In this document: positions 1-64,000 of the stretch, one piece after another
Numbering within the stretch: position 1 is the first letter of the stretch
How the letters are laid out: the number at the start of each line of letters is the position of its first letter
Origin: Acidimicrobiales bacterium
GTDB lineage: Bacteria > Actinomycetota > Acidimicrobiia > Acidimicrobiales > Bin134
Length of the DNA stretch: 64,000 nt
Direction of reading: 5' to 3'
NCBI GenBank assembly: GCA_965116535.1
Contig: OZ220703.1
Span: 1,807,353-1,871,352 of the forward strand
Position numbers and translations under genes: made by a program
Notes under the pieces: model-generated
The model's input: only the letters and a program-made list of their open reading frames with translations
The model's database searches: none
What the model was told of the DNA's origin: nothing

Positions 1-129
1 TCAGCCGGACAGAAAATCCCAGCGGTGTTCTAAGGCGATCCCGACCCTAACACGCAATCGCCGAAAAAGAGGAAAAACCCGGCGCTAACTCGGGAAACAG
101 CCGTTCAGCGCCTGCTACCGTCGAAGATG

Positions 130-181
130 GGACTGGCCGGGGGAACTACCCCTTGAGGGTCTACCACCCCCCGGTCAGTCC
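130..181. repeat. GC-rich inverted repeat / hairpin
   Basis: GGACTGGCCGGGGG (130-143) pairs with CCCCCGGTCAGTCC (168-181) with one G-T pair; upstream of the 249 ORF. Confidence 0.6.
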
Positions 182-248
182 TCACACCTACAACCGTTGT
201 GGTGGTGGTGCTGCCTCCACCCTAGCAAACTGTCCCTAAAGTGGACAG

Positions 249-464
249 ATGGATGTCGAAGAGATCGCCCGAGTAGGCGAAGTTGCAATCGAGCACGACG
301 ACAACTACGTCTGGTGGCGGTGCTGCCTATGCGGCAACCAAGGCAAGAAACGCCATTGGAATCCGAGGTACAAAGACCATTACCTCAAGCACTTCACCCG
401 CAGAGCCAAAGCCCACACTCCCAACTGTCGAGGGGCGCATTTCCTCAGAACCCATAGTCGATAA
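249..464 (+). CDS. small phage-like putative zinc-binding protein (71 aa)
   Basis: WRCCLCG...HTPNC (CxxC...HxxxC); TAAAGT -10 box 6 nt before the ATG (leaderless layout); GC3-biased codons. Confidence 0.55.
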   Translation: MDVEEIARVGEVAIEHDDNYVWWRCCLCGNQGKKRHWNPRYKDHYLKHFTRRAKAHTPNCRGAHFLRTHSR

Positions 465-504
465 CCCTTTGTCAACACCGCCTAGGGCGTGTTGACAAAG
501 GGTT
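463..504. repeat. perfect 16-bp inverted repeat around CTAG between convergent ORFs (bidirectional terminator or abutted IS/MITE ends)
   Basis: AACCCTTTGTCAACAC-CGCCTAGGGC-GTGTTGACAAAGGGTT; stop codons of both flanking ORFs touch the arms. Confidence 0.7.
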
Positions 505-831
505 TATGCATCGTCGGCGTCTTCGTCTGTGTTGCGGTCTTTTTCTTCGGGATAGTCGGGGATGATAGGTGGGAGGCCGAGCTTGTCGGCAAGCCAGTTG
601 GGTATGCGGCCCATGGCGTGGTCGGCGCTATGACCAGGGGCCCCGTCTTTCCTCCGGCTTCATCTTGTGCTGCGCCCATTTGGGCATGAGGGCGGCTCTG
701 GTGCGGTTGTTGAGCATGAGGACGCCGAAGGCGAGGTTTATGAGGATGCAGGCTGTGTCGATGCCGGGGTGGTCTGTTGAGAACATGACGGCCAGGTTCG
801 CTATCACGGCGGTGATGAACAGCCATTGCGC
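504..831 (-). pseudogene. fragmented small membrane-protein gene
   Basis: minus frame 831-628 reads AQWLFITAVIANLAVMFSTDHPGIDTACILINLAFGVLMLNNR...GPWS* (2 TM-like) with an upstream in-frame stop; a second frame 614-504 reads MGRIPNWLADKLGLPPIIPDYPEEKDRNTDEDADDA*. Confidence 0.4.
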
Positions 832-1112
832 TCACGGCAGCACCGCATTCTGTGGGCTGGTCGAGGCGGAGGTCACGGGAGCCGTGTCCAGCCTGAAACC
901 TGGTGGACGATGCCGAGGATCACGTTCACGACGACGGTTATCGCCCGATCGTAGGCATCGCGCCATGACACCGGCAATCTGGTCTGGCTGCGCCGCCGGT
1001 GTGGACGCTGTGGCCGAGATCGCCGGGAGAGGCGCCCCCGAACGGCAGACTAGGCTCATAATGCCTGGTCAGCGGCCTGTTTTCCTTGAACCGCGCAGAC
1101 TGTTTCATTTGT

Positions 1113-1136
1113 GATTGAGTCGTTAACGACTCAATC
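1113..1136. promoter_or_regulatory. perfect 24-bp spacerless palindrome
   Basis: GATTGAGTCGTTAACGACTCAATC is its own reverse complement; AT-rich intergenic context; function unknown. Confidence 0.55.
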
Positions 1137-1267
1137 GTTAGTTCTACCCACATGGGTGGGCCTTTCTTCTTGGTTTAGAGTCCCGGCCGGGCCTGTCTCG
1201 TTCTGCGGCTATAGCTCTGCCGGACCACACCCCTGTGATTCGCGAAAAGTGTTCTGTAGAAGCGGGG

Positions 1268-1522
1268 CTAGTAGCCGAGGGCTTCGAGGATGTCGAGGCT
1301 TGAGATGGCTATTGCTGCGGCGGCGAACCAGAGGGCGGCCCGTTTCGACGGGAGCAGGGCTGCGACTGGGATGGTGATGGCGATTAGGGTGATACCCCAC
1401 CATTTGACAGGTTCCCAGTTCTGGACTGCGCCGTAGAAGTAGAGGCCGAGCCCTGGGAGCGTTGCCAGGCATGCGACGGCCAGGCGCAACCCCCAGGGCC
1501 GGGCGATTCGGGACGACAGCAT
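1268..1522 (-). CDS. small 3-TM membrane protein (84 aa), translationally coupled to the upstream secreted protein
   Basis: MLSSRIARPWGLRLAVACLATLPGLGLYFYG...WWGITLIAITIPVAALL...ALWFAAAAIAISSL; TGATG overlap with the stop of 1522..3306. Confidence 0.65.
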   Translation of the reverse strand: MLSSRIARPWGLRLAVACLATLPGLGLYFYGAVQNWEPVKWWGITLIAITIPVAALLPSKRAALWFAAAAIAISSLDILEALGY

Positions 1523-3306
1523 CAGCATGTGATGGTAGCAGTGAGCGGCTCGGAGCCCTTGTCCGGGTTGAAGTTCGCCTCGTAGTAGGCCTCGACGGTG
1601 AAGGTGTGGGTCTGGCCGGGCCTGGAGGGGGCGGTGTGGCTTGCGCCGTTGCCCCATTTTTCCCGCTGGCCGTCGAACTGCTTGCGGTAGGACACCCATC
1701 GGCCGGCCGCCAGGGCTTCGTCGCTGTACGCGGGGTCGTTGGGGGAGTGGACGAACTCGGCCCGCACTTTCTGGAGGGTGCAGGTGAGGGTGAGCTCCTG
1801 CGGCGGGTCCGGCACGGCGTCGTCGGGCGAGGTGAGCACGTCGGGGACGACCACCACCGGTTCGACCGTGTCGATGTCGGGGAGGATGAGGGCGACTTTG
1901 TCGTACCCGTCCAGCGGGTCGTCGTCGTCGCCGGTGCTGCGGGTGAACGGCCCGGGGTGGCCGCCGGGGGGCCTGGTGGTCTGGCAGTTGTCGGTGCCGA
2001 CCTGGTACCAGGTGATCGCCGGGCTGGCGCCGACCTCGAGCGTCACGCCGACGCCCTTGGCAGCGGGGTGGGGAACGGCTCCCAGGCCGGTGCCGATCCC
2101 CGAGACGATGTCGGGGGTGTGCTCGTAGCAGAGCGCCGTGTTGACGATCTCGCGCACCTCAGGATGGGAGACGCCGGCCCACACGACGGCGCCGGGGTCG
2201 TGCTCGCTGAGCCCCCTGGTGGCCTCGTTGAGCTGGACGGCGCCGTTCTGGAAGCCGGTCACGACCGCCGAGCCGGCGTTGCCGGCCTCGATGGTGCCCC
2301 ACACGATGACCGTGCCGACCTGGATCCCCATGTCCTCGGCCAGGTCGTCGCCGTTGTCGTGCAGCCAGTTGATGGCCCTGCGGATGTCGACGGGGATGGA
2401 CGGCCTGCTGGACCGCTCCCGGCGCCACGCCTTGCGGTAGGAGTCGATCCGGTTGTTGCGGCACTTGGTGCCAGGATCGGAGGCGAAGCCGCCGATGTCG
2501 TCCCAATAGGAGACGAGACGGGCGTAGTCGTCGAAGCAGGCGGCCTTCTGCGCCCTGGTCATGCCGGCCTGCTGCTGGTTGTCGACCAGGTTCGAGCAAG
2601 TGGCGTCGCTGTTGCACGGAACCACGGGCGGAGGATCGGTGTTCTCCGGCTCCGACGTCGGACCCGCAGTCGGCGTCACCACGACAGTCGGCCGCACAGT
2701 CGGCTCCGCGGTCACCACGACAGTCGGCTCCACAGTCGGCTCCGCGGTCACCACGACAGTCGGCTCCGCGGTCACCACGACAGTCGGCCGCACAGTCGGC
2801 TCCGCGGTCACCACGACAGTCGGCTCCACAGTCGGCTCCGCGGTCACCACGACAGTCGGCTCCACAGTGGGGTTGACCGTCGGGTCCGCCGTCGGATCCG
2901 GATCCCCCTCCCCGTCGTCATCGTCGTCATCGTCGCAGAAGGATGGAGGGTCGGGGCCGCCACACAGGTTCAAGGTGGGCTGCGGCGTGGGCGTCGAAGT
3001 CTCAGTCGGGTCGGGGGTCGGGGCGGCTGTGGGCGGCGGGGGCTCCACATCGCCGGCGATGCACCACGGCGGGCCGAACGGGTTGAAGTTCAAACCCGGC
3101 CCGCAGATCCAGTCCTTGGCCCATTCCTGCCACGACCCGGTCCCGTCCCACTCAGAGCCGTCCCAGCCCCTCGTGGGCCTCTCCTCATTCCAGTTCCACC
3201 CCCCCTTGCTGCTGTCGTCGGCTGTGGCAACGGCGAAAGCCGCCACGCCCATGCAGGCGACGGCGACGACAGCGAGGGCTATGCGGGTGATCCTGGTCGA
3301 TGGCAT
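1522..3306 (-). CDS. secreted protein with Trp-rich N-terminus, Pro/Thr repeat stalk, unknown central domain and C-terminal FN3-like domain
   Basis: signal peptide MPSTRITRIALAVVAVACMGVAAFAVATA; repeats TAEPTV(E/R)PTVVV; tail PDPPQELTLTC...PGQTHTFTVEAY; TATTCT 6 nt before ATG 3306. Confidence 0.75.
   Translation of the reverse strand: MPSTRITRIALAVVAVACMGVAAFAVATADDSSKGGWNWNEERPTRGWDGSEWDGTGSWQEWAKDWICGPGLNFNPFGPPWCIAGDVEPPPPTAAPTPDPTETSTPTPQPTLNLCGGPDPPSFCDDDDDDDGEGDPDPTADPTVNPTVEPTVVVTAEPTVEPTVVVTAEPTVRPTVVVTAEPTVVVTAEPTVEPTVVVTAEPTVRPTVVVTPTAGPTSEPENTDPPPVVPCNSDATCSNLVDNQQQAGMTRAQKAACFDDYARLVSYWDDIGGFASDPGTKCRNNRIDSYRKAWRRERSSRPSIPVDIRRAINWLHDNGDDLAEDMGIQVGTVIVWGTIEAGNAGSAVVTGFQNGAVQLNEATRGLSEHDPGAVVWAGVSHPEVREIVNTALCYEHTPDIVSGIGTGLGAVPHPAAKGVGVTLEVGASPAITWYQVGTDNCQTTRPPGGHPGPFTRSTGDDDDPLDGYDKVALILPDIDTVEPVVVVPDVLTSPDDAVPDPPQELTLTCTLQKVRAEFVHSPNDPAYSDEALAAGRWVSYRKQFDGQREKWGNGASHTAPSRPGQTHTFTVEAYYEANFNPDKGSEPLTATITC
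2667..2868. repeat. intragenic tandem repeat of 12-bp modules (24/36-bp units)
   Basis: repeated CAGTCGGCTCC / GCGGTCACCACGA / CAGTCGGCCGCA modules encoding TAEPTVEPTVVV / TAEPTVRPTVVV. Confidence 0.9.
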
Positions 3307-3772
3307 CCGGGCAGAATACACACCCCACGAGTGTCAAAAAACGTACGCCCGTTATGAGCGTATGCGCACACAGCGCCCCACTGTCCATAAACTGGATACA
3401 TGCGAGCGGTTTGCAAGTTACGACTATCTGTTCAGAGTCACCCCGGACAGCGAACTGGACAAGATCAAGAACCTGACGCTGGACTTGCATAGGCACCCGC
3501 CCATGGGGTGGGCGCGGCGGCCCAAACCATTTTTGGCTCGAAGTCAGCCCGCCGTGCCCACCCCACCCTCGGGCCTCGCCTTCTGAATAGGGGTTCGTGC
3601 GGTCCCGCACACCGCGCCTGCCAACCCCGACATACCCCGGACTGTTGTGTAGATCCACTCACAACTGCGTGCCAAAAAAGGCTTGGGCCGCCGGGGCTTC
3701 TAGTTGTGCGCGGTGTCCTGGGTCAGGATTTCTTGCTCAGGTCTAGGTTGGGTGTGATGCGAGGAGGCCTTG

Positions 3773-4087
3773 ATGTCCAAGCCGGCGAAGAGGAGCCCTG
3801 AGCGCAAGCTGCAGGTGGTGTTGTCGGTGCTGCGGGGGGAGGTGGCTGCCGCTGAGGCAGCGCGTCGTGTCGGGGTGTCGGAGGCGACGGTGCACAACTG
3901 GAAGAACGCGTTTTTGGAGGCCGGACGTGAGGGTCTGGCTGGTCCGCAGCGGCGGCGGTCGTCTCGGGAGTTGGAGCTTGAGGCTGAGAACGAGGATCTC
4001 AAGGCTGCTTTGGGCGAGGCGCATGTGCAACTGCGGGTGTGGAAGAGGGGGGCGGAGTTTCTCCCTCCTTCGAGGACCTCGAGATGA
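3773..4087 (+). CDS. IS3-family transposase OrfA (HTH)
   Basis: KLQVVLSVLRGEVAAAEAARRVGVSEATVHNWK HTH followed by leucine-zipper-like ELEAENEDLKAALGE. Confidence 0.85.
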   Translation: MSKPAKRSPERKLQVVLSVLRGEVAAAEAARRVGVSEATVHNWKNAFLEAGREGLAGPQRRRSSRELELEAENEDLKAALGEAHVQLRVWKRGAEFLPPSRTSR

Positions 4088-5021
4088 TCCGCGCCGAGTC
4101 CGGGTGCAGCGTTTCGAGGTTCGCCCGGCTGATCGGGGTGCCACGGCGCACTTACTGCGACCGGCTGGCGCGGCTGCGCGCCGGGGATCCGCCGAAGGGG
4201 CCGTGGCCCGCTCCGGTGGTGGACCGCATCGAGCCTGATGCGGCCAAATACGCCGAGGAGTGGCCGGCGCAGGCTGCCGCAAGATCGCGGCGACCGCCGC
4301 CGCAGACGGGCTCGATGTGGGCTCGCCATCGAGCCCCCGGCGGGCCATGGCCCGCCGGGGGCTGCTGCAGCCGGTGCGATACCAGGCCGAGCGCCGTCAG
4401 CTCGCCCAGGCACGTCGGGAGGCCTTCGTAGAGGCGCCGGCGCGCCGAAACCGTGTCTGGCAGGCGGACTTCACCCAGTTCGAGACCGGCGCCGAGGGCA
4501 CCTGGCGGCTCTGCCCCGTCGTCGACTACGCCGCCAAGGTGGCCTCGGCGTGCCCGGTCACGCTCACCCAGGGCGCCACAGACCTCCTCGGGGCTCTCCA
4601 GGGCGCCGTCGACGCCGCCGAGGCGCTGCTGGGCCGCCCCCTCATCGAGGACTGTGCCGATCCCGACGCCGGCGAGGTCATTCCGCTTGTGGTCGTGGCC
4701 GACAACGGCCCGGCCATGAAATCAGCCGCAGTCGCCCGCTGGTTCGCCGCAAGGGCGCATTTGGCCCATGTGCGGACCCGGCACCGCTCACCGCACACCA
4801 ACGGCGTCGTAAAGCGATGGACCGAGTCGCTCAAATACGAGCGCCTCTACCGCCACGACATCGCCAGCGGCGTCGAGCTCGCCGACCGCGTGGCCGCATT
4901 CATCGACGAATACAACACCGCGCGCCCCCACCAAGCCCTCCACCAGACACCGCCTCTAACCGCCTACCCACAAGACAAAACACTAAAACCCAACCCGCCC
5001 AGAAATGAGCAGGAAACTTGA
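4084..5021 (+). pseudogene. IS3-family transposase OrfB (rve), frameshifted and with mutated catalytic Glu
   Basis: frame changes near 4270 (EEWPA / GCRKIAA); WQADFT and ADNGP present; third DDE residue reads NGVVKRW instead of ERW. Confidence 0.75.
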
Positions 5022-5030
5022 CCCAGGACA

Positions 5031-5444
5031 CAAAGACAAGAAGGCGAAACCTACAAATTCAGAATCAGAGCCCGCGCCCAAACCGGCCAGACATGGTCCG
5101 GCTGGACGCCACCCCAACAAGTCAAATGCGACCCCCTCAACCCCTCTACGCCGGATTACCCCGACTGGCAAAGCCCCAACGGCAAACGCGAATCGGGCTG
5201 CATGTTCGGCAACTGCGTCAACAGGTGGGTGAACCCGCCTCTGGCCCGGCTGGTCGCGTCGGAGGCCACCATGAACATGGGCGACCTGCCCGCCGGACGC
5301 CCGATAACCCCCAGCGGAGACCTCCTCAAAGACCAGTGCCATCCCACCTTGCCCAATTCTTGCCCCTCGCCGGCCTTGTCCAAACGCCTCCGATGGCCCA
5401 ACCTTCCGCGACACCAATGGGGGATAGAGTGGGGGAAGGAATGA
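5031..5444 (+). pseudogene. 5'-truncated gene for an FN3-like surface protein, cut by the IS
   Basis: frame open from the first base after the IS: QRQEGETYKFRIRARAQTGQTWSGWTPPQQVKC... (FN3 F/G-strand pattern), continuing into ORF 5202..5444. Confidence 0.5.
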
Positions 5445-5489
5445 ACTCTAGGACTTGAATATCGCCCCTACCTGGGAGTTTGGCAAATA

Positions 5490-5511
5490 TTCGAATCCTG
5501 ACGGGGGTGCC
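5490..5511 (+). mobile_element. attR-like duplicated tRNA 3' end (likely tRNA-Arg) closing an integrated element
   Basis: TTCGAATCCTGACGGGGGTGCC = T-loop + T-stem + acceptor 3' strand with no 5' half; lies exactly at the accessory/core boundary. Confidence 0.6.
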
Positions 5512-5573
5512 TTTTGGGACGCGGTGTTACTGCCGCTAAGGGCAGCCGCTGACGGCGGGTAGGGTCGGCGGCG

Positions 5574-7010
5574 GTGCTGTTTCCCACGTTCACGTTTGCC
5601 GTGTTCTTCGCGGTGGTGCTGCCGGTGGCGTGGGCTCTGCGGCGGTGGCCGGTGCCGTGGAAGCTGTTCTTGCTGGGGGCCTCCTACTGGTTCTACGCCG
5701 CCTGGGATGCCCGCTTTGTGCTGCTGCTGGTGGGCATGACCTTGGGAAATGCGATTGCCGCCGCCATCAACGTACGAGCCGGCCGCGAATGGGTTCGCAA
5801 GGCGGCGGTGGCTGGCGGGGTGACGCTGAGCCTCGGCGTGCTGGCCTTCTTCAAGTACTACGACTTTTTCACCGACAGCCTCGACCGCAATCTGGGGATC
5901 TCCAGCCCGGCGCTCGACATCGTGCTGCCCGTGGGGGTGTCGTTCTTCACGTTTCAGGCCATCAGCTACATCGTGGATTTGCATCGGGGTCGTACCGAGG
6001 AGGCAACGCTGCTCGACTTCGCGGTGTACCTTTCGTTCTTCCCCCAGCTGGTGGCCGGGCCCATCGTGCGGGCCACCGAGTTCTTGCCCCAGTTGCAGAC
6101 CCACACCCGCCCCGACCGAGCGGAGGTGGCCCATGCGGTCAAGCTCATCGGCCGGGGCATGTTCAAGAAGGTGGTGATTGCCGACTTTCTGGCTCGAGCG
6201 GTGGTGAACGATGCCTTCGACGCCCCCGGCGAGCACGGTGCGCTGGACATTCTCGCCGGGATCTACGGCTACGCGGTGCAGATCTACGCCGACTTCTCCG
6301 GCTATACCGACATGGCCATTGGCGTGGCCCTGCTGATGGGGTTCCGCTTCCCCCAGAACTTCAACCTGCCCTATGTGGCCGATTCCATCCAGGACTTCTG
6401 GCGGCGGTGGCACATGACGCTGTCCCGCTGGTTGAGGGACTACCTCTACATCCCCTTGGGCGGCAACCGAAAGGGACGCCTGGTCACTTACCGAAATCTG
6501 CTCATCACCATGGCCCTTGGAGGCTTGTGGCACGGGGCCGCCGGTGCGTTCATCCTCTGGGGCGTCTACCACGGCGCCGGACTGGCGGTGGAGCGCTGGC
6601 GGGCAGAAGCCAAGCAATCCCAGAATCCACGACAGCTCCCCTTCTTGGGCTGGCGCTGGATTCGCTCCGACGCCGCCCGGCTATGGATGAGGCGGCTCTG
6701 GGTCTTCCATTTCGTGTGTCTGGGCTGGGTGCTGTTCAACAGCGAGACCCTCGACCGCACCGGTGATGTGCTGGCCCGGCTGTTCACCGGCTGGAGCACC
6801 GGTCCTGAGCTATTGAATCCGCTGGTGGCCCTGGCCATCGTGGCCGCCCTTGTTGCTCAGTTCTTCCCCCGAGCCTGGGCCGAGAAGGGGTCGGAGGCAT
6901 TGGCAAAGGCTCCGATGGCTCTGATCGCGGTGGGCTTTTCGATATGGATCATGGTTGTTGTGGCTCTGGGTCCCGAAGGGGTTGCCGATTACATCTATTT
7001 CCAGTTCTGA
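5574..7010 (+). CDS. MBOAT family O-acyltransferase (AlgI/DltB-like)
   Basis: LPVGVSFFTFQAISY, FFPQLVAGPI, YADFSGYTDMA, FWRRWHMTLSRWLRDYLYIPLGG, GLWHG. Confidence 0.93.
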   Translation: MLFPTFTFAVFFAVVLPVAWALRRWPVPWKLFLLGASYWFYAAWDARFVLLLVGMTLGNAIAAAINVRAGREWVRKAAVAGGVTLSLGVLAFFKYYDFFTDSLDRNLGISSPALDIVLPVGVSFFTFQAISYIVDLHRGRTEEATLLDFAVYLSFFPQLVAGPIVRATEFLPQLQTHTRPDRAEVAHAVKLIGRGMFKKVVIADFLARAVVNDAFDAPGEHGALDILAGIYGYAVQIYADFSGYTDMAIGVALLMGFRFPQNFNLPYVADSIQDFWRRWHMTLSRWLRDYLYIPLGGNRKGRLVTYRNLLITMALGGLWHGAAGAFILWGVYHGAGLAVERWRAEAKQSQNPRQLPFLGWRWIRSDAARLWMRRLWVFHFVCLGWVLFNSETLDRTGDVLARLFTGWSTGPELLNPLVALAIVAALVAQFFPRAWAEKGSEALAKAPMALIAVGFSIWIMVVVALGPEGVADYIYFQF

Positions 7011-7038
7011 CGCCACTGAGCGGCGGGGGGCCGAAGAG

Positions 7039-7109
7039 AGCGGGTGACGAGAATCGAACTCGCGTCATCAGCTTGGAAGGCTGGGGTTCTACCACTGAAC
7101 TACACCCGC
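7039..7109 (-). tRNA. tRNA-Gly(TCC)
   Basis: GCGGGTGTAGTTCAGTGGTAGAACCCCAGCCTTCCAAGCTGATGACGCGAGTTCGATTCTCGTCACCCGCT cloverleaf; anticodon TCC; CCA not encoded; usual position divergent from tig. Confidence 0.95.
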
Positions 7110-7195
7110 GGGGCTGGCCGTCAATGATATCTACCCGTTGCCGCTACCGGCTACGACACGAGGATTTGGGAGGTCGCCGGTAGAATGCCCAACTT

Positions 7196-8563
7196 GTGAA
7201 GAGCACGGTGGAGGCCTTGGAGGGCAACCGGGTCAAGGTGTCGGTGGACATCGATCCGGAGGAATTCGAGGAGAAGCTGGACGAGGCCTTCCGCAAACTC
7301 GCCCGCCAGGTGCGCTTGCCCGGGTTCCGCCCCGGTAAGGCCCCTCGCCGGGTTCTGGAGGCCCGGTTGGGCCCACAAGCGGCCCGGGGAGAGGCCCTCA
7401 GCGACGCCGTTCCCGAGTACTACGCCCAGGCCGTGGTCGACCACGACGTCGATGTCATAGCCCCCCCGGAAATCGACATCACCAGCGGTGCGGACGAAGG
7501 AGCGGTGAGCTTTGACGCGGTGGTCGAAGTGCGGCCTGTGATCTCCATCACCGGCTACGACCAGCTCAAAGCCGAAGTGCCCAGCCCGCTGCCCACCGAC
7601 GAGGAGGTCGGCCAGCAGGTGGACCAGCTCCGCAAGCAGTTCGGCGAGCTGGCCCCGGTCATCCGGCCGGCGATCGACGGCGACAGCGTGACCATGGACA
7701 TCTACGGGACCTACAACGGCGAGGAAGTCGAGGGCCTCACGGTGGACGACTACGCCTACGAAGTGGGCCAAGGGGCCGTGGTGCCGGAGATCGACGAGCA
7801 GCTCCGCGGTTCAAAAGCCGGCGACATCTTGGAGTTCAACGCCGAACATCCCGACCCCGATGAAGAAGGGCTGTTGCGGTTCCGCATCCTGGTCAAAGAG
7901 GTGCAGGAGACGGTTCTTCCCGATTTCGACGACGAATTCGCCCAAGAGGCCTCGGAGTTCGACACCGCGGAGGAACTGAGAGCCGACGTCTCCGAGAACA
8001 TTGCCCGGGCCAAGGGGGCCAACGCCCTAGCCTCGCTGGCCAACCAGGTGGGAGAGCAGCTCGCCGAGTTGGTGACCGACGACATCCCCGAGGCACTGGT
8101 AGACGCCGAAGTTCAGCACCGCCTGCGGACCCTCCAGATGCGCCTGGGCAGCCAAGGCGTCGAGATGGGCGCCTATTTGGAGGCCATCGGCCAGACCGTC
8201 GAGGAGATGGCCGAAGCGCTTCGTGAACCCGCCCTTCAGGAGGCTAAAACCGACCTGGCTCTGCGGGCGGTGGCTGCTGCGGAGTCCATCGAAGCCGATG
8301 ATGAGGATGTGGATTTGGAGCTGGCCATGCTGGCTGCCCAGGTGGGCCAGACGGTCGACGAGCTGAAGTCATCGGTGTTCGCTGACGATGAAAGCCGCCT
8401 CAAGGGGGTACGATTGGACGCAAAGATGCGCAGGACCCGGGAATGGGTTTTGGAGCGGGTAGAGATAAAGGATCCCGACGGAAACCCCATTGAGCGGTCT
8501 AGCCTGAACCCCGACAGCGAGTCTGAACTTCCCCCTACCACCATCGAGAGCCAAACGACATGA
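7196..8563 (+). CDS. tig: trigger factor
   Basis: [10 protein letters not shown] ribosome-binding motif; FKBP-like middle domain; upstream of clpP-clpX. Confidence 0.96.
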
Positions 8564-9192
8564 GACCTCAGAACTACATGGTGCCAGTCGTGGTCGAGCA
8601 GACCAATCGAGGAGAGCGCTCGTTCGACCTCTATTCCCGCCTGCTCAAAGAGAACATCATCTTCTTGGGCACCCCCATCGACGACACCGTGGCCAACCTC
8701 ATCTGCGCACAGCTTCTGCACTTGGAGTCGGAGAACCCCGACAAAGACATCAACCTCTACATCAACAGTCCGGGCGGCGACATCAACGCCATGTTCGCCA
8801 TCTACGACACCATGCAATACCTGAAGCCCGACATCACCACCATCTGCTTCGGTCAGGCGGCCTCGGCGGCCGCCGTGCTTTTGGCCGCGGGCGCTCCCGG
8901 CAAGCGATTGGCGCTGCCCCACTCCCGAATGCTGATCCACCAGCCCTACGCCGGGGCATCCGGGCAGGTGTCTGACATCGAGATCGCCTCGCGGGAGATC
9001 CAGCGGCTCAAAGACCAGCTCGAACAACTCCTAGCCCGCCATACCGGACAAGATCTCGACAAGGTCAAGCAGGACACCGACCGCGACTATGTGATGACCG
9101 CCGAGGACGCCAAGGAATACGGGCTCATCGACGAGGTGATCTCGTCGCGTGACGCTGTCGAGACCGCCGGTCCCATTACGGCCATTCGGTAG
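8560..9192 (+). CDS. clpP: ATP-dependent Clp protease proteolytic subunit
   Basis: [29 protein letters not shown] (Ser), MLIHQP (His). Confidence 0.96.
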
Positions 9193-9206
9193 GGGGGACA
9201 AGAATC

Positions 9207-10478
9207 GTGGCAAAGTTCGGAGAGGGCGGAGAACTTCTCAAGTGCAGCTTCTGCGGTAAGACCCAGAAGCAGGTAAAGAAGATGATCGCCGGCCCCGGCG
9301 TCTACATCTGCGACGAGTGCATCGACCTCTGCAACGAGATCATCGAGGAGGAGCTGGCCGAAGGCGCCGACGTCGGATTCAAGGAGCTTCCCAAACCCCA
9401 GGAGATCTACTCCTTTTTGAACGACTACATCATCGGCCAAGAGCACGCCAAGCGGATCCTGTCGGTGGCGGTCTACAACCACTACAAGCGGGTACAGATG
9501 GGCTCCTCCGACCCCGAGGTGGAGCTTTCCAAGTCGAACATCTTGCTGCTCGGGCCAACCGGGTGCGGCAAGACGCTGATGGCCCAGACCCTGGCCCGGA
9601 TGCTGAACGTGCCGTTCGCCATCGCCGATGCCACCGCACTCACCGAGGCCGGCTACGTGGGCGAGGACGTGGAGAACATCCTCCTCAAGCTCATTCAGGC
9701 TGCGGACTACGACGTCAAAAAGGCAGAGACCGGCATCATCTACATCGATGAGATCGACAAGATCTCCCGCAAGAGCGAGAATCCGTCGATCACCCGGGAC
9801 GTGTCCGGCGAGGGTGTGCAGCAGGCTTTGCTGAAGATATTGGAGGGCACCACCGCGTCGGTGCCGCCCCAAGGCGGGCGCAAGCACCCCCACCAGGAGT
9901 TCATCCAGATCGACACCACCAACGTGCTGTTCATCGTGGGGGGTGCCTTCGCCGGCTTGGAGCAGATCATCGAGAACCGGGTGGGCAACGTCGGTGTTGG
10001 ATTCGGTGCCGACATCCGCTCTGAGGCGGAGCGCGATCACGGTGAGATGTTCACCCAGGTTCAGCCCGAGGATCTGATCAAGTTCGGTCTCATTCCCGAA
10101 TTCATCGGTCGCCTGCCGGTGGTCGGCGTGGTCTCCCATCTCGAGCCGGACATGCTGGTGCGTATCCTGGTTGAGCCCAAGAATGCCCTAGTGAAGCAGT
10201 ACTGCAAGTTCTTCGAGTTCGAGAATGTGGAACTGGTCCTCAGCGATGAAGCCCTGTCCGAGGTGGCCGAGTTGGCCCTCAGCCGCAATACCGGAGCCCG
10301 GGGCCTTCGGGCCATCCTGGAAGAGGTCCTGCTCGATGTCATGTACGAGCTGCCCAGCCGCGACGACGTAGTCCAGTGCGTGGTCGATGCCGAGACCGTC
10401 CGTGGCCAGGCAGAGCCCCAGCTGCTCAATGCGGCCAAAGCCCGTTCAAGCGACCGTTCCCGGCGTCAGGCCAGCTGA
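9207..10478 (+). CDS. clpX: Clp protease ATP-binding subunit ClpX
   Basis: CSFCGK...ICDECIDLC zinc finger; GPTGCGKT; IDEIDK; RKHP loop. Confidence 0.97.
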
Positions 10479-11796
10479 GTTTCGGAGTCTGACCGAAGCC
10501 CAGGCGTGGCTGGATGGCCACGTCAACCTGGAGGCGACGGCAGGCGACACCGACGGCTTGTCGTTGGCCCCGATGCAGGGGCTGCTGGCCGCGCTGGGTG
10601 ACCCCCAGGCCGACTATCCGGCCGTCCACATCTCCGGTACCAACGGCAAGGGATCGGTGGCCGCGCTGACAGCCGCGCTGGCCCAGGCGTGGGGGATAAC
10701 GGTCGGGGTCTATTCCAGCCCCCACGTCGAGCGCATCAATGAGCGCATGACCGTGGGCGGCGACCCCATTGGCGATGCTGAGCTGGCCGAGCTCATAGGC
10801 CATCTGCGGCTGGTGGAGGGTCATCTGGCCACCGGCCACGCCGACGCCCTGCCCTCGTGGTTCGAGCTGGTGACCGCGGCCGCTCTGCGCTGGTTCGCCG
10901 ATGTGGCAGTGGACTTGGCGGTGGTGGAGGTGGGCAAGCTGGGCCGCTACGACGCCACCAACGTGGTGAATAGCCGGGTGGCGGTCATCACCAACATTGG
11001 CCGCGACCACACCGATGGCCGCCCCGGCTGGGAGGCGGCGGTAATGGGGGAGAAGGCGGGCATCCTCCATGCTGGTGCCACCGCGGTGTTGGGGCCCATG
11101 GACGCCGAGATGGTGGCAATTGCCGCTGAGGAGTCGCCCGGTGATCTGCTGGTTGCCGGTCAACACTTCGAGCTGGAGGAGAACCGCCCGGCGATGGGCG
11201 GTCGGCTGATCACGGTTCGCACCCCCCGAGGCCGCTACGACGACGTCTACGTCAGCTTGTTCGGGGCTCATCAGGGACACAACGCCGCTCTGGCCATTGC
11301 CGCATTCGAGGATCTGGTGGGACAAGAGCTGGACGAGCCGATCCTGGACGCTTTGGGCGATGTGGCCGTGTCGGCTCGATTCGAGGTGATAAACCGCCAG
11401 CCATTGGTGGTGATCGACGGGGCCCACAACCCTGACGGCCTCGCCGCGGCGGCGGCCACCCTGGCCGACCAGTTCACAATTTTGGGCACGGTCATATGGG
11501 TGATGGGCATGATGCGCGACAAAGACCCCGATGCCATGCTGGCCGCCATTGAGGCCTCTGGCGCCCGCTGTGATCTGGTGGTGTGCTGTGCTCCTAACTG
11601 GCCGCGGGCGCTCCCGGCCGCGGAGTTGGCCGCCGCCGTCCGCAACCGGGGGATCGACGCCGAGGTGGCCGAGGATGTGACCGAGGCGGTGGAACGGGCT
11701 CTAGTGCTGTCCGCGGAAGAGGATGCCGTGGTGGTCACCGGCTCCTTGTACTCCGCCGGCGAGGCCCGCCTTCACTTGACCTCGCGCGATCAGTAG
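10429..11796 (+). CDS. folC: folylpolyglutamate synthase / dihydrofolate synthase (start uncertain)
   Basis: [41 protein letters not shown]. Confidence 0.9.
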
Positions 11797-11844
11797 GGTG
11801 CAGCCGGTGATTGTTATAGCGGCACATTTGAAAGGTCTCCGCCG

Positions 11845-12252
11845 GTGAATCGGACACTGGTTTTGTGCAAGCCCGATGCGGTGGAGCGTGGTCTGGTGGG
11901 AGCCATATTGTCCCGCTTTGAAGCCCGGGGGTTGCGGATCGCGGCTATGCGCCTGCTGACCATCGACGCCGACTTGGCTGCCCGCCACTACGCCGAGCAT
12001 GTGGAGCGCCCGTTCTACCCCGATTTAGTGGCGTTCATCGGCCGCTCGCCATCGGTGGCGGTGGTGATCGAAGGGCCTGAAGACGTCTATGCCGTTGTCC
12101 GCTCGATGATGGGGGCCACCAACCCCCTGGAGTCCCCTCCGGGGACGATCCGGGGCGACTACGGCTTGGAGGTCACCGAGAACCTTGTCCACGGCTCCGA
12201 CAGCAACGCCTCCGCGGAGCGCGAGATCGCTATTTTCTTTCCAAACCTGTGA
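11845..12252 (+). CDS. ndk: nucleoside diphosphate kinase
   Basis: KPDAVERG, PGTIRGDY, NLVHGSDS. Confidence 0.96.
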   Translation: MNRTLVLCKPDAVERGLVGAILSRFEARGLRIAAMRLLTIDADLAARHYAEHVERPFYPDLVAFIGRSPSVAVVIEGPEDVYAVVRSMMGATNPLESPPGTIRGDYGLEVTENLVHGSDSNASAEREIAIFFPNL

Positions 12253-12307
12253 TGTGCGGCCTCTTGGCCGGTGTGCGGATTCGGGTTGGCTGCTCTAACC
12301 TTGCCCC

Positions 12308-13351
12308 ATGGTGAAGCGGCGGTTCTCTTCCAGCAGCGGATTGGTGGGCCGCGATGTCGCGATCGACCTAGGCACCGCCAACACGCTGGTATATGTCCGC
12401 GGCGAGGGCATCCTCATCAACGAGCCCTCTGTAGTGGCGGTAACCAGCGATGGCATACCCGTGGCTGTGGGTACTGAGGCCAAGCGGATGCTGGGCCGTA
12501 CGCCAGCCCATATCCAGGCTATCCGTCCGCTCAAAGACGGAGTGATCGCCAATTTCGACATCTGCGAGAAAATGCTGCGGTACTTCATCCAGCGAGTGTC
12601 TCCGGGACGATTGACACGACCCCGCATGGTGATCTGCGTTCCCTCCGGCATTACCCCTGTGGAGCAGCGGGCCGTGCAGGAGGCAGCGGTCTCCGCCGGG
12701 GCCAAGAAGCCGGTCTACATCATCGAGGAGCCCATGGCCGCGGCCATTGGCGCCGGTCTCCCGGTTCAAGAGGCCTCGGGCAACATGATTGTGGACATCG
12801 GCGGTGGCACTACCGAGGTAGCCATGATCTCCCTGGGTGGGGTGGTCACTGGCCAGTCAATCCGCATGGGCGGCGATCGGATGGATGAGGACATCGTTGC
12901 CTTCTTGAAGAAGGAGCACAGCCTCACCATCGGCAACCGCACGGCTGAAGAGGTCAAGATGGTGTTGGGCTCGGCGTGGGCGGGCAGCGAGGAACGATAT
13001 GCGGAGGTCCGGGGGCAGGACATGGTCACCGGCTTGCCCAAGACCGTGGTCACCTCCACCTCCGAGATCCGCGAGGCCGTGTCCGAGGTGGTCCGGTCGA
13101 TTGTGGATGCGGTGAAAGTGACGCTCGACGAGACTCCCCCCGAGCTGGCCGCTGACATCATGGAGGCGGGCATCGTGCTAGCTGGCGGCGGAGCCCTATT
13201 GAACGGCCTCGCCCCTCGCATCGAGGAAGAGACGGGGATGCCGATCCGGTTGGCGCCCAATCCCCTCCACGCCGTGGCCATTGGCTCGGGCCAGTCGTTG
13301 GAGGAGTTTGACGCGCTCGAAGGGCTCCTCTTCTCGTCGTCGTACGACTGA
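12308..13351 (+). CDS. mreB: rod shape-determining protein MreB
   Basis: AIDLGTANT, EEPMAAAIGAG, VDIGGGTTE, GGGALL. Confidence 0.96.
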   Translation: MVKRRFSSSSGLVGRDVAIDLGTANTLVYVRGEGILINEPSVVAVTSDGIPVAVGTEAKRMLGRTPAHIQAIRPLKDGVIANFDICEKMLRYFIQRVSPGRLTRPRMVICVPSGITPVEQRAVQEAAVSAGAKKPVYIIEEPMAAAIGAGLPVQEASGNMIVDIGGGTTEVAMISLGGVVTGQSIRMGGDRMDEDIVAFLKKEHSLTIGNRTAEEVKMVLGSAWAGSEERYAEVRGQDMVTGLPKTVVTSTSEIREAVSEVVRSIVDAVKVTLDETPPELAADIMEAGIVLAGGGALLNGLAPRIEEETGMPIRLAPNPLHAVAIGSGQSLEEFDALEGLLFSSSYD

Positions 13352-13368
13352 ACGCTCGGTTCGGTCCC

Positions 13369-14217
13369 GTGGCAACGGGCACTCGCACAGGACGGTCGCG
13401 AGTCACCCTGATCTTCTTGCTGCTCAGTTCCGCGACCTTGCTCACCTTGGACGCCCGCGATTTTGAGCCTCTCCAGCGCACCGAGGAAACCCTCTCCGAT
13501 CTGATCTCCCCGTTGCGTTCGGGGGCGGATCGACTATTCGAACCGGTCGGCGACGCCTGGACCGGAGTCACCGGGTACGACGAGTTGGAATCCGAGAACG
13601 AGCAGCTGCGACAAGAACTGCAAAAGCTCGAAGGACAGCAGATTCTGGACTCCGACGCGGCCATCCGCCTGGAATCGCTGCTTGATGTGCTGGGCCTGCC
13701 TTATGTGCAGGACATCCCCAACACCGTGGCCGAGGTGGTGACCGCCAATGTGGGCAACTTCGACCGCTATTCAGTACAGATCAACCGGGGTTCTGAAGAC
13801 GGGGTCCGCAACGGGATGCCCGTGGTCACCAGGGGTGGGCTCATCGGCCGGATCGACGGCGACCCCGGTCGTCGGCACTCCCAGGTGGCACTGATCACCG
13901 ACCCCGATTTCGAAGTGGGCGTGCTGGTGGTGGGCTCCGACGATGTCGCGCTGGCCTCGGGCGGCGGCCACGGCGAGCCGTTGGTGGTGAGCAGGGGACT
14001 GGAAATCGACACCGAAGTAGCCGTCGGCGACGAGGTGGTCACCAGCGGCGTGGACCGCAGCCGCTACCCCGCCGGTATTCCCATCGGCACCGTCACTCAG
14101 ATCGACTACGACGAAGCCCGTCTGTTCCAGATACTCACCGTTAGCCCCTCGGCCAGCACCGACAACCTGAGCTTTGTGACCATCCTGCTCTACGACCCCC
14201 TGGCAGAAGACTCATGA
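13369..14217 (+). CDS. mreC: rod shape-determining protein MreC
   Basis: N-terminal TM, coiled coil, INRGSEDGVRNGMPV, YPAGIPIG; synteny. Confidence 0.92.
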   Translation: MATGTRTGRSRVTLIFLLLSSATLLTLDARDFEPLQRTEETLSDLISPLRSGADRLFEPVGDAWTGVTGYDELESENEQLRQELQKLEGQQILDSDAAIRLESLLDVLGLPYVQDIPNTVAEVVTANVGNFDRYSVQINRGSEDGVRNGMPVVTRGGLIGRIDGDPGRRHSQVALITDPDFEVGVLVVGSDDVALASGGGHGEPLVVSRGLEIDTEVAVGDEVVTSGVDRSRYPAGIPIGTVTQIDYDEARLFQILTVSPSASTDNLSFVTILLYDPLAEDS

Positions 14218-14282
14218 CGAGGGCAGCCGTGGTGGCACATGCAGGAGAAATTCTCTACGACTCCTTGGGGCGACAAGCATGA
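14214..14282 (+). CDS. 22-aa junction mini-ORF MTRAAVVAHAGEILYDSLGRQA
   Basis: ATG overlaps the mreC stop (ATGA); its TGA overlaps the mreD ATG (ATGA); 3' end is a degenerate copy of the mreC 3' end. Confidence 0.5.
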   Translation: MTRAAVVAHAGEILYDSLGRQA

Positions 14283-14785
14283 GCATGTTCAGCGCGTACG
14301 CCCGCAGCACCCTGTTCTTGATCACTGCGCTGGTGCTTCATCTGGCGTTGTTCTCCGATCTGCGGGTGCTTGGGGTCGCCCCCGAGGTTCCCCTGGCCAT
14401 AGCAGTCACTGCCGGCCTCGTGGGCGGACCCGAGCGGGGGGCGATCGCCGGGTTCATCATCGGCCTGGGCATCGATCTGTACCTGCCCACGCTGTTCGGC
14501 CTCTCCGCGCTCATCTACACGGTGTGGGGATATGCCGTAGGCCTGCTGGAAGAGCGGATCTTTCGCAGCGCCTGGTGGATAAACGTTCTGGTCGCCGCGG
14601 TTGCCACCGCTGGAGGGCTGCTGGTGTACGCCGTGCTGGGTGAACTGCTGGGCGAGGCCAACCTCTACACCGACCGTCTGTACGTGGTCATGGGGGTGGC
14701 TGCGGCCTACAACTTGGTGCTAAGCCTGCCCCTTCTGAGCTTGTGGCGCTGGTCTTGGCCCAGACTGCTGGGAGAGGAGCGGTGA
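14279..14785 (+). CDS. mreD: rod shape-determining protein MreD
   Basis: hydrophobic 168 aa; GVAPEV..GPERGAIAGF..GLGIDL; synteny. Confidence 0.9.
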   Translation: MSMFSAYARSTLFLITALVLHLALFSDLRVLGVAPEVPLAIAVTAGLVGGPERGAIAGFIIGLGIDLYLPTLFGLSALIYTVWGYAVGLLEERIFRSAWWINVLVAAVATAGGLLVYAVLGELLGEANLYTDRLYVVMGVAAAYNLVLSLPLLSLWRWSWPRLLGEER

Positions 14786-14847
14786 GCCCCGAGTCGCTTC
14801 GCCTGGTGGCTGCTTCGAAGCGTTCCGGATCGGGAGACGAGCGGTGA
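14782..14847 (+). CDS. 21-aa junction mini-ORF MSPESLRLVAASKRSGSGDER
   Basis: GTG overlaps the mreD stop (GTGA); TGA overlaps the mrdA GTG (GTGA); made by a 29-bp perfect direct repeat at 14777-14805 / 14839-14867. Confidence 0.5.
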   Translation: MSPESLRLVAASKRSGSGDER

Positions 14848-16874
14848 GCCCCGAGTCGCTTCGCCTGAGGCTCAGCTTCCTGGCCTTGTTGGCCTTGTTG
14901 GCTTTCGGCGCGCTGGTGGCTCGCCTGTGGTTCCTCCAGGTGTTGAGCTCAGAGGAGTTCGAAAACCAGGCTGCTGCCAACACAGTCCGAGTGCTCTATG
15001 AGCCGGCTCCCCGGGGGCGCATCTTCGACCGCAGCGGCAATGTGCTGGTGGACAACCGGGAGTCGTTGGTGGTGACCGTGGACCGCTTCACCTTCGACAC
15101 CGAGTTCGACGAAGACGGGCAAGAAGCGCTGGTCCTGCGCCTGGCCACCGAAATCAGCCGGGCCGGCCGACTCACCAAGGTGTTCGAGATCAACGACGCG
15201 TTGTCTGATTCCCGGTTTGGCCCGCTCGATTCGGTTCCCGTGGCCGACGACGTCACCGAGAACTTCGAGATCATCCTGGCTGAGAGGGCCGATGAATTCC
15301 CCGGCGTGAGCACCAATCTCCGCAGTGTCCGCACCTATCCCTATGGTGACTTGGGTGCCCACATACTGGGTTATGTCTCCCTGCTCAGCGAAGAGCAGTA
15401 CGAGCTAGTGGCCGATAGTCCCAAGACCTACCGGCGCAACGACGAGATCGGCCAGACCGGGATTGAGGCATCTTTTGAGTCGGTGCTGAGGGGCGTTCCC
15501 GGCTTCACTCGCCTGGAAGTGGACAACGTCGGTGATCCGGTGCGGGTCATCGAGCAGGTCGACCCGGTTGCCGGTGCCGACGTACACCTCACCTTGGACA
15601 TCGACATCCAGGCGATGGCTGAGAAAGAGCTCTTGGCCGGGTTGGCCGAGGCCCGCCAGCAAGAACAGGACGACCCCGAAGACCTCCCGTTCAAGGCTCC
15701 CGGCGGTGCCATGGTGGTGCTCGACCCCAATGGAGCGGAAGTGCTGGCGATGGCGTCGTTCCCCACGTACTCACCGAGCGAGTTCGTCAGCGGTTTCTCC
15801 GACGACCGGTGGGCAGAGCTTCAGGATCCCAACAACCACCAGCCGCTGCACAACCGGGCTCTGGCCGGCATCTACCCTCCGGGCTCCACTTTCAAGCTGT
15901 TCACTGCCTATGCCGCGCTGAACAGCGGCGTGATCGGCCCCCGGGGAGTGCTGGACACCCGCACCCTCTACGAGGATGCCGGGGTCTACGTGGTGCCGTC
16001 CTGCGAGGAAGATGTGATCGCCTCGTGTACGTTCAAGAACGCGGAAGAGGCCATCTATGGGCCGGTCGATCTGCCCCGGGCCATCACCGTGTCGTCCGAC
16101 GTGTACTTCTACTACTTGGGCGACACGATGGACCGGGCCGACCGCTTCGATCGGGAGGGCATCCAGCGGGCTGCGGTGCTGTTCGGCTTCGGCGCTCAGT
16201 CGGGCATCGCTCTGCCCGGCGAGGGGGTGGGCCGGGTGCCTTCCCCGTCGGCGGCCGAGGCCGCAGGAGAGCCCTGGCGAACCGGTGACTCCATCGTCTT
16301 GGCCATCGGCCAGGGCGTGCTGGGCGCCACTCCATTGCAGCTGGCCAACGGCTACGCCGCGTTCGCCAACGGGGGCACGCTGTACGCCCCCAAGATGGTG
16401 GACCGAATTGAGAACCCGGTTACCGGAGAGGTGGTGCAGGCCTTCGCCGACCGCGTGCTCAACCAGGTTTACCTGCCCGATTCCATCCGGACGCCGATCC
16501 TCCAAGGCTTGCTCGGAGTGACCAGCGAGTTGGAAGGCACCGCCTTTTTTGCATTCGCTGGATTCCCCCACGAGGAGTGGGCAGTGGCGGGCAAGACCGG
16601 CACTGCCGAAGTGGTGGGCAAGGCCGACAACTCGCTGTTCGCCGCCTTTGGTCCCAATCCCAATCCCGAGTACGTCGTTGTGGCAATCATGGAGGAGTCG
16701 GGCTTCGGGGCGTCGGTGGCCGCGCCCGCAGTGCGGCGGGTGCTGGAACCCCTTGCCACCGACTCGGTGCCCGCAGTGCGGACCATCGATGATCTTGCCG
16801 ACCTGAGCGGTCCGGTTGAGGGTGCGGAGACCGAGGAGAATGGAGCGGGGGCCTTATCAGGAGGTCCAGCCTGA
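14844..16874 (+). CDS. mrdA: penicillin-binding protein 2
   Basis: APRGRIFDR, PPGSTFK (SxxK), SSDVYFY, KTGTAE. Confidence 0.95.
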   Translation: MSPESLRLRLSFLALLALLAFGALVARLWFLQVLSSEEFENQAAANTVRVLYEPAPRGRIFDRSGNVLVDNRESLVVTVDRFTFDTEFDEDGQEALVLRLATEISRAGRLTKVFEINDALSDSRFGPLDSVPVADDVTENFEIILAERADEFPGVSTNLRSVRTYPYGDLGAHILGYVSLLSEEQYELVADSPKTYRRNDEIGQTGIEASFESVLRGVPGFTRLEVDNVGDPVRVIEQVDPVAGADVHLTLDIDIQAMAEKELLAGLAEARQQEQDDPEDLPFKAPGGAMVVLDPNGAEVLAMASFPTYSPSEFVSGFSDDRWAELQDPNNHQPLHNRALAGIYPPGSTFKLFTAYAALNSGVIGPRGVLDTRTLYEDAGVYVVPSCEEDVIASCTFKNAEEAIYGPVDLPRAITVSSDVYFYYLGDTMDRADRFDREGIQRAAVLFGFGAQSGIALPGEGVGRVPSPSAAEAAGEPWRTGDSIVLAIGQGVLGATPLQLANGYAAFANGGTLYAPKMVDRIENPVTGEVVQAFADRVLNQVYLPDSIRTPILQGLLGVTSELEGTAFFAFAGFPHEEWAVAGKTGTAEVVGKADNSLFAAFGPNPNPEYVVVAIMEESGFGASVAAPAVRRVLEPLATDSVPAVRTIDDLADLSGPVEGAETEENGAGALSGGPA

Positions 16875-18028
16875 TGGCGGTCATCTCCATGGAGGAGCGC
16901 CGGTCTCGAGAGCTGGACCCCCGCAGCAGCCCGTACGCGCCGTGGATGCACATCGACGTGCTCCTGATTCTGGCCGCGGCTGGATTGGCCGTCATCGGCG
17001 TGGGGGCCATCTACAGCACCACTCGGGGACGAGACCCGGAGAATTTCGACACCTTCTTCTTGGAGCGGCAATCGCTGTTCGCGGTGGCCGGCGCGCTATT
17101 CATGGTGTTCGCGGCGTGGGTCCCATATCAGGAGCTGGCAAAGTTCGCAGTGGCCATCTACGGGGTGGGCATTCTGGCGCTGATAGTGGTGCTGGGGCCG
17201 CTGGGCGAAGAAGTCAACGGCGCCCGATCTTGGTACCGATTCGGCGACTTCCAGCTTCAGCCCTCGGAGTTTCACAAGCTCGCGGTGATCGTTGCCGTGG
17301 CCGCGTTCCTATCCCGCTTCGAAGACCATATGAGCGCTCCCCGGGTGTTTTTTGCCGTGGGCATTGTCGCGTGGCCCGGCCTTCTGGTTCTGCTCCAACC
17401 CGATGTGGGGACGGCGCTTATCTACGTGTTCATCGGATTCGTGCTGTTGCTCATCGGCGGCATCCGCTTCCGCCAGGTGATCGGTATCGCGCTGATCGCC
17501 ACCACGGTGGTGGTGCTGATGGTCAACTCCAACATGCTGGAGGAATACCAGACCAACCGGCTCCGAACCTTCGTCGATCCCACCACGGGCATTACCGAGG
17601 CCGGTTTCCAACAGCGCCAGGCCCAGATCGCCATCGGCAATGGCGGTGTACAGGGAACCGGCTACGGAGAGGGCTCCCAAACGCTGAGCGGTTTGGTGCC
17701 CCAGCAGCACACCGACTTCATCTTCACCGTGATCGGCGAAGAGTTCGGCTTTGTCGGTGCAGCCACCACCCTGGGCCTCTACGCCCTGTTGCTTTTGCGG
17801 ATCCTCCAAGCCGCCCGCCTGGCCAAAGACCGGTTCGGCGCGCTGATCTGCTCCGGGGTCTTCGCCATGATTCTGTTCCAGATGTTTGAGGCAGTGGGAA
17901 TGACCCTTGGCATCACCCCCATCACCGGCATTCCCCTGCCCCTGGTTTCCTACGGCGGCTCTTCAGCCATCGCCACCCTCATCGGACTCGGCCTGGTGCT
18001 CAACGTGCGCATGCGGCGGTTTACCTGA
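16874..18028 (+). CDS. rodA: rod shape-determining protein RodA
   Basis: QPSEF, QPDVGT, HTDFIF, GEEFG, ITGIPLPLVSYGGS. Confidence 0.95.
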   Translation: MAVISMEERRSRELDPRSSPYAPWMHIDVLLILAAAGLAVIGVGAIYSTTRGRDPENFDTFFLERQSLFAVAGALFMVFAAWVPYQELAKFAVAIYGVGILALIVVLGPLGEEVNGARSWYRFGDFQLQPSEFHKLAVIVAVAAFLSRFEDHMSAPRVFFAVGIVAWPGLLVLLQPDVGTALIYVFIGFVLLLIGGIRFRQVIGIALIATTVVVLMVNSNMLEEYQTNRLRTFVDPTTGITEAGFQQRQAQIAIGNGGVQGTGYGEGSQTLSGLVPQQHTDFIFTVIGEEFGFVGAATTLGLYALLLLRILQAARLAKDRFGALICSGVFAMILFQMFEAVGMTLGITPITGIPLPLVSYGGSSAIATLIGLGLVLNVRMRRFT

Positions 18029-18114
18029 TCGAAGACAACCGAGGGGCAGGCGTGCTGCCACCGGCGGTTTGAACTGGTTCTGCCATTTTGACTGCCGAAG
18101 GTAGATTGGTGGTG

Positions 18115-20064
18115 ATGTCGCTTTGGCCAAAATTGGAGCTGGTGCTGCCTGAGGTGTCGAAACCGGCGCGCTACATCGGCGGCGAAGGCGGGATGGTGGA
18201 ACCGGAGCACCATCCGTCGAAGGTGGCGTGGCTGCTGGCCTATCCCGACACCTACGAGATCGGCCTGCCCAACCAGGGTCTTCAGATCCTCTACGAGATT
18301 CTCAACGAGCAGGACGATGCGGTGGCGGAGCGGGCCTATGCCCCCTGGGTGGACATGGAGGCCGAGATGCGGGCCGCGGGCCTGCCTCTGTTCTCGGTTG
18401 ACACCCACCGGCGGGCAGCAGACTTCGACGTGCTGGCATTCAACCTGTCGGCCGAGCTGGTGTATACCAACGTGCTCAACTGCATCGACCTGGCCGGAGT
18501 GCCGGTGCGGGCCGAGCGCCGGGCCGACGGCGACTTGCTGATCGGCGCCGGGGGGCACTGCACCTACAATCCCGAGCCGCTGGCCGACTTCGTCGATTTC
18601 TTCGTGCTGGGAGACGGTGAGGAAGCGGTGTCGGAGATCAACGCGGTGGTGCGCGATTGGAAGGCGACCAGCAAGGTGTCGCGCCACGCGGTGCTGCGGG
18701 AATTGGCCGCGGTCGAAGGGGTGTATGTGCCGTCGCTCTACGACGTGGCCTACGACGGCCCAGCCCTGGTTTCGATCACGCCCCGGTTTGCCGATGTGCC
18801 TGCGGTGGTGGAGAAGCGCACGGTGGCCGATCTGGCCGCCTGGCCATACCCCAAGAACCAGCTGGTGCCGCTCACCGAGGTGGTCCACGACCGACTGAAC
18901 GTGGAGGTGTTCCGGGGCTGCACTCGGGGGTGCCGCTTCTGCCAGGCGGGGATGATCACCCGCCCGGTGCGGGAACGGCCCGCCGAGCAAGTCCGAACCA
19001 TGGTGGCTGATGGCCTGGCCCGCTCCGGCTACGACGAAGTGGCGTTGACCTCGCTGTCCACTGCCGATTTCAGCGGGATCACCGAGGTGGTGGCGGCCAC
19101 CATGGACTGCGGCGCCGGGGAGGTGTCGGTATCGCTGCCCAGCCTGCGGGTGGACGCATTCACAGTGGGCCTGGCCGCCCAGATCCAGCGGGCCCGGCGC
19201 ACCGGTTTGACCTTCGCCCCCGAAGCCGGGTCGTGGCGGATGCGGCAGGTGATCAACAAGCTCATCGACGAGCGCGATCTATATGGAGCAGTGGAGTCGG
19301 CCTTCTCCCAGGGGTGGCGGCGTATGAAGCTGTATTTCCTCACCGGCCTTCCCACCGAGACCGACGTGGACACCCTGGCCATCGGGGAGCTGGCCCGCAA
19401 CTGCGTGGAGCTGGGCAAGTCCCACACCAAGAACCCATCGGTGACGGTGTCACTGGGCGGGTTCGTGCCCAAGCCGTTCACACCGTTTCAGTGGTTCGGC
19501 CAAAACACGGTGGCCGAGCTTCAGCGCAAGATCTTCTTGCTGCGCGACGACATCAAGCGGAACCGCGGTGTCCAGATGAAATGGCACGATCCCAAGGCCA
19601 GCTTGATTGAGGGAATTGCCAGCCGCGGCGACCGCCGCATCGGGCGGGTCATCGAAGAGGTGTGGCGACAAGGTGGCACCTTTCAGGAGTGGTCCGAGCA
19701 CTTCGACTACGACCGTTGGATGCAGGCCATGGCCCAACACGGTCTTTCGGCCGACTGGTATGTGCACCGGCACCGCACCGAAGACGAGGTCTTGCCCTGG
19801 GATCACCTGTCGGCGGGCCTGCACAAGGATTTCTTGTGGCAAGACTGGCGGGACTCCCTCAATGAGGTGGGCTTGGAAGATTGCCGATGGACCCCGTGCT
19901 ATGACTGCGGAGCCTGCACCGGCTACAGCATCGAGCACATAGTGGCCTCCGCAGTGCCGCCCGCCGGGGGCAGCCAGGGCACCGGCCAAGTCCCCACCAA
20001 CTACCAGCCCCCCACCGCAGTGGCCGTGCAGCTCTCCGGCGTGGGAACCGGTACATCGCCGTGA
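18115..20064 (+). CDS. TIGR03960-family radical SAM protein
   Basis: KPARYIGGE, YPDTYEIG, RGCTRGCRFCQAG; paired with TIGR03936 between rodA and rne. Confidence 0.9.
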   Translation: MSLWPKLELVLPEVSKPARYIGGEGGMVEPEHHPSKVAWLLAYPDTYEIGLPNQGLQILYEILNEQDDAVAERAYAPWVDMEAEMRAAGLPLFSVDTHRRAADFDVLAFNLSAELVYTNVLNCIDLAGVPVRAERRADGDLLIGAGGHCTYNPEPLADFVDFFVLGDGEEAVSEINAVVRDWKATSKVSRHAVLRELAAVEGVYVPSLYDVAYDGPALVSITPRFADVPAVVEKRTVADLAAWPYPKNQLVPLTEVVHDRLNVEVFRGCTRGCRFCQAGMITRPVRERPAEQVRTMVADGLARSGYDEVALTSLSTADFSGITEVVAATMDCGAGEVSVSLPSLRVDAFTVGLAAQIQRARRTGLTFAPEAGSWRMRQVINKLIDERDLYGAVESAFSQGWRRMKLYFLTGLPTETDVDTLAIGELARNCVELGKSHTKNPSVTVSLGGFVPKPFTPFQWFGQNTVAELQRKIFLLRDDIKRNRGVQMKWHDPKASLIEGIASRGDRRIGRVIEEVWRQGGTFQEWSEHFDYDRWMQAMAQHGLSADWYVHRHRTEDEVLPWDHLSAGLHKDFLWQDWRDSLNEVGLEDCRWTPCYDCGACTGYSIEHIVASAVPPAGGSQGTGQVPTNYQPPTAVAVQLSGVGTGTSP

Positions 20065-20792
20065 ATCCAAACGAGGCGCCGCGTACGCGGATTCGGCTGC
20101 GGTACAGCAAAACCGGGCGCATTCGGTTTACCAGTCATCGGGATGTGGCCAGGATTTGGGAGCGGTCCCTGCGGCGAACCGGGCTGCCGGTGGCCCAAAC
20201 CGAGGGGTTCTCGCCTCGGGCCAAACTGCACTTCGGGCTGGCGTTGGCCACTGGCTACGAGTCGGATGCCGAGTATCTGGATGTCGACTTCAAGCGCGCC
20301 GATGTCGAGGTTGAAGACGTGAGAAAAGCCCTGGTCAACGTGTTGCCTGACGGAATCACCGCAACCGGCGCCGCGGTGCTGATGCCCGGCGCGATGTCGT
20401 TGCAACAGGCGGTCACCAGCTGTGACTGGGACATAGAGCTGGTGGACGTGACCGCCGACGATCTCGCACGATGGGTGGATCAGGTGTGCGGGGCGACTAC
20501 GCTTATGGTTACGCGAGAACGCAAAGGCCGACAGATCACCGACGATATGGCCCCTCAGGTGCGTGCCCTGGAGGTCGGTGAACCGACGAGTCGGGGGGTT
20601 CGCCTCCTGGCCACTTTGGGCACCCAACCGCGGGCAGCACGCCCGTCGGAATTGTTGGCCGCAATCGAACCCTTGTACCGCCCGGTACTTGTTCGGCGCA
20701 CTCGTCAATGGATTGAGCAGGATGGCGCCCGCTTGGAGCCACTTGAGGTCGGCGCAGCCCCTGCTCAGCACACCACGGTTGGTGTGCAATGA
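20061..20792 (+). CDS. TIGR03936-family radical SAM-linked protein (DUF2344)
   Basis: RYSKTGRIRFTSHRD...GFSPRAKLHFGLAL..ESDAEY. Confidence 0.88.
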   Translation: MNPNEAPRTRIRLRYSKTGRIRFTSHRDVARIWERSLRRTGLPVAQTEGFSPRAKLHFGLALATGYESDAEYLDVDFKRADVEVEDVRKALVNVLPDGITATGAAVLMPGAMSLQQAVTSCDWDIELVDVTADDLARWVDQVCGATTLMVTRERKGRQITDDMAPQVRALEVGEPTSRGVRLLATLGTQPRAARPSELLAAIEPLYRPVLVRRTRQWIEQDGARLEPLEVGAAPAQHTTVGVQ

Positions 20793-20807
20793 GAAAGGAC
20801 TACACCA

Positions 20808-22514
20808 ATGAGCGATTCGAAAGAACGGACTGCCAAGCGGTCCGCTGGCGGAACTAGGCAGGCAGACTCCTCCAAACGGTCCGACGGCGACGGCAGTCCC
20901 AAGATTGGGGATTCCCGCCCCGCGCCCAGCGGCAACCGGCCCAAGATTGGGGATTCCCGCCCCGCGCCCGGCGGCAACCGGCCCAAAGTAGGGGATTCCC
21001 GCCCCGCGCCCGGCGGCAATGGATCGTCTGGCGGAGGGGGCTCAGGTTCGGGGGCCCCAAATTCTGGGGGCTCAGCATCGGGTACGGGTCGCAAGCGCCG
21101 CCGCCGTCGCGGCGGTCGGGGCCGAGGTGGTGGCAATCGCCCGGTCCAACCGGTGGAGCACCGGGTGTCCGACGGTCCAGTAGAGCTGGATGAGAAGACC
21201 CTGGAGCGCCGCCGGGGCAAACGCCGCAAGGGCCGACCGGTCGGCCGATACATGATGCTTGTCCAAGTCCGCCCCGAAGCCACTCAGATCGCAGTGGTGG
21301 AGGGCCGGGCGTTGATCGAGCACTACGTGTCCCGTCCGGCCGATGACGTCGGGGAGATTCACGGCAACATCTATCTTGGCCGGGTTCAAAACGTGCTGCC
21401 CGGCATGGAGGCAGCCTTCGTGGACATCGGCACTCCTAAGAATGCGGTGCTGTACCGGGGCGATGTGGTGTTCGACCCCGACGACGTGGAGACCTCCGAT
21501 GGCTCGCCCCGCATCGAGAACCTGTTGGAGGCCCGCCAGACCATCATGTGCCAGGTCACCAAGAACCCCATCGCCCACAAGGGTGCCCGGCTGACCCAAG
21601 AGGTGTCTCTGCCGGGCCGGTTTGTGGTGCTGGTGCCCAACTCGAAGACCTACGGCATCTCCAAACGGCTTCCCGACAAGGAGCGCAAGCGCCTGCGAAA
21701 AGTGCTCGACCGGTGCAAGCCCGAAGAGCACGGCATCATCGTGCGCACCGCGGCCGAGAAGATCACCGCCGAGGAACTAGAGCGCGATGTGAAGCGGCTG
21801 GTCTCGCAGTGGGAGGAGATCGAGGCCCTGTCCAAGAAGGCGAAGGTGCCCGGACTGCTCTACCGGGAGCCCGAGATGGCGGTTCGTGTCATCCGCGAGG
21901 AATTCAACCAGGACTTCCGGTCGGTCCACATCGATGATCGCCGCTTGTACGACGGGGTGCACGACTACGTGTCCAGCGTGGCTCCCGAGCTGGTGGAGAG
22001 ACTCGAGTACTACGACGCCGAGAACGAACATCTCAGCCTGCTGGAGCGCCATCACATACACGAGCAGTTCGTCAAGGCCCTGGACAAGAAGGTGTGGCTA
22101 CCCGGCGGCGGATCGCTCATCATCGAGAGCACCGAGGCGCTCACGGTCATCGATGTGAACACCGGCAAGAACGTTGGGGACTCAAGCCTGGAGGAGACCG
22201 TATTCCGCAACAACTTGGAGGCGGCTCAAGAGATCCCCCGGCAGCTCCGGCTGCGCGACATAGGCGGGATCATCGTGATCGACTTTGTGGACATGGAGAA
22301 GCGGGGCAACCGCGATGAGGTCATGAAGGTCTTCCGAGAATCGCTGGCCTGGGACAAGACCCGCACCCAGGTGTTGGATATCTCGGATCTGGGTCTGGTG
22401 GAGATGACCCGCAAGCGCATCGGCGAGGGATTGCTGGAGTCGTGTTCGACTACTTGCCCTACCTGCGAGGGACGGGGGCTGGAGCTCGACCCTCGGCTCA
22501 TCGCCAAGAAATAG
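20808..22514 (+). CDS. rne: ribonuclease E/G
   Basis: GNIYLGRVQNVLPGMEAAFVDIG, IDVNTG, RLRDIGGIIVIDF, CPTCEGRG. Confidence 0.93.
   Translation: MSDSKERTAKRSAGGTRQADSSKRSDGDGSPKIGDSRPAPSGNRPKIGDSRPAPGGNRPKVGDSRPAPGGNGSSGGGGSGSGAPNSGGSASGTGRKRRRRRGGRGRGGGNRPVQPVEHRVSDGPVELDEKTLERRRGKRRKGRPVGRYMMLVQVRPEATQIAVVEGRALIEHYVSRPADDVGEIHGNIYLGRVQNVLPGMEAAFVDIGTPKNAVLYRGDVVFDPDDVETSDGSPRIENLLEARQTIMCQVTKNPIAHKGARLTQEVSLPGRFVVLVPNSKTYGISKRLPDKERKRLRKVLDRCKPEEHGIIVRTAAEKITAEELERDVKRLVSQWEEIEALSKKAKVPGLLYREPEMAVRVIREEFNQDFRSVHIDDRRLYDGVHDYVSSVAPELVERLEYYDAENEHLSLLERHHIHEQFVKALDKKVWLPGGGSLIIESTEALTVIDVNTGKNVGDSSLEETVFRNNLEAAQEIPRQLRLRDIGGIIVIDFVDMEKRGNRDEVMKVFRESLAWDKTRTQVLDISDLGLVEMTRKRIGEGLLESCSTTCPTCEGRGLELDPRLIAKK
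20898..21019. repeat. 42-bp tandem repeat x3 in the rne N-terminal disordered region
   Basis: units start at 20898, 20940 and 20982; encode PK(I/V)GDSRPAP(S/G)GN. Confidence 0.9.
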
Positions 22515-22627
22515 CCGCCACCGGCCGATTCCGGCGATGAGGCGATAACGGTTGGGGTTGGGACCCGGCGATTCGTCTAGGATTGTCCTTCGGACCTGCC
22601 GGCAAATAGTGAGCGAGGCGCAAGCAG

Positions 22628-22933
22628 GTGTATGCCGTCATCCGCACAGGCGGAAAGCAATACAAGGTTGAAGAGGGTCAGATGCTCGATGTGGAGCTGC
22701 TGGGAGAGCCCGGCGCGGAAGTCGAGCTGACCCCGGTTCTGCTGGTGGACGGCGACTCGGTATCTGCCACCCCCGACCAGCTCGGCAAGGCCAAGGTCAC
22801 TGCCACGGTGGTGGACTCGGTCAAAGACGCCAAGATCAACGGTTTCACCTACAAGAACAAGAGCAACCAGCGCCGGCGGTGGGGCCATCGCCAGCAGAAA
22901 TCCCGCATTCGGATCACGGCGATCAAGGCCTAG
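22628..22933 (+). CDS. rplU: 50S ribosomal protein L21
   Basis: MYAVIRTGGKQYKV...GHRQ. Confidence 0.97.
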   Translation: MYAVIRTGGKQYKVEEGQMLDVELLGEPGAEVELTPVLLVDGDSVSATPDQLGKAKVTATVVDSVKDAKINGFTYKNKSNQRRRWGHRQQKSRIRITAIKA

Positions 22934-22957
22934 CCCGAGCGCTGAAGGGAGCAAGAG

Positions 22958-23209
22958 ATGTCCAAGACCAAAGGCGGCGGCTCAACTCGAAATGGCCGCG
23001 ACTCCAATCCCCAGTACCTTGGCGTCAAGGTGTTCGACGGCACCCAGGTGACCGCGGGATCCATCATTGTCCGCCAGCGGGGAACCCGCATCCATCCCGG
23101 TGAGAACGTCAGGCGCGGCCGCGACGACACTCTGTTCGCCACCGCCGACGGCCGGGTCAAGTTCGGCCACCGGCGCCGCCGCAAGCTCGTCGACGTCATC
23201 TCCGACTGA
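22958..23209 (+). CDS. rpmA: 50S ribosomal protein L27
   Basis: [32 protein letters not shown]. Confidence 0.97.
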
Positions 23210-23231
23210 CTGGCTAGCTAGCTGGGATGCG

Positions 23232-24524
23232 ATGTCCCAGTTCGTAGACGAGTGCGGCCTGAATGTGCGAGGCGGTGACGGCGGCGCCGGATGTGTTGCC
23301 TTTCGCCGTGAAGCCCATGTGTCCAAAGGCGGTCCCGACGGCGGCGACGGCGGCAGCGGCGGCAGCGTCTGGCTGGTGGCCGACCACAATGTGGCTTCGC
23401 TGATCGCGTTCAAAGACCACCCACATCGCCGGGCGGACAACGGCAGCCACGGCCAGGGAAAGCGCCGCCACGGAGCGACCGGTGACGACGCTTTGGTCCG
23501 GGTTCCGGTAGGAACCTCGGTGAAAGACCAGAGCGGGGAGTTGCTCGCTGACCTTGCGGCCGACGGGGTTCGCTGGCTTGCCGCCGCCGGCGGTCAAGGA
23601 GGACACGGCAACGCCCGATTCTCCACCCAAAAGAACCGGGCGCCGGCGTTTGCCGAACAGGGCGAGACAGGGGAGCAGCGCTGGCTGAGGCTGGAATTGA
23701 AGCTGCTGGCCGATGTGGCGTTGGTCGGCTTTCCCAACGCGGGAAAGAGCACGCTGATATCCCGAATTTCCGCAGCCCGTCCCAAAATCGCCGACTACCC
23801 GTTTACCACCCTCGAGCCCAACCTGGGGGTGGTCCGCACTGACGACGACTTCGAGATGGTGGTGGCCGACATCCCCGGCCTCATCGCTGGGGCCAGCGAG
23901 GGCCGCGGCCTCGGCCACCGTTTCCTGCGCCACACCGAGCGGGCCCGGGCTTTGGTCGTCATGGTCGATTTGGCCTCAGTGGAGGAGATCAGTCCTGCCG
24001 AACAGCAGCGGGTGCTGTTGAAGGAGCTGGGCGCCTACCGTCCGGAGCTGTTGGATCGGCCCCGGATCTTGGTGGCGTCCAGGGCCGATGTCGGCCATTT
24101 GGAGCCGCCGCCGGGAGCGTTGTGCGTGTCCGGTGTGACCGGCTCGGGGTTGCCTGAGCTGATCAGGGGTATGGCCGACGCCGTTCGGGCCGCCCGATCC
24201 CAGGAGGATCGTGGGCGTAGTGCCGGGACCTCTGGCGATGTGGTGGTCCACCGGCCTGCTGCCGAGGGATTCAAGGTGGAGCGAGCCGATGACGGCGCCT
24301 ACGTCGTGGTTGGCCGAGCGGCTGAGCGCACAGTGGCGTTATCGGATCTGAACGCTCCCGGCGCGTGGGACTTCGCCCGCCGCCGTCTGGAGAGGCTGGG
24401 CGTGGACCGGGCACTGGTCCGGGCTGGGATCAAGACGGGCGACACCGCCCGGATCGGCGACTTCGAGTTCGAGTACCACGATGACGACGAATACCTCTAT
24501 GAGGAAGGAGAGGTGTCGTCGTGA
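23232..24524 (+). CDS. obgE: GTPase ObgE/CgtA
   Basis: MSQFVDE, GGPDGGDGG, GFPNAGKST, YPFTTL, DIPG. Confidence 0.95.
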   Translation: MSQFVDECGLNVRGGDGGAGCVAFRREAHVSKGGPDGGDGGSGGSVWLVADHNVASLIAFKDHPHRRADNGSHGQGKRRHGATGDDALVRVPVGTSVKDQSGELLADLAADGVRWLAAAGGQGGHGNARFSTQKNRAPAFAEQGETGEQRWLRLELKLLADVALVGFPNAGKSTLISRISAARPKIADYPFTTLEPNLGVVRTDDDFEMVVADIPGLIAGASEGRGLGHRFLRHTERARALVVMVDLASVEEISPAEQQRVLLKELGAYRPELLDRPRILVASRADVGHLEPPPGALCVSGVTGSGLPELIRGMADAVRAARSQEDRGRSAGTSGDVVVHRPAAEGFKVERADDGAYVVVGRAAERTVALSDLNAPGAWDFARRRLERLGVDRALVRAGIKTGDTARIGDFEFEYHDDDEYLYEEGEVSS

Positions 24525-25618
24525 TCGTGGTGGTGAAGATCGGCACATCGTCGATTACCGAGGCCGATGGCACCATCAGAACCGAGGCGGTGGCCAAGTT
24601 GAGCAGCGAAGTGGCCGCGGCGGTGGCCGACGGCCACCAGGCGGTGGTGGTCAGCTCCGGGGCGATCGGCGCGGGGCTGCCGGTGCTCGGTTTCGAGCAG
24701 GGCCGCCCCCGAGACTCGGTTACCCTCCAGGCGCTCTCCGCGGTGGGCCAGAGCCGGCTGATGGCCCTATACCAGGAGTTCTTGGACGGCTACGGGCTGA
24801 TCTGTGGCCAGGTGCTGCTAGCCCCTCGAGATTTTCTGGAGCGCACCCAGTATCTGCATGCCCAACGCACCCTCAGCCGACTGCTGAAACTGGGCGTTGT
24901 CCCCATCGTGAACGAGAACGACGCGGTGGCCGACGACGCCATTCGCTGGGGGGACAACGACCGCATTTCGGCCCTGGTAGCCCACATGGTGGGTGCCGAG
25001 CTGCTGGTGCTGTTGACCGACACCGAAGGGGTCCACACCGCTGATCCCCGTTCCGATGCTGAAGCCCGGATTGTGGAGGAAATCACTGATCTGAGCTTGC
25101 TAGATGAATTGGCCGCGGCTGCGGGCGGAGCGGGCACCGACCGGGGCAGCGGTGGAATGGCTTCGAAGCTGGCCGCCGCCCGGATAGCCAGCTGGTCGGG
25201 GGTGCGAACCGTGATTGCCGCCGCCCATCGCCAAGGCGTGGTCGCTGATGCCCTGGGCCATGTGCCCGGTGTGGGGACCACGGTGGCCGACCAGCCCCAG
25301 CGGTTGAGCGCCCGCAAGCTGTGGATCGGGTTCGCCATGGTCCCCACCGGCACGGTGTGGGTGGACGCCGGTGCCCGTAGGGCAATGGTGGAGCGGGGTG
25401 CCTCGCTTTTGGCCATCGGCATCACCGGATTCGAAGGGGCCTTCCAGCCGGGTGACGCGGTGGACGTTCGGGGTCCCGACGATCAGGTATTTGCCCGAGG
25501 CCTGGTGGAGCTCTCCTCAGAGGACATGGACTCGGTGGTGGGCTTGCGCTCCGATGCCATGCCTCCCGGTGCTCCCGACGAGGTCATCCACCGCGATTCT
25601 TTGACCGTGCTGCCCTAG
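24521..25618 (+). CDS. proB: glutamate 5-kinase
   Basis: VVKIGTSS, VNENDAV, GDND, GGMASK, PUA domain. Confidence 0.95.
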   Translation: MIVVVKIGTSSITEADGTIRTEAVAKLSSEVAAAVADGHQAVVVSSGAIGAGLPVLGFEQGRPRDSVTLQALSAVGQSRLMALYQEFLDGYGLICGQVLLAPRDFLERTQYLHAQRTLSRLLKLGVVPIVNENDAVADDAIRWGDNDRISALVAHMVGAELLVLLTDTEGVHTADPRSDAEARIVEEITDLSLLDELAAAAGGAGTDRGSGGMASKLAAARIASWSGVRTVIAAAHRQGVVADALGHVPGVGTTVADQPQRLSARKLWIGFAMVPTGTVWVDAGARRAMVERGASLLAIGITGFEGAFQPGDAVDVRGPDDQVFARGLVELSSEDMDSVVGLRSDAMPPGAPDEVIHRDSLTVLP

Positions 25619-27302
25619 CGATCCGGGCCGCGGCGTGCTCCATTAGCGTGGCAGCCTCCTCAGCCGCGGCCACCCCCGAGCCCCGGCCCAAAACCACATA
25701 GACCCCACCGGTCACCAGCAGCGCGAGCGGTGCAGCCACCAGCAGCGGCAGCGGCTCAAGACTCCAGGCCAGCACTGCGCCCAGCGCCGCCGCCGAAAGA
25801 GCAGCAATAGCCAGGCGTCCCACCGGCCCCTTCACTGGCTGGCGGCGACCAAGCAGGAGCCGAACCCGATGGCGCAAGATGCCGTACTCGGCCCAGGCGG
25901 CCACTGTGCTGCCCAGGGCCAGCCCGACCGCCCCCAACCGCACCGCTTCGTCGGCCCGTTCTGCGTCTGACAGCAGCGACAACACTTGGAAGTCCCCCAA
26001 CCGCTCCACGCTGCCGTTGACCACCGCGTACGAGTCGAAGCTGAACATGAGCACCACCCCCACACCCGCGGCCAGCACCACCCGCACCACCGCCACCCGG
26101 GCCGGCCCCTTGGCATCGCCCGCGGCAAAACAGGCGTTTTGAAGCAGCCGAGACGACGCCGAGGCCACTAGCCCCATGCTGTAAGCCGCCAAGATCCACC
26201 ACACCTGCACGGTCTGGTCGCCGCTGAACTGCCCCCGCTCCAACAGCGCCCCCACAATCAACCCGCCCAGGGTGATGAACGCCACCGCCGAGAACAGCAC
26301 GTAGAACCCGATGCGGTCCAGACCGGTTTGCAGACGCCGGACTAGCGCCTCGGGGTCGCCCTGCTCTCGGGCCATCTCCGGCAGGTCGCTGGCCGCCACG
26401 CTCATGGCGAACAGGCTTATGGGCAAAAAGTAGATCACCTGGGCGAACCCCAATGCGGCAATCGCCCCTCCGGCCAGCAAACCGGCCAGGATCAAGTCCA
26501 CATAAGCCGACACCTGCACCACGCCCCGACCCACCAGCGCGGGCCCGAACCGGTTGAGCACGGTGCGGACGTCGGGGCGCCGCCAGTTCAAGCTGAGCCG
26601 CAGCGACGGCACAAGCCGCAGCACCAGCGGAACCTGTACCAAGAACTGGAGAGCCCCGCCCAGCACCACTCCCCAGGCCGCCATTTTGGCCACGTCGGAA
26701 GCCCGGGTGGCGGGGTCCACGTTGTGCCACACCAGCCAAGCCCCCACCATGAACGCCACTTGGGCGGCGTTCCATATCACCGGCGCGGCATAGGACAGGA
26801 AAAACCGGCGATGAGCGTTGAGCACGCCCAAAGCCCACGCAGCCAGCACGATGAATCCGATGCCGGCAAACATCACCCGCACCAGTTCGACGGTCAGATC
26901 AGCGGTGTCGTCGGACAGCCGCCACAGCAGCAGCGACACCACCGGTTCGGCTAGCAGCCAGCCGGCTAACACCAACAGCCCGGTTACCACCGACAAGAGC
27001 CCGAATACCGCTCCAGCCAGCCGACCGGCATCCTTGCGCCGACCCTTTTCGACCAACTGCGAGTAGATGGGGATGAACGAGGCCGACAGCACCCCCTCGC
27101 CCAGCAGGTTCTGGAGCAGACGGGGGATGGTGAGAGCAGCCCGGTAGGCGTCGCCAATGCGGCCCGCGCCGATGAACGCGGCCACGGCCACCTCCCGGCC
27201 GATGCCTGAGACGCGGGACAGGAAAATCCCCGTCCCCACGAGGATCGCTCCCTTGCCACTGGGGCGCGGGGCGTCGTCGGCGCCGTCGAGTCGTTCTTCA
27301 AC
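25584..27302 (-). CDS. murJ: lipid II flippase MurJ (start codon uncertain)
   Basis: IFLSRVSG..RE, NLLGEGVLSASFIP, LNAHRRFF, FLVQVP; about 14 TM; 3' end overlaps proB by 35 nt. Confidence 0.88.
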   Translation of the reverse strand, partial: VEERLDGADDAPRPSGKGAILVGTGIFLSRVSGIGREVAVAAFIGAGRIGDAYRAALTIPRLLQNLLGEGVLSASFIPIYSQLVEKGRRKDAGRLAGAVFGLLSVVTGLLVLAGWLLAEPVVSLLLWRLSDDTADLTVELVRVMFAGIGFIVLAAWALGVLNAHRRFFLSYAAPVIWNAAQVAFMVGAWLVWHNVDPATRASDVAKMAAWGVVLGGALQFLVQVPLVLRLVPSLRLSLNWRRPDVRTVLNRFGPALVGRGVVQVSAYVDLILAGLLAGGAIAALGFAQVIYFLPISLFAMSVAASDLPEMAREQGDPEALVRRLQTGLDRIGFYVLFSAVAFITLGGLIVGALLERGQFSGDQTVQVWWILAAYSMGLVASASSRLLQNACFAAGDAKGPARVAVVRVVLAAGVGVVLMFSFDSYAVVNGSVERLGDFQVLSLLSDAERADEAVRLGAVGLALGSTVAAWAEYGILRHRVRLLLGRRQPVKGPVGRLAIAALSAAALGAVLAWSLEPLPLLVAAPLALLVTGGVYVVLGRGSGVAAAEEAATLMEHAAARIARAARSKNRGG

Positions 27303-27360
27303 CGGTGGAATGCCAAAACACGCTACCGGAGCAGGCCCAGTGGTCGGGTACGCTCGCGCG

Positions 27361-28617
27361 GTGAGCGCTGACACACCCATGGCCGAGCTAGCCGACCGGG
27401 CCAAGGCCGCGGCCCGGGTTTTGGCCACCGCCGACACCGAGACCAAGAACCATGCGCTGCTAGTGGCCGCCGACCAGCTGGAGCAGGCCCGAGATGATTT
27501 GCTGGAGGCCAATCGGGCCGATGTGGAGGCGGCCACCGCGTCGGGTATGAGCGCCACGCTGGTGGACCGCCTCCGGCTGACCGACTCCCGACTGGAGGGC
27601 ATGGCTGGTGGATTGCGCAAGGTGGCCGGCTTGACCGATCCGGTGGGGGAGATCGTCGGGGGCTGGGTGGTTCCTTCCGGCCTGCGAATCAGCCAAGTGC
27701 GGGTGCCGCTTGGCGTTGTGGCCATCGTGTACGAGAGCCGCCCCAACGTGACCAGCGACGCCGCAGGGTTGTGCCTCAAGTCGGGCAACGCTGCTTTTTT
27801 GCGGGGGTCGTCCAGCGCCCTAGGCTCCAATCTGGCCATCGCCGGAGTGATGCGGGATGCGTATGAGAAGGCCGGGTTGCCCAGTGATTCTCTAGTGCTA
27901 GTTAGCGACACCAGCCACTCCGCGGCCGCCGAGTTCATGCAGTTGCGTGACAGCATCGATTGCCTCATCCCCCGGGGCGGTCCCGGGCTAATCGCCTCCA
28001 TCTTGGAGAACGCCACCGTGCCCTACGTGATCGACGGCGACGGGAACTGCCACGTGTACGTTGACGCCTCAGCCGACTTGGACATGGCCCGGCGCATAGT
28101 TGTGAACGCCAAGACCCAGCGCCCCTCGGTCTGCAATGCGGCCGAGTCGCTGGTGGTGCACCGGTCGGTGGCCGATGAGCTGCTGCCCCCGCTGGCCGAC
28201 GATCTGGCCGATGTGGAGCTGGTGGGCGACGAGGCGGCCCGGGCAATCTTGGGACCGGATCGCATCGGCGAGGCCACTGAGGCCGACTACTTCACCGAAT
28301 TCTTGGATCTCAAGCTGTCGGTGAAGGTGGTAGACGGCCTGGATGAGGCCATCGCCCATGTGAACGAAACCGGCAGCGGCCACAGCGAGGCCATCATCAC
28401 TGCCGACTTGGAGGCCGCCGACCGTTTCTGCACTGAGGTGGACGCTGCTGCCGTGCTTGTCAACGCCTCCACCCGCTTTGTGGACGGCGAGGAGTTCGGC
28501 TTCGGCGCTGAGATCGGCATCAGCACCCAGAAACTGCACGCCAGGGGTCCCATGGGCCTGCGCCAGCTCACCACCACCAAGTACGTGGTGCGGGGCGAGG
28601 GCCAGATACGCGGCTAG
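27361..28617 (+). CDS. proA: gamma-glutamyl phosphate reductase
   Basis: PLGVVAIVYESRPNV, KTQRPSVCNA, NASTRF, GAEIGISTQKLHARGPMG; TACGCT 6 nt before GTG. Confidence 0.96.
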   Translation: MSADTPMAELADRAKAAARVLATADTETKNHALLVAADQLEQARDDLLEANRADVEAATASGMSATLVDRLRLTDSRLEGMAGGLRKVAGLTDPVGEIVGGWVVPSGLRISQVRVPLGVVAIVYESRPNVTSDAAGLCLKSGNAAFLRGSSSALGSNLAIAGVMRDAYEKAGLPSDSLVLVSDTSHSAAAEFMQLRDSIDCLIPRGGPGLIASILENATVPYVIDGDGNCHVYVDASADLDMARRIVVNAKTQRPSVCNAAESLVVHRSVADELLPPLADDLADVELVGDEAARAILGPDRIGEATEADYFTEFLDLKLSVKVVDGLDEAIAHVNETGSGHSEAIITADLEAADRFCTEVDAAAVLVNASTRFVDGEEFGFGAEIGISTQKLHARGPMGLRQLTTTKYVVRGEGQIRG

Positions 28618-28675
28618 CTGTCCGCTGAGAAGCCGTGATTTCGGGGCTCGAACAGGCTGGGCGTAGCCTTCAACC

Positions 28676-29590
28676 ATGAGCTTCTCCTTTGCCGACGTCG
28701 ACTCGGTGCGCACGGGCCTGAGCGGTGTGCAGTATCTGGCCGATGAGGGCATCGCCGGAGTGGTCTATCTGGCCGAGCGGCTTCAAAAGCCGGTGCTGGT
28801 AGAGGGTCCGGCGGGCACTGGCAAAACCCAGTTGGCCAAGAGCGTGGCCGAGGCCACCGGAGCCCGTCTTATCCGCCTCCAGTGCTACGAGGGCCTCGAC
28901 GAGTCCAAGGCGCTGTACGAGTGGAACTACAAGAAGCAGCTCTTGCGCATTCAAGCCGAGCGCCAGGGAGAAGACCCCGAGGGCGATGGCATGTGGCAGC
29001 AGATCGAGGACGACCTGTTCTCCGAGGAGTTTCTCCTCACCCGACCGCTGCTGGAGGCCATCCGCGCCTCCGAGCCGGTGGTTCTGCTCATCGACGAGGT
29101 CGACCGGGTGGAGATCGAGACCGAGGCGCTGCTGCTGGAGATTCTGTCCGACTACCAGGTGTCCATCCCCGAGTTGGGCACGGTGGCCGCCAGCCAGATC
29201 CCGCTGGTGTTCCTCACCTCCAATAACACCCGGGAGCTGTCGGAGGCCCTCAAGCGGCGGTGCCTGTTCTTGCACATCGACTATCCCGATCTCGACCGGG
29301 AGAAGGAGATCGTGCTGGCCAAGGTGCCCGGCGTGGGAGAGAGCCTGGCCGACCAGGTGGCCCGCATAGTGCGCTCGGTTCGCCAGATCGAGCTGAAGAA
29401 GGCCCCGTCGGTGTCGGAGACTTTGGACTGGGCCCGCACCCTGGTGTTGCTTGGAGTGGAGCACATCGATGCCGACACCGCGGCTGAGACGGTGAACATC
29501 CTGCTCAAGTACCGCAGCGATATCGAGAAGGCGCTCAAGGAGTTCGCCTCCTCCGACGAGGAATTTGCTGTCCCGGCCACAACTCCTTAG
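28676..29590 (+). CDS. MoxR/CoxD-type AAA+ ATPase
   Basis: EGPAGTGKT, RLQCYEG, YEWNY, LIDEVD, ALKRRC. Confidence 0.92.
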   Translation: MSFSFADVDSVRTGLSGVQYLADEGIAGVVYLAERLQKPVLVEGPAGTGKTQLAKSVAEATGARLIRLQCYEGLDESKALYEWNYKKQLLRIQAERQGEDPEGDGMWQQIEDDLFSEEFLLTRPLLEAIRASEPVVLLIDEVDRVEIETEALLLEILSDYQVSIPELGTVAASQIPLVFLTSNNTRELSEALKRRCLFLHIDYPDLDREKEIVLAKVPGVGESLADQVARIVRSVRQIELKKAPSVSETLDWARTLVLLGVEHIDADTAAETVNILLKYRSDIEKALKEFASSDEEFAVPATTP

Positions 29591-29611
29591 TAGTGCTGCG
29601 CTGAGGCTGCC

Positions 29612-31072
29612 ATGAAGGTCGAGCCCGCCACCTCGCCGCTGCTGGCGCTTCTGGCCGGTTTCATATCCGAGCTGCGGGCCGCCGGGTTGCCGGTGAGCCT
29701 TACCGAGAATCTGGATGCCATGGAGGCCATCCAGCACATCCCCATCGAGGATCGGGATGCGTTCAAGTACGCCCTGGCCGCCACGCTGGTCAAGAACCAC
29801 GCCCACTGGCGGGCCTTCGAGACGGTGTTCGAGGTGTACTTCTCGCTGCGGGGGGCCGAGTACGACTTGGTGGACGGCGAATGGCCCGAGGGCATGGACC
29901 TGTCCGACTTCATCGACGGATTGGATGGCCAGCAGCGCCGACAAGGAGGTGGCGGAGGCGAGGCCATGTCGGCTGAACAGCTCGCCGAAATGCTGTTCCA
30001 GGCGCTGATGCGTGGCGATGACGCCCTCATGCGGGCCATCGCCCGCCAAGCCGTGCAGCGCTACGCCGGCATGGAGCCCGGCCGGCCGGTAGGAGGCACC
30101 TACTACCTGTATCGCACGCTGCGGAACCTCGACCTCGACGGAGTGCTGGAGCGCCTGATGGACCAGGCCCGCCAAGACGCCCCCGAGCAGTTGACGCCCC
30201 TGGAGGAGCGGCTGGAGCGAGACGAGTTCGAGGCCCGCGTCGACCAGCTCCGCAAAGAGGTGGAGGCCGAGATCCGCCGCCGGCTAGTGGCCGATAGGGG
30301 AGTGGAGGCCATGGCCAAGACGCTCCGCAAGCCCCTGCCCGAAGATGTGGACTTCATGCACGCCAGCCGGGAGGAGATGATGGCCTTGCGTCGGGCCATC
30401 TACCCGCTCACCCGCAAGCTGGCCGTGCGCCTGGCCCGCAAGCGCCGCCATGGCCGCAAAGGCCAGTTGGACTTCCGCAATACCATGCGCCACTCGCTGT
30501 CCTACGGGGGAGTGCCGGCCGAGCCGAAGTTCCGCTATCCCCGCCCGGCCAAGCCCGAGATCATGGTGGTGGCCGACGTGAGTGGGTCGGTGGCCGCCTT
30601 CGCCCGGTTCACCCTGCATCTGGTGTACGCCATCAGCAACCAGTTCTCCAAGGTGCGCTCGTTTGTGTTCATCGACGGCCTCGACGAGGTGACGAGCTTC
30701 TTTGAGGGGGTGGACGACATCGGCGAAGCGGTCCACCGGGTCAACGCCGAGGCCGACGTGGTGTGGGTGGACGGCCACTCCGACTACGGCCACGCCTTCG
30801 AGGTGTTCTGGGAACGCTACGGAAAAGACGTCGGCCCCAAGACCACGGTCATGATCCTGGGCGATGCCCGCAACAACTACCACGCCTCCCAGGCCTGGAT
30901 CCTCAAAGAGATCGAGCATCGGGCCCGCAAAGTGTTCTGGCTCAACCCCGAGCCCGGCGCCTACTGGGACACCGGCGACTCCATCGTCTCCGAGTACGGA
31001 GTCCACTGCGACGGCGTCTTCGAAGTCCGCAACCTCCGCCAGCTCGAAGGCTTCGTCGAGAACCTGGTGTAG
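29612..31072 (+). CDS. VWA-domain CoxE-like protein
   Basis: DVSGSV MIDAS, GHSDYG, LGDARNN, WLNPE, VRNLRQL. Confidence 0.92.
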   Translation: MKVEPATSPLLALLAGFISELRAAGLPVSLTENLDAMEAIQHIPIEDRDAFKYALAATLVKNHAHWRAFETVFEVYFSLRGAEYDLVDGEWPEGMDLSDFIDGLDGQQRRQGGGGGEAMSAEQLAEMLFQALMRGDDALMRAIARQAVQRYAGMEPGRPVGGTYYLYRTLRNLDLDGVLERLMDQARQDAPEQLTPLEERLERDEFEARVDQLRKEVEAEIRRRLVADRGVEAMAKTLRKPLPEDVDFMHASREEMMALRRAIYPLTRKLAVRLARKRRHGRKGQLDFRNTMRHSLSYGGVPAEPKFRYPRPAKPEIMVVADVSGSVAAFARFTLHLVYAISNQFSKVRSFVFIDGLDEVTSFFEGVDDIGEAVHRVNAEADVVWVDGHSDYGHAFEVFWERYGKDVGPKTTVMILGDARNNYHASQAWILKEIEHRARKVFWLNPEPGAYWDTGDSIVSEYGVHCDGVFEVRNLRQLEGFVENLV

Positions 31073-31144
31073 CCCCAGCCAGCAGACGGCCAGCCCCAGC
31101 CAGCAGACGGCCAGCCCAGCCAGCAGACGGCCAGCCCCACCAGC
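31071..31144. repeat. 21-bp tandem repeat x3.5 starting at the coxE-like stop
   Basis: AGCCCCAGCCAGCAGACGGCC x2, one 20-bp copy, one partial copy. Confidence 0.9.
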
Positions 31145-31193
31145 TTGCTTCCATTCCATTGTCAAAGTGCAAGTCCCGGTTTGGGGGCCATCG

Positions 31194-31221
31194 GTCTCAA
31201 TTCGAACGGTCGAATTGAGAC
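31194..31221. terminator. 12-bp perfect hairpin between convergent genes
   Basis: GTCTCAATTCGA-ACGG-TCGAATTGAGAC. Confidence 0.55.
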
Positions 31222-31260
31222 GTAGCCATAGGCATTGCCGGTCTGCCTTGAATTTGGCGC

Positions 31261-32472
31261 TCAGCTCAAGAGCACTGAATTGCGTTGCGATGGTCGATAG
31301 GAGGTAGTGCCCTTATCGGGGAACGGCTCAGGCGGTGGTCGCAGGTCGTAGCGCTCGGTGGTGGGACACTCGGCTACTTCCCAGCCGTCGTCGTGGATGT
31401 TGTGGTGGCACCTCGCACAGACCAAGACCAAGTTGTCGAGGTTGGTCGGCCCGCCCCATGACCAGGGTTCAATGTGGTGCGCTTGGCACCAGGCGGGGTT
31501 GGCATCGCAACCGATGCAGCCCTTGTCTCGCAGTGCCAACGCGGCCCGCTGAGCCTCAGTGGCTATCCGTCGCTTTCGGCCCAGCCAGAGCTTCTGGGTC
31601 TTGGCTCGGAACACGGCGGGCAGGATGTCGGCATCACAGGCCAACCGACGCAGCTCGCCAACCGGAATTGGCGTGCCATCGCACAGCCGGGCATTGACCA
31701 GCTCCCGGTGAATGGCGTCGTAGTCGGCGATCACAAGCAATGCGGTTCGAGGCGACTGGCCGGACTTCGGCTCCAATATCAACTCGGCCAACGCGTCGGC
31801 CATCCGCTGCTGCGGCGTGCGGCGGTTCTTCGGATCTTCCTTGCGCCACAGCTCGCGCTCTTTGTCGGAGAGGGCCAGGGCGATCCGGTTGCCGGTCATC
31901 GGGTCGAATTCGCCGGACAGCACGAACATGCCATCCTCCCGGCTCTCGAACATCCGCCCCGTCCGATTGCCACGCTGGCGATCCAATATCGACTGACCGT
32001 CATCGGTTGAGAGCTCCCGCTGCTGCTGGCGGAGCGTGCGGGCAAACTGGTCGTAGGGCTGATGCTTAGCCGCTTCCGTCAACACCGATTCATCAATCGG
32101 CCCCTCCGAGGAGGCCTTGGCGATCAGCCAGGCATGCCTTTGAGGAATCTCCCCAGCCTCGAGAGCCCTCCAAGTTTTGGCCAGCCCAGACAAGGCGGCG
32201 GCGGCCTCCACTTCGCGCTTGGCCTCCCGCTTCGTCGCCTGGAGTTCCTCGCGCACTACTACTTCAGCGGCACCTTCACCTCTCTGATCGCGCTCCGCGT
32301 TGACCAGCCGGGCCTTCCACCCAGCCAATTGGGCCTCAGCCCGCCGAACCGAGGCCAAAGCAGCCCGTCGCATGTCGCTCGAAATGTTCGCCGGCTCGAT
32401 AGCCGGCACCTCAACGGTGACCTCAAAATCCCTGGTCACAGCCTCATTTACCATGCTGAGCACACTACCCAT
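31261..32472 (-). CDS. DUF222-domain HNH endonuclease (REP13E12/Rv1128c-like)
   Basis: QRMADAL, RRLACDA, RDKGCIGC...CQAHH..GGPTNLDNLVLVCARCHHNIH. Confidence 0.88.
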   Translation of the reverse strand: MGSVLSMVNEAVTRDFEVTVEVPAIEPANISSDMRRAALASVRRAEAQLAGWKARLVNAERDQRGEGAAEVVVREELQATKREAKREVEAAAALSGLAKTWRALEAGEIPQRHAWLIAKASSEGPIDESVLTEAAKHQPYDQFARTLRQQQRELSTDDGQSILDRQRGNRTGRMFESREDGMFVLSGEFDPMTGNRIALALSDKERELWRKEDPKNRRTPQQRMADALAELILEPKSGQSPRTALLVIADYDAIHRELVNARLCDGTPIPVGELRRLACDADILPAVFRAKTQKLWLGRKRRIATEAQRAALALRDKGCIGCDANPAWCQAHHIEPWSWGGPTNLDNLVLVCARCHHNIHDDGWEVAECPTTERYDLRPPPEPFPDKGTTSYRPSQRNSVLLS

Positions 32473-32524
32473 AAGCAGTGACAGTTTGTCTTGACGATTC
32501 TGCGGGCTTGCTTCGACTATGAAT

Positions 32525-33052
32525 TCATTTGTCAGCGCCGACGTCGGTACCCATGCTCATCCAGGCTTCGAGAACGGGACCAATGTGTTCAGGAAAAGCC
32601 AATTCAGCCGGCAGCTCTGACCTTTGGAAGTAACGGGCTTCTTTCACCTCTGAATGGTTGATCAAGTACTCGTCAGGGAGCTCAGCCCGAGCCAGGTAGT
32701 AGACATTTAGCGTTGATTCGACAGGACGTTCGCCAAGGGCAGCTCGAGGATCGGGATACACATCCATCCAAATGCCAAGGAAGCGAGTGATCTCTATCTC
32801 AAGTCCGACTTCTTCGCGCGCTTCGCGGATTGCAGTTGCCTCTGGGTGTTCTGCTGGATCACAGAATCCACCGGGGATGTCCCAATTGTCCCGCCACGGT
32901 TCGTTCGCCCGCTTCACAAGCAGGACGGCATCGTCTTGGACGATGAGGGCAGAGGCACTGGGCTTGGGATTCAGCCAGATTGGTTCATAGCACGCGGGGC
33001 AACTGGTGGGAGGTAACTCCTCAAGTGCTTGGCCGCAGTGCATGCAGAACAT
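32525..33052 (-). CDS. NUDIX hydrolase with N-terminal zinc ribbon
   Basis: FCMHCG...CPAC..NPKP; Nudix box GGFCDPAEHPEATAIREAREEVG. Confidence 0.9.
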   Translation of the reverse strand: MFCMHCGQALEELPPTSCPACYEPIWLNPKPSASALIVQDDAVLLVKRANEPWRDNWDIPGGFCDPAEHPEATAIREAREEVGLEIEITRFLGIWMDVYPDPRAALGERPVESTLNVYYLARAELPDEYLINHSEVKEARYFQRSELPAELAFPEHIGPVLEAWMSMGTDVGADK

Positions 33053-33349
33053 CGCACCGGACCCTACTGAAGCTCGCAGGACCGTTCTCGGTAGACAGCT
33101 ACCCGGCGGCTTCGGAGCAGCCGATGTGTGCGGAGTTCACCCAGATGGTCTTCTTGTCGTAGAGGTTGCAGCGCCAAGCGTTGTGTCGCTCCTAGAAGTT
33201 GCTGGCGAGGCGGCAGTCTCATCCGCTGAGTCCGCGTTTCTCGCCTCCCTCGTTCACAGGCTCTGGCGGGGTATCAATACAAATTCGTTCCATGCATTCG
33301 AACTCGCGTTCCTACGCTGGTTGACCTTGTCAAAGCGCGGGATCAGCAA

Positions 33350-33964
33350 ATGAAGCAGGTGCCGCCGTCGGTCGCGGCGGCCGAGAACCGGGCCGCTGAG
33401 CATGGTTTTGAGCATTCGTGTGAACGAGGGGTTGGGGAGATGCTTGCGGTTCTCGCGGCAACGACGCCGCTCGGTGGTCGAATTCTCGAACTCGGGACGG
33501 GGTTTGGTGTGGGACTGGCTTGGATCCTGACCGGGCTCGGCTCACGAACCGACGTGGAAGTCGTGTCCATAGAGAATGATGCCGAGCGGATTGCGTCGCT
33601 TGCTGCCATCGATTTTCCTGCCCACGCATCGATAGTTGAGGGCGAGATTGAGGCCTCGCTTCCAACACTGGGTCAGTTCGATCTGATCTTCGCTGATGCC
33701 GAGGCGGGCAAATGGACAGGCCTCGAACTCACTATTGCTGCACTCGCGCCCCAAGGCCTTCTCCTCGTCGACGACATGGATCTCTTGCGTTATGACTCTG
33801 TGGTAGATCGCTTGACCGTAGAAGACGTACGCAAGGTGCTGATGACCGACTCGCGCCTCGCCTCGGTCGAGTTGGACGTTGCGTCTGGAATCATCCTCGC
33901 CTCGCGCCATGCGACTGTGCCCGTGGACACGGCATATTTCGGCAGAGACTGCAACTCTCAATGA
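33350..33964 (+). CDS. class I SAM-dependent O-methyltransferase
   Basis: ILELGTGFGVG, FDLIFADA, GLLLVDD. Confidence 0.85.
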   Translation: MKQVPPSVAAAENRAAEHGFEHSCERGVGEMLAVLAATTPLGGRILELGTGFGVGLAWILTGLGSRTDVEVVSIENDAERIASLAAIDFPAHASIVEGEIEASLPTLGQFDLIFADAEAGKWTGLELTIAALAPQGLLLVDDMDLLRYDSVVDRLTVEDVRKVLMTDSRLASVELDVASGIILASRHATVPVDTAYFGRDCNSQ

Positions 33965-34031
33965 GTCGGGGCTGTCGCATGATCCCGGAAGACCACTGAA
34001 GCTGTTTCGCTCGGGATAGCGTTTCGTTGAA

Positions 34032-34472
34032 ATGAGGATCTCAATTGGTGCTGATCACGCTGGCTTTCAGCTCAAGGAAGCTCTGATCGGAGCGCTTCAG
34101 CGACACGGTCACGAAGTGATTGACCGTGGCACGGCAGACACTAAGCCGGTCGACTATCCAGGAATCTGCGCGAGTGTGGCGGAGGACGTAGCGGCAGGAC
34201 AGGCTGACCGTGGAATCGTGCTCGGCGGCTCCGGACAAGGTGAACAGATAGCAGCCAACAAGATCCCCTCCATTCGTGCGGCTCTTTGCAATTGCCTCGC
34301 CACGGCGCGGTTGTCGCGCTCACACAACGATGCGAACGTCCTCGCTATTGGTGCACGGATCGTCGCCCCAGAACTTGCAGTCGAAATTATGGAGCTCTGG
34401 CTGGAGACACCATTCGACGGGGGACGCCATCAAGCGCGTATCGAACAAATTGCTGAATTGGAAGCTCACTAG
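34032..34472 (+). CDS. rpiB: ribose-5-phosphate isomerase B
   Basis: IGADHAGF, VDYP, GGSGQGE, ANK, SHNDANV, GGRH. Confidence 0.93.
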   Translation: MRISIGADHAGFQLKEALIGALQRHGHEVIDRGTADTKPVDYPGICASVAEDVAAGQADRGIVLGGSGQGEQIAANKIPSIRAALCNCLATARLSRSHNDANVLAIGARIVAPELAVEIMELWLETPFDGGRHQARIEQIAELEAH

Positions 34473-34545
34473 CTGAGACAACCAGAGACTTCCTTCGGGC
34501 ATAAACCCGGCCTGTTCTCAACCGGTTGTCAGACTTGGAGGATGG

Positions 34546-35793
34546 TCACACGAGAGCGGGTGAGCGTGCTGGCCTTAGCTGATTTGGGGCAATCAAAGGG
34601 CGGATTACCCGGACTCGCTGGTTGATCCAGGTGGCGGCCTTGGCGATTTCTTCGGTCACGTCGGTAGGTGGCCCGCTGAGATCGATTGCCAGTGTGTGGA
34701 GAAGTTTCCCGGCGTGGCGAACGGTAATGGTACTTTCGGGCTCTCCTCCGTCGGCCATGCAGTAGATCAGTACACCCTCAGGCAGGTCCAGCGCCGTGGT
34801 GTAGGCGAGGAGTTGGTAGTAGTCGGCGGTTCGGGCCCGGGCGTCGTCGGTGACCTTGTACTTGATGTCGGCCACATAGACCTCATGACCTTGCCGGCGA
34901 AACACCAAGTCGGGCCGGATCGGCACTTGATTGCGGGTTGCCAGGAAGGTTCTCAATTGGCTCGCTACCTCGAGGCGGCCCCGCAACTCCCGTCGCAGCC
35001 GTTGGGTGACAAAGTCTTCGAAGAGTTGGTTCATGTCCACCAGGAACGACGAAGCGGCGTGATGCCCGCGCCGGTCGGCCAGAGTCAGGTTCGCGAGAAG
35101 CAGCCGGGCGAGACGCAAAGCCGGCTGGTAGTGGGCGTTCAGCCTCGTCTCGTGCATTTGGTCAAGAAGGTCGGCTCGGATGACTCGATCAGCGACGTCC
35201 TCCAGTGAGGCGACCTCCCGGAGCAATCTTTGACGATCCTCTGGAGCCACACCGGGAACCCTCAGAGCCAGTCGGGCAGCGGCCTTAAGATAGCGGTTCT
35301 CGGCGATGTCGGGTGTGTACTCGTCGTATCGGCACGCAATTGGCAATGCGATCCCGGCCTGACGGAACTGGGCCGCGACATCTATGCGGCCCCGCAGAGC
35401 GATTAAGCGATCCTCCTCGGGCCGATACGACCGCAGCAGCCCGCGGGCCAAGGTGGTCTCCAGAGTACGGGCAAAGAAGGCGATCACCGAGGGCAAAAGG
35501 TCGGCCCTGTCCGCGTAGTCGAAGGCCTCCTGTCTCCACGCTTTCTCATCGAGCCCTACTTCCAACAGCAGAAATAGGTTCTCAGGGCGGATCTTCGGGC
35601 GGATCAGCACTCGAAGGTCGTCCACCACCAGGGTGCCCACCATGTTCTGGGCGGTGATCAAGTATTGGTCGCCTTCGCCTGCGGGCTCCACTGTGACAGC
35701 GCCCTTTCCCAAGGCAGCGAGGCGCTGGGCTTGGCGCTGAGCGAGGCCGACCGTGGTCGACTCGTACTCAACGAGCTCGATTACATCGCTCAC
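34546..35793 (-). CDS. mcrC: McrC-family PD-(D/E)XK nuclease subunit
   Basis: DMNQLFEDFV, IRPDL, ADIKYK, DYYQLLAY; GTGA overlap with mcrB. Confidence 0.9.
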   Translation of the reverse strand: MSDVIELVEYESTTVGLAQRQAQRLAALGKGAVTVEPAGEGDQYLITAQNMVGTLVVDDLRVLIRPKIRPENLFLLLEVGLDEKAWRQEAFDYADRADLLPSVIAFFARTLETTLARGLLRSYRPEEDRLIALRGRIDVAAQFRQAGIALPIACRYDEYTPDIAENRYLKAAARLALRVPGVAPEDRQRLLREVASLEDVADRVIRADLLDQMHETRLNAHYQPALRLARLLLANLTLADRRGHHAASSFLVDMNQLFEDFVTQRLRRELRGRLEVASQLRTFLATRNQVPIRPDLVFRRQGHEVYVADIKYKVTDDARARTADYYQLLAYTTALDLPEGVLIYCMADGGEPESTITVRHAGKLLHTLAIDLSGPPTDVTEEIAKAATWINQRVRVIRPLIAPNQLRPARSPALV

Positions 35794-38700
35794 TGCTCTG
35801 AGTTCAACTCCGTAGTGCCCTCGGGATCGGTCGCGGCTCGTTGGAGAGCCGCCTCCTGCTCGGCCATTTCAGCCCGCCCCGAGTCGATGAGATAGCGCTT
35901 GTGAACCTGATCGAAGCGGAAGTACTCGATCTGATCGCGGTCGCCAAAAAACTGGTCTTCGATGAACGGCTCGATGTTGTACTTCCAAATCCGGCCCATC
36001 GTCTCCTCGTCGAGGCCCTTCTTCATGAAGTGGCTCGGCCCCAAAAGCAGGTGAGGCCCGCCCAACTCTCTGTCGAGCTCGTCGTTGACTTGGGCAACGA
36101 GCTCGCCCACCCAACTCGGCTCGTCGTTGGCGGCCAGCCAGCGCTCAAGCAGCCCTTCTATCGGCCACCGATTGGGGAAGAACGGGATGAAGTGGAACCG
36201 GCGGCGCAGGGCGGCGTCCACAAGGGCGATGGAGCGGTCGGCGGTGTTCATGGTGCCGATGAACCACAGGTTTCGGGGTAGCTCGAAGGTATCCTCGGGT
36301 CGGTAGAGCGTGCGTACGCTTTCGTCGCGGTACTCCAAAAGGAACAGCAGCTCGCCGAATACCTTGGGCAAGTTTGCCCGGTTGATCTCGTCGATGATCA
36401 TCACATGCCGTCGGCCTGGGGTATCCGCCGCTCGCTGTGCCATGTCCGCCAATGGACCGGGTGTGAGCTCGTAGGTCATGTCGCCGCTGTCAGCTTGGGG
36501 TCGGTACCCCTCGAAGAAATCCTCATACGAACTAGAAGGATGAAACTGAACCAGCGCCCGCTGCCCCGGGTCAGGTGCCAATACCCTGGCAAGCTCCCGA
36601 GCCAGGTAGGTCTTCCCCGTCCCCGGCGGCCCGTAGAAGATCACCTGCCCCTTGTCTTCCAACAATTCGACCACGTCGTCTAGGAACATTCGGTCGACCA
36701 GTAGTTCCTCAGCGAGCTCATCTAGGATCTCGGCCTTGCCGTCGGAACCACCTGGGTCCGCATATGCATACCAGTAGAACAACTGCGACATCCCCCAGAG
36801 GTCGTCAGCGAAGTAAGGCTGAAGGCACTCGCGCAGCAGCCTGTTGGATTCCACCTGGATCTCGCCGCGCGAGCCAGTTGGTTCTTCAATTCCAAGGAGG
36901 GAGTGCATCCCCTCCTTCCCCCTATTGCCGCCGTAGGGGTATACGCAGAGATATTCATCTGGGTGCGTGATTGCCAGTAATTTCATGATCACCGATTCAC
37001 CCAGCCCCCTAATGCGGTACTGGTCATCGGTGAGCAGCCGGTCAATGCGCTCCGCGTCGGGGTCATTCCCCCAGCACAGATAGTGGAAGGATTCCATCAT
37101 ACGTTCGTACTCGGCTGGATCGGCATCGCGGAACGACCGGTTCAAACCTGACATTGGTCCTGTGGCTCCGTATTTGCCGCCATTCCAAATCCGCCGGATT
37201 TCGGCGCGGTCAGCCAGAGCTATTGACTCGGGGGCAAGTATCTCAGCGAAGCGACGCTGTTCTGCCTTGTGATCATCATCCCAGTCCCTCGGATAACCGG
37301 ACTCGGTACGGAATTGATCGACTAGGGAAGCAATTCGATCATCGCTGCCCTCTGGTGGGGGTTCCTTCCCCCCTGCAAGTGCCATTACCTTGCCAAATAG
37401 GGGCTTCAGTTGCGTGGCCGTCTCAACAACCGTGGCCGCCAAGTCGACATCGACGAACTCTTCCCGGTCGAACCAACGTCCGTAGACGAATTCTGCCCAG
37501 TGGGCCCCACGGATTCCGACATCCTCGCCAATTTGAGAGCTAGAACCGCCGAAAACTCGACAGTCGTCGTATTCGGCAGAAGAAAGCAGCGGCGCAACCT
37601 TGTCCATCCAGCCTTGGGGGGTTGTTCCTGGTCGTAGGGCAACTGCTACACCCTGGTCGTTCACCCATACCCTCATACTGAGCCCATTGTCAGCGGCCTC
37701 GTTGATTCGCCAGTCCACCCATAGATCGGGCCGGGCACGATTGGTTTTCGGCAACTTCACTTTGATTGGATGGCCGAGCGCTTCTGCGACAACATCGGCA
37801 AGCTGTTTGCCCCAATAGTCAGCGATGCTCAAAATGGCGTGTGCATTGATCTCCAGGTCGCCTTCCACCGCAGCCTCAGCGTCAAGACCAAACGCGGCGC
37901 GATCCGCCAATACTTCGTCTAGGAACACGGGGCGTTGGTTGTGCCACCATGCGGCGGTCGTCTCAAACTCGACATGGTCGGAAGTGAGTTCCCTAACCCG
38001 CTCGACAAACACCCGATACTTCTCGGGAGGATCATCCGGGAGGCTCTCGCCGGTTGAGAACTCAATGAATTGGGCTCCACTTGCCCACATCACAGGCCAG
38101 CGATCCCAGTCGGCCAGCGCCCAGAAATACGACAAGAGGAACGGCACACTTCCAGGGGCCGGGTATGCCCCAACCTTGATGGACTTCACATAGTCCACCA
38201 TTGACGTGAGCTTCTCAGCAGCTTCCTGATCGGAAGCTGGAACCGAGAGCGATTCAGCCAGCAGATGAGCGAATCGTTGGGGTTCGTCGGTTCGATCGTA
38301 TAGCTGGTTTAGCAGCAACTGTCCGGCGAACCCATTGAAGTCCAGTGTTCCCGGTGCTACAGCCCACTTCCGAATGTCCTTGATAAACCGGTCAAGGTCA
38401 CCGGTTCGTCGAAGATCAGCCAGCAGCCTGAGAGCTTCGTCCGCACTTTCCTTGAACCCGTCCGTGGCGTCCTTGGCCTGCTGCCGGTGGTCTTCGTCGG
38501 CAGCGAATCGTCCAACATGCGCCTCGTACCAAAGTTGGCGAAACTCAATCTCCCCTGGTGAGACACGCCCGGAGTCGGTGCCACCATCACCGTAACTGCT
38601 CGACTCAACTCGCAAGCACTCCCTAAGTGTCTGGCCATCGTCGTCTCGCCACTTGTCAAGCCAACTACTATGGCTACCTGTCAGAACTGCGCCAGCAGCG

Positions 38701-38978
38701 CTTGGCGAATTGAATTCCCAGTCACGGGTCAACTCCGCGCGGTCGCCATCGACAAAGAGAGTGCCGTCGTCCAGCAGTTCCTTGCGAAGCTGCCGACGGT
38801 ACTTGTTGGCATGTTTGTCGAACGACGCGTTGGACTCGGCACGACCTACCGCGCCGGCATGAACCAAGAAACCACCGTCGGGGAGCAATACACCGGTTCC
38901 GCTACAGCCAGAAAGCTCAAGACGGAAGACCGGGCTGCCGTCTAGGGAGTCTGGTTTGGTTTCTACCTGATCAGCCAC
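35790..38978 (-). CDS. mcrB: McrB-family GTPase with N-terminal DUF4357-like domain and long accessory region
   Basis: GPPGTGKT, QFHPSSSYEDFFEG, IDEINRAN, GTMNTADRS, ALRRRF; N-terminus FLVHAGA...FNSPSAAGAVLTG...WRDDDGQTL. Confidence 0.88.
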   Translation of the reverse strand: MADQVETKPDSLDGSPVFRLELSGCSGTGVLLPDGGFLVHAGAVGRAESNASFDKHANKYRRQLRKELLDDGTLFVDGDRAELTRDWEFNSPSAAGAVLTGSHSSWLDKWRDDDGQTLRECLRVESSSYGDGGTDSGRVSPGEIEFRQLWYEAHVGRFAADEDHRQQAKDATDGFKESADEALRLLADLRRTGDLDRFIKDIRKWAVAPGTLDFNGFAGQLLLNQLYDRTDEPQRFAHLLAESLSVPASDQEAAEKLTSMVDYVKSIKVGAYPAPGSVPFLLSYFWALADWDRWPVMWASGAQFIEFSTGESLPDDPPEKYRVFVERVRELTSDHVEFETTAAWWHNQRPVFLDEVLADRAAFGLDAEAAVEGDLEINAHAILSIADYWGKQLADVVAEALGHPIKVKLPKTNRARPDLWVDWRINEAADNGLSMRVWVNDQGVAVALRPGTTPQGWMDKVAPLLSSAEYDDCRVFGGSSSQIGEDVGIRGAHWAEFVYGRWFDREEFVDVDLAATVVETATQLKPLFGKVMALAGGKEPPPEGSDDRIASLVDQFRTESGYPRDWDDDHKAEQRRFAEILAPESIALADRAEIRRIWNGGKYGATGPMSGLNRSFRDADPAEYERMMESFHYLCWGNDPDAERIDRLLTDDQYRIRGLGESVIMKLLAITHPDEYLCVYPYGGNRGKEGMHSLLGIEEPTGSRGEIQVESNRLLRECLQPYFADDLWGMSQLFYWYAYADPGGSDGKAEILDELAEELLVDRMFLDDVVELLEDKGQVIFYGPPGTGKTYLARELARVLAPDPGQRALVQFHPSSSYEDFFEGYRPQADSGDMTYELTPGPLADMAQRAADTPGRRHVMIIDEINRANLPKVFGELLFLLEYRDESVRTLYRPEDTFELPRNLWFIGTMNTADRSIALVDAALRRRFHFIPFFPNRWPIEGLLERWLAANDEPSWVGELVAQVNDELDRELGGPHLLLGPSHFMKKGLDEETMGRIWKYNIEPFIEDQFFGDRDQIEYFRFDQVHKRYLIDSGRAEMAEQEAALQRAATDPEGTTELNSEQ

Positions 38979-39037
38979 GCCGGGAACTCTACTTGCGGAG
39001 CGTGACAGCTTGTCCCCACCGTATGGTCATAAAGCGC

Positions 39038-39382
39038 TCACTCGGTGGCCTTGGGGTGGCCGGGGTGGATGGCGGTCACCCAGACGGTCCTTTTGTCGTC
39101 GTCGATGCAGTACCAGATGCGACCGCCACCGGTTACCTCGTATTGCCACTGGGGCAGTTGGATGCCGTTTACGGTGTCCGTGGCAAGGCGACCTTGCAGG
39201 GGCTTTTGGCGCCTACTCCATCGTCGGGGATCGGCGGTAATGAGTTCCCAGGTCGTTCGGACGTTGTTGGGGGCGGATGCGCTGAGTTGTTCCCAGGACT
39301 TGGCGGCGTCGTTGCTGGCGAATCGGCAGTCCCACCCGCCATTGCGCGGTGGCGGGGCGACTCGGTCCCGGCGACGGGGCAT
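39038..39382 (-). CDS. putative type II toxin (RelE/ParE-like fold, 114 aa)
   Basis: basic protein; QWQYEVTGGGRIWYCIDD..VWV..GHPKAT; TGATG-coupled to the upstream antitoxin. Confidence 0.65.
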   Translation of the reverse strand: MPRRRDRVAPPPRNGGWDCRFASNDAAKSWEQLSASAPNNVRTTWELITADPRRWSRRQKPLQGRLATDTVNGIQLPQWQYEVTGGGRIWYCIDDDKRTVWVTAIHPGHPKATE

Positions 39383-39846
39383 CAATCGGCGGCTGGGGGT
39401 GGGAGGACGCGTCCGCCGTGGGTGATGGTGATGGGGGTGGTGAGAAGGGCAGTGAGTTCGGGATCGCTGAGTATCTCGGCCGTGTTCTCCCAAGAGTCGA
39501 TGGTGAGGTCGACTTGTCTAAAGTTCTGAACGCTGGCAGAGGCCAGAATGGTACGAGTCAGATCCTCGGCAAACTCCCGACGCTCTTCTGTCGAGAGGAA
39601 TTCGACCCAGGGGAAGGCGGTCTCAATGGCGGCATCCATAGCCTCGGGGGAGTCTGCTGCGATCTTGCAGAGAAGGCGGGCCAGACACTCGATAGTCTTG
39701 GCCCGGCTGATGTCGCTTGCGGCGAGGCTGAGGTAGAGGTCGGGGGCATTGCGGCGGCGCAGCACTACGTCGTGCTGGGCGAGGTCGGCAACTACCTCTT
39801 TGGGCTGTCGGAGGAATTCGGAGAAGGTGCGCTCGATGACCTGCAT
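39382..39846 (-). CDS. putative antitoxin, Phd/YefM-like N-terminus
   Basis: TFSEFLRQPKEVV...VVLRRRNAPDLYL; acidic C-terminus FPWVEFL..EF..W..TAE..SDPEL. Confidence 0.65.
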   Translation of the reverse strand: MQVIERTFSEFLRQPKEVVADLAQHDVVLRRRNAPDLYLSLAASDISRAKTIECLARLLCKIAADSPEAMDAAIETAFPWVEFLSTEERREFAEDLTRTILASASVQNFRQVDLTIDSWENTAEILSDPELTALLTTPITITHGGRVLPPPAAD

Positions 39847-39855
39847 CGAATCAGA

Positions 39856-39877
39856 ATATCTGAACTAATTCAGATAT
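39856..39877 (-). promoter_or_regulatory. palindromic operator of the TA operon overlapping the -10 box
   Basis: ATATCTGAA-CTAA-TTCAGATAT; minus-strand TATTCT lies 6 nt before ATG 39846. Confidence 0.65.
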
Positions 39878-39895
39878 CAAGCAACTATCGGCCAG

Positions 39896-40069
39896 CTAGC
39901 CCCTAGCGGGGCGTCCGAAGAAGGCGCTGCCTAACGCCACGCCCACGGCAGCTCCTATCCCTATGCCGACACCGACGTTGCCTAGTGCCGCGCCAATACC
40001 TGCACCAATACCGACGCCGAGCGCGATAGCCACTCCTAACCGGGGATTGCACTTCAAATTCTTCTTCAT
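39896..40069 (-). CDS. 57-aa glycine-zipper membrane peptide (not in the ORF track)
   Basis: MKKNLKCNPRLGVAIALGVGIGAGIGAALGNVGVGIGIGAAVGVALGSAFFGRPARG*. Confidence 0.65.
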   Translation of the reverse strand: MKKNLKCNPRLGVAIALGVGIGAGIGAALGNVGVGIGIGAAVGVALGSAFFGRPARG

Positions 40070-40111
40070 TGTCCGCTCTTCATGCCCCTTCGACGTCTGG
40101 AGAGGATTCGA

Positions 40112-40546
40112 TTAGCTCCGGGTGGCGAGCACCACGTTCTCAAGGATTTCGCTGTCGCCGGTGCGGACGTACCACTCCCAGGTGATGCCGTCGGGGCCGG
40201 CTACCCAGGTCTCGGTCTTCTCGGCGAAGCAGCACTGGGTATCGTCCACCCCGGAGGTGGCCAAGCCCGACTCGCTTAGGCGGCGCTCGGCGTCGAGCAC
40301 CTCTTCGGTGGTCTCGACCTCCACCCCCAGGTGGTTGATCGTGCCCCCGACCCCGTTGAAGCACCCTTCGTCGTCGTTGCACTCGTTGTCAGTCTCGAAC
40401 AGCACCAGCTTGAGCGGGGGCTGGTCGATGGCGAAGTTGGCATACCCCGGCCGGCGCCGGGCCGGCTCCACGCCGAAGAGACGGGAGTAGAACTCCACCG
40501 CCTCCTCAAGATCGGACACGTTCAACGCGAGCTGCAACCTCATCAC
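40112..40546 (-). CDS. ArsI/CadI-family VOC metalloenzyme
   Basis: RLQLALNV, FYSRLFG, PGYANF, INHLGVEV, CCFAEK, PDGITWEWY. Confidence 0.85.
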   Translation of the reverse strand: MMRLQLALNVSDLEEAVEFYSRLFGVEPARRRPGYANFAIDQPPLKLVLFETDNECNDDEGCFNGVGGTINHLGVEVETTEEVLDAERRLSESGLATSGVDDTQCCFAEKTETWVAGPDGITWEWYVRTGDSEILENVVLATRS

Positions 40547-40932
40547 GCCTCCTCTGCCATGAATTCTAAGCGGTTGCCGAACGAATCACAGATGTAGACC
40601 CGTTCGACCCCATCGGCGGTGTCCTTGTTGACCTCGTATCCCCGAGACTGGGCCCTTTCGGCAAGTCTGGCGACATCGGAGACCAGAAAGGCCACATGTC
40701 CCTTCTTGGCCGGGCGGAAGTCCGGATCGGCACCCAAATGCAGCTGTCCGCACGAGCCCTCCGGCAGCTCGAACCAGCACCCGCCCCGCTTGGCCAACTC
40801 AGGCGGCTTCGGAATCTCAACCAACCCCAGCAGCCCGCCGTAAAACTCCCTCGCCACATCTTCACCGCCCACAGGAATTGCCACCTGCACATGGACGATG
40901 GAGCTGACCAGCGGTTTCACGCCCCCGCTCAC
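40543..40932 (-). CDS. VOC/glyoxalase family protein
   Basis: HVQVAIP..FYGGLLGL.EIPKP..RGGCWF..LHLG..HVAF..DSFGNRLE. Confidence 0.87.
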   Translation of the reverse strand: MSGGVKPLVSSIVHVQVAIPVGGEDVAREFYGGLLGLVEIPKPPELAKRGGCWFELPEGSCGQLHLGADPDFRPAKKGHVAFLVSDVARLAERAQSRGYEVNKDTADGVERVYICDSFGNRLEFMAEEA

Positions 40933-40935
40933 GGT

Positions 40936-42228
40936 TCAGCCTTCTAATGGGATGTTGTAGCGGGCGATGTAGTCGGTGAATTGGGCCCGGACAGAGGACT
41001 CGTCCAAGCCGAGGGCGGCCGGGTCGTAAACGTGTTTGCCGAACTTATCCTTGGGCTTGTCGGCCAGGTAGGCGGGGATGGCGGCAGCCAGCTCATCGGA
41101 GAACTCCAAGCCTAAGCGGTGGTATACGGCCCGCACCGCCGGCACTGGGTTGCTCACCAGATCCCGGAACAACAGGTCGGCGATCTGGTCGTCGGGTACC
41201 TCTCCCGAGGCCCGCTGGCCCATGACCATGTCCATGATCATCTGGTAGGTGAACAGCATCGTCGGGCCGCTCTCACTCGGGGCAACCGAATCGCTACGCA
41301 TCCAGTGAAGGGTGGTGGTGAGGTTGGCCACCGAGCCCAGAAACCTGATCGGGTCGCGATGGGTCAGGATCACCCGGGCATCGGGGTAGGCGGCAAACAG
41401 GTCCGGAAGCGTTCCCATGTGGGCGGGCGACTTCAACAGAAACCGAGCCGGAGCGCCGTCGATGTGCTGCAAGGTCCGCAGGAAGTTCTTGTGCCACCGG
41501 TACACCGCGCCGAAGTCGAGGTCCGCTCCACGAGCGCCCAGATTGCCGATGGAGTGCATCATCGGCCAGTGCCAGCTGCGGAACTCCGGCTGGCAAAAGT
41601 GGACGCACTCCACCGGCAGGTCGCTGCGCAGCTCGTGCATGGTCATGAACTCGGGCTGGATGTCGGCCCAAAACTCCTGCTCAGGCTCACTGCACGCCAG
41701 CGCATCGGCCCCAGATTCGGGCAGCGTGCCCAGCGGGAAGTGGGCCTCATATCCCCGCACCCCCCGCAGGTTGGGGTCCAGCGCAAGTAGTTCCAGCAAG
41801 ATGGTGGTCCCGGTGCGGGGCGGCCCCGACACGAACACCGGCGCGGCAACGTCAGCCGCGAGGGCCTCAGGATTGGCCCGCCAATAGTCCACCATCCGCA
41901 GCCGGTTTTGCAGATTGCGAATGATCTCCCCCCGGGCGCTGAGCCGCCCCACCACATTCAGTTGGGCATCTTCATTCAGCGCACCGCACAGCGCCCGATA
42001 ACCAGCCTCCCAACCCGGTTCGTCGCCCAAGTCCGACAGCCCCACCGACTCGACAGCCACGGTCAGCATCTCGTCGGCGTCCAGACTCACCATGCGAGCC
42101 GGATCGCCCACCGCGGTGCCGAACAGGTTGACCCGCCGCACCCAGTCTGGTCGGGGCAGGTGGCCGGTATGGTCCATGGCGCCGAACACTTCCGAACGCG
42201 TGTCGGTCCCGGATTCGATTTCTTTCAC
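40936..42228 (-). CDS. sulfotransferase (Sulfotransfer_3 family)
   Basis: SGPPRTGTT PAPS loop, LLKSPAH, THRDP; overlaps the ligase stop. Confidence 0.87.
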   Translation of the reverse strand: MKEIESGTDTRSEVFGAMDHTGHLPRPDWVRRVNLFGTAVGDPARMVSLDADEMLTVAVESVGLSDLGDEPGWEAGYRALCGALNEDAQLNVVGRLSARGEIIRNLQNRLRMVDYWRANPEALAADVAAPVFVSGPPRTGTTILLELLALDPNLRGVRGYEAHFPLGTLPESGADALACSEPEQEFWADIQPEFMTMHELRSDLPVECVHFCQPEFRSWHWPMMHSIGNLGARGADLDFGAVYRWHKNFLRTLQHIDGAPARFLLKSPAHMGTLPDLFAAYPDARVILTHRDPIRFLGSVANLTTTLHWMRSDSVAPSESGPTMLFTYQMIMDMVMGQRASGEVPDDQIADLLFRDLVSNPVPAVRAVYHRLGLEFSDELAAAIPAYLADKPKDKFGKHVYDPAALGLDESSVRAQFTDYIARYNIPLEG

Positions 42229-43841
42229 AATTGACCTCTGCCTTGGTGCCGACGGAACTGAATGTCACGGTACCTGCTCAGCTCATCGGCCAACTGCTCT
42301 TTGAGGCTTAGCCGCTTTGCCTTGCCGGTGACGGTGAACGGCACGTCGTCACCGAAGATCACCACTTTGGGGCAGTAGGCGAAGTCGAGTTGCTCAGCGC
42401 AGAAGTCCAGGATCTCTTGCTCGGTTGCCGGCGAGGCCTGCACCACATAGGCCGCGATCTCCTCGCCGTAGTACCGGTTCTCGAAGGGGACAGCCAATCC
42501 AAATTGAACGGATGGGTGGGCGTTGAGCACCTCGTCTATCTGGAACGGTGAGATGTTGATGCCGCCGCGGATGATCAGCTCCTTGATGCGCCCGGAGATG
42601 AAGAAGAACGGCGTCCCATCTTTGTTGGCCTCCCAGAAACCCTCGTCGCCGGAGTGGAACCAGCCGCCCTCGAAGGCGCTAGCTGTGGACTCTGGACGTC
42701 CGGCATAGCCGCCCATCACCGTGGCGCCCCGTATGACGATCTCCCCGCGCCTTCCCGCCGGGCACTGGCGGCCATCGGAGTCCTGAATCTGCACCTCCAC
42801 GTGGGGAACAGCTCTGCCGATGCTCGGGAACCCGTAGTCCAAGTACCAGGATTGGCGTTCGTCATCGGCCATGACTGGCATCATCGTGGCCACTGCGGTC
42901 ACCTCTGATAACCCGTACAGATGCCTAACCGGGATGGCGAAGTCGTCTTCGAAGGTCACCACCGTTTCCATCATGAGCGGCCCCGCTCCGCACAGCACCT
43001 CTTGGAAGCACGTCGGCGACGGCCCGCCGCCATCCGCGATGAGGAACTCAAGCAGGGTCGGAACGAGGCTGGAGACGGTGGCGCCCTCCGACTCGACATC
43101 GGTCCAGAATCGGTCAGACCGAAAGCGGTCGCACAGCACGGCCGAACCGCCCACATACCACGATTGAAGGCACGAAACCACCAGGCCGTTGACGTGGTGG
43201 ATGGGGAGCACCACGATGACCCGGGATTCGGCGTCCCACCCGGTGGCTCGAGCGAGGGCATCGCTGTCGGTGATCAGGTTGCCGACGCTGAGCTCCACGC
43301 CTTTGGGCTCTCCGGTGGTGCCGCTCGTGTATACCCGCAGTGCCGGGTGCTCCCACCCGCTCGCTGCCGCTGGCGCGACTGCCCCCACCGAGGCCACCTC
43401 ATCGAAGGGCACGATGGCTACGCCGGTCGCCTCGTGCAACTGCTCCGCTCGGCCCGCCTCGGCGGGGCTGTGTATGAGGATCCGGGCGTTGGCATGGGAG
43501 AGGATGAACCCTTGGCGATCGGGCGTCTCGTGGGCATTCAGCGGCAGGTACACCCAACCGTGGGTCCAGCAGGCGAAGGCCACCGCCAGCGCATCGGCAG
43601 CGTTGCCGGCCAGCACTGATACCGAGTCGCCGAGCTGGATTCCCCGAGCCGCCAATCCTGCCGCCGTTTCCGCCACCTGGGCCAGCCATTGCCCTCGCGA
43701 CCATTCATGACGGGTTCCGTGCTCGTGGTCGATCTCAGTCAGATAGGTGGCGTCGGTACGGCCAACGGCCTCATCGGCCAAGAACTCGCCGAATGAGCTC
43801 CAACTCGGCTGCCAATCGTCGACCGGATGCGATGGGCTCAT
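42225..43841 (-). CDS. AMP-dependent (acyl/aryl-CoA) ligase
   Basis: YTSGTTGEPKG, YGLSE, FHSGDEG, RIKELIIRGG, TGK. Confidence 0.88.
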   Translation of the reverse strand: MSPSHPVDDWQPSWSSFGEFLADEAVGRTDATYLTEIDHEHGTRHEWSRGQWLAQVAETAAGLAARGIQLGDSVSVLAGNAADALAVAFACWTHGWVYLPLNAHETPDRQGFILSHANARILIHSPAEAGRAEQLHEATGVAIVPFDEVASVGAVAPAAASGWEHPALRVYTSGTTGEPKGVELSVGNLITDSDALARATGWDAESRVIVVLPIHHVNGLVVSCLQSWYVGGSAVLCDRFRSDRFWTDVESEGATVSSLVPTLLEFLIADGGGPSPTCFQEVLCGAGPLMMETVVTFEDDFAIPVRHLYGLSEVTAVATMMPVMADDERQSWYLDYGFPSIGRAVPHVEVQIQDSDGRQCPAGRRGEIVIRGATVMGGYAGRPESTASAFEGGWFHSGDEGFWEANKDGTPFFFISGRIKELIIRGGINISPFQIDEVLNAHPSVQFGLAVPFENRYYGEEIAAYVVQASPATEQEILDFCAEQLDFAYCPKVVIFGDDVPFTVTGKAKRLSLKEQLADELSRYRDIQFRRHQGRGQL

Positions 43842-43870
43842 GCCGACGCCGGACCGCGAGCTGCCCGCTG

Positions 43871-45289
43871 CTAAGCAGCCAGCACCGGGGGATGTTGGAG
43901 GTGGTGATCGGTGGCCGACTGGAGCGCGGCTCCACAGTTGAAGAGAGTCGACTCGGCAAACGGGCGTCCGATGAGCTGCACACCCACCGGCATCCGATCC
44001 GCATCGAAGCCGCCCGGCACCGAAAGAGCGGGAAGCCCGGTGAGCGACGGCAGCCCGGTGAACTGCATGATCGCCGAAAGCATGTCCTCGTCCTCGCCGT
44101 CGATGTTGACCAGTGTCTCCCCCAGCGGCGTGGCCGTAAACGGAAGCGTGGGGCACACAATCACGTCGACTTCGGCGTAGGCCGCCAGCATTTGCTGGCG
44201 CAACAGCGCCCGGTAGCGCTGGGCCTGCACATAGTGGACGGCCGGAATCAGCTCTCCCACCTGAAGCAGCAGCCTCACATCGTCGGCATAGTCGTCGCGC
44301 TGCGAACGCAGCGTGCGCTGGTGGTAGGTGCTGGGTTCCACCGACTCAACCGTCAGCTGGGCGGAGATGTTGCCCTCGATATCGGGGATGGACACCTCTC
44401 TCACCACGGCGCCGAGGTCCTGGAACACCTCGACCGCCTCGCGAACCGCCCTTTCCACCGCGGCCTGCATGTGGTGGAGCGAATAGCCCTCGATCAATCC
44501 GACTCGCAGGCCGCTGACTCCGGCGTCGAGTCCGGCCACGTAGTCGTCCACCCCGATATCGGCAGTGCCCGGATCACGGGTGTCGTGGCCGGCCAACGCA
44601 CCCAGAAGAACGGCGCAGTCCCGAGCGCTACGGGCCATGGGTCCCACCGTGTCCATGCTCCAGGCCAGCGGTATTACGCCGGCGTTGCTGACCCGCCCGA
44701 TGGTGGGACGCAGTCCAGTGATTCCGTTGAGGGCGGACGGCAGCCGAACCGAGCCCCCCGTATCGGTGCCCAGCGCGCCGAAACAGGCTCCGGCCGCCAC
44801 CGCCACGCCGGAGCCGCCACTGGAGCCGCCGGGCATCCGCTCCTGGTTCCAGGGGTTCTTCACAAATCCGAAGGTGACGTTGGCGGAGGTTCCGCCCCAG
44901 GCGAATTCGTGGAGGTTGGTCTTGCCGATGATGATGGCGCCGGCCGACCGCAGACGCTCGACCACCGTGGCGTCGATGGTGGAGATGTTGTTTTTGAGCA
45001 CCGCGCTGCCCGCAGTGGTCAGCTTGCCGGCTACGTGGATGTTGTCCTTCAGGGCGATGGGAACGCCGTGGAGCGGCCCGATCCGGTAGCCGGCCTGGAT
45101 CATGGCAGCCGACGCTTCAGCCACTTCGAGGGCATCTTCAAACACCGAGATGTAGGCATTGGTGTCGGCGATGGCGGCGGCCTGATCCAGACATGCCCCC
45201 ACCAAATCGACCGGCGAGACCTCTCCAGCGGCCACCTGCTGCGCGGCCGTGGCGAGATCCAGCGTCAGAAGCTCGCCTGCGCCCGTCAT
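43871..45289 (-). CDS. amidase-signature family amidase (GatA/AtzE-like)
   Basis: LHGVPIALKDN, GKTNLHEF, GGSSGGS, GTDTGGSVR (Lys-cisSer-Ser triad). Confidence 0.93.
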   Translation of the reverse strand: MTGAGELLTLDLATAAQQVAAGEVSPVDLVGACLDQAAAIADTNAYISVFEDALEVAEASAAMIQAGYRIGPLHGVPIALKDNIHVAGKLTTAGSAVLKNNISTIDATVVERLRSAGAIIIGKTNLHEFAWGGTSANVTFGFVKNPWNQERMPGGSSGGSGVAVAAGACFGALGTDTGGSVRLPSALNGITGLRPTIGRVSNAGVIPLAWSMDTVGPMARSARDCAVLLGALAGHDTRDPGTADIGVDDYVAGLDAGVSGLRVGLIEGYSLHHMQAAVERAVREAVEVFQDLGAVVREVSIPDIEGNISAQLTVESVEPSTYHQRTLRSQRDDYADDVRLLLQVGELIPAVHYVQAQRYRALLRQQMLAAYAEVDVIVCPTLPFTATPLGETLVNIDGEDEDMLSAIMQFTGLPSLTGLPALSVPGGFDADRMPVGVQLIGRPFAESTLFNCGAALQSATDHHLQHPPVLAA

Positions 45290-45525
45290 CCCGATACTCC
45301 CACCATCTCGTGAGGAGCCATCCCTGTGGTGGTGTTGAACGTCTGGGCCGGCATCAGCTCTAGTACCGACTGCATCCGGGTGCTGAGGGCCACGGCACCC
45401 GGCATCCAGGCGCTGAGCAATTCGGCCACCTCCTCGGCGTCGGCGTCAGAAAGCGGTAGATCGATGAGCGCAGCAGTTGCCCTCACGTCATCCACGGTGA
45501 GTTGGGAACTCCGCACGTCACTCAT
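45286..45525 (-). CDS. small GatC/AtzG-like amidase partner (79 aa)
   Basis: LTVDDVRATAALIDLPLSDADAEEVAELL resembles the GatC N-terminus; overlaps both neighbours. Confidence 0.65.
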   Translation of the reverse strand: MSDVRSSQLTVDDVRATAALIDLPLSDADAEEVAELLSAWMPGAVALSTRMQSVLELMPAQTFNTTTGMAPHEMVGVSG

Positions 45526-45970
45526 TTGGCCTCCCGTCGCCCGCTTGGGGCGGGACTACAGCCACCGGCTCGCGCGCCGGCGGGTGGTCGTGAGAATTGG
45601 CCGGTGTCGACAGCACTTCGGCGGTGCGCTGGTCGAGTTCGTCGGAATCAAGCATGCCCTTGTCCTTCAACAACTGCTCCAGCGCCTCCATCCACCGGTC
45701 GTAGTAGCTCCATCCGGTGGTGGTGTCGTGTTCCGATTCCCATGCCTGGATAGAGCGGATCAACTCACCCTGGAACTCAGGCCAGTCGAAAGCTCCGTCA
45801 TTGTGCATGGCCGTGGCGATCGCGAAGGCGCGGATCTCCCAGGCGTGGTTGAAGGCCACGTCTCCCGATCGGCGGGGGATCTCCTCGTTGTAGGGCAGGT
45901 CGTCCACCAGGCGGTCGAGCCTCTCCCGTACTTCCGGAGGGACCACCTCGTTCATCGGAGGTATGGTCAC
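45518..45970 (-). CDS. nitrile hydratase accessory/activator protein (P14K/NhlE-like)
   Basis: FNHAWEIRAFA, FDWPEFQ, YYDRWMEALE, C-terminal HDH; downstream of nthBA. Confidence 0.9.
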   Translation of the reverse strand: MTIPPMNEVVPPEVRERLDRLVDDLPYNEEIPRRSGDVAFNHAWEIRAFAIATAMHNDGAFDWPEFQGELIRSIQAWESEHDTTTGWSYYDRWMEALEQLLKDKGMLDSDELDQRTAEVLSTPANSHDHPPAREPVAVVPPQAGDGRPNE

Positions 45971-45981
45971 ACCGACGGCCT

Positions 45982-46605
45982 CTACTCCGGAACGCTCACA
46001 TCAGTCAGCCCGATCAGTGAATCACGGGTGACGAGGGCGGCGAGTTCCTCCTCGCTCCATCCCTCGGTGCCCTCCGGACGCCGGGGCAGAATCCAGTAGC
46101 GAAGCTCGGCGCTGGAGTCCCACACCTTCACTTCGACGTCTGGACCTGGATCGAACCCGAATTCGGCCATCACGCCGCGGGGGTCCCGCACGGTGCGGGA
46201 GCGGTATGCGGGGTATTTGTACCAGTTCGGCGGGAGCCCGAGCACGGGCCACGGATAGCACGAGCAAAGCGTGCAAACCACGATATTGTGCACGTCGTCG
46301 GTGTTTTCGAGGACGATCATCTCCTCGCCTTGGATGCCCCCGATGTCGATCTGGCGACAAGCCGCGGTCGCGTCGGCTAATAGGAGGAGCTTGAATTCGG
46401 GGTCGACCCAGGCCCTAGCCGTTGCCCTCGCGCCAAGGTGTGGTCCAACCTCATTCTCGAACACTGACGACATGTAGTCGATCGCGTCGGAGGCAATGAG
46501 GTCCTTCTCCACCAGGATCGACTCCATCGCCTTGACGCGGGCGGCGATCTCCTCGTCGCTTCGGGGGAAGGTTCCAGCTACCGGGTGTGGCCCTTGCGTT
46601 GTCAT
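45982..46605 (-). CDS. nthA: cobalt-type nitrile hydratase alpha subunit
   Basis: [12 protein letters not shown] claw (Thr/Tyr = Co-type), [13 protein letters not shown]. Confidence 0.96.
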
Positions 46606-46667
46606 TTTGGTCTTCCTGTCTATTGAGAATCGGGGGTGTCGAAGAATCCGGCCGTTCTAAACGCCAC

Positions 46668-47342
46668 TCAGGCGGGCAGTAGATAGGGCTCCCACAGGTC
46701 GATGTAGACCGTGGTGTTGGCCCCCTCGTCGCCCCATAGCTCTTCACCAGTGAACTCCACGGTGTACACGTACTCGGAGCCCTCGCCCTCGCCCATGGCG
46801 TTGGTGTCGGGATAGACGTAGGAGCCGTGAAGGGTGGCGATGGTCCCGGTGCGCCCCCGCACGTAGCCGGCCCGCCGGGTGTGGCCCAGCGAGGGCCCGT
46901 CGACCACGGTGACCCTGTCGCCGGTGGCGAACTTGGCGGGCTCATCGTTGGGGCGGTGGTAGTCGTCGCCGGAGGCGATCAGCCCCTTCAGCGTCTCCAC
47001 CATCTCCGGCTTGCTGCTGGGGGGAAGCTGTTCGTCGGGGTTGTCCATGTAGTACTGGGTGCGCCGCTCGAGCTCGCCGGCGTCGAAAATGCCCCTCTCT
47101 ACGCCGTAGTGGATCATGGAGTCGATCCAGTGCTCGTAGTACCGCGCCGTGATGTAGTCGTGCGGGGGGATCTGCTCCATGCCGTGGCGGAATTCGTCGA
47201 GGTTGAACGCTCCGGCCATGGCCATGGCTGGGAACATCACCAAGACCGTTTTCTCCCAGTCGGAGTGGAAGATGGGCTCGTCATCGGGATGGTGGATTGG
47301 GCCGAATCCATGTCGGCCCCCGAGGTCGTGAATACCGTCCAT
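46668..47342 (-). CDS. nthB: nitrile hydratase beta subunit
   Basis: MDGIHDLGG, DEFRHGMEQ, YYEHW, HTRRAGYVRG, DLWEPYL. Confidence 0.96.
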   Translation of the reverse strand: MDGIHDLGGRHGFGPIHHPDDEPIFHSDWEKTVLVMFPAMAMAGAFNLDEFRHGMEQIPPHDYITARYYEHWIDSMIHYGVERGIFDAGELERRTQYYMDNPDEQLPPSSKPEMVETLKGLIASGDDYHRPNDEPAKFATGDRVTVVDGPSLGHTRRAGYVRGRTGTIATLHGSYVYPDTNAMGEGEGSEYVYTVEFTGEELWGDEGANTTVYIDLWEPYLLPA

Positions 47343-47371
47343 ATCAAGCGCCTCCTCGTCTTAAAGCTCCG

Positions 47372-47415
47372 ACCCTAGACCGCGCCTCGTAATGTGTCAA
47401 TCAGCATCGACCTAT
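47372..47415 (-). promoter_or_regulatory. nthB promoter with shared operator
   Basis: TTGACA-N17-TAGGGT on minus strand; 24-mer ATAGGTCGATGCTGATTGACACAT covers the -35 box. Confidence 0.75.
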
Positions 47416-47448
47416 AGACCTGACCGCTGAGCAGGGGCTTGCGAAGCG

Positions 47449-48870
47449 CTACGCCACTACCTCATCGAGCACTTTGATCACGTCTTCTTCGGCCCGGGCC
47501 AAGTACAGCCGCTGCGTGGCCATGTTGCGCTGGCCGACGCTTTCCTGGTCGGATTTGCGGGTCCGCCAGTCGGAGGCAAGGTGGCTGGGACCGGCGTCGG
47601 GGTGGAGCGCGGCCAGCTCGAGGTACTGCCTGATCGCCTCGTACACGTTGGTTGACAGCGAAGACAGCGGGGGCGCCCAGTGCCCGAAATGCTCCCGATA
47701 GGCCCGCAGCAGCTCTTTGTTGCCCGGACTCGACACGCTCTGGAAGTAGTTGAGGGCAGTCCAAATGCCATTGCCGGCTGCTGGGCCCACATGCTCCAAG
47801 GTGCATTCATCCATCACCAGCGACACTCGGCTGGCCAGGTCCCGCAAACCGGCCTCGCTGGCCTGCTGTTGGAACGCGACCTCGTCGGCGCCCACCAACG
47901 ATGACATCACCACATCGGCGCCCGAGGCGCGGATGCTATCGATGATCGGGGTGAATTCCCGGGTTCCCAGCGGGGTGAAGCGCTGGGCCACCACCCGGCT
48001 GCCCGACGCGTCAAGGATTCTGGCCGCGGCCCGATGGGCTCCGAACGACCAACTGTATTGCTGGCCCACCAGGAACCAGCGATTTCCTCCGGTCTCGCGC
48101 TCCACGATCCGCGACAAAGCGGCCATCTGGGCCTCAGGGCGCTCCCCGAACCGGATCACCTTTTTCGCCTCCATGCCACCCTCGTTGATCACGGGATGCA
48201 CCATGAGCACGTCGTGGACTTCGGCGGCCGCGGTCGCAGCGGCGAAGCTGGCCGATGTGACGCAGGCGAAGATGGCCTGACAGCCGGCCTCGATGAGCCT
48301 GACCGTCTCCCTTCGGGCCTGGACGTGGTCGGTGGCGTCGTCGGCGATCAGCAACTCGACGGGACGTTGGCCCACACCCCCGCTGGCGTTGACCTGTTCG
48401 ACGGCGAGCAGTGCCATGTACTCCGCGGCCATCGAGTAGACGGCTCCCGACCCTGACTTGCTGGTCAAAAGGCCGATCCGCCGGCCCCCGGTGGGTGCGG
48501 GCAGCGGCAGCGACGCTCCTCGATGGCGGGCCAGCCATTCAATGCCCTCAGAGGGCACCTGGGCCCGAAACCGCACCCGGGTTTGCGCCGCGCCGGTCCG
48601 CTCGAATTTGATGCGAAGCTGCCCTCGCCACGGCTGATCGTGCTCGATCACGATCTCCCGCCCCGGCAGAACAACCCGCAAGCGGCCCAACACCTGGGCA
48701 TCGCAGCCCCCGGGTAAATCTATGGCCACCGCGTAGCCGGGCGCGACCCGGTGACACCGTGCCCGGAACATCCACCCCGCGTCGTCTCGCCTGCCGAATC
48801 GCTCGAATGCCTCTGCCGGCGTCAGATTGACGTCAGCCTCACTCGACAAGGTGACGGTCGCGGAAGTCAC
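47449..48870 (-). CDS. cytoplasmic AmiC/NhlC-like amide-sensing protein with N-terminal SRPBCC-like domain
   Basis: no signal peptide; RIGLL..SG..VEQVNASGGV..ELLIADD..TSAS..NEGG..GE.P type-1 PBP fold; N-terminal about 110 aa SRPBCC-like. Confidence 0.75.
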   Translation of the reverse strand: MTSATVTLSSEADVNLTPAEAFERFGRRDDAGWMFRARCHRVAPGYAVAIDLPGGCDAQVLGRLRVVLPGREIVIEHDQPWRGQLRIKFERTGAAQTRVRFRAQVPSEGIEWLARHRGASLPLPAPTGGRRIGLLTSKSGSGAVYSMAAEYMALLAVEQVNASGGVGQRPVELLIADDATDHVQARRETVRLIEAGCQAIFACVTSASFAAATAAAEVHDVLMVHPVINEGGMEAKKVIRFGERPEAQMAALSRIVERETGGNRWFLVGQQYSWSFGAHRAAARILDASGSRVVAQRFTPLGTREFTPIIDSIRASGADVVMSSLVGADEVAFQQQASEAGLRDLASRVSLVMDECTLEHVGPAAGNGIWTALNYFQSVSSPGNKELLRAYREHFGHWAPPLSSLSTNVYEAIRQYLELAALHPDAGPSHLASDWRTRKSDQESVGQRNMATQRLYLARAEEDVIKVLDEVVA

Positions 48871-49226
48871 CCCACTGCCAGCTTCTCCTCGAATTGGTCG
48901 CGGGGCTCAGCAGTCGAAGCCGAGGCACTCAACTCGTCTGCGGCCTGCGTCATGATCCGCTGAAGGAAATCGAGCGCCTCGCGCACCGAACCCTCAGCGT
49001 CAAGCCGAACATACCGGTAGCGACCCACCTTGCGCTCCTGCACCACGCCGGAGGTGCGGAGAACCCGCAGATGCGACGACACTGTGGTCCTGCCGACCGA
49101 GTCGATTTGCTCCGTGATCTCCGACACGGTGCACTCGCCGTGCTCGCTCAAAATGGCCAATATCTGCCGTCGAACTCCGTCGGACAGGGCATCGAAAGCG
49201 AGACTCTCAGTTGATGGGCGCACCAT
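48867..49226 (-). CDS. ArsR/SmtB-family repressor (NhlD/CblA-like context)
   Basis: FDALSDGVRRQIL..CTVSEI..TVSSHLRVLRTSGVV..GRYRY. Confidence 0.88.
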   Translation of the reverse strand: MVRPSTESLAFDALSDGVRRQILAILSEHGECTVSEITEQIDSVGRTTVSSHLRVLRTSGVVQERKVGRYRYVRLDAEGSVREALDFLQRIMTQAADELSASASTAEPRDQFEEKLAVG

Positions 49227-49290
49227 GAAATCCTACACCTCGACCCTTCTATCGGCGCACATCAATGTGCTACATCGAAACATGAACCGC

Positions 49291-50325
49291 TCACTTCACC
49301 AGATTCTGCATACGACCCCGGTCGATGGTGACCAGCACAGCCAAGATGACCACAAGACCCCGAAGGATGTCCTGGGTGAAGATTGACACCCCAGTCACAT
49401 TCAGACCATTGCTCAGCACCGTCAACAGTGCCACCCCCAGAAGCGTCCGGGGCATGCCGCCCACACCACCGGTTAGGGCGGTGCCCCCGATCACGATGGC
49501 CGCGATCGAGTCAAGCAGGTATTGATTGCCAAGGCTCGGGGTGGCCGATCCGAGCTGGAGCAGCAGGATTGCCCCTCCGAATCCGGCGGTGGCGCCCGAA
49601 ACCATGAACGCCAGTGTCTTGTACCGCCGCACGGGCACTCCGCTCAACGCGGCAACGGGTTCGCCTGCCCCGATGGCCACCAAATACCGCCCGAATCGGG
49701 TGTAGCGGTTCATGAACACCAGCAGCACCCACACGATGATGGCGGCCAAGAAGGTGTTGGGGACATCGGGGATCAACTCGCCGCGGGCCAGCCACTCGAA
49801 GGGCAGCTCGTCTACGAAGACGGCCCGGCCCGACAAGATGTGCAAAGTGATTCCGGTGAAGATGGAAAGCGTTCCCAGAGTCACAATGAATGACGGGAGC
49901 CTCAGCGCGATGGAGCAGAACGCGTTGACTCCTCCCAGCGCCATGCCGATGAAAATGGTGAGGATGAACCCGGCTGTGCCCCAGCTGTGATCAGAGATTA
50001 ACACCGCGGCCGCGGCGGCGGACAAGGCCGCGATGGCGCCGACTGACAGGTCGATTGATCCCATCAGCACCACCAGCGTTGCGCCAAGCGAGATCATCAG
50101 CAGCGGCCCGGCCTGGGTGAGCATTACGTTGAGGTTGGTGATCGAGATGAAGCGTGATTCGAAGGCGGTGAACAGCCCGATCAGCACCGGCAGCACCAGC
50201 ACCGGGACCAGTGGACGTCCCCATCGCTGGATGAACTCCACCGTGCTGAGCACCATATCGGTTGGGCGAGCAGCGGCCCCGTCAGGGGCGGCTGGCTCGG
50301 GATCCAGAGTCTCGTTGTCTGCCAT
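49291..50325 (-). CDS. sugar-type (CUT2/RbsC-like) ABC permease
   Basis: GSIDLSVG, LPSFIVTLG, TRFGR..AIG..A.LSGV, IAAIVIGGTAL.GG.G. Confidence 0.9.
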   Translation of the reverse strand: MADNETLDPEPAAPDGAAARPTDMVLSTVEFIQRWGRPLVPVLVLPVLIGLFTAFESRFISITNLNVMLTQAGPLLMISLGATLVVLMGSIDLSVGAIAALSAAAAAVLISDHSWGTAGFILTIFIGMALGGVNAFCSIALRLPSFIVTLGTLSIFTGITLHILSGRAVFVDELPFEWLARGELIPDVPNTFLAAIIVWVLLVFMNRYTRFGRYLVAIGAGEPVAALSGVPVRRYKTLAFMVSGATAGFGGAILLLQLGSATPSLGNQYLLDSIAAIVIGGTALTGGVGGMPRTLLGVALLTVLSNGLNVTGVSIFTQDILRGLVVILAVLVTIDRGRMQNLVK

Positions 50326-50337
50326 CCGGCCTCTTCC

Positions 50338-51897
50338 CTATGTCATGAGCCCGATGACGTAGGCCTCATCGGGCTTGTTGTCTCGTGACGCGTCGACGGT
50401 CTCCACCAGACGGCCGCTCCTCATTACGAGGATGCGATCGCTCAAGCCGATCAACTCGGGCAGGTCGTCGCTGACGATGATGATGCCCGCGTGGGTTTCG
50501 GCCAGGTCACGCAGGATGCCGTAGATCTCCCCCTTGGCACCCACGTCCACGCCGGCAGTGGGGTTCTCCAGGATGAGCACGCCCGGCTCCCGGCGGATCC
50601 ACTTGGCCAGCGCAACCTTTTGCTGGTTGCCCCCGCTGACTTGCGAGATCTTCTGGCCGTCAGTCGCTCTGATGTCGAACTTGGCGATGGCGGCCTCGGT
50701 CTCGCTTCGCTCCAAACGGTTCTTCCACACGCCGCCCAGGTACACGAATCCATACTCATCGCGGTCTCCGCTGGGCAGTGAGAGGTTGAATCTCACCGAA
50801 TCAGCCTGGATGAGGCTGTCGGTGTGGCGGTCGGGCGATAGGTAGCCCAATCCCTTCCGCTTCATCCTCACGGTCGAGGCCCGATTGATTCCAGTGTCGT
50901 TAACGGTCATTTGGCCCTCATCCATGCGGTCGGCTCCCGCCAAGCTGCGGGCCAGCGACGATTTGCCGGAACCTAGGAGGCCCGCAATGCCCAGAATCTC
51001 ACCTTGGCGCAGATCGAAGCTGACGTTCCGGAAGAGAAATTTCTGCGCGTCAGCGCGGTTGTACTGGGCCCGATCGCGGCAGCCGGCGCCGCGCACCGAC
51101 AGCACAATGCGCTCCCTCAGTCCGCTGCCTTGGCGGTCCTCGGCGTGAAAGTCGGCCTGGCGAACCCGGCCGACCATCAGCTCGTGCAGTGTGCCCTCGT
51201 CGGTTTCCCCAGCGGTGGTCTCTGCCACCATCTCACCGTCCTTGAGCACAACGATGTCCTGGCAGACCTCCAGTACCTCCTTCAGTCGGTGGGACACAAA
51301 CGCCACCCCCAGCCCGCGGGTGGCCAACACGGTGACCATGGAAAGCAGGTGGGGCACCTCCTCGTGGCTCAGCGCCGCGGTGGGCTCGTCGAAGAGCACA
51401 AAGGTGCGGGGCAGGCCCAACACGTCGGGCACCGCAGTGGCCTTCACCGCCTCGGCAGCTTGGCGAATCGAATAGTTGAACTCGCTGGTGAGGCGGGTCA
51501 CGTCCACATGTATGCCGAATTCCTCCATCACCCTCTGGGCCTCTCGGATCATGCGGGTGCGGCTCAGAATGCCCCGATTGGTGAACGCAACCTCATGGCC
51601 CAGGAACAAGTTTTCGTACAGCGGTATGCCGGCTATCAGCGCGGGCTCCTGGAACACCCGCCAGATGCCCAGGGTGTTGGCCGCCTTGTAGGAATGGGGG
51701 TCGAACCCCTCGCCGTTGAGGAACATCACGCCCCGATCGGGCCTGGTGATGCCGCAGACGATGTTCAACATCGTCGACTTCCCCGCCCCGTTCTCACCCA
51801 CGAGGCCGGTGACCTTTCCTGGCTCAAATGACAGGGAGACGTTGTCAAGCGCCAACTGAGCGTCGTAGCGCTTCGTGACGCCCTCGATCCGGAGCAT
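50338..51897 (-). CDS. sugar-type (RbsA-like) double ABC ATPase
   Basis: GENGAGKST, FDEPTAAL, VSHRL, SGGNQQK, GVDVGAK. Confidence 0.92.
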   Translation of the reverse strand: MLRIEGVTKRYDAQLALDNVSLSFEPGKVTGLVGENGAGKSTMLNIVCGITRPDRGVMFLNGEGFDPHSYKAANTLGIWRVFQEPALIAGIPLYENLFLGHEVAFTNRGILSRTRMIREAQRVMEEFGIHVDVTRLTSEFNYSIRQAAEAVKATAVPDVLGLPRTFVLFDEPTAALSHEEVPHLLSMVTVLATRGLGVAFVSHRLKEVLEVCQDIVVLKDGEMVAETTAGETDEGTLHELMVGRVRQADFHAEDRQGSGLRERIVLSVRGAGCRDRAQYNRADAQKFLFRNVSFDLRQGEILGIAGLLGSGKSSLARSLAGADRMDEGQMTVNDTGINRASTVRMKRKGLGYLSPDRHTDSLIQADSVRFNLSLPSGDRDEYGFVYLGGVWKNRLERSETEAAIAKFDIRATDGQKISQVSGGNQQKVALAKWIRREPGVLILENPTAGVDVGAKGEIYGILRDLAETHAGIIIVSDDLPELIGLSDRILVMRSGRLVETVDASRDNKPDEAYVIGLMT

Positions 51898-51941
51898 CGC
51901 TACGCTCTTTCCCCCCTCACCTCGGGTAGCGGAATGGTGGA

Positions 51942-51985
51942 ACTTTACGCGTGAAGCACTGACACGTCAACAATGATCGACGTAT
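51942..51985 (-). promoter_or_regulatory. internal promoter for ABC ATPase/permease with shared operator
   Basis: TTGACG-N17-TAAAGT; 24-mer ATACGTCGATCATTGTTGACGTGT. Confidence 0.72.
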
Positions 51986-52040
51986 CGGGCAGTCCCATTC
52001 AGCCCTCGAGGAGGCTGGTCAGCGGGCAGATTTCGATGGA

Positions 52041-53468
52041 CTAAAGCTGAACTCCGGTGAAGTCGAAGTTGTCCATCTTGATCTTGTAGTGGCTCTCGTA
52101 GAGCGCGTCGGTTTCGGCGATACCCCCGGCCGCTGCCGCATCGGACCAGTCGGAGGGGAGTTGATAGCCGGAAGGCGGATCGGCGATCCCCACCCAGTAC
52201 TCCTCGAGGTGGATAGCGGCCAAGCTGGTCTGCGGATCCCAGTCGTCGGGGTTGTGCACCCGCGAGGCGAGTATGGGATCGAACGGGAGGCGGTTCTCAG
52301 CGCCGTAGTAGCGGCTGATAAGGCCGTCGACATTCTCCTGGGTGACGTGGATGCCGTTCACCCACATCTGCCGCTCGATCGGCCCGAACTCCACGCCTTG
52401 CAGCGTGTCGTACATGCGGGTGATCGGGTGGACCGCGAAGGAGTGGGGTCCGTGGAAGTTGGTGGAAAACACCTCGCCACGCTGGATATTCTCGAGAATG
52501 TCGGGGTTACCGTCCTGCCCGCAGAACAGCACGTCATCGCCCGGCGTGTAGCCCAGCCCCTCCGCGGCGGGGAGGACGCCGGTGAGCATGGCGTCGTTAG
52601 AGCAGGCCACACCGTCGGGCTTGCCGTGCCGTCCGACGAGGTCCTGGAACGCTTGCTGGGCGAGAACCGGATCCCAGCTTCCCGGCAGCTCGCCGACAAT
52701 GCTGAGGGTTGGGAACTCATCCACGGCCTGGTGGACGCCGGCCGTGCGTCGGAAGGCCAGCGACCCGCCGGGGAATCCGGCGATGTGGAAGATCTTGCCC
52801 TCGGCCGAGCCGAGCCGGTTCACGATCTCCTGGCACATGAGCTTGGTCGAGCCGTAGATGTTGGGCGGGTCGTGCAGGTCCCAGAACGCCGTGTAGAACT
52901 CGTTGGTGTCTACCGGCATGAACCACGGACCGGCGGCCCACATCTGGGAGTGGTAAGCCTCGGCCGGGGTGGCCGCCTGGTTGATGGGGCGAACCTCCGA
53001 GCCGTCGATGCCCGACACCCAGATCATGTTGTGTCCGCTGCCGATGTACTGGCGAGCCAGGTCCACAGAGTTCACGGGGTCGAGGTTGGTGTTGCCCTCG
53101 GTGTAGGCCGAAATGCCCAGAATCTCCACGCACTGCCGGCCGGCATCGGCCATTGTGCGGGTGTACTGGTTGGGCGTCAAGATGAGATGGGCCAGACGCC
53201 CCTCCTTGCGAGAGACCACCGCTACCGTCTGGGTGGGCGCTGCCGTGGCGGGTGCCGCCGTGGCCGCGGGCGCGGGCGCATCGTCGTCGTTACCACAGGC
53301 CACCCCGATCCCGGCCATAGCCAGGCCCACAGCAGACATCCGCAGCACATCCCGGCGGGACATCCCCTTAGTATCGAGGTGCTCCAAGATTGGATCGATG
53401 GTGCTGTTGTCACCGGGGGTCGGAACCGTGGAGGTTACAACCGATCTGGACTTTGAAGAGCGTGTCAT
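52041..53468 (-). CDS. sugar-type ABC substrate-binding lipoprotein with Tat signal
   Basis: SRRDVLR...GIGVAC; PBP1 motifs RTAG, W(DP), NDAML, GQDG; RBS GAGGGAAGG before ATG 53468. Confidence 0.85.
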   Translation of the reverse strand: MTRSSKSRSVVTSTVPTPGDNSTIDPILEHLDTKGMSRRDVLRMSAVGLAMAGIGVACGNDDDAPAPAATAAPATAAPTQTVAVVSRKEGRLAHLILTPNQYTRTMADAGRQCVEILGISAYTEGNTNLDPVNSVDLARQYIGSGHNMIWVSGIDGSEVRPINQAATPAEAYHSQMWAAGPWFMPVDTNEFYTAFWDLHDPPNIYGSTKLMCQEIVNRLGSAEGKIFHIAGFPGGSLAFRRTAGVHQAVDEFPTLSIVGELPGSWDPVLAQQAFQDLVGRHGKPDGVACSNDAMLTGVLPAAEGLGYTPGDDVLFCGQDGNPDILENIQRGEVFSTNFHGPHSFAVHPITRMYDTLQGVEFGPIERQMWVNGIHVTQENVDGLISRYYGAENRLPFDPILASRVHNPDDWDPQTSLAAIHLEEYWVGIADPPSGYQLPSDWSDAAAAGGIAETDALYESHYKIKMDNFDFTGVQL

Positions 53469-53563
53469 TGTGGCCTTCCCCTCTGTCATTTTCTGTGCCC
53501 CACAAGAGTCGCGGAACCGCGTGATTCCCTTGATTCCCTTGGTATATGGCCAGATTTCTTGGA

Positions 53564-53607
53564 ACCTTACGCCCAATCTGCCAACACGTCAACAGCTATC
53601 GACGCAT
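53564..53607 (-). promoter_or_regulatory. substrate-binding protein promoter with shared operator
   Basis: TTGACG-N17-TAAGGT; 24-mer ATGCGTCGATAGCTGTTGACGTGT. Confidence 0.72.
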
Positions 53608-53622
53608 TTATCCAGTGGCGTC

Positions 53623-53667
53623 ACCCGTCGATACCCATTGACCTATTGGCCTTCCTGTGGTTAGCCT
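53623..53667 (+). promoter_or_regulatory. cbtB promoter (leaderless) with shared operator
   Basis: TTGACC-N18-TAGCCT, ATG 6 nt later; 24-mer ACCCGTCGATACCCATTGACCTAT. Confidence 0.7.
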
Positions 53668-53673
53668 TTCGCC

Positions 53674-53895
53674 ATGAACTCCTCTGCCACCCAAGCCTTT
53701 AGTCCTTCTTCTGACGGCCGAGTGGCGGTCGGCGGAAAATTGTCGATGGTCGAGTGGGCATTCATGGCCCTAGCGCTGTTCGCAGTGCACATCTTGCTGC
53801 AAGAGAACGGGGTCTTGTTCTCCGACCAAATTGCCCAATATCTGCACGAGTTCACCCACGACGCTCGACACTCACTCGGCGCTCCCTGCCACTAG
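53674..53895 (+). CDS. cbtB: cobalt transporter subunit CbtB
   Basis: single TM then YLHEFTHDARHSLGAPCH. Confidence 0.9.
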   Translation: MNSSATQAFSPSSDGRVAVGGKLSMVEWAFMALALFAVHILLQENGVLFSDQIAQYLHEFTHDARHSLGAPCH

Positions 53896-53961
53896 TCATT
53901 TCACATGGCCATAGCGGTTGCGCTCCCTGCCACTAGTGATTTCACATGGCCATAGCGGTTG
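53880..53961. repeat. 41-bp tandem duplication of the cbtB/cbtA junction
   Basis: CGCTCCCTGCCACTAGT(C/G)ATTTCACATGGCCATAGCGGTTG x2, one mismatch. Confidence 0.92.
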
Positions 53962-54716
53962 AGACGTGGGCCCAGCGGCTTGGCCGCGGCGCAATCGCCG
54001 GCTTGGCCGGGGGTGCGGCCTCAGCCGTCGTCCTTTGGCTCGCCGTTGAGCCCTCCATCACCAAGGCCATCGATCTGGAAAATGCCGCCGTCGAGGGGCA
54101 TTCCCACGGCGACGACGGCGAGCTCATCTCACGAACAACGCAGATGATCGGTGGAACGGTCACTTCCATCGTGGTGGGTGTGCTGCTGGGCGTAGTGTTC
54201 GCGGTGGTCTACGCACGAGCCCAGCACCGTCTGGCGGGCTACACCGATCTCGGGCGATCGCTGAGCTTGGCCGCCCTCGCGTTTGCCGTTGTTGCGCTGC
54301 TCCCCGCCCTGAAAGTGCCGGCCAATCCTCCGGCGGTCGGAGATCCCGGCACGGTCAACGATCGGACGCTCACCTATTTGGCGATCATCCTGCTCGGGCT
54401 AGTGCTCGTAGGGGTTAGCTTCGCGGTCGCTCAAGCCGTACGTCGGCGGACAGATCGAGTTGAGCTGTGGTGGGCGGCCGGCATTGGGGCGGCCGTAGTC
54501 GGCGGCGTCTTGATCCTTTACTTGGCCCCCAGCGGCACCGTGGATATCCCGGCCACGATGCCTGCGTCGCTGGTTTGGAAGTTCCGCATCGCCTCACTTG
54601 GCCAGCACGCCGGTATGTGGCTCAACATCGCATTGGCCTACGGAGCCCTGGCACACCGGCGTTCGCTCGTTCGTCAGCCGAGCGATGCTTCCACCGCCGC
54701 GGCTTGGGCCGAATAG
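53946..54716 (+). CDS. cbtA: cobalt transporter subunit CbtA
   Basis: GAIAGLAGG, EPSI..AI..E, HSHG, ISR..Q, PALKVPANPPAVG, LVWKFRIASL. Confidence 0.9.
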   Translation: MAIAVETWAQRLGRGAIAGLAGGAASAVVLWLAVEPSITKAIDLENAAVEGHSHGDDGELISRTTQMIGGTVTSIVVGVLLGVVFAVVYARAQHRLAGYTDLGRSLSLAALAFAVVALLPALKVPANPPAVGDPGTVNDRTLTYLAIILLGLVLVGVSFAVAQAVRRRTDRVELWWAAGIGAAVVGGVLILYLAPSGTVDIPATMPASLVWKFRIASLGQHAGMWLNIALAYGALAHRRSLVRQPSDASTAAAWAE

Positions 54717-54765
54717 ACACCGACAGTTTCGCGTCGCCAGCTCGTCTGGCATGGTAAACGCACTG

Positions 54766-55923
54766 CTAAGTATCTGAAGCCAGGCCGAGTTCTCGGGAGA
54801 TGACGAGGCGTTGGATTTCGCTGGTGCCCTCGCCTATCTCGAGGATCTTGGCATCGCGGTAGAAGCGGGAGACCGGGGTTTCGTCGATGTACCCGTAGCC
54901 GCCGAAGATCTGGGTGGCGTCTCTGGTGGCGCTCACGGCGGCTTCGGTGGCATAGAGCTTGGCGATGGCGGCTTGTTTCTTGAACGGCAGACCGGCGTCT
55001 TTGCGGGCCGCGGCTGCATAGGTCACCTGTCGGGCAGTTTCTGCGGCTACCGCCATGTCGGCGCATTTGAAGGCGATGGCCTGGTAGCTGGAGATGGGCT
55101 TTCCGAATGCCTGGCGCTGGTTGGCGTACTCGGTGCACTCGTCCAAGCAGGCTTGTATGAGGCCCACGGCCAGCGCGGCGATGGCGATGCGGCCGTCGTC
55201 GAGAGTGGCCAGAAACTGGTGGATTCCCTGCCCTGGTTCGCCCAGCAAATTCCCTTCGGGTACCCGGCAGTCATCGAAGACCAGTCCGTGGGTGTCGGAG
55301 GCATGCCACCCCATCTTCCGATAGGCCGGCTCCACCACAAAGCCCGGCGAGTTTGACGGGACGATGATCGACGACACGCCGTCGTCGGTGCGGGCGGTGA
55401 CCGTTACCAGGCTGGTGATGTCGGTACCGGAGTTGGTGATGAACGTCTTGGTCCCGTTGATCACCCACTCCGGGTTTGCTGGTAATGAGCGATCGAGCAT
55501 GGCCTGGGTCTGGGTGGCCCCCGCGTCGGAGCCCCCGCCGGGCTCGGTAAGGCCGAATCCGGCCAGCGCCCGTCCTGCAACCAGATCGGGAAGGTACTGC
55601 TGCTTTTGGCTCTCGGTTCCGTATTGGTAGATCGGTTTGGCCCCCAGGCATACTCCGGCCTCCAAGGTGATCCCCATCGACTGATCGGCCCTACCGATCT
55701 CCTCGATGGCTATGCACAGAGTGGTGAAGTCGGCGTCGCTGCCTCCGTACTCCTCAGGGAACACCAGGCCGAACAGTCCGAGTTCGCCCATGGCCAGAAC
55801 CGTGGCGGTTGGAAAGACGTGGTCGCGGTCCCAGTCGGAGGCGTGCGGGGCGATCTCGCGGGCGGCGAAGTCGCGCACCACACTGCGAAACGCCTCCTGC
55901 TCCTCAGTGAAGAACCTGCTCAT
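54766..55923 (-). CDS. acyl-CoA dehydrogenase
   Basis: [50 protein letters not shown]. Confidence 0.93.
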
Positions 55924-57557
55924 GCGTGCTCCTCATTGGCCGCTTCGCCTAGGCCGAGTTCTTCGATCGACCGCTCCCGCATGAGGTATTTCTGGATCTT
56001 GCCGGTGATGGTCATGGGGAACTCGTCGGTGAACCTCACATAACGGGGAATCTTGTAGTGGGCGATCTGCCCTCGGCAGAACTCACTGATGTCGTCGGCA
56101 TCCAGCGCAGCCCCATCTCGCAACTGCACCCAGGCCATGATCTCCTCGCCGTACCGGGCGTCGGGCACGCCGATCACCTGCACCTCGACAATGGCGGGAT
56201 GACGGTAGAGGTACTCCTCGATCTCTCGGGGATATACGTTCTCGCCGCCCCGGATAATCATGTCTTTGATCCGCCCGACGATGTTGATGTATCCGTCGTC
56301 GTCCATGGTGGCGAGGTCGCCGGTGTGCATCCAGCCCTCATCGTCGATGGCCTCGGCAGTGCGGGCCTCGTCATCCCAGTAGCCCAGCATCACCGAGTAG
56401 CCCCGGGTCAAGAACTCGCCGGCTTGACCCCGGGGCACGGCGTCGCCAGTCTCAGGATTCACGATGCTGACCTCGACATGGGGATGGGCCCGGCCCACGG
56501 TGGCTACCCGCTTGTCCAGCGAGTCATCGACTGATGTTTGAGTGGACACCGGGGAGGTCTCGGTCATTCCGTAGGCGATGGTCACCTCGGCCATGTTCAT
56601 CCGGTCCACCACCTGCTTCATCACCTCCACCGGGCACGGTGAGCCGGCCATGATCCCGGTGCGAAGCGACGACAGGTCGTAGTCGTCGAGGTCGGGCTCA
56701 CCCAGCTCGGCGATGAACATGGTTGGCACCCCGTACAGGCTGGTGCATCGCTCCTGCTCGCAGGCCCTCAATGTGGCCGCGGCGTCGAAACCCGCGGAGG
56801 GAACCACCATGGCCGCTCCGTGGGTGGTGCAGGCCAAATTGCCCAGCACCATGCCGAAGCAGTGGTAGAAGGGCACCGGTATGCACACCCGGTCGGCTGA
56901 GGTATAGCCGCAGGCCTCGCCCACGAAGAAGCCGTTGTTCAAGATGTTGCGATGGCTGAGCGTGGCCCCCTTGGGGAACCCGGTGGTCCCGCTGGTGTAC
57001 TGGATGTTGATCGGATCATCCGGCCGCAGTCCCGCGGCGCGCTCCACAAGAAGATCAGCAGACACCGCGGCCCCACTGGCCAGCAGTTCATCCCAATCCG
57101 AGGTTTGGAGATACACCACCTGCCGGGCCGGAACCCGGTCCCAAACCTCTTCGACCATTTCCCGGTAGTCGCTGTGAGAAAACGACTCTGCGGCCACCAG
57201 CACGCTGATCCCCGACTGGTTCAGCACATACTCCAACTCGGCTGTCCGGTACGCCGGGTTGATGGTCACCAAGATGGCGCCGATTTGGGCCGTGGCGTAT
57301 TGCACCAGCACCCACTCGGCGCAGTTCGGACTCCATATCCCCACTCGGTCGCCCACCTGCACTTCCAGCGCCATCAGCCCCGCAGCAACCTCATCAACCG
57401 CCGCAGCGAACTCCCGGTACGAATAGCGAAGCCCTTGTTCGACAGATACCAGCGCGTCCCGGTCGCCATGAGCAGCCACCGTGCGGGCCAAATTCTCTGA
57501 GATGGTTTCTTCGAGAAGCGACATCGCCCTAGACCCCGAGTCAACTGACAACCTCAT
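55920..57557 (-). CDS. AMP-binding fatty acyl-CoA synthetase
   Basis: [49 protein letters not shown]. Confidence 0.92.
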
Positions 57558-57628
57558 GGGCTTGATCTTCTTTCCGTAAGCCTTGCTATCCATATGTCTG
57601 CATTGTCTTGTCGTGACGGCCCGACCGG

Positions 57629-58330
57629 CTAGAGAGCCATGTACCTTCGTTGCAGTTCCCTATCGCGGCTGAGCTCGGTGATGTCAAGCTCTTCGACGAT
57701 TTCGCCTTTGTCCATGATCAGGCCGCGGTGGGCGATTCGGGCCGCAAAATCGAGGTTCTGCTCCACTACTAGCACCGCTATACCACGCTGCGAGTTGATT
57801 TGCTCCACGGTGGTCGCGATCTCATCCAGGATTGACGGCTGGATTCCTTCGGATGGCTCGTCAAGCAATAGAAGTCTTGGCCTAGCCATCAGGGCACGGG
57901 CGAGGGCGAGAATCTGCTGTTGACCCCCGGAGAGACTGCCGCCTCGGGCCTTGCGCTTTTCGGCCAATACGGGGAACTGCTCGAATGTCTCCTCAAAATC
58001 GACTCCCTGAGATTTTCCGACTGCCGATGCCGCTACTTGGAGGTTTTCGGCGACGGTTAGCTTGGGGAAGATGGCCCGTCCCTGCGGCACATGAGAAATG
58101 CCCAATCGGGCTCGCTTGTAAGCGCTGAGTGAGCCGAGATCAGTTTCGTCGAGGCTCAGGCTTCCTCCAGTGCAAGGAATTGTGCCGCTAATAGCTCGCA
58201 TTAGCGTGGTCTTGCCCGCGCCGTTGCGGCCCAAGACTGCCGCGATTTCTCCTGAGCCCAGCGAAAGGCTGATTTCGTGGAGAACCGGTGTAGAGCCATA
58301 ACCCGCTCGAACATGGTTTAAACGGAGCAC
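57629..58330 (-). CDS. urtE: urea/amide ABC ATPase (UrtE/LivF-like)
   Basis: [34 protein letters not shown]. Confidence 0.8.
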
Positions 58331-58334
58331 CGGC

Positions 58335-60206
58335 TCACTCCCGCCCCAAATAGATGTCAAGGATGCGTTCGTCGCGGGACAATTCATCGAAGCTTCCCTG
58401 GGTGAACAGTCTGCCGCGGTGCAACACGGTGACGGGAGCGCTGAGTTGGCGTACAAATTCCATGTCGTGCTCGACCACGATGACCGATGCCCGCTCGCCG
58501 AGCTGTGTAACCAATTCACCGGTTCGTCGGGTTTCTTCCCGAGTCATCCCGGCTGTGGGCTCGTCGAGCAGTACGACACATGGCTTGGTGGCAACCACCA
58601 TTCCGATCTCAAGCCATTGCTGCTGGCCGTGCGAAAGTGTCCCGGCCGGATTCTGGGCGTGATCTCCTAGTTCAAGCCATTCCAGCAATTGCTCGGCGCG
58701 GTCATTGGCCGTTGCCCGGTTGTGGGGCAAGGCGAAGCAGGCCAGCCACAGGTTCTCCCGAACTGATAGCTCCTTGTAAATGGAAGCCACTTGAAGTTTG
58801 ACGCCGATCCCTTTTCGAGCCCGTTGAAATGCCGGCGATTTGGTGAGGTTCTGCTCTTCCAGGAGCACCGAACCGCCGGTCACCGAAAACTGCCCTGACA
58901 GCAGCCCGAAGAGAGTGCTCTTGCCAGCTCCGTTCGGCCCGATAAGGCACGACACGCCGGTTGGGGGGAATTCAAGGGTCACGTCGTCAACTGCGGTGAG
59001 ACCTCCGAATCGCTTTGTGACATTACGCGTGGCAATGGGAGAGCTGGATCGCTCTCCGTTTGCTTCTGTCATCCAGTCGAGCACCGGTGACGCCGCCGGT
59101 TCGGGTCTAATGCGTAGTGCTGCCTCGGGACGGGTAGGGGGTTCGGACCAGCGATTCAGTGCCTGGCTGCCTGCCATCGCCCATGTCTTTGCCACGTTGG
59201 CTATGACCCCTCCGGGTAAGAACAGCACTATGAAGATCAGGATCGCGCCCAGCACGATTGGCTCATTGTTGCCGTCCGCTCCTCCTGCCCACGACGAGAG
59301 TCCCTCGACGATCAGAACGCCGATGAACGCTCCGGCAACGCTGGATCTGCTGCCGACTAGGACCCAGATGACAACTAGGGCCGCGGGGGTGAGCGAGAAG
59401 ACTGGCGGGCTGATGAAACGACCCCACGCCGAGAACAGTGCACCGGCGAATGCGGCGATGCCGCCTCCGATGGTGAACAAGGCCAGCTTGTGAGCTCGGA
59501 CGTTGTAGCCAGAGAGCTCGGTTCGCAACTCGTTGTGCTGCATCGCCACTGCGACTCGCCCAAACGGGCGTCGGGAGAGTATGCGGATACCGACGGCGAT
59601 CAGAAGACCTGCGGCGACGCACACGACGAAGAACTGGACCCTGGTCAGCTCTTGGCTGGCGCCGCCGGGCAACCGCCAAGTGAGCCGGGGGATGCGGGTC
59701 ATGCCGTTGTAGCCCCCGAAGGGTGCGTCTCCGATTCGGTACTCCGATCCTGAGGTGGAGTTCACGAACGCGAACAGGACCAGGCTGGTGGCCAGCGTGA
59801 TGATGGCCACGTACACGTTGGTGACATTGCCGTAGAACATGAAGTATCCCAACAGCGCGGCGAACGCCGCGCCGACGGCAACAGCGGCAACCACGGCCGT
59901 CAGAGTTTCGCCGGTGCTGTCGGCGAAGTTGATGGCCCAAAATCCATACGTATAGCCGCCAATGCCGTAAATGGCGGCTTGCCCGAAGCTGAAAATGCCG
60001 CCGTAGCCCCAAATCAGCACCAGTGAAAGGGCCAAAATCGCCTGAATCGCCCAAAGGGACCATTCGAATGCAGTGAACTCTTCCACCAGGTTCCCCAGGG
60101 TCGCTGCTGTAGCCAGTGCCAGTCCGGCCACAGAAAGATCAGTGCCCAACGAGCCCCGCCCAGACCGGGCACCGGTACCGGCTAGTCTCGCCAGTTGAGC
60201 CATCAT
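58335..60206 (-). CDS. fused urea/amide ABC permease + ATPase (UrtC-UrtD-like)
   Basis: LIWGYGGIFSFGQ permease; then GPNGAGKST, LSHGQQQWLEIGM, DEPTAG, VEHDM. Confidence 0.85.
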   Translation of the reverse strand: MMAQLARLAGTGARSGRGSLGTDLSVAGLALATAATLGNLVEEFTAFEWSLWAIQAILALSLVLIWGYGGIFSFGQAAIYGIGGYTYGFWAINFADSTGETLTAVVAAVAVGAAFAALLGYFMFYGNVTNVYVAIITLATSLVLFAFVNSTSGSEYRIGDAPFGGYNGMTRIPRLTWRLPGGASQELTRVQFFVVCVAAGLLIAVGIRILSRRPFGRVAVAMQHNELRTELSGYNVRAHKLALFTIGGGIAAFAGALFSAWGRFISPPVFSLTPAALVVIWVLVGSRSSVAGAFIGVLIVEGLSSWAGGADGNNEPIVLGAILIFIVLFLPGGVIANVAKTWAMAGSQALNRWSEPPTRPEAALRIRPEPAASPVLDWMTEANGERSSSPIATRNVTKRFGGLTAVDDVTLEFPPTGVSCLIGPNGAGKSTLFGLLSGQFSVTGGSVLLEEQNLTKSPAFQRARKGIGVKLQVASIYKELSVRENLWLACFALPHNRATANDRAEQLLEWLELGDHAQNPAGTLSHGQQQWLEIGMVVATKPCVVLLDEPTAGMTREETRRTGELVTQLGERASVIVVEHDMEFVRQLSAPVTVLHRGRLFTQGSFDELSRDERILDIYLGRE

Positions 60207-61066
60207 CTGGTGTCGCGCCTCCCAGTGAGCCCTTGAGGCATGAACCGCAAGATGACGATGGCGGCGATGAGCAGCATCGCTTGCCCGATGACCGGCGTGA
60301 AGCGGTTGGTGGCCACGTTTTCCACCAAACCCAGCAGCCCGCTGGCCGATACCGTGCCGGCGATGAATGAAGGGCCGCCAACGATGACCGTCATGAACGA
60401 CCGGGCGACGTAGGTGTGGCCCATGGTGGGGATTACACCGACCAGCGGGGCTAGCAGCGCACCGGCTGCTCCGGCGAGGGCGGATCCCAGTCCGAATGTC
60501 CACATGTTGATCAATGAAGTGTTCACTCCCAGTTCCTGGGCCATAGTCGGTGACTGAGTGGCTGCTCGGGCCAGGAGTCCGTACCGCGTTTTGCGCATGA
60601 CCGTGAACGTGCCTGCTGTGAGTGCCGCGGCTGCTCCCATGAGGATCAAGTTGTAGGCAGACATGGAGAATTCGCCGACAGTGAAGCTGCCCACCGGAAC
60701 CCGGATTCCTTCCGTAACCGATCCGTAGTGGTTGTCAACCACCTGGACAAGGATCAGCGACACCCCCCAGGTGGCCAGCATGGTGTCGAAGAGCCGGCCG
60801 TAGAGCCGTCGTATCAGCAGCCGCTCCAGCACGATGCCGAATATGCCAACAGCTACAGCGGCGACCAGCATGGCGAGCCACACGTTCAACCCGCTTCTAA
60901 CCCCAGAGAGCGTGGCGAATGCCCCCAACATGATGAACTCACCGTGGGCCAGGTTGATGATGCCCCTCATTCCAAAGATGACGGCGAGTCCAATTGAGAC
61001 AAGGAGCAGGATAGAGATCCCCGAGAAGAGGTCGAAGCCGAGATTGAAGAGTCGGTCAAGGGCCAT
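60203..61066 (-). CDS. urtB: urea/amide ABC permease (UrtB/LivH-like)
   Basis: GLAVIFG..IINLAHGEFIMLGA, LATWGVSL, FMTVIVGG. Confidence 0.82.
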   Translation of the reverse strand: MALDRLFNLGFDLFSGISILLLVSIGLAVIFGMRGIINLAHGEFIMLGAFATLSGVRSGLNVWLAMLVAAVAVGIFGIVLERLLIRRLYGRLFDTMLATWGVSLILVQVVDNHYGSVTEGIRVPVGSFTVGEFSMSAYNLILMGAAAALTAGTFTVMRKTRYGLLARAATQSPTMAQELGVNTSLINMWTFGLGSALAGAAGALLAPLVGVIPTMGHTYVARSFMTVIVGGPSFIAGTVSASGLLGLVENVATNRFTPVIGQAMLLIAAIVILRFMPQGLTGRRDTR

Positions 61067-61121
61067 TGAATCAGAGTCTCTCAGGGTGCCCGCTGGAATG
61101 CGGAGAGCTGGCTGACAGCCC

Positions 61122-61152
61122 CGCGGGGAGGGTGCTGTGCACCCTCCCCGCG
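61122..61152. terminator. 14-bp perfect hairpin between urtA and urtB (mRNA-stabilising or partial terminator)
   Basis: CGCGGGGAGGGTGC-TGT-GCACCCTCCCCGCG. Confidence 0.65.
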
Positions 61153-61191
61153 AGTGGCATGGTCACTCCCATCCTGGAGGGGAAAGCAGGC

Positions 61192-62583
61192 CTAATTGGG
61201 AGTGAACTGCTCGTTAATGTCTGGGTTGGCAATCAGGTCGCATGAATCCTGCTCGAACGAAGGTGGGATGTTGTCGAAGGTTTCGAAAACGTCGAAACCT
61301 CCCGAGTCATTCGTTCGAGCCAGACTCACCGGTTGGACCAGGTGGTGGGAGCCGCCGTCAAGGGTCACAATGCCCTTGGGGCTGTCAAAGCTGACACCGC
61401 TCTCGAGCTGGGCGATGACCGCGTCGCGATCCAGGGTTCCGGCTGCGTTCACCGCGTCGGCCCACAGGTGCCAGCCTTCCCACACGTAGACGGCCAAGTC
61501 GGTGATATACGGGTAGTCGTCGCCGTATTCGGCCGTCCAAGCGGCAACGAATGCCCGGTTCTGTGGAGTGTCGAGTTCCTCGAAGTAGGGATAGGCCACG
61601 ATGATGTTCTCGGCTGAAACGGGATCGAGAGCTACTTGCTCGTTGCCGAGCCCAAAGGTCGTCGATACCACGGGAATGCTCTCGTTGACGCCCGCGGCGG
61701 CATATTGGCTGTAGAACGACATGTGAGCGCCGCCGACCAGCAAAGACATCACTGCGTCAGGGGCTGCACTTTGGACGGCAGAGATCGTCGTGCCAAATTC
61801 GGCGACATCAAGGGGGAAGAAGTCCTCGCCCACAATCTCACCTCCGTGCTCTGCGGCGTAGTGCCTAACCCAGTCAGCGGAGATCTGGCCGTAGTTGTAG
61901 TCAGCAGCCAGTATGTACAGGCGGGGGCCTATGTTCTCTATCGCCCAGGGGATGAGCACCTGAAGCTGCTGAGTGGGTACGACCCCAGTGACGAAAGTGT
62001 TGCGGTCGCACACGCCGCCTTCGTAGAGGACGTTGTAGAAGTACAACAGCTCGGCCTCACCGAATGTGGGGCGGATCGCCTCGCGGGAGGCGCTGGTTAT
62101 GCCGGCGTGCACCACGGCAAGATCTTCGGCGACCAAACGATCGGCACCGGAGATGTACTCGTTTTGATCCGACTTGGAGTCAAGGGCCACGAGTTCGAGT
62201 TGGCGTCCAAGCACACCGCCTTTGGCGTTGATGTCCGCGATTGCCAGACGAGTGGCATCGACCATGGGAGTGCCGTAGATGTTGAGAGGTCCGGTCTCGT
62301 CGAGCAGGCTGCCCACTCTGATCGGCTCGCTGGTGCTCTCGTCGACGCTTGGAGCTTCCTCTTCCTCGTCGCTGCTGGGCGGTGCCTGAGTCGGCTCGGG
62401 CGCATCGCCGGGATCATCCGCGGTAGGGGCGGGCTGCTCAACCTGACTAGCGCGGTCATCGGCGGACTCGGTCTGGTTGTCGTCATCATTGCCGCAAGCG
62501 GCTGCGACAAGGGCAAGCGCGAAAAGGGCCGCCGCTAACCGCGGCCACCGAGCCCACTTGCGTTGTTCTCTTGGAGTGTTCAT
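61192..62583 (-). CDS. urtA: urea/amide ABC substrate-binding lipoprotein (UrtA/AmiC fold)
   Basis: LALVAAAC lipobox; INAKGGVLGRQ, TSASREAIRP, YEGGVC, ADYNYG. Confidence 0.82.
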   Translation of the reverse strand: MNTPREQRKWARWPRLAAALFALALVAAACGNDDDNQTESADDRASQVEQPAPTADDPGDAPEPTQAPPSSDEEEEAPSVDESTSEPIRVGSLLDETGPLNIYGTPMVDATRLAIADINAKGGVLGRQLELVALDSKSDQNEYISGADRLVAEDLAVVHAGITSASREAIRPTFGEAELLYFYNVLYEGGVCDRNTFVTGVVPTQQLQVLIPWAIENIGPRLYILAADYNYGQISADWVRHYAAEHGGEIVGEDFFPLDVAEFGTTISAVQSAAPDAVMSLLVGGAHMSFYSQYAAAGVNESIPVVSTTFGLGNEQVALDPVSAENIIVAYPYFEELDTPQNRAFVAAWTAEYGDDYPYITDLAVYVWEGWHLWADAVNAAGTLDRDAVIAQLESGVSFDSPKGIVTLDGGSHHLVQPVSLARTNDSGGFDVFETFDNIPPSFEQDSCDLIANPDINEQFTPN

Positions 62584-62845
62584 TGGCAGTGCAATCCCTT
62601 CCTCGAGCCGGGGATTCCGGTATTTGGCCCCCAGGTGGCTATCTCTTCGAGTGTGATTCACTCAAAGGAAGCGCAATGTTGTGCGGTTCGAGTTCATCGC
62701 GGCATCCGCAGCCGCGTCACCCGCGATTGCAGGGTTGGAGCCAACTACCCGCGAATGAAGGTTCGCCAGCTGCTCAATATGAAATCTGGGGGTGAAGCCT
62801 GCAATCTCGCTGGTCTAGGGGTCAAGAGCGGCGAGCGGGTCTGTC

Positions 62846-63478
62846 TCATAGCAATCGCAACTGCCTCGCGGTTGCCAATGCCTCGATCCGATTGCGCGCA
62901 TGCAACTTGGCGAGCAGTGATTGGATGTAGGAGCGGACGGTGTTCTCGGCCAGATGCAGTTCGGCCGCGATCTCCTTGCTGGTTCGGCCGAGGGCCATCA
63001 CACACAGCACCTCGTACTCACGGAGAGTAAGCGATTCGTAGAAGCCTCCGTTCTCGCCCAACGAGACGGCGCGTGAATGGGGGTCTTCCACGAGTGAGGG
63101 GTCGACGAACAGTTCGCCTTTGAGGACTCTCCTCAGCGCATCGACGAGGTTGCTGCCATCCTTGAGCACAACTCCGACTGCGCCAGCATTCAGGCACGCC
63201 CGCAGGGGTTCACGGTCGTCGAATGCAGTGTGGATCACGATACGGGAGCAGCTCGACACTTCTCCCAAAGCCCGGCACAGATGCGGGGCGAAGTTGTCGC
63301 CTAGCTTCAGATCCAAGATGACCACGTCGGGAGTCAAGGACTTTGCCAATGCGACGCCGTCTTCGCCCGTCATTGCTTCGCCGACCAGTGTTAAGTCGGG
63401 CTCGTTCGCCAGGAGCTGCCGCACGCCATCGATGACTACCGGGTGATCGTCGATCACCAGCACCGACGCGACCATCAC
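62846..63478 (-). CDS. NarL/LuxR-family response regulator
   Basis: VIDDHPVV, ILDLKL, LTLREYEVL..G.TSKEIA..L.LAENTV. Confidence 0.92.
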   Translation of the reverse strand: MMVASVLVIDDHPVVIDGVRQLLANEPDLTLVGEAMTGEDGVALAKSLTPDVVILDLKLGDNFAPHLCRALGEVSSCSRIVIHTAFDDREPLRACLNAGAVGVVLKDGSNLVDALRRVLKGELFVDPSLVEDPHSRAVSLGENGGFYESLTLREYEVLCVMALGRTSKEIAAELHLAENTVRSYIQSLLAKLHARNRIEALATARQLRLL

Positions 63479-64000
63479 GCCGCCTCAAGCGGCAGCGAGA
63501 TTCGGACGATGGTTCCCCCGTCTTCACCGGCCGCCACTTCGAGATCACCGCCTTGGCGCTGAGCCTGCCTAAGGATTGATGCCAGTCCCCAGTGTTGATC
63601 ACCGCGTGGGATTACTTGGAGCTCGAAATCATCGGGCAGCCCACGGCCGTCATCTTGGATCACCAAAGAAACCCTGCTTGCCTCAAAGTGAAGCGTCACT
63701 ACCACGAGAGACGCTGACGCGTGGCGCTCGATGTTGAATAGTGCCTGGCGTGCTGCGCCGATCAGTGCCGCTTCGGCTGGCGTGGGCAGAGAGCGGGGAT
63801 TGCCTCGGACCATGAAGTGAATAGTCAGGTCGGATCGAGATTGAAGATCGTCAGTCTCGCGCTGCAAGGCGACTGCGACTGCCTCTGTCTGCGAACGCGG
63901 CGCCATAACCTTGAATGCTTGGCGCATTCTCTTGGTCGCTTCTTGCGCCTGTTCTTCGATCCCCACGGCCACCTGCGCCAGGGTCTCATCGCCGCTTTCT
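63475..64000 (-). CDS. sensor histidine kinase (HisKA_3/HATPase), 5' part outside the window
   Basis: ALFNIERHASAS, IQDDGRG, WGLASI; overlaps the regulator start. Confidence 0.85.
   Translation of the reverse strand, partial: ESGDETLAQVAVGIEEQAQEATKRMRQAFKVMAPRSQTEAVAVALQRETDDLQSRSDLTIHFMVRGNPRSLPTPAEAALIGAARQALFNIERHASASLVVVTLHFEASRVSLVIQDDGRGLPDDFELQVIPRGDQHWGLASILRQAQRQGGDLEVAAGEDGGTIVRISLPLEAA

Follow-up and report, generated by a model that had tools for sequence, protein, structure and literature searches.

Nine genes of a sponge-associated member of the Acidimicrobiia follow one another on a single strand, from a nitrile hydratase through an amidase and an acyl-CoA ligase to a sulfotransferase and two VOC genes. 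Do they form one pathway in which a nitrile is converted and sulfated, as the initial annotation proposed, or has a nitrile-converting gene cluster come to lie beside unrelated genes?

Layout of the nine-gene string

The analysed window comprised 64,000 nucleotides (GCA_965116535.1 OZ220703.1:1807353-1871352) of a sponge metagenome-assembled genome (MAG) of Candidatus Poriferisocius (Acidimicrobiia). The initial guess of a marine-invertebrate symbiont fits this origin: related records were Candidatus Poriferisocius or Acidimicrobiia MAGs, and 11 of the runs listed were labelled 'sponge metagenome'. All nine ORFs assigned to 40112-47342 were found on the minus strand at those coordinates, and every gene call stood. 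Their spacing was as tight as claimed, with intergenic gaps of 62, 11, 29 and 3 nt and overlaps of 4-8 nt at the accessory/79-aa, 79-aa/amidase, ligase/sulfotransferase and VOC/VOC junctions.

The string very probably consists of two units of separate history lying end to end; loss of about 3.6 kb most likely fused the second to the end of the ligase gene. The first, unit A, is a cassette of 12.5 kb (about 42181-54735) with cbtBA and the genes for an ABC transporter, an ArsR regulator and an AmiC-like sensor, together with nthB-nthA-accessory and the genes for a small GatC-like protein, the amidase and the acyl-CoA ligase. Unit B (40112-42177) holds the sulfotransferase, a VOC gene and an ArsI/CadI gene. 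A unit starting at nthB, as originally drawn, was not recovered, the conserved block extending upstream to about 54735.

Nitrile hydratase, amidase and ligase of the cassette

The core of the cassette contained the following features:
47372-47400, minus strand: promoter-like TTGACA-17 nt-TAGGGT, 29 nt ahead of the ATG of nthB and surrounded by a repeated GGTCTA..GGTC motif
46668-47342, minus strand: nthB, nitrile hydratase beta subunit (TIGR03888, 248.7 bits against a cut-off of 152.2)
45982-46605, minus strand: nthA, cobalt-type nitrile hydratase alpha subunit (TIGR01323, 281.8 bits against 249.85)
45518-45970, minus strand: nitrile hydratase accessory (activator) protein (TIGR03889, 68.5 bits against 46)
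45286-45525, minus strand: 79-aa small protein, predicted amidase partner working like GatC/AtzG (predicted complex; no family match)
43871-45289, minus strand: amidase-signature amidase, GatA/AtzE-like (PF01425, 396 bits)
42225-43841, minus strand: acyl-CoA ligase (AMP-ligase), last cassette gene (PF00501 and PF13193)

Both nthA and nthB scored above the curated equivalog cut-offs (TIGR01323, TIGR03888). The assignment to the cobalt type was supported by comparison with the PDB, in which the solved alpha subunits closest to nthA were cobalt-type (286 bits, versus 194 bits for iron-type). Threonine at the X position of CXLCSC is characteristic of the cobalt type, and the nthA translation contained the metal site CTLCSC. 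CXLCSC is described as the metal-binding motif of nitrile hydratase alpha subunits in PMC3511329, the abstract of which gives the order beta-alpha-activator as typical of cobalt enzymes; here, the accessory gene directly followed nthA in the same order. For nthBA with the accessory protein, a cobalt-dependent nitrile hydratase activity is predicted. The 'one clear promoter' of the initial annotation emerged only as a phylogenetic footprint: TTGACA-17 nt-TAGGGT was invariant in all six cassette-bearing genomes, among which the DNA just upstream varied, but it was absent from the list of a generic promoter scan.

The gene of the 79-aa protein overlapped the amidase start by 4 nt. The ORF had no match in Pfam or the PDB, its 31 homologues were all 55-100% identical and none carried a functional name, and hhalign aligned it only weakly with GatC of the same genome (probability 3.7%, E 0.011, 28 columns). 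The term 'GatC-like' thus found no significant support in these sequence searches. The predicted complex with the amidase scored 0.84 (best control 0.01) and passed a mark that was attained by 116 of 157 complexes with solved structures, compared with 2 of 215 mismatched pairs. Contact agreement between runs was at least 95%, and the pLDDT of the partner was at least 74. Resemblance to the solved GatCA/AtzEG complexes, and not actual binding, may account for this prediction.

In the PDB, the amidase matched GatA (4WJ3, 299 bits) and AtzE (6C62, 228 bits). The arrangement, in which the gene of a small non-catalytic partner directly precedes that of an amidase-signature enzyme, is also found in AtzE-AtzG and GatA-GatC (PMC6219798), and a complex of the two proteins is predicted here. 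Unlike AtzE, the amidase remained under the AtzE model cut-offs (NF006631, 346.6 bits versus 461; TIGR02715, 322.1 versus 425.75). The small protein differed from GatC in having no significant sequence match to it, and the setting here is one of nitrile use instead of cyanuric acid or tRNA.

The best PDB match of the cassette ligase was oxalate-CoA ligase (5IE0, 184 bits), and its gene adjoined the amidase gene in all five cassette-bearing relatives. The proposed core from nitrile to amide, acid and acyl-CoA was upheld, since nthBA, accessory, amidase and ligase genes occurred together in each of these five genomes; the order and adjacency of nthBA-amidase-ligase were the same throughout, at 78-97% protein identity.

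Upstream part of the cassette and comparison with known clusters

Upstream of nthB, the cassette contained transport and regulatory genes:
53946-54716, plus strand: cbtA cobalt transporter subunit, right cassette end (PF09490, 157.6 bits)
53674-53895, plus strand: cbtB-like small membrane protein, cobalt transporter subunit (PF09489 CbtB, 26.7 bits against a cut-off of 27, E 6.4e-06)
52041-53576, minus strand: sugar-type substrate-binding protein (PF13407, 78.4 bits)
50338-51897, minus strand: double-domain ABC ATPase, RbsA-like (PF00005 twice)
49291-50325, minus strand: ABC permease, BPD_transp_2 (PF02653, 121.6 bits)
48867-49226, minus strand: ArsR/SmtB-family regulator (NF033788, 67.2 bits against 55)
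47449-48870, minus strand: AmiC/urea-binding-like protein, putative cytoplasmic amide sensor (PF13458, 196.3 bits, from residue 131)

The cbtB-like gene was divergent from the main cassette strand. The twin-arginine match of the substrate-binding protein was weak (TAT_signal, E 0.016, 15.5 bits versus a cut-off of 22.7), and its true start is probably internal. The ABC ATPase scored below the cut-offs of the sugar-ABC NCBIfam models and was 92-94% identical in all five cassette-bearing relatives. The ArsR/SmtB gene overlapped the next gene, encoding the AmiC-like protein, by 4 nt. The latter had an additional N-terminal region of about 125 residues with no Pfam match, and no signal peptide as judged by eye; its PDB matches included AmiC (1PEA, 66 bits) and urea-binding proteins (80-115 bits).

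The low-molecular-mass cobalt nitrile hydratase cluster of Rhodococcus rhodochrous J1 has the order nhlD-nhlC-nhlB-nhlA-nhlE-nhlF-amdA. The cassette shares with it an ArsR-like regulator, an AmiC-like protein, beta subunit, alpha subunit and accessory protein in the same order, as well as an amidase and a cobalt importer within the cluster (in J1 this is NhlF, according to an excerpt of PMC7767326). It differs in its importer, which is CbtAB and not a NiCoT permease, in the N-terminal region of its AmiC-like protein, in its ABC transporter, small amidase partner and acyl-CoA ligase, and in its host, an uncultured sponge-associated member of the Acidimicrobiia. The nitrile cluster of Pseudomonas chlororaphis B23 is of the iron type and includes an aldoxime dehydratase. 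The B23 pathway includes an acyl-CoA synthetase (Hashimoto et al. 2005, as cited in a part of PMC3511329) and, like the cassette, would lead from nitrile to amide, acid and acyl-CoA, with the nitrile hydratase, amidase and ligase encoded in a cluster. Unlike in B23, the aldoxime-dehydratase-family gene lay 1.4 Mb away from the cluster, and it showed no co-occurrence with nitrile hydratase in the other 24 genomes drawn.

Unit B and its native locus

Unit B and the genes on the far side of the cassette were as follows:
40936-42177, with a long frame to GTG 42228, minus strand: Stf-like PAPS-type sulfotransferase (PF13469, 105.9 bits against a gathering threshold of 27)
40543-40932, minus strand: VOC/glyoxalase-fold protein (PF00903, 28.6 bits)
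40112-40546, minus strand: ArsI/CadI-family VOC metalloenzyme (NF041414, 155.6 bits against 116)
54766-55923, minus strand: acyl-CoA dehydrogenase, native left neighbour of the unit B locus (four acyl-CoA dehydrogenase Pfam domains)
55920-57593, minus strand: second acyl-CoA ligase (PF00501, 331.5 bits; NF009233, 831.8 bits against 832)

The sulfotransferase translation contained an RDP motif and a PRTGTT loop, which we take to be the phosphosulfate-binding loop, and was one of seven matches within its own 3.7-Mb genome. It belongs to the same Sulfotransfer_3 fold family as PDB 2Z6V (120 bits) and 2ZQ5, which were deposited as 'putative uncharacterized protein' and are the mycobacterial Stf-type sulfotransferases Stf9/Stf1; the alignments were nearly full-length, with E-values of only 1e-29 to 1e-34. 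The product of the last gene exceeded the equivalog cut-off of NF041414, which, like the 5C4P group in the PDB, represents the ArsI C-As lyase/CadI family. It retained the vicinal cysteine pair, aligned with PDB 6XCK/5C4P (126-128 bits). Unlike ArsI/CadI, it had a 10-residue insertion and was placed after a sulfotransferase and another VOC gene, and no ars genes were seen beside it.

Unit B is a resident trio of the genus, normally located behind a leucine/isovalerate-like operon. A sulfotransferase orthologue (at least 82% identity) was present in 14 of the 24 genus genomes drawn, and the VOC gene came next after it in all 21 close loci. Upstream of it, 20 of these 21 loci carried the second acyl-CoA ligase, which was 29-34% identical to the cassette ligase. 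This operon sometimes also included an acyl-CoA dehydrogenase and a methylcrotonyl-CoA carboxylase pair. The dehydrogenase lay between ligase and sulfotransferase in loci L035, L036 and L043. In the latter two it immediately preceded the sulfotransferase, whereas L035 had the carboxylase pair in between (ligase, dehydrogenase, carboxylase beta, carboxylase alpha, sulfotransferase) and no cassette.

Sites of the cassette in relatives

Unit A is a self-contained, relocatable cassette. The nitrile hydratase alpha gene occurred in five of 39 other genus genomes, and the loci of these five relatives were collinear with the window only over 42177/42250-54672 (blastn), with collinearity at the right end stopping at 54658-54672. 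Conversely, the sulfotransferase loci of six relatives matched 40113-42180 and then jumped to 55920 or 54736 (blastn). In genome G009, the cassette abutted a tmRNA gene, 37 nt from the ligase stop; it was located near tmRNA in G020, near smpB in G001 and at a third site in G010. The present locus was common to two of the six cassette-bearing genomes, the source genome and G012, so the neighbourhood is not unique. The G012 contig was collinear with window positions 42177-63999. A sulfotransferase orthologue was not found in G012, of which the genome is 68% complete and the contig ends inside the carboxylase alpha gene.

That the cassette was ancestral at this locus, preceding the carboxylase pair and the trio, and was lost or moved in most species, is unlikely. 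The site shared with G012, the overlap of the ligase stop with the carboxyltransferase start in that genome and the carboxylase pair beside the relocated cassette in G001, though inverted, speak for it. If it were so, the neighbourhood would be old and perhaps meaningful (branched-chain nitrile to acyl-CoA to carboxylation). However, nitrile hydratase alpha was missing from 34 of the 39 other genomes, the tmRNA gene beside the cassette in G009 and G020 is a classic island site, and in L035 the locus carried the carboxylase pair but no cassette. Moreover, even then it is the carboxylase, and not the sulfotransferase, to which the cassette would be linked.

The joint between the units

One further feature marks the joint of units A and B:
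42178-42228, minus strand: 17-codon remnant of a methylcrotonyl-CoA carboxylase beta gene (junction alignment with the carboxyltransferase N-termini of G012, G001 and L035)

The remnant was fused in frame to the sulfotransferase ATG. Its 17 codons after GTG 42228 matched the N-terminus of the G012 carboxyltransferase, which was of the methylcrotonyl-CoA type (582-625 bits versus about 225 for propionyl-CoA carboxylase beta). In G012, the carboxyltransferase gene overlapped the cassette ligase stop and was followed by biotin carboxylase. Since the first 17 codons are the start of carboxylase beta, the gene that follows the ligase in the sole relative with the cassette at this locus, the source genome most likely lost about 3.6 kb at the joint, which fused unit B to the ligase end. 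The sulfotransferases of relatives started at ATG 42177, and orthologues (82-91% identity) aligned from residue 8-18, mostly 17 or 18; in the source genome, the protein may also be translated from GTG 42228, overlapping the ligase stop. From parsimony, we infer that insertion of the cassette preceded the deletion.

Only 47 nt separated the ligase stop from ATG 42177, and there was no terminator-like site at the joint; unit B is probably read through from the ligase. A 257-nt contig of RNA library X7 spanned 42074-42330 with 0 differences, where contaminating DNA is possible and contigs are not proof of a single transcript. Given this contig and the tight nine-gene string, there may be co-expression and hence some functional coupling in this genome. 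The initial annotation had named two observations that would speak against a common pathway. One was made: the trio stood at this locus behind a different acyl-CoA ligase, with no nthA or nthB within 10 kb, in 20 of 21 close loci. The other, separate transcription of the trio, was not: the native DNA upstream of the trio is gone in this genome, and read-through is probable.

A single pathway is very unlikely. In it, the nine genes would take a hydroxylated or aromatic nitrile (e.g. sponge bromotyrosine-derived) through hydration, hydrolysis, activation and sulfation, and the ring would be the target of the VOC enzymes. The sponge-associated host group, the same-strand packing with its 4-nt overlap or 47-nt gap at the joint and the RNA-library contig across it are in favour of such a pathway, and PAPS should be available since the genome carries APS kinase. 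A nitrile hydratase activity towards aeroplysinin-1, present in a sponge but of unknown origin (PMC3766881), would also be in keeping with it, but the abstract of that study describes a manganese-dependent enzyme with peptides without homology to known nitrile hydratases. Against a single pathway, nthA, nthB and the amidase gene were found in none of 25 sulfotransferase loci (flanks up to 10 kb), and 10 of the 14 genomes with a unit B orthologue had no nitrile hydratase alpha match. Where both units occurred, in four genomes, they were unlinked: more than 1 Mb apart in G001, G010 and G020 (single-contig genomes) and on different contigs in G009. The joint itself is a deletion scar inside another gene, and the ArsI/CadI equivalog with its cysteine pair points to metalloid chemistry. 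The sulfotransferase and the two VOC enzymes could therefore not be retained as members of the nitrile pathway, and a sulfation pathway is not supported.

Although the genome is a MAG and the two units differ in history, an assembly chimera is hardly credible, as contigs of two runs from two studies crossed the joint with 0 differences (X1, 13477 nt, spanning 41721-55197 and both cassette ends; X2, 12297 nt, spanning 40152-52448) and the exact joint sequence occurred in a third run; one of these runs may be the source sample.

Proposed working and history of the locus

In the cell, CbtAB would import cobalt and the sugar-type ABC transporter a polar substrate, while the ArsR-family regulator and the cytoplasmic AmiC-like sensor would control the conserved promoter before nthB. 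Once matured by the accessory protein, the cobalt nitrile hydratase would convert a nitrile to the amide; the GatA/AtzE-like amidase, held by its small GatC-like partner, would release the acid and ammonia; and the cassette ligase would form the acyl-CoA. In the lineage of the source genome and G012, the cassette would have come to lie inside the upstream operon of unit B. A deletion of about 3.6 kb, in the source genome only, would then have removed the carboxylase genes and joined codon 17 of carboxylase beta in frame to the sulfotransferase start. With this deletion and in-frame joining, unit B probably now owes its transcription, and perhaps also a translational coupling, to the nitrile operon, while standing outside its chemistry.

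Since a deletion in one genome joined the cassette to a neighbouring sulfotransferase and two VOC genes, the nine-gene 'pathway' most likely reflects an accidental rearrangement and not a conserved system. The locus is a cobalt nitrile-hydratase cluster of a known kind with a lineage-specific operon fusion.

Gene content and promoter of the nine-gene string

All nine open reading frames described in the initial annotation were found on the minus strand, and their tight spacing was borne out, with gaps of at most 62 nt and overlaps at four junctions. The first six genes end a larger unit (approximately 42181–54735), hereafter the cassette; the last three are referred to as the trio.

Genes of the string, in order of transcription (window coordinates, strand, assignment)
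46668–47342, minus, nthB (TIGR03888, exceeding the curated cut-off)
45982–46605, minus, nthA (TIGR01323, exceeding the curated cut-off)
45518–45970, minus, accessory protein (TIGR03889, exceeding the curated cut-off)
45286–45525, minus, 79-aa open reading frame without a family match
43871–45289, minus, amidase (PF01425, 396 bits)
42225–43841, minus, AMP-ligase (PF00501 and PF13193)
40936–42228, minus, sulfotransferase (PF13469, 105.9 bits)
40543–40932, minus, VOC protein (PF00903)
40112–40546, minus, ArsI/CadI VOC enzyme (NF041414, 155.6 bits vs a cut-off of 116)

The call of a cobalt-type nitrile hydratase was supported: the closest solved alpha subunits were cobalt enzymes (286 bits), versus 194 bits for iron enzymes. 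The translated nthA product carries CTLCSC at the metal site, a motif type that PMC3511329 describes as the alpha subunit metal site of nitrile hydratase.

A TTGACA–17 nt–TAGGGT element lies 29 nt 5′ of the nthB start. It was identical in all six cassette-bearing genomes, while the DNA immediately upstream was variable, and on this conservation the element is read as the footprint of a promoter or operator. The claim of one clear promoter thus stood in part: the footprint before nthB is conserved, but a generic promoter and terminator scan of 39000–49500 listed no site there, nor at the boundary between ligase and sulfotransferase (42177–42228, the joint). That scan returned one promoter-like and three terminator-like sites, below the counts in shuffled sequence. 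Two copies of the motif GGTCTA(T/G)(A/G)GGTC lie at 47372–47425, one preceding the −35 hexamer of the promoter-like site before nthB and the other overlying its −10 hexamer; both were unchanged in 6/6 genomes and may constitute an operator. An Rfam search of 39000–58000 gave no matches at gathering scores.

Distribution of the two units

We searched 24 genomes of the same genus (Candidatus Poriferisocius) and 16 genomes from other genera of the order. A sulfotransferase orthologue (82–91% identity) was present in 14 of the 24 genus genomes. Nitrile hydratase alpha was found in only five, which remained the same five among all 39 other genus genomes, and it was unmatched in ten of the 14 genomes carrying the sulfotransferase orthologue. 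Four genomes had both units, always apart: nitrile hydratase alpha and sulfotransferase were located at 2.76 and 1.67 Mb in G001, at 0.27 and 3.16 Mb in G020, at 3.19 and 1.98 Mb in G010, and on different contigs in G009.

Comparison of the window proteins with these relatives' loci (tblastn) resolved two conserved blocks. The first, in the order ABC ATPase, permease, ArsR, AmiC-like protein, nthB, nthA, accessory protein, 79-aa protein, amidase and ligase, was kept in all five cassette-bearing relatives (78–97% identity), so that the nitrile core of the proposed pathway was upheld. The second comprised sulfotransferase, VOC protein and ArsI/CadI enzyme. At the DNA level, collinearity of the nitrile block spanned 42177 or 42250 to 54672, and the sulfotransferase block matched 40113–42180 and resumed at 55920 (54736 in G020).

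A scan with one genome per species yielded 25 sulfotransferase loci, in 21 of which the sulfotransferase was 82% identical or more. Among these close loci, another acyl-CoA ligase (orthologue of 55920–57593) lay upstream of the sulfotransferase in 20, the VOC gene was present in 21 and the ArsI/CadI gene in 20. With flanks of up to 10 kb, nthA, nthB and amidase were absent from 25/25 loci. Together with the ten genomes lacking the alpha subunit, this speaks against the initial reading of the nine genes as one nitrile pathway ending in sulfate conjugation, with the sulfotransferase and VOC enzymes as members. Read against its relatives, the string divides into a nitrile-use cassette that changes place and a trio resident in the genus, with a deletion scar where they meet.

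The cassette ligase matched 39 loci in metagenome contigs, the best of them, on a 3-kb contig, at 62–63% identity and all others at no more than 41%. Nitrile hydratase lay beside the ligase in none of the 39; one locus (L052) contained an amidase paralogue (33% identical). These matches did not bear on the joint.

Several features accompany the trio in the genus. Six further, lower-scoring sulfotransferase matches (27–35% identity) occur in the window's own genome (G000; 3.7 Mb), giving seven matches to this family, and most genus genomes have several. Short pieces 70–73% identical to the sulfotransferase ends (G015:C1:1284374–1284541 and G018:C1:297661–297825) look like orthologue remnants in two genomes otherwise without an orthologue. 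An extra gene of approximately 1.27 kb, missing in G000, separated the two VOC genes in 11/21 close loci; in the one locus examined (L024:11625–12821) it encoded a 398-aa P450. Downstream of the trio, 35790–38978 encodes a 1062-aa McrB-like AAA protein with DUF4357, which was found at the same place in some relatives (59–74% identity) and was missing in others. The neighbours of three distant sulfotransferase orthologues (60–64% identity) had no common context, so they gave no clue to the sulfotransferase acceptor, and linkage of the trio is thus shown only within the genus.

Cassette sites and the probable deletion scar

By comparison of insertion contexts, the cassette evidently moves among sites. 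It was located near smpB in G001, between sequences 650 bp apart in G000 in the case of G010, and by the tmRNA in G009 and G020 (L022:5915–6300; L020:3958–4343). The ligase stop was 37 nt from the tmRNA 3′ end in G009, and approximately 2 kb with fibronectin-III/cadherin-like genes intervened in G020. The ligase was the final gene of the string in G001, G009, G010 and G020, and the downstream gene converged on it in the two cases read (G001 and G020). Inspection by eye revealed neither a target-site duplication nor microhomology at the two ends of the cassette. The carboxylase pair beside the cassette was inverted in G001 relative to G012 (L019:2668–6255 vs L023:1–2981).

The long sulfotransferase frame in G000 opens at a GTG (42228) overlapping the ligase stop, and the relatives' sulfotransferases start at the ATG at 42177. 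The 17 intervening codons correspond to the N-terminal end of a carboxyltransferase of 540 aa. Its gene in G012 overlaps the stop of the ligase, and a biotin carboxylase/carrier gene comes next; the G012 contig aligns collinearly with window positions 42177–63999, and the cassette therefore occupies the same site in both genomes, between an acyl-CoA dehydrogenase (54766–55923) and the carboxylase pair. In L035, from a genome lacking the cassette, the order is ligase, dehydrogenase, carboxylase beta, carboxylase alpha, sulfotransferase, VOC, extra gene and ArsI/CadI. The carboxyltransferase scored 582–625 bits against methylcrotonyl-CoA carboxylase structures vs approximately 225 bits against propionyl-CoA carboxylase beta, which places it, on similarity, with the methylcrotonyl-CoA carboxylase kind. 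A second carboxylase beta copy (80% identical) lies elsewhere in G000.

Given the anatomy of the joint, G012 and L035, the simplest history runs from operon and trio through cassette insertion to deletion. A leucine/isovalerate-like operon would have been followed by the trio; in the lineage of G000 and G012, the cassette would then have entered this operon ahead of the carboxylase genes; finally, a deletion of approximately 3.6 kb in G000 would have joined codon 17 of carboxylase beta in frame to the sulfotransferase start. The order, insertion before deletion, is inferred.

The join itself is real. Two contigs, from runs of different studies of which one may be the source sample, crossed it with zero differences: a 13477-nt contig covering 41721–55197, and hence both cassette ends, and a 12297-nt contig covering 40152–52448.

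Transcription across the joint

The DNA that precedes the trio in relatives has been lost in G000. Because no terminator-like site was listed at the joint and this native upstream DNA is gone, read-through would be the likeliest source of trio expression, and we lean towards the trio being expressed from the nitrile operon in this way. In a metatranscriptome run of a third study, an exact, joint-specific 257-nt contig covered 42074–42330, a weak hint of read-through, since DNA carry-over is possible and a contig cannot prove a single transcript. Pieces over the cassette genes in this same RNA run (X7) carried mismatches and may stem from relatives, and the depth of the run there was left out of account.

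A bolder reading takes the join as an early operon fusion, with the trio under an amide- or nitrile-responsive promoter and possibly coupled in translation to the ligase by way of the 17 remnant codons, so that the symbiont would modify, for example by sulfation, the products of a host-derived nitrile. We consider this improbable. If true, the fusion would mark the beginning of the sulfating pathway imagined initially and might bear on the source of sponge nitrile-hydrating activity. 

As to the trio enzymes themselves, the nearest solved structures to the sulfotransferase are two unnamed mycobacterial depositions, and the genome encodes an APS kinase. The ArsI/CadI enzyme, an equivalog-level match with the cysteine pair retained, points to metalloid chemistry, not nitriles.

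Proposed working of the cassette

Judged by their families, the cbtB-like and cbtA products would supply cobalt, and the binding protein, permease and double ATPase would form a sugar-type importer, which suggests a polar substrate; the twin-arginine signal match of the binding protein was weak. A tandem duplication of 41 nt, its copies differing at a single position (53880–53960), spans the cbtB stop and cbtA start and yields two possible cbtA starts (approximately 53906 and 53946).

The ArsR-family gene overlaps that of the AmiC-like protein, which has an AmiC/urea-binding-like domain, an extra N-terminal region of approximately 125 residues and no signal peptide seen by eye; its N-terminal 127 residues had no Pfam match at E up to 1. 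The pair resembles the two regulators of the Rhodococcus rhodochrous J1 cluster. Literature queries on nhlD/nhlC matched only unrelated work.

The amidase was closest to GatA (299 bits), then AtzE (228 bits), and scored under the AtzE model's cut-off. Its 79-aa neighbour matched no Pfam family with E limited to 0.001 (a TetR_C match at E 0.03 was at chance level) and had no meaningful match in the PDB at E up to 10; its only homologues were close ones, none with a functional name. The predicted complex of the two scored 0.84 (best control, 0.01), a mark reached by 116/157 solved complexes and 2/215 mismatched pairs; runs shared at least 95% of contacts, with a partner pLDDT of at least 74. Since GatCA and AtzEG complexes are already solved, this pass may reflect likeness, not binding. 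PMC6219798 reports AtzG as necessary for soluble AtzE, which is insoluble without it; the cassette amidase has a predicted small partner.

The ligase was closest to oxalate- and malonyl-CoA ligases, and the route from nitrile through amide and acid to acyl-CoA is described in PMC3511329. As a cobalt nitrile hydratase cluster, the cassette is of a kind already known. Less usual are the CbtAB cobalt importer, the small amidase partner, the several locations among sponge-symbiont genomes and the in-frame scar attaching the trio.

An aldoxime-dehydratase-family gene (L049, G000:C1:3248882–3249616; PF13816, 187 bits) is separated from the cassette by 1.4 Mb. The family occurred in G000 and 6/24 relatives and was absent from all five relatives with nitrile hydratase. 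A linked aldoxime route was not indicated. Of the 25 genus genomes searched, G000 alone has both the aldoxime-dehydratase family and nitrile hydratase.

Habitat and meaning

The window belongs to a single-contig genome of 3.70 Mb. The close relatives' sulfotransferase loci came from MAGs named Candidatus Poriferisocius sp., Acidimicrobiales or Acidimicrobiia, and among 18 runs listed for the window, 11 carried the label ‘sponge metagenome’, most of them sharing few of its words. The initial guess of a marine-invertebrate symbiont fits because of these names and labels. Literature under the name ‘Poriferisocius’ matched only work on a coral. According to PMC3766881, the sponge nitrile hydratase acting on aeroplysinin-1 is manganese-dependent and of unknown origin, with peptides unlike those of known nitrile hydratases; we draw no link between that enzyme and the cassette.

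Close packing of genes on one strand can be misleading: once relatives are compared, these nine genes fall into two units, and gene order alone is insufficient ground for pursuing the sulfation idea. The cassette unites a full set of parts in compact form, with cobalt and substrate import, sensor, enzyme, maturation factor, amidase with partner, and ligase. Coming from an uncultured sponge symbiont, this set makes the cassette a candidate for expression and nitrile screening, and the small amidase partner may matter where nitrile-hydratase-linked amidases prove insoluble when expressed alone.

Follow-up and report, generated by a model that had tools for sequence, protein, structure and literature searches.

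A dyad shared by four promoters of a nitrile hydratase island and its predicted regulation by an ArsR/AmiC-like pair

What might place a nitrile hydratase, an ABC importer and a cobalt transporter under common control? The question is raised by a movable, nitrile-degrading island of 12.4 kb in a sponge-associated actinobacterium, which lies in a stretch of 64,000 nucleotides (the window) and whose four transcription units are all headed by the same short element. In Rhodococcus, nitrile hydratase clusters are mainstays of industry, and genetic work on their ArsR-like and AmiC-like regulators goes back to the 1990s. We find that the shared element is real, that it is a unique and conserved cis-element, and that across lineages it is linked to an ArsR/AmiC-like pair. 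Judged from sequence, the four sites are probably operators of the island's NhlD-type ArsR repressor, with repression relieved via the AmiC-like partner. The regulon inference is solid and describes a variant of a system known from Rhodococcus; what is new is that the operator is defined and that it extends to a rare ABC importer and to CbtAB.

The island and its predicted regulator pair

The island moves as a single block (Table 1). The genes of Unit 1 abut or overlap, and the translated nitrile hydratase is of the Co-type. In Unit 2 the arsR stop codon overlaps the GTG start of the AmiC-like gene, and a scan for terminator-like sites between the genes found none; the genes of this unit are probably co-transcribed. 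Pfam matches to Peripla_BP_4 and BPD_transp_2, together with the fused double ATPase, make the ABC system CUT2-type (ribose-like). All NCBIfam equivalog matches fall far under their cut-offs (RbsA 339 vs 745 bits; RbsB 33.8 vs 337), so the substrate is not fixed by family. The binding protein has a twin-arginine and lipobox-like N-terminus, and its family is rare, with 11 relatives at E<=1e-20 among 8000 candidates scored. Unit 4 encodes a CbtAB cobalt importer (CbtA 157.6 bits in Pfam, cut-off 30.7; CbtB 26.7 bits, slightly below its cut-off of 27). CbtAB is usually controlled by a cobalamin riboswitch; an Rfam E-value scan of positions 43000-56000 gave 0 matches, and cobalt supply here appears to be tied to the metalloenzyme by a common promoter element and not by a riboswitch or metal sensor.

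Table 1. Transcription units, genes, promoters and operator sites of the island, in window coordinates
Feature	Position	Strand	Details
Unit 1	42225..47342	-	nthB to acyl-CoA ligase; Pfam, NCBIfam, translation
nthB	46668-47342	-	
nthA	45982-46605	-	motif VCTLCSCY
accessory gene	45518-45970	-	
orf79	45286-45525	-	
amidase	43871-45289	-	
acyl-CoA ligase	42225-44156	-	ORF; actual start probably later
Unit 2	47449..51897	-	ATPase, permease, ArsR, AmiC-like; Pfam/NCBIfam
double ABC ATPase	50338-51897	-	
BPD_transp_2 permease	49291-50325	-	
ArsR	48867-49226	-	
SRPBCC-AmiC-like	47449-48870	-	
Unit 3	52041..53468	-	Peripla_BP_4 binding protein (SBP), ~475 aa from ATG at 53468; Pfam, alignment
Unit 4	53674..54716	+	Pfam
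cbtB	53674-53895	+	
cbtA	53946-54716	+	
Operator, nthB promoter	47396..47419	-	16-bp core GTCGAT-gctg-ATTGAC 47396-47411; additional upstream half-site GTCTAT 47414-47419
nthB promoter	47372..47400	-	-35 TTGACA 47395-47400, 17-nt spacer, -10 TAGGGT 47372-47377
Operator, ABC ATPase promoter	51966..51981	-	GTCGAT-catt-GTTGAC
ABC ATPase promoter		-	-35 TTGACG 51965-51970, 17-nt spacer, -10 TAAAGT 51942-51947
Operator, SBP promoter	53588..53603	-	GTCGAT-agct-GTTGAC
SBP promoter		-	-35 TTGACG 53587-53592, 17-nt spacer, -10 TAAGGT 53564-53569
Operator, cbtB promoter	53627..53642	+	GTCGAT-accc-ATTGAC
cbtB promoter		+	-35 TTGACC 53638-53643, 18-nt spacer, -10 TAGCCT 53662-53667

The ArsR is a winged-HTH protein of its family by Pfam HTH_5 (39.2 bits, cut-off 22) and NCBIfam NF033788 (67.2 bits, cut-off 55), with 3f6v (E 1.3e-9) and SmtB (E 2.8e-4) as relatives in the PDB. 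Its recognition helix, GRTxVSxHLRxLR, is nearly invariant in the ortholog alignment, and helix residue 48 shows no clean pattern of co-variation with the fourth base of the half-site. The partner matches Peripla_BP_6 with 196 bits; in the PDB its C-terminal part finds 8tg1 (4e-32), urea binders (1e-20 to 4e-22) and AmiC (1pea, E 2e-17), and it has a cytoplasmic type I periplasmic-binding-protein fold related to AmiC and the urea binders. For its N-terminal 130 residues sequence methods alone are silent or weak as to an SRPBCC domain, the label given to them in an earlier note on this DNA. The helix-grip fold is supported by the predicted model (pLDDT 83.2, pTM 0.74), which has 157 Foldseek matches to the PDB at E<=0.001, with TM 0.5-0.62 for the best, among them SMU.440, Aha1-domain proteins and Bet v 1. 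No match to the ANTAR or AmiR families appears among the island ORFs scanned with Pfam; the adjoining partner is ArsR.

The shared promoter element

The earlier note had described a 24-bp operator at four promoters, giving the position and strand of each copy. All four 24-mers are found there and the shared element is real, but the conserved core is shorter, 16-20 bp, an imperfect 6-4-6 inverted repeat GTCGAT-N4-rTTGAC. The window holds exactly four copies of the string GTCGAT-N5-TTGAC, at the four promoter sites; a search with GTCGATNNNNNTTGAC, allowing up to one mismatch, returns the same four sites, all as exact matches. In 100 dinucleotide shuffles of the window GTCGATNNNNNTTGAC was matched 1.02 times on average and at most 3 times, so that four was reached in 0/100. 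Across the genome (3,697,415 bases) GTCGAT-N5-TTGAC has 5 exact matches against 1 for the reversed-pattern control, the fifth being antisense within a 408-aa ORF, and 53 one-mismatch matches, none of them close to the locus. A genome-wide motif scan, which the earlier note had suggested as a check, was run with a weight matrix built from 6 sites and places the four sites on top at 24.1-27.9 bits, clear of the runner-up (20.9 bits, within a 754-aa ORF). Nor is GTCGAT common before unrelated -35 boxes, a doubt raised in the same note; among the 28 TTGAC-N18-20-TAnnnT strings of the genome it stands five bases upstream in four (expected 0.019), and these are exactly the four operator sites.

The TANNNT box that was said to follow 17-18 nt past each -35 hexamer is indeed present at that distance. 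A strict sigma-70 scan, on the other hand, calls only the ATPase promoter among the four (9 of 12) and makes 2 calls in total against 1.8 in shuffles, so there is no excess; the nthB, binding-protein and cbtB promoters fit only the laxer TAnnnT rule. Given the position of the cbtB ATG, a leaderless transcript is implied. Congeners keep the arms, the -35 and the -10, and vary in the upstream flanks and in the 23 bp that separate the divergent SBP and cbtB sites. The nthB operator is identical in 5/5 congener loci, with a diverging upstream flank; the binding-protein operator is kept in all four loci that extend to its position, and at cbtB the arms are constant while the central spacer is variable. 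At enzyme promoters a further half-site lies 8 bp upstream, making three in all (half-site consensus GTCrny). In G088 the dyad is perfect for the outer pair, GTGTCAAT-N12-ATTGACAC, and the inner arm matches poorly, so that the register of the predicted binding is ambiguous.

The dyad and the regulator pair in other lineages

The dyad core GTC-N10-GAC adjoins orthologous ArsR/AmiC-like pairs in Dietzia, Rhodococcus erythropolis, R. rhodochrous (pNit), R. pyridinivorans, Paenarthrobacter and other Mycobacteriales, lying at the amidase or nitrile hydratase promoter and usually also directly before arsR. The ArsR orthologs are 46-70% identical, and the AmiC-like gene is always next. The ordered pair sits in a nitrile hydratase/amidase cluster in the window, Dietzia, R. 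erythropolis, seven further genomes, pNit, pTC2 and pPE111. Among 14 tabulated sites, four from the window and 10 from other lineages, 12 have GTCnnn-N4-rTTGAC, exact or near, followed by TAnnnT at 17-18 nt. The dyad lies within 160 nt before arsR in 9/14 lineages (background 0.074 per stretch) and within 130 nt after the AmiC-like gene in 11/14 (background 0.06 per stretch); an earlier scoring gave 7/10 and 8/10, and binomial figures for the dyad overstate the case because the compared lineages are kin. The arrangement after the AmiC-like gene is seen in Dietzia, R. erythropolis, five Mycobacteriales genomes, G1202 and pTC2. In pNit the site stands 815 nt past that gene, before nthB, and in pPE111 of R. 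pyridinivorans, where the nitrile hydratase operon converges on the pair, a perfect site lies 3.5 kb away from the AmiC-like gene, at the distal promoter of the operon. The site thus tracks the target promoter and not the neighbourhood of the regulator.

Two proposals of the earlier note gain from these comparisons. Common control of the four units is backed by the uniqueness of the element in the genome, by its footprint-like conservation in congeners and by the co-inheritance of binding protein and ArsR, which occur in the same six genus genomes. The local ArsR as regulator is likewise favoured, since among DNA-binding proteins only its ortholog occurs at every locus with the dyad and the dyad so often precedes arsR. 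The site is a candidate operator of 16-20 bp common to Co-type and Fe-type clusters in three orders and two classes. On p_4-4_B the pair is found without a nitrile hydratase nearby. Cobalt uptake genes accompany the pair in other places as well, cbtBA within the operon in G194 and a NiCoT gene in the pNit cluster. Separately, the genome that contains the window holds a second, paralogous pair, with look-alike dyads, as judged by eye, in the same two places.

Proposed mode of control and relation to known systems

In the mechanism that we propose, an ArsR dimer would occupy the 6-4-6 dyad, whose right arm is the -35 hexamer, and would exclude RNA polymerase from four near-consensus promoters. 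The translationally coupled partner, with its SRPBCC domain and AmiC-type small-amide binding domain, would sense the amide product and lift repression by contact with ArsR, so that the enzyme operon, the CUT2-type importer, the separately promoted binding protein and CbtAB would switch on together. Four elements of this scheme are inferred: that ArsR binds the dyad, that control is negative, that an amide is the signal, and what the ABC system carries.

Would the pair silence these promoters or drive them? Activation from a site centred near -39, or action in both directions, appears improbable. The dyad centre, ~38-39 bp upstream of the inferred start, does come near class II activator positions, and for the H-NHase cluster of R. 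rhodochrous J1 the two regulators are both reported to act positively, so the sign could differ. However, the -35 hexamers TTGACA/G/C are near consensus already and an activator would be unneeded, the genome has only 28 such promoter-like strings, arsR-proximal sites, 26-59 nt ahead of the start codon, overlie the promoter or start region, and ArsR-family proteins are as a rule repressors that habitually regulate themselves; position and family habit suggest that ArsR represses rather than activates. Metal sites of ArsR proteins are formed by a Cys pair in alpha3 or by His/Asp/Glu in alpha5. A regulon that answers metal and not amide, with ArsR sensing cobalt (or nickel) directly, has a similarly small chance, even though it holds CbtAB and a Co-type enzyme. 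Both NhlD and CblA had been named in the earlier note as regulators of Co-type nitrile hydratase genes; CblA is in print, section 5.2.3 of PMC7689651 describing it, for R. rhodochrous (M8), as an ArsR-SmtB family repressor at a Co-type nitrile hydratase promoter that de-represses the enzyme on Co/Ni. Cobalt sensing by the present ArsR is nevertheless not supported, because the alignment of 15 orthologs has no conserved set of Cys/His/Asp/Glu ligands (Cys32, the only Cys, is Leu in 3/15, and helix 5 has no conserved His or His/Asp/Glu cluster) and because the Fe-type enzyme of R. erythropolis (VCSLCSCT) is served by the same pair and operator. Unlike CblA, moreover, this ArsR has an AmiC-like sensor as its partner; the sequence comparison was made with the pPE111 ArsR in a CblA-like position, and that protein is unrelated beyond the HTH (E 0.031).

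Even less probable is a genuine operator that belongs to a regulator encoded elsewhere. Such a reading would suit G000, which together with 4/5 congeners is without a clean dyad before arsR, so that arsR could regulate itself there only by read-through from the ATPase promoter; yet the motif travels with the pair through two classes, on plasmids and chromosomes, no other regulator is shared, and most lineages have it before arsR. We give the slimmest chance to a reading without any regulator, in which the likeness comes from the copying of promoter cassettes or from an extended -35 specific to a sigma factor. The ATPase and SBP promoters do share two further identical blocks, GTTGACGTGT and the -10 block GCGTAArGTTCC, the latter found nowhere else in the genome, as would be expected had a promoter cassette been duplicated. 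In contrast, the promoters of nthB and cbtB have only the dyad in common, the central spacer drifts while the arms stay constant, some arsR genes have the dyad in front of them at a place other than a -35 box, and two-fold symmetry is retained (GTCGAT-GCGG-ATCGAC in L009; GTCAGC-AACC-GCTGAC in G308).

If the ArsR/AmiC-like pair does control all four promoters, the site links the rare importer and CbtAB to the enzyme and makes the importer a candidate for the uptake of nitriles or amides. More tentatively, and with a good deal of doubt, the pair may be a self-contained, horizontally traded amide switch with a portable operator (GTC-N10-GAC over the -35), wired in the sponge associate to three more promoters and so co-inducing the enzyme's cobalt supply and dedicated nitrile/amide uptake, the latter built on a binding-protein family that has almost no known relatives. 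On this doubtful reading the importer would be the first substrate-uptake system assigned to a nitrile hydratase pathway, and the island could underlie sponge nitrile turnover; PMC3766881 records nitrile hydratase activity of unknown origin in a sponge. The operator would be useful for amide-inducible expression systems and for regulon prediction.

Among the closest known systems is the L-NHase cluster of R. rhodochrous J1, for which Komeda, Kobayashi and Shimizu reportedly found in 1996 that induction is by amides, NhlD acting negatively and NhlC positively. Its layout (ArsR-like, AmiC-like, then Co-type nthB-nthA-accessory gene, cobalt transporter and amidase) is seen in pNit of strain ATCC BAA-870, which, judged by layout, we take to be the J1 nhl cluster. 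pNit has the same dyad before arsR and over the nthB -35, with TAGGGT 17 nt on; its AmiC-like protein is 42% identical to ours over 89% of the length and its ArsR aligns with the same helix, and the two pairs are orthologous. A literature search, key subscription papers lying outside its reach, returned no printed operator for NhlD. In the island, unlike the NhlD/NhlC system, four separate promoters carry the operator, cobalt is taken up by CbtAB with its own promoter whereas a NiCoT gene lies inside the pNit cluster, a CUT2-type importer with a rare binding protein is added, and the host is an acidimicrobial sponge associate. The regulatory genes of the oxd-ami-nha cluster of R. erythropolis are said to have been treated by Rucka et al. 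in 2014 (doi 10.1007/s10482-014-0179-3). Its ArsR and AmiC-like protein are 46% and 45% identical to those of the window, and an exact GTCGAT-acct-ATTGAC stands before the amidase gene with TAGTCT 18 nt on; the cluster differs in its Fe-type enzyme, in an aldoxime dehydratase with AraC and TetR genes, between which lies a further palindrome GTCGAC-tcct-ATCGAC, and in having no transporter under the motif.

Classical ArsR/SmtB operators are imperfect inverted repeats over a promoter, with self-regulation. The present site is likewise two-fold symmetric, over the promoter, and before the regulator gene in most lineages; it departs from them in its GTCrny half-site, in the third half-site at enzyme promoters and in a signal that probably arrives via a partner protein and not as metal. 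In the amidase operon of Pseudomonas aeruginosa the sensor AmiC is likewise a cytoplasmic type I binding-protein fold, but its partner AmiR is an ANTAR antiterminator, whereas here the partner is a DNA-binding ArsR and the sensor has an added SRPBCC domain. The equivalent of AmiC Ser85, S206, is invariant in the AmiC-like proteins, and that of Tyr104 is H, Q or Y.

A dyad at four promoters

We find one dyad, GTCGAT-N4-rTTGAC, over the -35 box of four promoters, those of nthB, the ABC ATPase gene, the ABC binding-protein gene and cbtB, and its position, symmetry and linkage can be read directly from the DNA. The earlier note had proposed a single operator at these places, defining an NHase-ABC-cobalt uptake regulon, and reading of the sequence confirms its four 24-mers (sites 1-4 in the table). 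With up to one mismatch, GTCGAT-N5-TTGAC matches the window at those four places alone, a number reached by none of 100 shuffles. The complete genome (one contig, 3.70 Mb, 64% G+C, in which the window is C1:1807353-1871352) holds five exact copies, the fifth lying antisense within a 408-aa ORF. Likewise, a weight matrix made from six sites scores the four at 24.1-27.9 bits and the next best genomic match, within a long ORF, at 20.9 bits. Is GTCGAT simply common ahead of unrelated -35 boxes? It precedes four of the 28 TTGAC-N18-20-TAnnnT strings of the genome (expected 0.019), and these are the four sites, which argues against such a view. The degenerate palindrome GTCRAYNNNNRTYGAC is unusable alone, being too frequent in coding DNA (9 sites in the host genome, 18 in Dietzia, 35 in R. 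erythropolis).

The proposed -10 spacing also holds: a gap of 17 or 18 nt separates each TTGACN from its TAGGGT, TAAAGT, TAAGGT or TAGCCT. A strict sigma-70 scan, with total calls no higher than in shuffles, calls the ATPase promoter as the sole one of the four; those of nthB, the binding protein and cbtB are putative promoters supported by the laxer actinobacterial TAnnnT rule and by conservation. Given that cbtB starts 7 nt past its -10 box, its transcript is probably leaderless, and no structured RNA of Rfam was matched in the leaders. The ATPase and binding-protein promoters have in common a block, GCGTAArGTTCCA, over and after the -10 box; a genome-wide search places its first 12 bases at these two promoters alone. 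Congeners retain the block, which represents a promoter that was copied or else an additional control site.

The nitrile block and its congeners

Features of the nitrile block and related loci (window positions unless stated otherwise; protein families from Pfam/NCBIfam)
Feature	Position	Strand	Remarks
Acyl-CoA ligase		minus	last of the minus-strand genes
Amidase	43871-45289	minus	
orf79	45286-45525	minus	family: none
NHase accessory protein		minus	between orf79 and nthA
nthA	45982-46605	minus	carries VCTLCSCY
nthB	46668-47342	minus	site 1 adjoins on upstream side
Site 1 (nthB)	47392-47415	minus	
Third half-site	47414-47419		also in loci L011, L012, L077-L083, L085
AmiC-like protein, 473 aa	47449-48870	minus	Peripla_BP_6/AmiC-like domain from residue 131
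ArsR protein, 119 aa	48867-49226	minus	stop overlaps GTG start of AmiC-like gene
Palindrome GCACAT-ca-ATGTGC	49257-49270		64-nt permease-arsR gap
BPD_transp_2 permease, then double ABC ATPase		minus	site 2 upstream of ATPase
Shared -10 block	51938-51950, 53560-53572	minus	
Site 2 (ABC ATPase)	51962-51985	minus	
Hairpin	52000-52017		past binding-protein stop
Peripla_BP_4 binding protein	52041-53468	minus	sites 3 and 4 upstream, divergent
9-bp repeat	53522-53541		binding-protein leader
Site 3 (binding protein)	53584-53607	minus	
Site 4 (cbtB)	53623-53646	plus	
cbtB, cbtA		plus	
41-bp tandem duplication	53879-53961		spans cbtB stop and cbtA start
Dyads in R. erythropolis NBRC 15567	7087-7102, 9484-9499 of locus L012		
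Paralogous pair	C1:3232336-3234130 (loci L089, L090)		outside window

The four sites lie in a 12.4-kb island, at ~42241-54658, which congener G001 has in one piece at a different chromosomal position; its flanking genes adjoin each other in G022, G023 and at one further G001 position. A repeat search gave no terminal repeats at its ends, and its GC (0.638) equals that of the surroundings. A search of 25 genus genomes found the ArsR gene in six, and a search of 40 found the binding protein in the same six. Identity between the island proteins and their counterparts in Dietzia sp. PP-33, a member of another class, is 68-77%, and a tree of the AmiC-like protein clusters the host with Dietzia (support 100/100). 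The other position in G001, the Dietzia likeness and the tree together point to transfer between classes, in either direction. The VCTLCSCY of nthA is the Co-type NHase signature, and the island shows that Acidimicrobiia living with sponges can carry an NHase of this type. An NHase activity specific for aeroplysinin-1 is described from sponge in PMC3766881, where sponge or symbiont origin is left undecided.

Comparison with five loci of congeners, their AmiC-like proteins at 93-95% identity, finds the nthB and ATPase sites in all five and the binding-protein and cbtB sites in all four loci long enough. Sequence diverges upstream of every left arm, also in the 23-bp stretch that separates the divergent sites, and the central spacer of the cbtB site varies (ACCCA, GGCCA, ATCCA, GTCCA) with arms and -10 boxes unchanged. 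The perfect palindrome in the permease-arsR gap is kept in four of the five (locus L008 with one change); locus L009 has instead GTCGAT-gcgg-ATCGAC, farther downstream in the gap and immediately ahead of a TAGGAT box.

Several smaller features were noted in the island. orf79 runs at its two ends into the neighbouring genes, covering the stop of the accessory-protein gene and the start of the amidase gene. It yields no family in Pfam or NCBIfam and does not resemble the small ORF preceding the amidase of plasmid pPE111; Dietzia has a counterpart in the corresponding position, 49% identical over 70 residues. The tandem duplication in cbtB/cbtA (2.0 copies, 97% match) makes a short decoy ORF ahead of cbtA, and a search of four congener loci for an 11-nt piece of its unit gave no match. 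The hairpin was considered as a terminator and dropped, the terminator scan making no call; its six pairs are kept, without compensatory change.

The dyad and the regulator pair beyond the genus

The ArsR and AmiC-like genes travel as a pair. Relatives of the AmiC-like protein were found in Dietzia sp. PP-33, at 68% identity, and in the R. erythropolis group, at 45%. Eight of 401 Mycobacteriales genomes also have one, as do a single genome of 400 in a phylum-wide draw and eight plasmid records. In every full-length case examined an ArsR gene lies directly ahead, 46-70% identical where measured. The exception is genome G399, where the AmiC-like gene is broken and the ArsR gene undetected. An exact GTCGAT-acct-ATTGAC stands directly after the AmiC-like gene in Dietzia and R. 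erythropolis, ahead of nthA or an amidase gene. [quoted passage not shown] On R. pyridinivorans pPE111 the pair and the amidase-NHase operon are transcribed towards each other, and a perfect GTCGAT-atct-ATTGAC occupies the far promoter of the operon, 3.5 kb off the AmiC-like gene and ~75 nt ahead of the first ATG.

Counted over 14 lineages, the bare core GTC-N10-GAC occurs within 160 nt ahead of arsR in nine (0.074 expected per stretch from background) and within 130 nt past the AmiC-like gene in 11 (0.06 expected), although by eye the latter matches of G088 and one of two in the host are not the site. Binomial values of 7e-8 and 9e-12, respectively, are overstated, the lineages being kin; an earlier 12-point scoring gave 7/10 and 8/10. 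Among the three misses past the AmiC-like gene, two (pNit and pPE111) have it at a greater distance, at the operon promoter, and G215 is without NHase downstream. A TAnnnT box follows 17-18 nt on in 12 of 14 tabulated sites, G1202 and plasmid pTC2 being the two without.

The element of distant loci reads GTCAAT-nn-GTCnnn-N4-rTTGAC-ryG. At amidase/NHase promoters, and only there, the core dyad is preceded at 8 bp by a third half-site (GTCAAT, GTCGAT, GTCTAT or GTCATC). Its GTC was read by eye in 10 of 11 lineages. In G088 it makes with the -35 arm a perfect outer dyad, and in pNit a second, overlapping 6-4-6 dyad. Ahead of arsR in the host genome, a clean site was not found.

Same-geometry dyads in R. 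erythropolis NBRC 15567 lie between the TetR and AraC genes, which diverge and precede an aldoxime dehydratase gene, and ahead of arsR; judged from these positions, the Rhodococcus regulon may reach the aldoxime step. On R. pyridinivorans p_4-4_B (L088) the pair precedes a FecCD-type ABC system, NHase being absent nearby, and another ArsR gene, nearly identical, comes with a separate GTCAAT-acct-CTTGAC site. The host itself has a paralogous pair (ArsR, then an SRPBCC-like and Peripla_BP_6 protein) that shares 37% and 32% identity with the island pair and has an AMP-binding gene before, a secreted Peripla_BP_6 protein after and an ABC ATPase gene ~9 kb on. GTGAGT-aatt-GTTGAC precedes its arsR and the inverted repeat AGTATGT-N12-ACATACT (by eye) the next gene; by eye, places and geometry are as at the island sites and the left arm is different.

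As far as the openly readable literature shows, a defined operator for the ArsR-like/AmiC-like NHase regulator family is new, as are its spread over Acidimicrobiia, Mycobacteriales and Micrococcales and its presence at four promoters, a rare importer and CbtAB among them. The system is orthologous to these Rhodococcus regulators; no operator for Nhr1/NhlD was found in that literature, and Rucka 2014 or the Komeda papers may print one.

ArsR, its partner and cobalt

We propose that an ArsR dimer on the 6-4-6 dyad would cover the -35 box of four strong promoters, that its amide-loaded partner would displace it, and that enzyme, importer and cobalt uptake would then increase together. We infer ArsR binding, its sign and the amide signal, partly from J1 genetics. 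ArsR is the sole DNA-binding protein common to the dyad loci, and its recognition helix hardly varies among them. Self-regulation is habitual in the ArsR family, a habit that the dyads ahead of arsR fit. Thr at helix residue 48 accompanies GTCG arms in two separate branches; this co-variation was dropped, given that the Ala48 lineages G194, G308 and p_4-4_B have GTCG arms too.

Could ArsR sense cobalt directly? Section 5.2.3 of PMC7689651 presents CblA as an ArsR-SmtB regulator of NHase that responds to Co/Ni. The pPE111 ArsR protein that takes the CblA-like position is, past the HTH, unrelated; no conserved metal-ligand set was found in the ortholog alignment, and R. erythropolis uses this same pair and operator for an Fe-type NHase (VCSLCSCT). 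Direct cobalt sensing is thus unlikely. Cobalt transporters do lie near the pair elsewhere (cbtBA inside the G194 operon, NiCoT within the pNit cluster, FecCD-type ABC genes close by in Dietzia, pPE111 and p_4-4_B), making the coupling of metal supply to enzyme a recurring theme, whereas in the island cobalt uptake is wired by a separate promoter with the shared operator.

Residues 131-420 of the partner match AmiC and proteins that bind urea or amides. The first 130 have no Pfam match and just 92 relatives among 1.84 billion representative proteins, about one third of them 470-490 aa long and, from that length, taken to be the same SRPBCC-AmiC fusion. The SRPBCC label of the earlier note is borne out at the level of a predicted fold: a model (pLDDT 83.2) has 157 PDB matches at E<=0.001, and all 50 listed are of the Bet v 1/Aha1/START kind.

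For the ABC system every equivalog score is far under its cut-off. For its binding protein 11 relatives were found among 8000 candidates scored, and two metagenome scans gave no match; of 401 Acidimicrobiia genomes drawn it occurs in one, the host itself, and in none of the other 400, and an Atlas search gave generic Peripla_BP_4 clusters only. The protein has a conserved stretch of ~35 residues ahead of its twin-arginine motif, and its leader of ~90 nt contains a 9-bp repeat.
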